Positions 1-16,350 of a stretch of 16,350 bases of DNA are shown piece after piece. The translations under genes and the position numbers were made by a program. Position 1 is the stretch's first letter, and every line of letters begins with the position of its first letter. The stretch is taken from positions 1 to 16,350 of the forward strand of contig JALTLO010000102.1 of the NCBI GenBank assembly GCA_027001995.1, written 5' to 3'. The notes below the pieces were generated by a model. It was not told the DNA's origin. It saw nothing but the letters and a program-made list of their open reading frames with translations, and did not search any database. The DNA is from Planctomycetota bacterium (GTDB taxonomy: Bacteria > Planctomycetota > GCA-002687715 > DRQF01).

Positions 1-2
1 CC

Positions 3-293
3 TCTATCACTCTTGATGCGGCCGCAGGCGATATAAATCTTACTCCAGCTTCATCCTATGATATTAATGTTCCAGCAAACATTGGGTTAACTTTTGGTGA
101 TGATGGTGACATGGAGCTGTACCGGGAATCCAGCGATCCGGGGGCGAATCTGGTGGTGGTGAGCACCCAAGGAGTCGCCGTCGATGGGGATGAAGTGCGG
201 GCCAAGGCCATTATTTACGACAGATCCCGGGCTCTTTGCGGTGAACTAGGGCTTCATGTCCGGAATTTGCCGAATTCCCCGGGTTTGTCGTGA
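3..293 (+). CDS. Partial open frame running in from the window edge; first ~36 codons resemble a phage tail-fibre-like segment; possibly chimeric
   Basis: Frame 3 is open from base 3 to TGA 291-293: SITLDAAAGDINLTPASSYDINVPANIGLTFGDDGD-MELYRESS... Hand count gives about 43% GC over 1-110 and about 64% over 111-210. Confidence 0.3.
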   Translation, partial: SITLDAAAGDINLTPASSYDINVPANIGLTFGDDGDMELYRESSDPGANLVVVSTQGVAVDGDEVRAKAIIYDRSRALCGELGLHVRNLPNSPGLS

Positions 294-296
294 TCT

Positions 297-322
297 GAGA
301 ATATTACTTCAGCTTTGAGAAT
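297..322 (+). promoter_or_regulatory. Putative ECF sigma-dependent promoter (GAGAATAT-N14-GAAT) of the membrane protein-kinase-ECF-ZAS operon
   Basis: GAGAATAT 297-304, 14-nt spacer, GAAT 319-322; identical boxes and spacing at 4180-4205; 30 nt before ATG 352. Confidence 0.6.
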
Positions 323-351
323 CAGAGATGGAGTTTTTGGAGTTCGATGCC

Positions 352-1623
352 ATGTCTGCTTCGCAGAACAAAACTAGCGGTAGGTTGGGTAAGCTGTTCA
401 TGGGAGTTGTCTGCCTGTTGGGAATCGCTATTTCCCTTATGGCCTTCATGGTGGATCGCTTTTCGGTCCAAGCTCGAAACGATCTTCGTGTGGCGAATGA
501 AACTTCTCAAATGGCTCAGCAAATCAGGTCTCAGCGCAACTCCCGATCAGATACGCCTAACTCTCCTTATGCATCTGAGGATGTCCCATCCACTCTTTTG
601 GTTCATGATCAAGGGCGAGGAGAACAAGCTGCCAACAAGCTTGCAGTTCGAGAGAAAGTCTTCGAAGCCAAATCAGCGGAATTCTGGCAGCCGAACCGAG
701 CTCCCGAAGGTGGATACGACATAGAGCGCTCCATCGACCGGGCGGCGAGGGCCATAGCTAAACGAATTTGTGACGATGCTCATGAGCGGGCTCGGCGTGA
801 TTGGGAGATCGATACAATCGCGATCTCTGCTGATCCCAGTACCGGTGATTCCACCACGAATCGCAAAATTGTGCGGCGGGTGGCATCGCAAATTCGGGTG
901 CTGACCAATCTTTATGTAGCCGAAGGTGAGGAGTTGATTTCATCTCAGCTCTATCTGGTTTCGGGTCAGATGCGCTCGGGGTGGGGGCGGGTCATAGAGG
1001 CTGTGAGTGACGATAAACGTTTCGGCGTATCCGTGATTGTTGATGATAAGATGCTTCCCATGCTCGAGATTCCTAAGAACTGGGAGGGGCGCTGGGAGAT
1101 TAGTTTCCATACGGACAATCAGATGAGCGCGGAATTTGCTCGGGCTGATGCTATGGATGGTTTGTACGCCAGGATAGCCACCCGTCTGTGGATTATTGCC
1201 CGATCTGAAAACGATGTGGCACCAGAAGATAAAGACGAATTCATGATGTTGGTCAGGCGTCACTATCCCCTTGATCTTCTCGTGGGCATGGGACGTCGAG
1301 CTCTCCAGCCCATTCGTGTGATCATGGAAGATGAGGATGGAAACGCGGATGCTGTCTACTATCAAACTGAAGTCGTTTGGTCGGGGAAGAACAACCAGTT
1401 ACGAGGATACTCGGATGCCATCGCTGATATGATTCGCACACGCAAGCGCGCGCCATTTGTACGATTAGGCCTGTCTCTCGGTCTGTGCGTCCTATCGCTT
1501 TTGACATGGTTGAGGGTCGATTGGTGGTTGAAAGGTCACTATTCCCTCATGAACAAGGTTACATTTGTTACTCTAACAGCCTTCTTTGTGGCTGTTGTTT
1601 GGAATTACCCACTCCATGGTTAA
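352..1623 (+). CDS. Hypothetical membrane protein (one N-terminal TM, large probably extracytoplasmic domain, two C-terminal TMs); candidate sensor
   Basis: Long ORF (track start 328; ATG 352 preferred because GGAG 339-342 lies 9 nt upstream). Hydrophobic segments LFMGVVCLLGIAISLMAFMV, LGLSLGLCVLSLLTWL, VTFVTLTAFFVAVVW. Confidence 0.85.
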   Translation: MSASQNKTSGRLGKLFMGVVCLLGIAISLMAFMVDRFSVQARNDLRVANETSQMAQQIRSQRNSRSDTPNSPYASEDVPSTLLVHDQGRGEQAANKLAVREKVFEAKSAEFWQPNRAPEGGYDIERSIDRAARAIAKRICDDAHERARRDWEIDTIAISADPSTGDSTTNRKIVRRVASQIRVLTNLYVAEGEELISSQLYLVSGQMRSGWGRVIEAVSDDKRFGVSVIVDDKMLPMLEIPKNWEGRWEISFHTDNQMSAEFARADAMDGLYARIATRLWIIARSENDVAPEDKDEFMMLVRRHYPLDLLVGMGRRALQPIRVIMEDEDGNADAVYYQTEVVWSGKNNQLRGYSDAIADMIRTRKRAPFVRLGLSLGLCVLSLLTWLRVDWWLKGHYSLMNKVTFVTLTAFFVAVVWNYPLHG

Positions 1624-1705
1624 GTCCGAAGAAAAATTGACGGTTTCAGGGGTCTCCCCTCAAGTGGGCGACACCGCGCGTGACCTCAGCGAGAAAAGGC
1701 AAGAG

Positions 1706-2998
1706 ATGGATTGGGAAAGCTTCTTCACACACTATCGCAAGCCCGGTTTTATTCCAGGCTATGAGATCGTCAACAAGCTGGGCAGTGGTGTCTTTGGCGA
1801 GGTCTACAAGGCCCGCAAGGAATCCATCGGCAAGTTTTACGCCATCAAATTTCTGAAAGTCTCGGACGAAAAAGTCAGCGAGGCTATCTTTAAGGAGTTG
1901 GAGTCCCTTCGCTACTTTGCGCAGATTGACCACCCCCACTTGGTTAGCATTGAAGATCAAGGGGAAGTCATGGGGATTCCCTATATCGTCATGGGCTATG
2001 CCGGGGATAACACCCTTAAGAAACGATTGAAGGATGGGCCTCTGCCTCTTGCGGATGTGGCAGCTATCTTGCGTCAAGTTTGTTCTGGGGTTGCAGCGCT
2101 TCACGAAAAATCAATCATTCATTTTGATTTGAAGCCAGCCAATATTTTCATGAAGGGTGACCATGCTCGGGTGGGGGACTACGGACTTTCGAAATTGGTG
2201 AGCGAGTCTCACATGACCATGTCCATCGGTCGGGGTACGCCTTACTACATGGCTCCGGAAATGCTGACCCGTAAAGGCGATCATCGCAGTGATGTTTATT
2301 CTCTGGGGACCATCGTTTACGAGATGGTCACAGGGGACGTGCCCTTCAAGGGCGACAGCGAATGGGAAGTCTTGAAGAAACACGAGAGCGAGAATGTGTC
2401 TATTCCCGCCAATGTGGAAGAACCGTTTCGGAGTATCATTTTGCGGGCCATGGCCAAGGAACCGGACCAGCGGTTTCAATCGGCCTCTGAGATCCTTCAG
2501 ATGTTAGATGGCCACGCTGTTGTAGCTTCCACGTCAACCCCGACACCTATGCCCGCACCCACGAAAGACGATTCTTCACCACTAGGAGGAATCGTACCAC
2601 CGCCGTTGCCCATTAAGAAATTAGCTGCAGGGAGGCAGGCACGCCGGGTGGGGCGTCGAGTGCGCAAGAACCTTGAGGGCGTTTTGGAGCAGATCCAGTC
2701 TGCTGGGGGCGACGCTCGGAAAATCGTAGAAGGTGTGAAGAGGGGGATCCCCAAAAAGCCTCTGAGCGACTCCTTCTACTCGGACTTTGAAGAGCCAGAA
2801 GCTGCTCTCCAGGGGGGCGAAAAGCCAAAGAAACAGACTTTTATTCTGTTTCGACCCATAAAGGCTCTGTTTCGGGCTGTGTGTAAAGGGTTAGGCGTTT
2901 TCTTTACAAACTTTTTCCGCTACGCTCTCGTCATTGCAATTACGATTGGGCTCGCAACTCTGATTCACGCCGCTCTTGAGGGCCAACTCGGAAGCTGA
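1706..2998 (+). CDS. Hanks-type serine/threonine protein kinase, non-RD (HFD), with C-terminal membrane anchor
   Basis: GSGVFGEV glycine loop, YAIK lysine, IIHFDLKPANI catalytic loop, DYG, GTPYYMAPE, SDVYSLG; Pro/Thr-rich linker; C-terminal hydrophobic YALVIAITIGLATLIHAAL. Start ATG 1706 or ATG 1616 (just upstream of the previous gene's stop). Confidence 0.95.
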   Translation: MDWESFFTHYRKPGFIPGYEIVNKLGSGVFGEVYKARKESIGKFYAIKFLKVSDEKVSEAIFKELESLRYFAQIDHPHLVSIEDQGEVMGIPYIVMGYAGDNTLKKRLKDGPLPLADVAAILRQVCSGVAALHEKSIIHFDLKPANIFMKGDHARVGDYGLSKLVSESHMTMSIGRGTPYYMAPEMLTRKGDHRSDVYSLGTIVYEMVTGDVPFKGDSEWEVLKKHESENVSIPANVEEPFRSIILRAMAKEPDQRFQSASEILQMLDGHAVVASTSTPTPMPAPTKDDSSPLGGIVPPPLPIKKLAAGRQARRVGRRVRKNLEGVLEQIQSAGGDARKIVEGVKRGIPKKPLSDSFYSDFEEPEAALQGGEKPKKQTFILFRPIKALFRAVCKGLGVFFTNFFRYALVIAITIGLATLIHAALEGQLGS

Positions 2999-3037
2999 GC
3001 CCACGGATCGGTTTTCTGACAATGGATCACATGCACC

Positions 3038-3673
3038 GTGCCCAGAAATAAAAACGACTACGACATAGGGAAACTCCAAGATCACGATGAACGTGAGTGG
3101 CAAGATCTGCAAACGGACTACCATCGTCGCATCTACTTTTACGTGAAGCGTCAGGTTGGCAACCCAGACGCTGCGGAAGATGTCACGTCTGAAACTTTCT
3201 TGGGGGCTCTTCGAGGCATCGGACGCTTTGATGAGCGTTACAATATCGAACAATACCTGTTCGGAATCGCCCGCAAGAAAGCCATAGATTGGCTGCGAAA
3301 GTCAGGGCATGAAACCCAGATGTCCTCCAAAGACGATGATTCCTCCAGCTTCTTCGCCAGCATCCCAGCAGCGGGTATGTCACCCACGCAGCTCTCGATT
3401 GTTCGGGAGAAGATTGGGCGGCAACGGGGCGCTCTGGTGGAGATTCTCCAAGAGTATGTGGGCGACCTGTGGGAGTCTAGAGATTTTAGGCGGCTTAAGA
3501 CCGTCGAGCTTGTTTTCCTCAGGAATTGGAAGCATAAGCCCATCGCGGAACTGCTTGGCTATCAGGACGAGAAATCCGTTGCTGGTGTGAAGTTTCGGGC
3601 GATTCGTGATTTTCAGGATCGACTGAGAAATAGAGACCCGAATCATTCCCTATTTTCAAAGCTCTGGGAGTAA
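3038..3673 (+). CDS. ECF-type RNA polymerase sigma factor (kinase-associated, planctomycete-type)
   Basis: Sigma2 region (RIYFYVKRQVGNPDAAEDVTSETF...YLFGIARKKAIDWLRK) and sigma4 HTH (VELVFLRNWKHKPIAELLG...SVAGVKFRA); 211 aa, no regions 1 or 3; GTG start. Confidence 0.93.
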   Translation: MPRNKNDYDIGKLQDHDEREWQDLQTDYHRRIYFYVKRQVGNPDAAEDVTSETFLGALRGIGRFDERYNIEQYLFGIARKKAIDWLRKSGHETQMSSKDDDSSSFFASIPAAGMSPTQLSIVREKIGRQRGALVEILQEYVGDLWESRDFRRLKTVELVFLRNWKHKPIAELLGYQDEKSVAGVKFRAIRDFQDRLRNRDPNHSLFSKLWE

Positions 3674-3676
3674 ACC

Positions 3677-4090
3677 ATGTCAAATTGCCCACCAGCCAGC
3701 GACCTAGTTGACGCTGTTGAATCGGGGACTATGAACCTAGTTCTAGATGACCATGTTGAACTTTGCTCTGCTTGTCGATCTATGTTGTCGAGCTTGCGGG
3801 AAGAATCTGAAGGACTGACTATCAGTGTAGGTGACCTTTGGGTGAAGGAGCGCATTTCTTGCCCTCATCGTGATATTCTCTTGGCTTTCGTCAACAAGTC
3901 ACTCTCAAAGCAAGAGATGGACTACATTGACTTTCATCTCAACCAGATCGCCTGTCCCTACTGCCAAGCTGAGGCCACTGAGTTAGAGGATTTGATGTCC
4001 AAGGAAAGTGCAAAGAATCTGGAAGATTCCCTGGAGCGTTCCTTGCGTCGCTCAGCGGCTGTCTTGGCTGAAGAGAGGCAGGGTAGTTGA
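3677..4090 (+). CDS. Small soluble protein with two zinc-binding anti-sigma (ZAS)-like modules; putative anti-sigma factor
   Basis: C4-x21-H26-x3-C30-x2-C33 and C62-x24-H87-x5-C93-x2-C96; starts 3 nt after the sigma stop; no TM segment. Confidence 0.85.
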   Translation: MSNCPPASDLVDAVESGTMNLVLDDHVELCSACRSMLSSLREESEGLTISVGDLWVKERISCPHRDILLAFVNKSLSKQEMDYIDFHLNQIACPYCQAEATELEDLMSKESAKNLEDSLERSLRRSAAVLAEERQGS

Positions 4091-4133
4091 CTTAAGTTGT
4101 TTCGCAATCATTGCATACGAGCATCACAGTAAG

Positions 4134-4170
4134 AAGCGCTGCCAGGCCATCTGGCAGCGTTTTTTGTTTT
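4134..4170 (+). terminator. Rho-independent terminator of the kinase/ECF operon
   Basis: Stem CGCTGCCAG 4137-4145 / CTGGCAGCG 4151-4159, loop GCCAT, followed by TTTTTTGTTTT. Confidence 0.9.
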
Positions 4171-4179
4171 GAAATTGAA

Positions 4180-4205
4180 GAGAATATCTGTTGACCTCAT
4201 CGAAT
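4180..4205 (+). promoter_or_regulatory. Putative ECF sigma-dependent promoter (GAGAATAT-N14-GAAT) of the PspA-like gene
   Basis: GAGAATAT 4180-4187, 14-nt spacer, GAAT 4202-4205, just after a terminator; same boxes and spacing as 297-322. Confidence 0.6.
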
Positions 4206-4263
4206 GCTCCTTCAGTCCCGACCGACCATATGGGTCGGCCCAGCACACAAGGAGTTCGAAATC

Positions 4264-5097
4264 ATGTTCAAGAAATTGGCAATGACTGTCGTCGCCGCAT
4301 CTGTCTTGGCGTTCATTTTCTTAGGTAGTTCGGCCTTTAGCCACATTTCTCAAGGAGTGGGTTGGGTCAGAGGCCAAGTCGCAGAAAAGGTTCCAGTCGA
4401 ATATAAGTTGAAGAAGGCTCGTCAGGCCATCAAGGCAGCGGAGCCTAAGATCAGGAAATACAACCGCGATATCGCCGAGAAGCAAGTAGAGATTCGCTAC
4501 CTGGAGCGGGAATTGGCCCAGTTGAGGCATGAACAGGCCCAAGCCCGCCTCACCCTCAAAGCTCAATGGCAGACTCTGCAAGTGGAGAAAGCGTCTTATC
4601 GCTTCCTTGGTAATACAGTCAGCCGCAAGAGCATGCGCCAAGACGCTGCACTCCGGTTTCGCCGTTTGAAGTCTGGGGACCAATTGGTCGCCAGCAAGAC
4701 TGAGCGTTTGGCCGCACTTCAAAATGGGCTCAGCCATATCCATGAAGCTTTAGAAAGCTTAGGCAATAAACGAGAAGAATTGATCACCCTTTGTGACGTC
4801 TTGGAGGCCAAGATGCGTGAGACAGAGGCAAAGAAGGCCGCCACAATGGATATCTATGTCGATCAAGACCACAGCGACTTAGTGGAGGCCGCAGAAATCT
4901 TGGCCAATGTTGAGAAACAATTGGATGTGGAAATGCAAGTGATGGAAAATAATCGGCCTTTGCTGGGGGAAAGCCGTATCGTCATTGAGACGCCTTTGGA
5001 CTTGAACTCTCAAATTTCCTCCTATCTGGAAGGTGAGACCAGTGGAGATGCTGGTGAGGAATCCGTCATAGCGACGAGCTTGGTCGACGTGCGCTAA
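4264..5097 (+). CDS. PspA/IM30-like coiled-coil protein with N-terminal signal peptide or membrane anchor
   Basis: AAGGAG RBS before ATG 4264; MFKK plus hydrophobic LAMTVVAASVLAFIFLG; long K/E/Q/A/L-rich helical body with PspA-like segments (FSHISQGV...AEKVP; DHSDLVEAAEILANVEKQLD). The CDS is solid; the family call is by eye. Confidence 0.75.
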   Translation: MFKKLAMTVVAASVLAFIFLGSSAFSHISQGVGWVRGQVAEKVPVEYKLKKARQAIKAAEPKIRKYNRDIAEKQVEIRYLERELAQLRHEQAQARLTLKAQWQTLQVEKASYRFLGNTVSRKSMRQDAALRFRRLKSGDQLVASKTERLAALQNGLSHIHEALESLGNKREELITLCDVLEAKMRETEAKKAATMDIYVDQDHSDLVEAAEILANVEKQLDVEMQVMENNRPLLGESRIVIETPLDLNSQISSYLEGETSGDAGEESVIATSLVDVR

Positions 5098-5124
5098 AAT
5101 TAGACCTATGGTTCGCCAGAATGC

Positions 5125-5163
5125 AAAAAAGACCCCGGAGACCAGTGGTTCTCTGGGGTTTTC
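5125..5163. terminator. Rho-independent terminator, possibly bidirectional
   Basis: A6 tract 5125-5130, stem ACCCCGGAGA 5132-5141 / TCTCTGGGGT 5150-5159 (one G-U), then T run. Confidence 0.8.
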
Positions 5164-5277
5164 TCTTGGATTATGGCTTCGGAGCTGTCTTGTTGTGAGA
5201 TTTCTTGGCAATTTAGCCTAACCTGTTCGTGAGATCGTGAATAATTCGGGTCAAGCGAACAGGATAAAATGAGGCCC

Positions 5278-5305
5278 TTGCGACCATGGCGTGAAAGCTT
5301 AATAT
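5278..5305 (+). promoter_or_regulatory. Possible sigma70-type promoter
   Basis: TTGCGA-N16-TAATAT upstream of the GAGGAG RBS (5323-5328) and GTG 5335. Confidence 0.3.
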
Positions 5306-5334
5306 TCGTCAACCGAGGGTCTGAGGAGATAAGA

Positions 5335-6141
5335 GTGACTGATAGTACAAATAGCAAAGACGAAGCTCGCGATGAGCATGGTAATCTTCTGAGTCTTGCC
5401 AGCAAGGCAGACAGTCGGAAACCAGAAGACGTCCGCGATGGGGCCTGGCGTAAGGCTCGCATTGCCGCAGGCCACATGGTTGTCATCCGATCGCATTTTA
5501 AGTCCATCTTCTTGATCCCCCTAGCCATCATTTCCTTGGTTTGTGGCATTGCCGTGACCATGAATCCTGATGCTGACAATTGGCGTCACGCCTGGGGACT
5601 TATTTGGATTTTCGGTTTTATGTTCTACATGAACATTTTCATCTTTGAATGGAACCGTGCCTGGACCATCGTTCTCTTGGGAGGGATGGTGACCACGGTG
5701 GCCATCATGTTTGCCATAAATTCCGATGCCCTTCCGGTCTTCTCTGGGTTGTGGGACTGGCTCAAAGGCCTGAAATTAGATTTGAGTCCTCAGGCCTATA
5801 TGTTCTTCTTCATGTTTTTTGCCTTCTGCGCCGCTGTCTCGTGGATCAAAACCCGTTTGAATTATGTGGTGATCGAGCACAATGAGATGCAGATCTATCG
5901 CAATGCCTTCTTTGGCGACCGGGAACGTATCTCCATGATGAATCCACGGATTGAAGTCAAAGTTCAAGACATGGTGGAGTATTTCCATCCCTTCTATCGC
6001 TCAGGAACTGTTGTTGTTCATGCACCAACCAAGACGATTATCCTCGACAACGTTCTGGGCATTCGCAGAATTGAGCGGATCACGGATCGTCTGGGAAGCA
6101 CCTTGAGTGTCCGCGTTGAGAATGAAGGCCATCCCAACTAA
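5335..6141 (+). CDS. Multi-pass membrane protein (about 4 TM) with C-terminal bacterial PH-like domain
   Basis: GAGGAG RBS plus GTG 5335 (track start 5269); four hydrophobic segments, then a beta-rich tail YVVIEHNEMQIYR...SGTVVVH...IILDNV resembling bPH domains (by eye). Confidence 0.8.
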   Translation: MTDSTNSKDEARDEHGNLLSLASKADSRKPEDVRDGAWRKARIAAGHMVVIRSHFKSIFLIPLAIISLVCGIAVTMNPDADNWRHAWGLIWIFGFMFYMNIFIFEWNRAWTIVLLGGMVTTVAIMFAINSDALPVFSGLWDWLKGLKLDLSPQAYMFFFMFFAFCAAVSWIKTRLNYVVIEHNEMQIYRNAFFGDRERISMMNPRIEVKVQDMVEYFHPFYRSGTVVVHAPTKTIILDNVLGIRRIERITDRLGSTLSVRVENEGHPN

Positions 6142-6171
6142 GAAGACTTAAAGGCTCAAACGAAGAAAATT

Positions 6172-6206
6172 GTGCCCGAATCACCCGTTGGTTCGGGCAT
6201 TTTTTT
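6172..6206 (+). terminator. Rho-independent terminator
   Basis: Stem TGCCCGAA 6173-6180 / TTCGGGCA 6192-6199 followed by T7. Confidence 0.88.
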
Positions 6207-6356
6207 AGGCTAACTCTTGGGGAACTCTCCCGTTGACTGCCTGAGCTATAGGGCATTCTGTCGATGAACTCTCGGTGTCAGAGAATGCTGATCTTTGGCC
6301 CCTGTGCATGCAAGAATCCGCTGCTACTATGGCGAAACACCTGTTGGAGTGAATCA

Positions 6357-8234
6357 TTGAAGGAAAAGACCGTTGAGCAGGACCATTATCGAGCTTCTGA
6401 ATGGGGCCAGGGATTCTTTCGGATCGACGGGGAAGGTTTCCTGCGTGTCTTTCCTCGTGGAGACGACGAACACTCTGTCAAGCTACAGAGTGTTGTTGAG
6501 AACTTAGCTCAGACCCATGTTGATACACCTCTGGTCGTACGGTTTCCGCAAATCCTGCTCAGCCGGCAAAAGCGTATTCGGGATGCTTTTTTGACGGCCA
6601 TTGACGAATATGGCTATCAGGCGACCTATCAAGGGGTTTTTCCAGTCAAAGTGAACCACAACCGCATCGTGGTGGATACTTTGGTTCAGGGTGGTAAAGA
6701 TCATGACTTTGGCCTGGAGGTGGGGTCGAAAGCCGAACTCTGCTTAGGGTTGACCTACGATCTGAGTTCTGGCGCATTCCTGGTCTGCAATGGTTTTAAG
6801 GACCGGGCATACTTAAGGCTTGCGTGTTTGGCATCGCAGGCTGGCCGCCCGATTCTGCTCATCGCTGAAAATCCTCAAGAAGTGTCAGACATCATCGAAA
6901 TCGGTGAATCTGTTGGGCATATGCCTATGCTGGGGTTTCGGGCTAGACTTCATGCTCAGGGGAGTGGCCGTTGGTTGGAGTCGTCTGGCCACAAAGGTAA
7001 ATTCGGCTTGTCCACCATGGCGATTCTGGAAGGAATGGAGGCTGTGAAGCGGGCCGGTTTTGCGAGCCGTTTGGTGGCGCTTCATTTTCATATCGGATCT
7101 CAAGTTTCAGATATCCTCAACATCAAAAGAGCAATCAAAGAAGCTTCTCGTTTGTTTGCGGCCATGAAGCAGAAAGCACCGAGTCTTCGAGTTCTTGATT
7201 TGGGCGGTGGCATGGGCGTTGACTACGATGGCAGCCGTACCGCCACGGATTGGAGCGTCAATTATTCGATCGAGGAATATGCTCGAGACGCAGTCTATAT
7301 GGTCAAGGAGATCTGCGATGAAGCGGAAGTCTCTGCGCCTATTCTCGTTTCTGAAAGTGGCCGGGCTTTGTGTGCATCCCACGCCGTTTTCGTTCTTTCA
7401 TCTTTGCGCGTCATTGGCGAGCATGAATCCAGGGACTACACCCATCATCGGACGACGGCGAACCAGATTGATGACCTGAAAGCTACTTTGTCAGAAGTCA
7501 ATGAGAGCAATTTTCGAGAAGCTGTCCACGATGCGACACAATTGCTCAATGAGCTGCTTTCCGGTTTTCGCTTGGGTTATGTGACCATGGATGAACGGGC
7601 TGTAGGCGAATGTCTGTATCGAGATATTTGCACCAAGGTTCGTAGTTTGATGATTGTGGAGCACAAACGAACAGACGACTTGGTTGATCTCGAAAAGCAA
7701 CTGGCCCCTAAGGTTGTTTGCAATTTCTCGGTTTTCATGTCGGCCCCAGATAGTTGGGCAGTGCAGCAGCTCTTCCCCATTTGCCCTTTGGCCCGAGCAG
7801 ACGAATCTCGTCGTTGGGCTGCAACCATTGGTGACATCACCTGCGACAGTGACGGCAAGCTCGATCGCTTTATCGGCAAGCGGGGTGTTGAACCCTATAT
7901 TCGATTGCCAGAGCCGGTAGAAGGGGAGCCCTACCACGTTGGCATGTTCTTAACAGGAGCATATCAAGATGTATTGGGCGACTATCACAATCTCTTCGGC
8001 ACGGTCAATGAGGTGGTCGTTGAACTGGACGAAGAGAACAAACCACACATTAAGACTGTCGTAGACGCTGCTACCGTGGAGCATTCCTTAGAACAGTTTG
8101 GCTTTTCATTTTCGGAGTTGGCTCAACGCTTCATGAAAGTCGAAGGACTGGAAGATGGAGGTGGGATCGACAGTACTTACCAGGATGCCTTTTTCAAAGT
8201 GCTAAAAGGTAATACCTATCTAAACAAGATTTAG
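6357..8234 (+). CDS. speA: Biosynthetic arginine decarboxylase (PLP, fold type III)
   Basis: GVFPVKVN (PLP lysine), GLEVGSKAEL, CNGFKD, GKFGL, LHFHIGSQ, DLGGGMGVDYDGS, SESGRA, DITCDSDGK, GAYQDVLGDYHNLFG. TTG 6357 preferred (GGAG 6346-6349; TG-N-TACTAT extended -10 at 6322-6330); track start 6264. Confidence 0.96.
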   Translation: MKEKTVEQDHYRASEWGQGFFRIDGEGFLRVFPRGDDEHSVKLQSVVENLAQTHVDTPLVVRFPQILLSRQKRIRDAFLTAIDEYGYQATYQGVFPVKVNHNRIVVDTLVQGGKDHDFGLEVGSKAELCLGLTYDLSSGAFLVCNGFKDRAYLRLACLASQAGRPILLIAENPQEVSDIIEIGESVGHMPMLGFRARLHAQGSGRWLESSGHKGKFGLSTMAILEGMEAVKRAGFASRLVALHFHIGSQVSDILNIKRAIKEASRLFAAMKQKAPSLRVLDLGGGMGVDYDGSRTATDWSVNYSIEEYARDAVYMVKEICDEAEVSAPILVSESGRALCASHAVFVLSSLRVIGEHESRDYTHHRTTANQIDDLKATLSEVNESNFREAVHDATQLLNELLSGFRLGYVTMDERAVGECLYRDICTKVRSLMIVEHKRTDDLVDLEKQLAPKVVCNFSVFMSAPDSWAVQQLFPICPLARADESRRWAATIGDITCDSDGKLDRFIGKRGVEPYIRLPEPVEGEPYHVGMFLTGAYQDVLGDYHNLFGTVNEVVVELDEENKPHIKTVVDAATVEHSLEQFGFSFSELAQRFMKVEGLEDGGGIDSTYQDAFFKVLKGNTYLNKI

Positions 8235-8255
8235 CTTATCAATTGGAGTATAGAA

Positions 8256-8660
8256 ATGAATGACATCACCATCGATCTGGCCCACAAAGCCTTGGAAGCC
8301 GCAATCAACAGAGCTGAAGAAATCGGAGCCAAAATGAACATCGCCATTGTTGGCGTTGGGGCAAACTTGAAAGCTTTTGCTCGCATGGACGGTGCCTGGC
8401 TAGGCTCAATCGATATCGCCATGAAAAAAGCCAAGACTGCTCGCTACTTTGACATGAATACCGGCGCCATCGGCGCACTCTCTCAACCGGGGCAACCTCT
8501 CTACAACATTGAGCATTCCAATGGCGGTCTCATTTCTTTCCCCGGTGGTATCCCCATTGTCTCCGGCGATGGATCTGTCATCGGAGCTGTTGGCGTTTCT
8601 GGCAGCTCCGTGGAAGATGACCACGATGTCGCCTCCGCAGCAGTCGCCGCTGTCAGTTAG
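8256..8660 (+). CDS. GlcG/HbpS-family heme-binding protein
   Basis: [48 protein letters not shown]...DHDVA motifs; GGAG RBS; 21 nt after speA. Confidence 0.92.
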
Positions 8661-8668
8661 ACCAAGAG

Positions 8669-8718
8669 CCGTTTTCATGAACGGACTGGGATCATGGGCG
8701 AATCAACCATGGTCCCAG
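8669..8718. other. Two adjacent hairpins after the GlcG-family gene (possible terminator or 3' stabilising structure)
   Basis: CCGTT/AACGG 8669-8684; CTGGGATCATGG 8686-8697 / CCATGGTCCCAG 8707-8718 (12 bp, one G-U); no U tract. Confidence 0.5.
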
Positions 8719-9031
8719 AAGTGCCCGGACACACCATTCGACGATGCCGTGCGGAACTGAAAACCACTGTCCTCAAGGGCAAGGAGCACAAGTTCCCTCT
8801 ACGATAAGAAAACTCTCTGTACCTTCAGTGAAAGTGAGGCTGGTTTCAGTGAATTTTGAAGCGGCCAATGGATGTTGGACATCAACTGTGAAGGGAGCTG
8901 CTCCTGATGTTGGACTTAGGAGCCAACGAATTGTGGTTTCTACTCGATGCAAATCCGTTGCTAAGCCGTGGTGGGACAGGGGTTTCTTGGCTTCTATGAT
9001 AGATCGTCGAAATTCGTAGGGGGATTTCTTC

Positions 9032-9061
9032 TTGCATACCTCCCATTCTCAGGTGTACGCT
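9032..9061 (+). promoter_or_regulatory. Possible sigma70-type promoter for the secreted-protein pair
   Basis: TTGCAT-N18-TACGCT, 60 nt upstream of ATG 9122. Confidence 0.3.
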
Positions 9062-9131
9062 CTCTCATAGGTATTCGGAAAGAATTAGCGCCATAGTTTG
9101 CTTGTTCGAGAGGAAAAAATCATGAAACTCT

Positions 9132-10502
9132 TTGCTTCTTTGTGAAGGCTTGAATGCCCAGGGCACTCCATGTCCCGGAAGGAATGATGACAATTTTAAC
9201 ACTGGGACCTGTTGTTCGAATGTCACCCCCGACTATGTCTTTCCTGCTGAATTTCCTCCGAACGGTATCATGAACTCTGGCTCCTATGCTTGCATTGAGA
9301 ATTGCGAATCGGTCACTTCCTTTGACACCACAGTGTTGCTACAGATGTTTCCTCATCCTGGTGTTAATGTCTTTTCAAACGGCCAGCCTGCTTGCGATGA
9401 AGTCGCCTTTGTTCTTCAAGTCCAAGAAACGAGTACTCCGGTCCCTGCGTTTAGCTTTTCCGTTGGTACCAACCCACCTGTAAATAATGTGCGTGGCAGT
9501 TTTCTCTCCGGTAAATATATGCGCACTTGGGTGACCATCGACGGGGATGGTTTCGTCCATCAATTTTGGCGTTTCCTCGTTTCGGGAGATGCGGTTTGGC
9601 AAAGTGGAGCGCGCCCCTGCCCAATCCCTCTTTGTGTTTCGACGTTCCAAGTGATGTCTATGCATGGCCATATTGATATCGAATGTACAGCCTTCAACCC
9701 TCACCTCGGGGAATACGGCTGGAGTTTCAACACTCAACTCACGCATTACGATGGTTGCTTGTCTCATATTAACATTCCTCAGAATCCCAGGAATTTGCCA
9801 CCATCACCCCCGAGGCATGATGGGATGTCCTATCACTTTGTGGCACCAGGTGGTTTTAGTTGGTTAGCGAATCCACCAGCTGCATCAGACCTCAATACGG
9901 CATCAAATCTTGATGCACTTCGTAGTACGGTGTCGCACATAACAACGACAATGGGCCAACCACCGCTCCAAGTGTGCCAATCAGAGGCAGCATTGCGCGC
10001 AGTGGGGTTGGCTGTTTCGGTGACATGTGCCTGTGGGCTACCCGGAGGTACCTATTACAATCAAAGTTGGCCTGGAGGTGGGCCCAATGACAATGCGGCC
10101 TTATGTCCATTGGGAGTCGAGTATCCCTGGTCGGCATTTCCTTTGGTCCCCGAGATTCCGACTGGCTTTGTTCAGCAGTACCTAGGAGAGTATCCTCCAT
10201 CGGTGGGAGTGCCCTACGTTTTGAGGGGTGTCAGGATCTTCTCCGTCATTGGCACGGTCAATTATGAAGACTTCTGTGACAAAAGGCCCCTTACTCAAAA
10301 GGAAACTACCCACGTTATTTTTGGGTCGAATCACATTTACGACCCTGAGCGCCAGAATGAGCCTATGCTGTTTGCGAGTTTTACGACTTTCGGCCCATCG
10401 ACGGACATGCTTTTGGACTTTGGCAATAATGTGACCGACATAGACGGCCTTCTCGCAGGGGAACCAGGTTGGACCAACATCTTATGGATGATCTCACGAT
10501 GA
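9132..10502 (+). CDS. Cys/Pro-rich secreted-type hypothetical protein; 5' leader appears frameshifted (possible pseudogene or assembly error)
   Basis: 456-codon ORF with 16 Cys and only 3 Lys. The RBS (GAGAGG 9108-9113) points to ATG 9122, which reads MKLFASL-stop in another frame; the long frame begins LLLCEGLNA/QG, like the end of a signal peptide. Confidence 0.8.
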   Translation: MLLCEGLNAQGTPCPGRNDDNFNTGTCCSNVTPDYVFPAEFPPNGIMNSGSYACIENCESVTSFDTTVLLQMFPHPGVNVFSNGQPACDEVAFVLQVQETSTPVPAFSFSVGTNPPVNNVRGSFLSGKYMRTWVTIDGDGFVHQFWRFLVSGDAVWQSGARPCPIPLCVSTFQVMSMHGHIDIECTAFNPHLGEYGWSFNTQLTHYDGCLSHINIPQNPRNLPPSPPRHDGMSYHFVAPGGFSWLANPPAASDLNTASNLDALRSTVSHITTTMGQPPLQVCQSEAALRAVGLAVSVTCACGLPGGTYYNQSWPGGGPNDNAALCPLGVEYPWSAFPLVPEIPTGFVQQYLGEYPPSVGVPYVLRGVRIFSVIGTVNYEDFCDKRPLTQKETTHVIFGSNHIYDPERQNEPMLFASFTTFGPSTDMLLDFGNNVTDIDGLLAGEPGWTNILWMISR

Positions 10503-12292
10503 ACAAAATTCGCATTTTTGTGGTGTGTTTGGGGTGCTGTGGTTTTTCACTGTTGGCGAAAGCCCAAAATACCTTCAACGTTCCCAGTGTGACCACACCC
10601 ACGATTCAATCAGCCATCGCACTTTCGGCTTCTGGTGACACTATCTTGGTTGCCGCCGGGACTTACCAAGAGAATCTCATTTGGCCGAACCATGACATTG
10701 TCATCTTAGGCGCTGGTATTGGTCAGAGTATTGTTGATGGTGGTTTGGTGGCACCTTGCGTGACTTACCCTGGGCCTTGCACCAATGCTTCGATCTTGGA
10801 CGGGTTTACCCTCAAGAAAGGCATGGGGGCACCCACGAACTACGGCTTCACGCCAGTTCCTGCCGGGGGAGGCCTTTACCTCAACAGCTTCGCGATTCCA
10901 GCACCGACTGTTCGCAACTGTGAGATCACCCAATGTGTGGCGAATCAAGCCGCGGCCATGTTGCTTTGGCGGGTGGGGTCGGCACAGTTTGAGAACTTAC
11001 ACATTCACGGTAATACGGTCTCCGCCATGGGATTGTCGGCCCCGAATATCATTGCCATTGATGTTTTTGCCCAAATTCAGCCTTTCCCGGCGGTCATACC
11101 TAGTTTTCGCAATTGTGTGATTGAGGGTCATAGCTACGTGCCGTCTCCCCCATCTCTTCTTGGCCGTTTGATTCATGTAAACAACGCGAGCATCCGCCTA
11201 AAAGGGTGTGAAATCAAGAACAACACGGTACCGGGTAGGATTATTGAACTGTCTCAAGCTGATCAAGTGATCATCGCTCAAAGTCGCTTCATTGGCAATA
11301 CGGTTGGTTCACCATTGTTGAATGGGAATGCAAATTCTTTGACGCTGAGGGATTGCCTCTTTTCGGGAAACAGTGGAGGAATAGGGGGCATCACCATTGG
11401 TCAAGGCACTGTTCTCAATTGTACGTTCGTAGGAAACCAAGGCCTCAATGTTCTTTTTGCTCCCGCTCCCTTTGTGATAGCAGGCAATTCAAACGCAAGC
11501 GTCACGAATTGTTTAATCTGGGACAACTATGATAGCAATGGTGCCGTGTTAGCAACACCGATCTTGGGCTCATCGGGAACACCTGCAATCACCAACAGCA
11601 ACATCCAAAACATGGGCGGAGTAGGAGTGGGAGGCATTGACGCAGATCCGCTCTTTGTTGATCCAGCCAATTCTGACTATCGTTTGCAGCCTGGGTCTCC
11701 TAGCCAAAACAGCGGTGCCAATAGCGGCAACTTTGTGTTGTCGGGGACGGACGTTCGCGGCTTGCCTCGGCTGCGACAAGGAGTGGTCGACATGGGATGC
11801 TATGAAAGCCAATCCATGGCTCACCATCCTGCAGCCAAAGGGCGCATTGGAGAACTCGTGGGTGGTCCTTACGACATTCTCGCCATCAACGGCACAGCCG
11901 GTGGCCCTTTGCGAAAAGTCGTCGTACCTTTGGGCTCGTCGTCAACCATGTCTATGCTTCAACCCTCCAATCTTCCTTTGCCCGCTAAGTTTGTGATTTT
12001 TGGTTTCCTCGGGGAAGCCAACTTTGACAGCGTTGTAAGCGTGCCCTTAGGCATTGGCAACATGATGTTTGCTCCTTCACCCTTAGTGCCACCATTCTTT
12101 CAGTCCATCTTCTTCATCTACACTGACAATTACAACACAGCTTCACCCCAGTTGGTCTCCTCCAACCCGACTCCATGGACCTCCGGTTTCGGCCCAACCA
12201 TTCCCTTTCCAATCACCCTCACCTTTCAAGGCGTCATAGAAGAATTAGGCACCTTTCGCCCAACGAACGCCATCATCTTCGAGGTGAAGTAG
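10499..12292 (+). CDS. Secreted right-handed parallel beta-helix (pectin lyase-like) protein with choice-of-anchor-Q-like segment and extra C-terminal domain
   Basis: ATGA overlap with the previous stop; signal peptide MNKIRIFVVCLGCCGFSLLAKA/Q; cap TIQSAIALSASGDTILVAAGTYQEN; repeats such as VRNCEITQC, LRDCLFSGN, VLNCTFVGN, VTNCLIWDN; DPLFVD...DYRLQPGSP...TDVRGLPR...VDMGCYE. Confidence 0.9.
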   Translation: MNKIRIFVVCLGCCGFSLLAKAQNTFNVPSVTTPTIQSAIALSASGDTILVAAGTYQENLIWPNHDIVILGAGIGQSIVDGGLVAPCVTYPGPCTNASILDGFTLKKGMGAPTNYGFTPVPAGGGLYLNSFAIPAPTVRNCEITQCVANQAAAMLLWRVGSAQFENLHIHGNTVSAMGLSAPNIIAIDVFAQIQPFPAVIPSFRNCVIEGHSYVPSPPSLLGRLIHVNNASIRLKGCEIKNNTVPGRIIELSQADQVIIAQSRFIGNTVGSPLLNGNANSLTLRDCLFSGNSGGIGGITIGQGTVLNCTFVGNQGLNVLFAPAPFVIAGNSNASVTNCLIWDNYDSNGAVLATPILGSSGTPAITNSNIQNMGGVGVGGIDADPLFVDPANSDYRLQPGSPSQNSGANSGNFVLSGTDVRGLPRLRQGVVDMGCYESQSMAHHPAAKGRIGELVGGPYDILAINGTAGGPLRKVVVPLGSSSTMSMLQPSNLPLPAKFVIFGFLGEANFDSVVSVPLGIGNMMFAPSPLVPPFFQSIFFIYTDNYNTASPQLVSSNPTPWTSGFGPTIPFPITLTFQGVIEELGTFRPTNAIIFEVK

Positions 12293-12380
12293 GGCAGGAG
12301 TTGCGTCATTCTTGCACCAATAGTCGGCCTATGGGAGTTCCTTTAGATTCAATGCGGCTTGGTGCTCCTTGATTCAATTG

Positions 12381-12410
12381 AATCCCCCGACTCAAAGGTC
12401 GGGGGATTTT
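12381..12410 (+). terminator. Rho-independent terminator between convergent genes
   Basis: Stem AATCCCCCGAC 12381-12391 / GTCGGGGGATT 12398-12408, with a T run to 12410. Confidence 0.85.
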
Positions 12411-12517
12411 CTTCGGAACTCTCTATAGAGACTCGTCGGATCATCGCTATTCATAGTCCTGGTGGTACTATTTTCGTTGCTACTTGGACTCACCAAGAGA
12501 ATCTTGGCTGGGCTTGA

Positions 12518-15500
12518 TCAATAGCTCAAGGAAACAACAGCATTGTGTGTGAGGAACCAGAGTTCGAAGCGTGGGGGCATTTCTTCGTCGGGGAATGTGC
12601 CTGCCACGGCGTCGCAGTAAGCAGACCCTTGGGCCCCGTATTTTTTGGCTCTGGCTGTCAGTTCTTCAACGTTGTTGAGCTGGTCCGTTTTGAAGTCCAC
12701 GACCACAAGTTGACCGGTTGCGGGGTCGCGGTAGAGCAGGTCAAGGGAGCCAACCACGTCTACTTCACCTTGCCGAACCAAAAGGGGGATCTCTCGGCCC
12801 AAGATTGAGGAAGAAAGACTTTGAAGCTTTGACAACAGGGGGCCTTCTTCCAGTATCTTGAGTCGGGCAGAGAAGGCCTCGCCGATGGCCTCTTGGTGGG
12901 TGGCAAACTCCTGACGGCTGAAGAAATGAGGCAGGGCTTGGAGAGATGACGCCAAATGTTCTTGGGTGCCTTCGTCAAGAGGGATGGTCTCCAAGATCCA
13001 GTGGATCGCTGTACCAAGATTGTTGGCAACTTGGCTTACACCCTCAGGCAGGGGGGCAGGCCACAAAAGAGCAGAGGTCTCGGTGAGTTTGGCGGTTGCT
13101 TGGCCCACATGGGTATGAGGCAAGGCGGAGGCATTTATGGGCGACTCAAGTGAGACAAAAGAAGCTGCAGCTTTTTGTCGTTTTTCTAACTCTTCTAAAT
13201 CTGCCCGGTATTTGGGTTTTTTTTCTCCTGTAGCAACTCTTACCTCGTGAGCTGCCAGTCTCTGATGGTCTGGGAGAATCCAAGAAACATGGGTTCCTTG
13301 GGAGCAATCCTTGACGGGATTGTCGAGGTCTTCATTCGCAGAGAGTGCTAACCATCCTTGGTAGACCCCTCGCCGGTGACGGAGCAGATCGACGATGTTA
13401 CTACACTTGTCTAATTCTTGGACTTCCTTCGAGTCTTCTGGCCAAAGGCCGCAGAGGACCAAACGGTGGGAGGCTCTGGTGACCGCCACGTAGAGGGCAC
13501 GAATGGTCTCTGCCCGGGATACGGCTTCATCATGTTGGGTTAAGTGATTGAATTCTGGGGTTTCTGCCCCAAAGAAACGGACACCCCATGTCCCCGGACG
13601 GTGCAAGACGCGATCTCCGGGAGAGCCTCCTCGATGCCCTTGGTGAAGGGCCACAAAATAGACATGGTCGAAATCAAGCCCTTTGGATTTGTGGACACTC
13701 ATGACGCGGACAGCGTCTGAAGTCTCGTCTCCTGGGGAGGCCTCTTCCATATCAATGGCCGCGACCATGTCAGAGCGAATGAGCCGAAGGGCTTCACCTC
13801 GCCCGAGATCTGGCCGAGCCAGCAAATCTTGGGCGAGATCGAAGAACCGTTGGATGTTTGCCAAACGATGGGTCCCCAGGAAACGTGCGCTTTCTTGAGC
13901 TTCAATGAGCAGCTGGCGTTTCAGCTTGGTGAAGAACAGGTCAACACTGTCGACTTGGAAGGATGCGCGCAAAAGTCCAATGTCGTGGATAGACTTCTTG
14001 AGCAAAAGAGCCCAGTTGGGAAGCCGTTCAATACCAGGAATGTTGCCCTGTGGAAGTCTGTCGACTTCATCGATTAGGGCGAGGATTTCATCGGTCAATT
14101 TGTCGTTTTGCCCATGGATGGCTGACAGCTTTTGGGGCAGGAAACGTTGCCATAGGGGCAAGAGCATCCCGTCTGGGACACCTACGAAGTTGGAACGAAG
14201 AAATCCCAACATGGCAACTTGGTCGAAAGGGTCCAGAATGGCCGTGAGAGCATTAGTGGCATCAATCACCTCACGACGCTTGTAGAATTGTTTGTCCTTT
14301 TCTACCAAGTAGGGAATGCCAAGATCTCGCAGAGCAGAGAGGTAGACCTCTTGTTGTGTTGTTGCCCTCATCAAGATTGCGAACGACGAAAAATCTTTTC
14401 CGTCTTGATGGTGAAGTTGGTGGATCTCCTGGGCGATGGCCGCCGCTTCGATGTGCCGGGCGCGATCGGCAGATGTTTTTGCTGCCAGCTTGTGGTCTTC
14501 TTCAGGGCGCCTGGGGAAGCGTGCCCAGGAGTTCCAGAATTCGATGGGCCGCCGACCGTGGGCATCTTGGTAGCAGTTATCTGATTTTGCTGCGGGACAA
14601 AGGAGCTTTTCGAACTCTGGCTGAAGACCCTCTTCAAATTGCATGACCGGCCCGACAATTCGCTCAACTTCATCGAGAATAGGGGGGTCGGAGCGAAAGT
14701 TGATACTCAAGGACCGTCGCTGGCCCCCGTGACTTTCGATCTCCCGAATGAAGGCGCCATAAGCTCCCAAGTCAGCTCCACGAAACCCGTAGATCGTTTG
14801 TTTGGGGTCACCAACGACAAAGAGGTTGGGGCCGTTGTCGCCTTCGAAGGCCAAACTCCGGACAATGTCGTATTGGAGGGGGTCGGTGTCTTGCACCTCA
14901 TCTACTAAGAGTTGGTCTATGCCTTCTTGCATCTTGCGAAGTACGTCTTCGTGGTCTCGAAGTAAGTTGCGACACTCCAACAAAAGGTTGTTGAACGTGA
15001 GGACTCCTTGCTGTCGAAGCCTTGTCCGCACTTGGGTCGTGAGTCGGAACAGAATGCGAAAGGCGGGACGCAAGATTTCTGGGTCCCAGGAGCTCACCGA
15101 CTTAAGGGCTGGTAGTAAATTCTTCGACAGATCCTGGAGATTCTCAGGATTGAGGGAGTTCTCCTCTAAGGCTCCTGACTCGGTCTTGTTGGGGCCTTTT
15201 TTTGCCCATTCGGTGATCTTCTTGTGGGTGCCATCCAAGTCAAGATCGGCCATAGATGCCAACAGCTCATCCGCAGACTTGGAGTTGGCGATTTTGTTGG
15301 CAATCTCGCCCAGGCTGAGGACACAATCTTTGGCCTTGTTGAGGTGTTTCTTTGTGGAAGTTGTCAGCGCTGGATGACAAAATTCAACAAACGTACGCAA
15401 CAAGTCGGCCAGATCTTTGGCAGTGGCGGCACATACATCGTCCGGGTAAGGGTCGGATTCCAAGAAGCTCGTTGGCAGATTTGCATTGATGACAAGAGAG

Positions 15501-16132
15501 AGTGTTTCTTCTATCCTAGTTGCTCCGAAACCATTAGTGATGAGGTGAGCACTCTCTGGATTCACTTCCCCGTCTAAGTCTTCAGTCAGCCATTGGGATA
15601 GGACGTCTCCCATGGCATGGGCCACTAAGGTGCCGTCGGCGTCGACCTCGAATGCTGGGTGAAGGCCTGCTGCCAAGGCATTGTCAGCCAATGTCCGGCG
15701 GCAAAAGGCGTGGATGGTTTCGATATGAACTCGGTCTAATTGGGACAAGATGGACTTGGCCCGGGATGCGGCTAAGGTGGGGGATGGCAAGTCTTGGGGA
15801 TCAATGCCGACGACAGCCTCACCAGCGATAATACTGAGGGTCGCTTGGGCGAGCCTTTGGCTCATTTCGACTGAGGCTTTCTCGGTGAACGTAATGGCGA
15901 CGATGCCATCCAAAACCGAAGCGGCAATGCGCTCTTGTCCAAAGTCGGCATGAAGGTCGCTCTTTGCCAGCCAACCTGGACCCAAGGCCCAACAAAGGAC
16001 ACGGGCTACCAAAGTGGCAGTTTTCCCTGTGCCCGCTCCCGCTTCCAACACCAGAGGCTGGGAGAAGTTCGTCTTGGCAAGCTGTCGTGCTTCTTGGTCT
16101 TCTTGGCGCAGGACTCCGTCGCTCTGGATCAT
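12518..16132 (-). CDS. addA: AddA/RecB-family ATP-dependent helicase-nuclease
   Basis: UvrD motifs AGAGTGKT, ITFTEKA, TIHAFC, LVDEVQD, VGDPKQTIYGFRGA, NFRS, MSVHKSKGLDF, LYVAVTRA; C-terminal PD-(D/E)xK nuclease GTAIH...GSLDLL...VVDFKT. ATG 16132 overlaps the upstream stop (ATGA). Confidence 0.93.
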   Translation of the reverse strand: MIQSDGVLRQEDQEARQLAKTNFSQPLVLEAGAGTGKTATLVARVLCWALGPGWLAKSDLHADFGQERIAASVLDGIVAITFTEKASVEMSQRLAQATLSIIAGEAVVGIDPQDLPSPTLAASRAKSILSQLDRVHIETIHAFCRRTLADNALAAGLHPAFEVDADGTLVAHAMGDVLSQWLTEDLDGEVNPESAHLITNGFGATRIEETLSLVINANLPTSFLESDPYPDDVCAATAKDLADLLRTFVEFCHPALTTSTKKHLNKAKDCVLSLGEIANKIANSKSADELLASMADLDLDGTHKKITEWAKKGPNKTESGALEENSLNPENLQDLSKNLLPALKSVSSWDPEILRPAFRILFRLTTQVRTRLRQQGVLTFNNLLLECRNLLRDHEDVLRKMQEGIDQLLVDEVQDTDPLQYDIVRSLAFEGDNGPNLFVVGDPKQTIYGFRGADLGAYGAFIREIESHGGQRRSLSINFRSDPPILDEVERIVGPVMQFEEGLQPEFEKLLCPAAKSDNCYQDAHGRRPIEFWNSWARFPRRPEEDHKLAAKTSADRARHIEAAAIAQEIHQLHHQDGKDFSSFAILMRATTQQEVYLSALRDLGIPYLVEKDKQFYKRREVIDATNALTAILDPFDQVAMLGFLRSNFVGVPDGMLLPLWQRFLPQKLSAIHGQNDKLTDEILALIDEVDRLPQGNIPGIERLPNWALLLKKSIHDIGLLRASFQVDSVDLFFTKLKRQLLIEAQESARFLGTHRLANIQRFFDLAQDLLARPDLGRGEALRLIRSDMVAAIDMEEASPGDETSDAVRVMSVHKSKGLDFDHVYFVALHQGHRGGSPGDRVLHRPGTWGVRFFGAETPEFNHLTQHDEAVSRAETIRALYVAVTRASHRLVLCGLWPEDSKEVQELDKCSNIVDLLRHRRGVYQGWLALSANEDLDNPVKDCSQGTHVSWILPDHQRLAAHEVRVATGEKKPKYRADLEELEKRQKAAASFVSLESPINASALPHTHVGQATAKLTETSALLWPAPLPEGVSQVANNLGTAIHWILETIPLDEGTQEHLASSLQALPHFFSRQEFATHQEAIGEAFSARLKILEEGPLLSKLQSLSSSILGREIPLLVRQGEVDVVGSLDLLYRDPATGQLVVVDFKTDQLNNVEELTARAKKYGAQGSAYCDAVAGTFPDEEMPPRFELWFLTHNAVVSLSY

Positions 16133-16350
16133 GATTGATTCTCCAATTGTTTCGTTACGTAGCCCGAGAGATTCCAAAGATCGGCGAGCAAGGAGGGTGT
16201 TTCTTCTTCTTCCGTATGGGCCAATTGGCTGAGTCTCCGTTTGGCACCACTGTCATTCTGGAGGCATGCGGAACGGACCGAGCAGTAGTCGCAGTTCTTA
16301 TTCGTTGTGCCATCACTTTCTTCCAAGCGGGGGGGGAATGTGCCCTGGTG
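16129..16350 (-). CDS. addB: 3' end of AddB-family nuclease subunit (partial, continues beyond window)
   Basis: Frame open from the window edge: HQGTFPPRLEES...CDYCSVRSAC; C-x2-C-x5-C matches the C-terminal Fe-S ligands of AddB; coupled to addA by an ATGA overlap. Confidence 0.85.
   Translation of the reverse strand, partial: HQGTFPPRLEESDGTTNKNCDYCSVRSACLQNDSGAKRRLSQLAHTEEEETPSLLADLWNLSGYVTKQLENQS

Follow-up and report, generated by a model that had tools for sequence, protein, structure and literature searches.

How is an ECF sigma factor controlled when its gene lies beside those of both a protein kinase and a zinc-binding anti-sigma-type protein? Kinase-linked ECF groups typically lack anti-sigma factors in the sections of the current ECF classification cited here (PMC7826278), and the control of kinase-linked ECFs with an intact DAED motif is left open in the cited sections of reviews (PMC7826278, PMC8999054). 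We analyzed such a locus in the window, meaning the whole 16,350-nucleotide stretch of contig JALTLO010000102.1 from the Planctomycetota assembly GCA_027001995.1. The best explanation, which we consider moderately probable, is a dedicated envelope-stress circuit of Planctomycetota.

The five ORFs of the earlier note, encoding a membrane protein (g1), a kinase, an ECF, a zinc protein and a coiled-coil protein, were all found on the plus strand at 297..5163 (Table 1). No Pfam family reaches its cut-off for the window's g1, zinc or coiled-coil proteins. Hairpins at 4125-4175 (z -6.2) and 5120-5175 (z -3.8) each fold better than all 200 shuffles, and the terminator proposed after the zinc-protein gene thus stands. 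The unit had also been called self-contained, which is ruled out by a conserved sixth gene, g0 (TPR and FHA), 5' of g1. Because g0 ends at 293, the site that follows it is an internal promoter. The first 609 codons of g0 were located by tblastn and profile search on another contig (C18, 1829 down to 1).

Table 1. Features of the locus, in window coordinates.
Feature	Position	Strand	Basis
g0 3' end, TPR-repeat and degenerate FHA gene	96..293, start approximate	+	tblastn and profile matches
ECF-type promoter site in the g0-g1 gap (AATA 300-303, GAAT 319-322)	297..322	+	motif search
g1 membrane protein, candidate sensor	328..1623, likely start 352	+	ORF, family profile
Hanks-type Ser/Thr kinase	1586/1616..2998; ATG 1616 overlaps g1 stop	+	Pfam Pkinase
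ECF sigma factor	3038..3673	+	Pfam, TIGR02937
Soluble zinc anti-sigma-type protein	3677..4090	+	zinc motifs, fold, complex prediction
Intrinsic terminator hairpin with T run after anti-sigma gene	4132..4170	+	folding vs shuffles
ECF-type promoter site before coiled-coil gene	4180..4205	+	motif search
Membrane-anchored long helical hairpin (coiled-coil) protein	4204/4264..5097	+	structure model, PspA/Vipp1-like helix order
Terminator-like hairpin after coiled-coil gene	5128..5165	+	folding vs shuffles

To which group does the sigma factor belong? It is a single-copy ECF of about 200 residues with sigma2 and sigma4 only, matching Sigma70_r2 (Pfam, E 1.6e-15) and, across residues 20-177, TIGR02937 (53.2 bits, cut-off 42.9); its divergent region 4 has no Pfam match. 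The earlier note had named ECF43 as the example of control by kinase phosphorylation and had seen a resemblance to ECF59; neither ECF43-type activation at the DAED site nor the ECF59 label is supported. Among 50 ECFs the acidic DAED-type motif of region 2.2 is intact (E in 44, D in 48), with Ser at the E position in a single sequence, which rules out ECF43, where DAED is replaced by uncharged S/T. Since the sigma factor keeps this motif, ECF43/ECF59-style activation is unsupported. ECF59 is defined, in the supplement text cited, by a kinase encoded at +1 and a conserved TC in the -35 element (PMC7826278 supplement); here the kinase lies at -1, upstream of the ECF in every locus with both, and the invariant -35 core lacks TC, ruling this group out as well. 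The locus resembles ECF43 (EcfP/PknT, EcfK/PknS) and ECF59 in placing an ECF with a conserved linker Ser/Thr beside a membrane-anchored Hanks kinase. In those groups, however, the acidic motif is missing or carries S/T and an anti-sigma is usually absent, whereas the sigma factors of this cluster retain the acidic pair and always come with an anti-sigma.

Closer in layout is ECF61, described as a planctomycete ECF group with a conserved kinase at -2 bearing five or more TM helices (Casas-Pastor et al. 2021, PMC7826278 supplement, in the part cited). The cluster ECFs fall into two types, A (the window type) and B, which together form one clade in a quick tree (support 99). The type-B sister clusters match the published ECF61 layout, with the kinase two genes upstream in 10/17 loci and 5-16 predicted TM helices, a likeness in layout to the published description. 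The window clade differs in that its kinase is at -1, is non-RD, and spans the membrane with one or two TM segments. No anti-sigma is mentioned in the ECF61 text cited, which describes the promoter as not conserved; both an anti-sigma and a conserved promoter were found here. The ECF61 reference OJW24604.1 was not among the named matches listed in the sequence search. Among the groups listed in the portion cited (PMC7826278), ECF267 alone combines a kinase with a putative anti-sigma, but its anti-sigma is FecR-like with TPRs, unlike the soluble zinc protein of the window.

What holds this sigma factor? Computation strongly supports the proposal that the zinc protein acts as its anti-sigma. Profile searches of 301 Planctomycetota genomes detected the ECF in 51 and the zinc protein in 53; all 51 carry both, and in the two remaining genomes fused ECFs fall below the cut-off. 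The two genes are unlinked in 15 of the 51 genomes, and the zinc protein is fused to the ECF in 14/43 copies. The predicted complex of the two proteins passes, scoring 0.82 against 0.00 for the best control, at a mark reached by 116/157 solved pairs and 2/215 mismatched pairs; at least 92% of the contacts are shared between runs, with partner pLDDT of at least 85. The predicted interface brings sigma residues 43-59 (region 2.2) and 172-192 (region 4) against anti-sigma residues 61 and 125-127, and from this model and the natural fusions the zinc protein would cover both the polymerase- and the DNA-binding faces of sigma. In VIA, the zinc protein is matched best by four anti-sigma domains, those of RslA, RsiW, the SigK partner and RseA (Z 5.1-5.8, rmsd 1.8-8.5, 44-70 aligned), and four of its five best Foldseek matches are anti-sigmas (E 3.9-5.2). 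Z-scores of this size are in the range of common arrangements, and the pass of the complex could stem from its resemblance to sigma/anti-sigma pairs already solved.

The ZAS zinc motif reads C/H-x23-26-H-x3-C-x2-C. As the earlier note had it, the window protein bears two zinc motifs, but the first (C4/H26/C30/C33; H-x3-C-x2-C with C-x21 before it) is optional, kept in 19/43 homologues, and a dual ZAS is therefore ruled out as a defining trait. All four ligands of the second (C62/H87/C93/C96; H-x5-C-x2-C) are invariant in 43/43. Pfam zf-HC2 matches 6/26 family members, the window protein not included.

How might the sigma factor be released? The window kinase (Pkinase E 1e-49, conserved domain from 1706) has the Gly loop, catalytic Lys and Asp, DxG and APE motifs of Hanks-type enzymes. 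HFD replaces HRD in the catalytic loop of 29/31 type-A kinases, making them non-RD, as against HRD in 11/11 of type B. In a FastTree analysis with 40 other kinases from the genome, those of the cluster group together as one clade (support 99). The window kinase has a C-terminal membrane anchor and no outside domain, and the membrane signal is therefore probably read by g1. This candidate sensor consists of an N-terminal TM segment, a variable extracytoplasmic domain and a conserved C-terminal two-TM hairpin; its family profile finds 32 ORFs across both cluster types, while searches of Pfam and NCBIfam gave no family and its Atlas neighbours are unnamed. We propose that the ECF, intrinsically able to bind RNA polymerase, would be held by the soluble anti-sigma until the signal activates the co-inherited Ser/Thr kinase, which would then release it, most likely by phosphorylating the anti-sigma at interface Ser/Thr residues. 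From their near-invariance, S61 (98%) and S126 (95%) are candidate phosphosites. That the anti-sigma is the main target of the kinase has, in our judgment, close to an even chance; the kinase might also phosphorylate T117 of the sigma linker.

Could the circuit instead be an AND gate and not a relay, with the kinase activating the sigma factor directly at T117 and the anti-sigma sensing something else, for instance thiol oxidation or the loss of zinc? Of the 50 ECFs, 74% have Ser/Thr at linker position 117 and 58% at position 115, linker phosphorylation (T106) matters for EcfK according to the part of the source cited (PMC13147305), and the invariant second zinc site would suit such a sensor. 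However, a sigma factor that keeps its acidic pair should not need phosphate to bind polymerase, and S61 and S126 are better conserved than the linker positions. We regard the AND gate as unlikely.

Is the kinase needed at all? The predicted synteny across Planctomycetota was borne out, the order kinase-ECF-zinc-coiled coil occurring in 23/33 type-A loci. Yet the parts are separable: small genomes L038 and L041 have the ECF and anti-sigma without an adjoining kinase or coiled-coil gene, family f8 has a coiled-coil match in 0/7, and 6/17 type-B ECFs stand alone. In L107 a coiled coil-FHA-kinase block persists away from the ECF. The g0 protein bears on the same point. Its portion on C18 matches Pfam FHA (E 7.5e-5) and TPR_14, PF00498 is found in 10/21 family members (best E 1.4e-9), indicating an FHA fold, and the family profile matches the FHA structures of KIF1B, EssC and GarA. 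Phosphothreonine-binding FHA domains carry G-R and S-x-x-H residues. In the alignment rows shown, the g0 Gly never varies, the residue after it is N, S, A or H and not R, and the His is nearly invariant; the usual phospho-binding Arg is absent, and the protein may be a scaffold or modulator. Together with promoter sites that make g0, g1 and the coiled-coil gene all targets, these observations favor induction without need of the kinase. Against it, an anti-sigma that is soluble receives no signal from the membrane by itself, and the kinase and ECF genes, which lie no more than two genes apart in two different gene orders, share a clade structure. Kinase-independent induction seems to us distinctly unlikely.

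What would the free sigma factor read? The pattern GAGAATA-N15-GAAT occurs exactly twice, at the sites of Table 1 (0.01 expected), as the note's shared bipartite motif required. Because it was read from these two sites, a held-out test provides the real evidence. The strict window-derived pattern was found in 8/23, 9/18 and 8/23 upstream regions of three cluster genes in other genera (shuffle means <0.1), one of the 8/23 counts being that for the region after g0 (shuffle mean 0.01); it was absent before the ECF gene (0/30). A third site lies before g0. The shared motif can be written AATA-N15/16-GAAT, with the -35 consensus (G/A)AATA(T/A)(C/T); a relaxed form of the strict pattern is post hoc. 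A second unseeded run on loci outside the order yielded the -35 box and an A/T-rich upstream element, in a different register, and not the -10 box. A first genome-wide matrix was discarded as too loose for a regulon (785 sites >13 bits, 268 in the reversed control). Beyond the cluster, a motif of at least 12 bits precedes the SPFH gene of an unlinked SPFH/zinc-ribbon operon in 10/14 other genomes (background 10/578); two ECF-bearing genomes score <12 bits there. This operon lends the output the membrane-stress flavor earlier proposed, and the held-out and genome-wide analyses uphold an ECF-type promoter common to both units. Two further candidates, g6 and speA, were left out (at least 12 bits in 2/12 and 0/13).

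The motif is conserved, and we infer that this sigma factor reads it before g0, before g1 and before the gene of the coiled-coil protein, which would create positive feedback, and before unlinked genes including the SPFH operon. Alternatively, a different sigma factor might read it, with this ECF merely one target. At least 17 further ECFs are encoded in the genome, and the motif resembles ECF promoters in general. Genome-wide matches are only 2-3 fold above a reversed control, and in G004 (81% complete) the SPFH site is present although neither the ECF nor the anti-sigma has a clear orthologue there. Nevertheless, three sites lie within the sigma factor's own cluster, and ECFs usually autoregulate, as the cited section states (PMC7826278). 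The motif also tracks the type-A clade: the strict form occurs in none of the type-B upstream regions, and the SPFH site is missing from a genome without such an ECF and from one with the other cluster type. We consider a different reader very improbable.

What does the circuit induce? The coiled-coil model has helices at 2-42, 45-105, 121-194, 205-229 and 247-255, an order as in Vipp1. We lean slightly toward a PspA-derived effector, on evidence of ancestry that is suggestive only. The six best Foldseek matches are all Vipp1 (E 4e-3 to 2e-2, none <0.001). In VIA, PspA ranks 24th (Z 10.8, rmsd 2.0, 123 aligned) below generic coiled coils, and Vipp1/PspA are absent from the 50 matches listed in a second comparison. 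Alignment to a PspA profile by hhalign is collinear over 199 columns (probability 25.5%, P 7.5e-4; reversed control P 0.11), and a five-sequence PspA alignment gives 9.5%. A search of PDB sequences found no match under E 0.04, and Atlas neighbours are unnamed or auto-named Smc-like. PspA is peripheral on the cytoplasmic face, attached by an amphipathic helix. Here, a hydrophobic N-terminal segment occurs in 140/147 members, with a more basic N-side in 121 of the 140, and from these features the coiled-coil domain probably faces the periplasm or outward. A non-PspA periplasmic hairpin that regulates wall enzymes or tethers membranes, like EnvC or SteB, would fit this topology, the EnvC, SteB and RipC scores on a par with PspA (Z 10.2-11.3), and the lack of PF04012 in all 24 family members. 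The collinear alignment and helix order count against it, as do co-regulation with ydjI/ydjG-like genes and the absence of PF04012 matches from this genome and eight others of its family. Such a hairpin, a serious but doubtful possibility, concerns the effector alone and is compatible with the envelope-stress circuit.

The output would be a membrane-protecting set working like the SigW-controlled pspA-ydjGHI. SigW itself is released when an anti-sigma embedded in the membrane is cleaved by proteolysis. Both systems would place a PspA-type hairpin, a Band 7/SPFH protein and a zinc-ribbon membrane protein under an ECF, as far as the cited parts of the B. subtilis work on samGHI describe it (PMC8581546; bioRxiv 10.1101/2021.02.15.431232). 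In contrast to B. subtilis, a membrane anchor is part of the window hairpin, which may point outward, and the SPFH operon is unlinked and GYF-fused, being likened to ydjI/ydjG by resemblance. Profile search did not find PF04536, which we take to be the YdjH-linked family, in this genome.

Is the regulatory principle new? The combination of kinase and zinc anti-sigma is not, since the cited passages describe Ser/Thr kinase phosphorylation of the ZAS anti-sigma freeing sigma in Mycobacterium SigH/RshA and SigE/RseA (PMC8999054, PMC13147305). Of the earlier claim that two control modes are combined in an undescribed way, the zinc anti-sigma is supported and the novelty of the principle is not. 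As in M. tuberculosis with PknB, a soluble ZAS anti-sigma would yield to a kinase, but PknB is an unlinked general kinase, whereas the planctomycete genes for sigma, anti-sigma, kinase, candidate sensor and FHA protein are inherited as one cluster; the zinc motif also differs in its H-x5-C-x2-C spacing and in an optional further repeat. No description of the cluster was found in the literature searched, and the planctomycete ECF groups of Wiegand 2020 may cover this neighbourhood. If the hairpin is PspA-derived, it would be a relative of ESCRT-III that is anchored in the membrane and escapes Pfam, from a phylum known for its unusual membranes. A bolder reading, rather unlikely in our estimation, is a one-locus, phylum-wide relay that would run from a membrane sensor through a dedicated non-RD kinase and a phosphorylated soluble zinc anti-sigma to the ECF, inducing a membrane-anchored, periplasm-facing PspA/ESCRT-III-derived polymer with SPFH partners, which would supply both a missing Psp system for these planctomycetes and the regulatory logic of the ECF61 type. 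The cluster offers a testable case: the anti-sigma is always inherited with the sigma factor, specific residues are proposed as phosphosites, and both a promoter consensus and target genes are available. Tests need not use the uncultured organism, because orthologues occur in cultured genera; the named matches listed include Gimesia, Blastopirellula and Polystyrenella.

The earlier note described a self-contained circuit of five genes. All five open reading frames were found where it had placed them, and Pfam named the kinase at E 1e-49 and region 2 of the sigma at E 1.6e-15; no match to the zinc, membrane or coiled-coil protein rose above a family cut-off. The circuit is larger than five genes, since the window contig opens within a sixth, g0 (TPR and FHA domains), which lies directly upstream in relatives. 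The body of g0 halts at the end of contig C18 of the same genome and picks up near window position 96, with roughly 8-10 codons missing; ahead of that point the open frame continues, yet without alignment to the TPR-FHA family, and the start of the window contig looks chimeric. Each of the six families has one copy in the window genome at strong E-values. Two hairpins fold better than 200 of 200 shuffles each, and GAGAATA-N15-GAAT occurs twice in the window with no other occurrence. A four-TM protein without a Pfam family lies downstream of the cluster in 12 of the examined loci from the same taxonomic order and a speA-like arginine decarboxylase in 13, the promoter motif being mostly absent from both genes in the loci examined. 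Farther right lie two probable secreted proteins, one without a Pfam family and one beta-helix, and a helicase-nuclease; a Pfam search of the window revealed no tie of these to the cluster.

Features of the cluster, its surroundings and its putative unlinked targets (G000, window genome; L-numbers, sampled loci)
Feature	Location	Strand	Basis or remark
Open frame before g0	window 1-95		no TPR-FHA alignment
g0 (TPR + FHA)	last codons ~96-293 of window; body on contig C18		relatives' gene order and sequence matches
g1, membrane protein	window 328-1623	+	candidate sensor
Kinase	window 1616-2998	+	
ECF sigma	window 3038-3673	+	
ECF C-terminal helix	window 3650-3673		Leu-x-x-Leu-Trp
Zinc protein	window 3677-4090	+	anti-sigma-type
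Helix before conserved Cys	window 3820-3860		similar to ECF helix
Coiled-coil protein	window 4264-5097	+	
GAGAATA-N15-GAAT	window 297 and 4180		
Hairpins	window 4132-4170 and 5128-5165		
Four-TM protein	window 5269-6141		
speA-like gene	window 6264-8234		
Probable secreted proteins	within window 9132-12292 and 12518-16177 (ranges shared with the helicase-nuclease)		
UvrD/PD-(D/E)XK helicase-nuclease	within the two ranges of the row above	minus	
SPFH (Band_7_1)-GYF gene + downstream zinc-ribbon membrane gene	G000:C94:35368-37600 (L117 5368-7601)	minus	domain matches
Small GYF_2 membrane protein gene	G000:C200:66260-66805 (L118 761-1306)		top-scoring intergenic site
Inserted opposite-strand gene	L029:5450-7117; L030:7627-9405		
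Split ECF	L105:7327-8439		frameshift or assembly error

Loci were sampled through ECF or zinc-protein matches, so gene-order counts are conditional on those. Among 33 loci outside the window genome with the window-type order (type A, kinase at -1), 23 carry kinase, ECF, zinc and coiled-coil genes in order; the five-gene order is complete in 19 and the set of six in 16, and several of the remainder break off at a contig edge. By this computation the six-gene cluster is conserved. Two loci (L038 and L041) have only the ECF and zinc genes of the cluster, and in both speA stands directly 3' of the anti-sigma gene; one family, f8, has FHA gene, kinase and fused ECF, and a coiled-coil match in 0/7. 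In two further loci an opposite-strand gene separates the anti-sigma and coiled-coil genes, with the coiled-coil promoter motif retained. A sister order (type B) found in other families runs coiled coil, FHA, multi-pass RD kinase, membrane protein, ECF; the zinc domain is fused to the ECF, next to it or encoded at another place. Its 17 ECFs comprise 10 with a kinase two genes upstream, 6 alone and 1 truncated where the contig stops. A two-helix hairpin at the C-terminus is common to the type-A and type-B membrane proteins. With 17 other ECFs of the window genome as outgroup, type-A and type-B ECFs group in a single clade (support 99) in a quick tree that omits L015 and L105 and whose careful search is incomplete; 28 sampled cluster kinases likewise fall into a single clade apart from 40 other kinases of that genome (FastTree 99). 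The outgroups of both trees are drawn from one genome.

Is the zinc protein an anti-sigma factor? By every test run on sequence and model, it is predicted to be one. Profile searches of 301 genomes matched the ECF in 51 and the zinc protein in 53, with all 51 overlapping and the two extra genomes holding fused ECFs that score below the cut-off. The two genes are adjacent or fused in 36/51 genomes; in the other 15, all of family f7, they lie far apart and both are retained. The pair is obligate by this computation, although the co-occurrence is not a statistical test because kin are not independent. The zinc domain is in the ECF's reading frame in 14/43 cases, including one whose ECF is frameshifted; in L105 it is fused to the second piece of an ECF split over two frames. 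The zinc-protein model (pLDDT 93.5) has anti-sigma domains as its best, weak structural matches (Z 5.1-5.8). The predicted ECF/zinc-protein complex scores 0.82 versus 0.00 for the best control, with at least 92% of contacts agreeing between runs, partner pLDDT of at least 85, and predicted contacts on sigma regions 2.2 and 4. The score mark is reached by 116/157 solved and 2/215 mismatched pairs, rates that are only rough for the alignments used here, and resemblance to sigma/anti-sigma pairs of solved structure may account for part of the score. The proposed dual zinc motif holds in part: the second is invariant (43/43), whereas the first is retained in only 19/43. The ECF ends in a helix similar to one in the anti-sigma protein; fused forms have a single copy and L073 has both, which suggests fission with helix duplication.

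Activation of the ECF43 type does not fit: the acidic pair of region 2.2 is retained (E 44/50, D 48/50), whereas phospho-activated ECFs replace it, according to PMC8999054 and PMC8103513. The ECF59 label also falls, the kinase of published ECF59 being at +1 in the PMC7826278 supplement and that of type A at -1. For ECF61 the supplement text gives a kinase at -2 that has at least five TM helices, leaves the anti-sigma unnamed and describes the promoter as not conserved. Type-B loci, which have type A as sister clade, match this layout, compared by description only. We file the cluster as an ECF61-related variant, tied to ECF61 by layout description; the labels ECF59, ECF43 and PspA family are not applied.

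Gibbs sampling without a seed, applied to 30 regions upstream of coiled-coil genes, yielded a bipartite AATA/CGAAT motif and recovered the window site; repeated on 20 loci at greater distance, it reached another register. Next, a strict pattern derived solely from the window was searched for in loci outside the genus, where the common motif noticed earlier recurs upstream of the coiled-coil gene (8/23), g0 (9/18) and g1 (8/23), against shuffle means of 0.01-0.06. It was found in 0/30 regions upstream of the ECF and in no type-B region. With a matrix from 38 sites outside the genus, the three cluster promoters rank 2nd, 3rd and 7th among 78 intergenic sites above 12 bits in the window genome. 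Two of the other high-ranking sites were examined in relatives. The motif precedes an SPFH-GYF gene in 10/14 other genomes (at a distance of 71-81 bases in most members of the family), compared with 10/578 random upstream windows and 0-2 matches in each of five control gene sets. A zinc-ribbon gene follows in 11/14 other loci. The same domain pair occurs in Bacillus YdjI and YdjG, which act with PspA under SigW (PMC8581546 and bioRxiv 10.1101/2021.02.15.431232). By computation the motif is conserved and has at least one unlinked target operon. Set against the same random background and control sets, a small GYF_2 gene has a site of at least 12 bits in 9/14 other loci (two partial matches excluded), 3 of the 9 being no better than their own best shuffle. 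Autoregulation and the clade pattern point to the cluster sigma as the probable reader of the motif. Against this, one genome (G004) has the SPFH site and no clear orthologous ECF, and in two ECF-bearing genomes the site scores below 12.

How might the signal reach the sigma? The kinase is non-RD in 29/31 type-A copies and RD in 11/11 type-B copies, and HFD occurs in 0/40 other kinases of the window genome. Its C-terminus is a membrane anchor with no outside portion, so another protein must do the sensing. The candidate sensor is g1, since its stop codon overlaps the probable start of the kinase gene at 1616, and envelope stress would be the signal. The best-conserved Ser/Thr positions are anti-sigma 61 (98%) and 126 (95%), both within the predicted sigma interface, and sigma linker 117 (74%). 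Both routes have precedent, since PknB phosphorylates the ZAS anti-sigmas of SigH and SigE, freeing the sigmas, and EcfK depends on a linker phosphosite (PMC8999054 and PMC13147305). The FHA domain of g0 lacks the usual Arg, which makes phospho-reading by it doubtful. By analogy, the cluster would work like a kinase-released anti-sigma system with SigW/Psp-like output, the kinase presumably driving sigma release.

The earlier note likened the coiled-coil protein to PspA/ESCRT-III. In its model a helix at the N-terminus leads into a long hairpin, tipped by a beta-turn, after which come two short helices; the six best Foldseek matches are all Vipp1 (E 4e-3 to 2e-2), but VIA ranks generic coiled coils above PspA. 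Pfam PspA does not match the protein, and a search for canonical PspA in the window genome (92% complete) gave none. The alignment of two deep profiles, built from 147 and 117 sequences, is collinear across 199 columns at a probability of only 25.5%, versus 0.5% for a reversed control. On balance, we lean slightly towards PspA ancestry. A hydrophobic N-terminal segment in 140/147 members, with a basic N-side in 121/140, suggests a domain facing the periplasm. Weaker homologues (E 1e-51 to 1e-13) occur in 22 genomes without an ECF or anti-sigma match, and in family f25 such homologues are present in 6/6 genomes of this kind.

Follow-up and report, generated by a model that had tools for sequence, protein, structure and literature searches.

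A Divergent, Membrane-Anchored Protein Family of Planctomycetota with a PspA/Vipp1-Like Predicted Fold

Our computational analysis of a 16,350-nt stretch of planctomycete DNA (hereafter the window, which is contig C102 of a source genome that is 92% complete) revealed a gene for a 277-residue, membrane-anchored protein with a PspA/Vipp1 (ESCRT-III)-like predicted fold, a hydrophobic leader kept by almost all of its relatives, and a conserved linkage to Ser/Thr kinase and ECF sigma factor genes. The family is genuine and conserved, we found no explanation of it in the literature searched, and it is best described, by analogy, as a divergent, membrane-anchored branch that would work like PspA. 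Judging from the sequences and a structural model, we consider it fairly probable that its members form an exported, periplasm-facing, ESCRT-III-like envelope-stress polymer with a role in membrane remodelling or repair. Insertion of the leader into the membrane is highly probable, and descent from the ESCRT-III superfamily very likely.

Results

The family gene is an open frame on the forward strand (4264..5097) closed by a TAA stop. A visible ribosome-binding site (AAGGAG, 4249..4254, +) precedes the Met codon at 4264, which is the common start of ten close homologues in their alignment, and we therefore prefer this start over the upstream ATG at 4204. The features that the original prediction had read from the protein are present, namely MFKK followed by 17 uncharged hydrophobic residues (5-21), the stretch GSSAFS, an amphipathic helix (23-42) and the proline of AEKVP (P44), long helices, and an acidic tail. 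They do not reflect chance, because they are family-wide: across 148 aligned sequences with a mean column identity of 25%, residues G21, P44, A52, P61, L80, L173, L180, and D202 are each at least 90% conserved, and the leader recurs in 326 of 327 members. Comparison with its nine closest homologues shows that the protein has two extra residues at about residue 198-200 (YVDQDHS versus EVDHS; nt about 4855-4866), at the hinge between α3 and α4.

A profile search of 1.84 billion representative sequences returned 1,086 proteins at E≤0.001, of which 549 also passed ≤1e-10 and 74 passed ≤1e-30, with lengths of 260-300 residues in nearly all of the best 150 matches. The names seen in homologue searches and on Atlas clusters are those of Planctomycetota, and about 75 of the 80 genome records listed bear planctomycete names, a few others reading 'bacterium' or 'Deltaproteobacteria'. 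The gene was detected in 17 of 41 relatives and in 51 of the 151 genomes searched across the phylum (six of these with short, marginal matches only). Mostly in a single copy, it occurs in 81 of 81 genomes of one taxonomic family (f7) and in 111 of the 121 genomes belonging to one class, which we take from named genome records to be Planctomycetia. Since it is absent from many other lineages searched, it is not a core gene of the phylum. Some Planctomycetia genomes hold a second, more divergent copy (G171, G192, G196, G254, G258, G298, and others).

Public databases label members of the family 'hypothetical', 'Chromosome partition protein Smc', or 'signal peptide-containing protein'. The Smc label is a coiled-coil artefact. 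A long antiparallel coiled coil is common to both, but Smc is a protein of ~1,100 residues with ABC-ATPase heads and a hinge, whereas the 277-residue protein lacks both and scores ~20 bits against NCBIfam cut-offs of 567-729; we rejected this identity. Searches of Pfam, NCBIfam, and PDB sequences gave only generic coiled-coil matches, and in the Atlas three unnamed Planctomycetota clusters were matched, with no named match for a second family member. The sole member seen with the RefSeq name 'PspA/IM30 family protein' is WP_274333948.1; the basis of that name is not visible, and the protein has no Pfam PspA match.

The leader (residues 1-21; 4264..4326, +) consists of MFKK and 17 uncharged hydrophobic residues that end in a conserved (F/L)G, coinciding with a predicted helix at 2-20 and a hydropathy peak at 5-23. 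We scanned the 327 of 334 family sequences with a usable N-terminus alongside 57 PspA controls. An uncharged run of at least 15 residues (median 18) is present in 326 of the 327 members, and a 15-residue hydropathy of at least 1.5 (median 2.24) likewise in 326, compared with 1 of the 57 controls. The net charge ahead of the leader is at least +1 in every member and +2 in 269. MxKK is typical of Sec n-regions, and the family leader has both the basic n-region and the hydrophobic h-region of a Sec-type signal peptide. The pattern of MxKK with 17-18 uncharged residues is kept family-wide, G21 being conserved at 96% and glycines favoured at positions 8 and 16, and the most divergent members also retain a hydrophobic leader. 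The charge bias is moderate to weak, with the segment before the leader more positive than that after it in 201 of 327 members, equal in 87, and reversed in 39.

An AxA motif occurs in just 12 of 327 members, and (A/V)-x-S at residues 24-26 (S26, 85%) offers a possible alternative cleavage site. The lipobox cysteine of lipoproteins was found in 1 of 327 and the twin arginine of Tat substrates in 3 of 327. Because the leader is positionally conserved and AxA is scarce, we favour an uncleaved N-in anchor, which appears more likely than cleavage after Ser26. The claim of an export-type leader thus holds for a conserved, strongly hydrophobic, N-in segment of signal-peptide or transmembrane type in 326 of 327 members, although an uncleaved anchor would describe this segment better than a cleaved signal peptide. 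A hydropathy scan detected no second hydrophobic helix in the protein; given this, the basic N-terminus, and the hydrophobic leader, the C-terminus is likely to face the periplasm.

AlphaFold2, run on 148 sequences, yielded the single model on which the structure searches rest (mean pLDDT 81.7, pTM 0.64), with helices at 2-20, 23-42, 45-57/60-105, 121-194, 207-229, and 247-261, and strands at 111-114 and 117-120. Behind the leader lie an amphipathic helix α0 (23-42; 4330..4389, +), followed by the conserved P44; a long antiparallel hairpin (4396..4845, +) made of α1 (45-105), a β-hairpin insert at the tip (111-120; 4594-4623, +), and α2/3 (121-194); α4 (207-229; 4882..4950, +); and α5 (247-261; 5002..5046, +), whose contact with the hairpin tip would be the equivalent of ESCRT-III Interface 1. 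The hairpin helices (45-105 and 121-194) are predicted with a pLDDT of 89-97, and low-confidence linkers (196-209 and 231-243) flank α4 and precede α5. The hydrophobic moment of α0 is 1.33, with a family median of 1.29 and a value of 1.42 for PspA controls. In the model, the order and lengths of the helices after the leader match those of PspA/Vipp1 (α0, Pro, hairpin, α4, α5), the α0-α5 order being that laid out in the available text of Liu et al. (PMC8281802). The predicted strands bear out the earlier reading of SYRFLGNTVS as a β-hairpin-like insert, and the presence of the hairpin together with α0, α4, and α5, as well as the covariation of α5 with the tip described below, argues for the ESCRT-III arrangement over a generic coiled coil.

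Structure searches were no more than suggestive. Foldseek, run against 350,542 chains, placed Vipp1 at ranks 1-6 with E values of 3.7e-3 to 3e-2, none reaching E≤0.001; PspA (7abk) ranked 16, an Asgard ESCRT-IIIB 27, and CHMP2A-3 32, with V-ATPase D and Smc arms interleaved from rank 7. The best VIA-align matches are generic (Smc, dynein stalk, IpaB, YscO, EmrA, EnvC); Vipp1 follows at rank 13 (Z 10.1, rmsd 3.9, 156 residues aligned), surrounded by generic hairpins that score Z 9-11.6, and PspA (4whe) attains Z 9.8 (rmsd 2.1, 122 aligned) where generic hairpins reach 11.6. The Vipp1 alignment is one of the few that also cover α0 (model 25-198 on chain 2-157), and its identity of 17% is the highest listed.

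Homology to PF04012 is not demonstrable from sequence. A Pfam search gave no PF04012 match for the 277-residue protein and weak matches for 4 of 148 members (best E 1.3e-3), and no member tested reached the cut-off of 33.9 bits; no PspA or Vipp1 chain stood among the 60 of 69 PDB matches listed for the family profile. Profile-profile comparison with 19 planctomycete PspAs gave a probability of 84 (E 7e-6) over 171 collinear columns, and the local profile score against PspA was 41 compared with up to 35 for decoys. Such local scores are unstable and vary with the PspA set chosen: with 57 more diverse PspAs the value was 27.5, under CT398 (33.5) and reversed RmuC (33.4). Global alignment separated the two better, with three of four PspA profiles at 26-32 bits over 201-210 columns and four decoy families and a reversed profile at no more than 17; a narrow PspA clade gave only 12 bits. 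Against the family sequences, the CT398 HMM averaged 6.3 bits and the PspA HMMs 3.2. Because members fall below the score cut-off and are not soluble in character, we do not file the family in PF04012. The relatedness to PspA put forward in the original prediction is supported by the predicted fold and the α5-tip covariation.

Covariation is the strongest evidence for an ESCRT-III-like reading. Mean-field DCA was applied to 334 family sequences (effective number 261), and the counts that follow refer to the top 60 pairs, to region boxes drawn after the pair list had been seen, and to data uncorrected for kinship. The hairpin is recovered along i+j = 233-234 (I56-C177, R88-T146, E81-Q153, R53-E181), with 9 pairs on this diagonal where 1.1 are expected, and T104-F114 marks the packing of the β-hairpin. 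Ten pairs connect α5 with the hairpin tip (1.1 expected), including W102-S252 (rank 3), F132-L255, L135-L255, L98-L255, R95-L255, and Q91-L247, and five connect α5 with the remainder of the hairpin (2.8 expected). A further five join α0 to the start of α1 (0.45 expected), among them H27-Y47, W34-K50, and S26-K51. Off-register hairpin pairs number five to one side and none to the other. The α5-hairpin contact (Interface 1) is presented in the available text of Liu et al. (PMC8281802) as a defining feature of the ESCRT-III superfamily, found likewise by covariation.

Residues 224-225 of α4 covary with K183 and also with I77/R78, two contact sets that lie ~27 residues, or 40 Å as estimated from helical rise, apart along the hairpin. 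One conformation of a single chain could not satisfy both, which suggests that some of the contacts form between subunits. A PspA control (279 sequences, effective number 202; a smaller, 156-sequence version was too noisy) returned the same classes of pairs, with K94-E210, R80-I218, E76-E217, and A75-I214 between α5 and the tip, R142-E179, I29-H136, and I61-T105 elsewhere, and the off-register I57-S101. Position for position, K183-M224 of the family corresponds to R142-E179 of PspA, I56-C177 to I29-H136, and R88-T146 to I61-T105. The best overlap of the two contact maps, 51, is modestly above the null (permutations 40.7 ± 2.6, maximum 48; cyclic shifts up to 48), and registers one heptad apart are nearly tied, so the register is ambiguous.

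Five genes precede the family gene on the forward strand, among them those of a conserved module. These are the 3' end of an FHA-domain gene (3..293), 40% identical to the final 60 residues of FHA proteins from relatives; a gene for a membrane protein with one N-terminal and two C-terminal hydrophobic helices by hydropathy (328..1623), weakly like the membrane protein that intervenes between kinase and ECF factor in Planctomycetia operons (hhalign probability 28, E 6e-4); a Ser/Thr kinase gene with a C-terminal hydrophobic helix (1586..2998) and an ECF sigma factor gene (3038..3673), both recognised by domain searches and conserved loci; and a gene for a small zinc-finger protein (3677..4090), a probable zinc-binding anti-sigma factor (ZAS) by its weak ChrR anti-sigma match (E 0.0016), which adjoins the ECF gene in 12 of 12 wide loci. 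Two contigs hold parts of the FHA gene, contig C18:3-1829 (-) of the source genome matching residues 1-659 of relatives' FHA proteins. The start of the window may be misassembled, since its first ~29 codons are unlike those proteins and no overlap of contig ends was found.

A terminator-like hairpin with a T run (4137..4159, +; z -6.2) separates the anti-sigma gene from an ECF-type bipartite promoter motif, AATAT-N13-CGAA (4183..4204, +), and a second terminator-like hairpin lies 3' of the family gene (5129..5162, +; z -2.6). The family pattern AA[GT]AN-N13/14-CG[AT]A, derived from the same 146 regions on which it was counted, stands ~84 nt ahead of the gene in 105 of 146 loci, compared with 4 on the reverse strand, 4 in a coding control, and a mean of 2.5 in shuffles. 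A strict scan of the source genome gave 21 matches, 3 of them ahead of open frames with a ribosome-binding site, too few to define a regulon; these three are the family gene, an ABC-transporter ATPase (C98:13613 -), and a small probable lipoprotein (C177:83628 +), the latter two being possible regulon members.

At 154 loci the neighbours include a kinase in at least 97, an FHA protein in at least 76, the membrane protein in at least 55, and ECF/anti-sigma genes in at least 53, all lower bounds from flanks of 1.5-7 kb in a sample rich in Planctomycetaceae. In Planctomycetia the family gene comes first, ahead of the FHA, kinase, membrane protein, and ECF genes in that order; the wide loci from the source genome's order and related lineages (12 of 12) have their FHA, kinase, ECF, and zinc-finger genes upstream of the family gene, as the window does. 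Sigma-54 activators occur near several divergent members (11 loci), and one examined divergent-member locus has a B-box/LiaF-TM-like gene, a domain pairing noted around PSP systems in the available text of PMC11237479. At another, a second leader-bearing coiled-coil gene (L094:4899-5513) comes straight after the divergent member and may encode a partner. The conserved kinase/ECF context, on which the original prediction is silent, points to a stress response.

Two further genes of the window deserve mention. The product of 5269-6141 (+) is a four-helix membrane protein that has no Pfam match and whose soluble C-terminal domain may resemble bacterial PH domains; a gene of this type lies directly 3' of the family gene, ahead of speA, in 11 loci of the source genome's order. 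A 456-residue Cys/Pro-rich open frame (9132-10502, +), without a Pfam or NCBIfam match, lies upstream of a gene for a secreted-looking β-helix protein (10469-12292).

Among the genomes searched, canonical PspA was found neither in the source genome nor in its family (0 of 8), while it occurs beside the anchored family in 20 of 20 genomes of f7. Since f7 genomes have both, we rejected the idea that the anchored family is a simple replacement of canonical PspA. The canonical PspA of f7 is short (about 180-190 residues; L033-L035, L037-L039, L041, L047), seemingly without most of α3/α4 and with α5 kept. Elsewhere, a gene next to a canonical pspA encodes a fusion of a PspA-like hairpin with a transmembrane helix and a C-terminal region that resembles Kelch (L286:449-3172, on G080:C27; also on G112:C650 and G368:C23).

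Discussion

We propose the following model for the anchored family. A divergent PspA/Vipp1 protein of the ESCRT-III superfamily would have gained an N-terminal Sec-type leader, whose N-in insertion would leave α0 and the hairpin facing the periplasm. Envelope stress may be sensed by the linked module of membrane kinase, FHA protein, membrane protein, and ECF sigma factor, which would in turn switch on the family gene from its ECF-type promoter; the genetic context is observed, and the regulation is what we infer from it. Subunits may then polymerise as ESCRT-III protofilaments, with hairpins packed side by side in a staggered array, α4 crossing neighbouring hairpins, and α5 clamping the hairpin tip of a later subunit, an arrangement in which the contacts come from covariation and their assignment between subunits is our proposal. 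With α0 on the periplasmic leaflet, the polymer could stabilise, seal, or shape the inner membrane from outside the cytoplasm, as suggested by the mechanism of PspA and Vipp1.

Could the same protein be tethered to the membrane and yet face the cytoplasm, with its leader inserted N-out/C-in or lying in the plane of the membrane and taking the place of PspB/PspC/LiaI-type recruiters? The PspA proteins known so far work on the cytoplasmic side of the inner membrane, the kinase and FHA neighbours are cytoplasmic signalling proteins, and the model, the Foldseek ranks, and the covariation fit such an orientation equally well. The leader is also short (median uncharged run 18) and rich in glycine, and its charge bias is not absolute. 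We nevertheless regard this topology as unlikely: MxKK is a typical Sec n-region with a net charge of +2 in 269 of 327 members, several members carry the UniRef/Atlas name 'signal peptide-containing protein', and no second hydrophobic helix is available to return the chain. A role mainly as sensor or regulator of the kinase/ECF module, in place of membrane remodelling, would find its model in the inhibition of PspF by PspA and would suit both the close association with kinase, FHA, and ECF genes that is seen across classes and the sigma-54 activators at 11 loci near divergent members. We judge it very improbable, because the gene has its own ECF-type promoter and terminators on both sides in the window, as an output gene would, and contacts of the polymer type are conserved.

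It is quite unlikely, in our estimation, that the protein is an unrelated periplasmic coiled-coil hairpin, comparable to EnvC, efflux adaptors, or CT398/HP0958, whose likeness to PspA comes from generic helical hairpins. Such hairpins do head the VIA-align results (Smc, dynein stalk, IpaB, YscO, EmrA, EnvC), CT398 equals or beats PspA in local comparisons, and the Pfam PspA match is absent for the protein and weak in the 4 of 148 members that have one. These decoys, however, do not exceed 17 bits in global mode, and they leave unexplained the α0-Pro start, the two short C-terminal helices after flexible linkers, and the covariation of α5 with the tip.

How does the anchored family compare with known systems? 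With PspA, Vipp1 (IM30), and LiaH (PF04012) it shares the order α0-Pro-α1-α2/3 hairpin-α4-α5, an amphipathic α0, α5-tip covariation, a DL motif after the tip, D(V/I)xxE(L/V) at the start of α5, and a gene context of the envelope-stress type. Unlike them, it has an N-terminal hydrophobic leader (of a hydropathy seen in 1 of 57 PspA controls), a tip β-hairpin insert of about 14-16 residues, approximately one extra heptad and the conserved Pro61 in α1, and a shorter α5; it lies below the Pfam cut-off, is not soluble in character, and neighbours a module of Ser/Thr kinase, FHA, and ECF genes instead of pspBCF or liaRS. The combination of a single membrane anchor with a helical domain recalls LemA and MamQ; in the available text of the preprint describing them, periplasmic domains are described for MamQ and LemA2, lemA2 is controlled by the ECF sigma factor AlgU, and PspA is treated as a partner of LemA and not a relative (bioRxiv 10.64898/2026.10.21.759321). 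LemA is a different family, as the anchored protein has no LemA match at E≤1. The adjoining ECF sigma and Ser/Thr kinase genes resemble those of ECF43 and ECF59, described as kinase-associated ECF groups in the available text of PMC8103513. A further resemblance is that the Planctomycetia ECF factors examined (L291, L106) have xSED instead of DAED. The ECF factor of the window differs in keeping DAAED and in having a zinc-finger partner.

What is the relevance of such a family to planctomycete biology? We found no report of it, or of an exported ESCRT-III protein, in the available portions of the full-text literature (including PMC10936438, PMC11237479, PMC9239133, PMC7619361, PMC13312728, and two preprints). 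The protein probably works on the periplasmic side of the inner membrane, a place in which PspA/ESCRT-III-like proteins had not been known. An exported, anchored branch would carry the ESCRT-III superfamily over to the opposite face of the membrane. In planctomycetes the inner membrane is strongly invaginated and forms thin tubes, and the periplasm is enlarged, according to the available text of PMC5394234. Few of their membrane-shaping proteins have been identified. The gene occurs in 111 of the 121 genomes of its class, and a promoter and a regulator are predicted for it, which makes its role testable in a genetically tractable strain.

More speculatively, and with considerable doubt, a periplasm-facing ESCRT-III polymer that is nearly universal in the budding class might build, stabilise, or seal inner-membrane invaginations under kinase/ECF control, acting from within their necks or tubes. 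Eukaryotic ESCRT-III takes a reverse-topology position, the same as that of a polymer inside invagination necks. If true, this would be a case of ESCRT-III acting outside the cytoplasm and would provide a direct candidate for the unexplained membrane system of planctomycetes.
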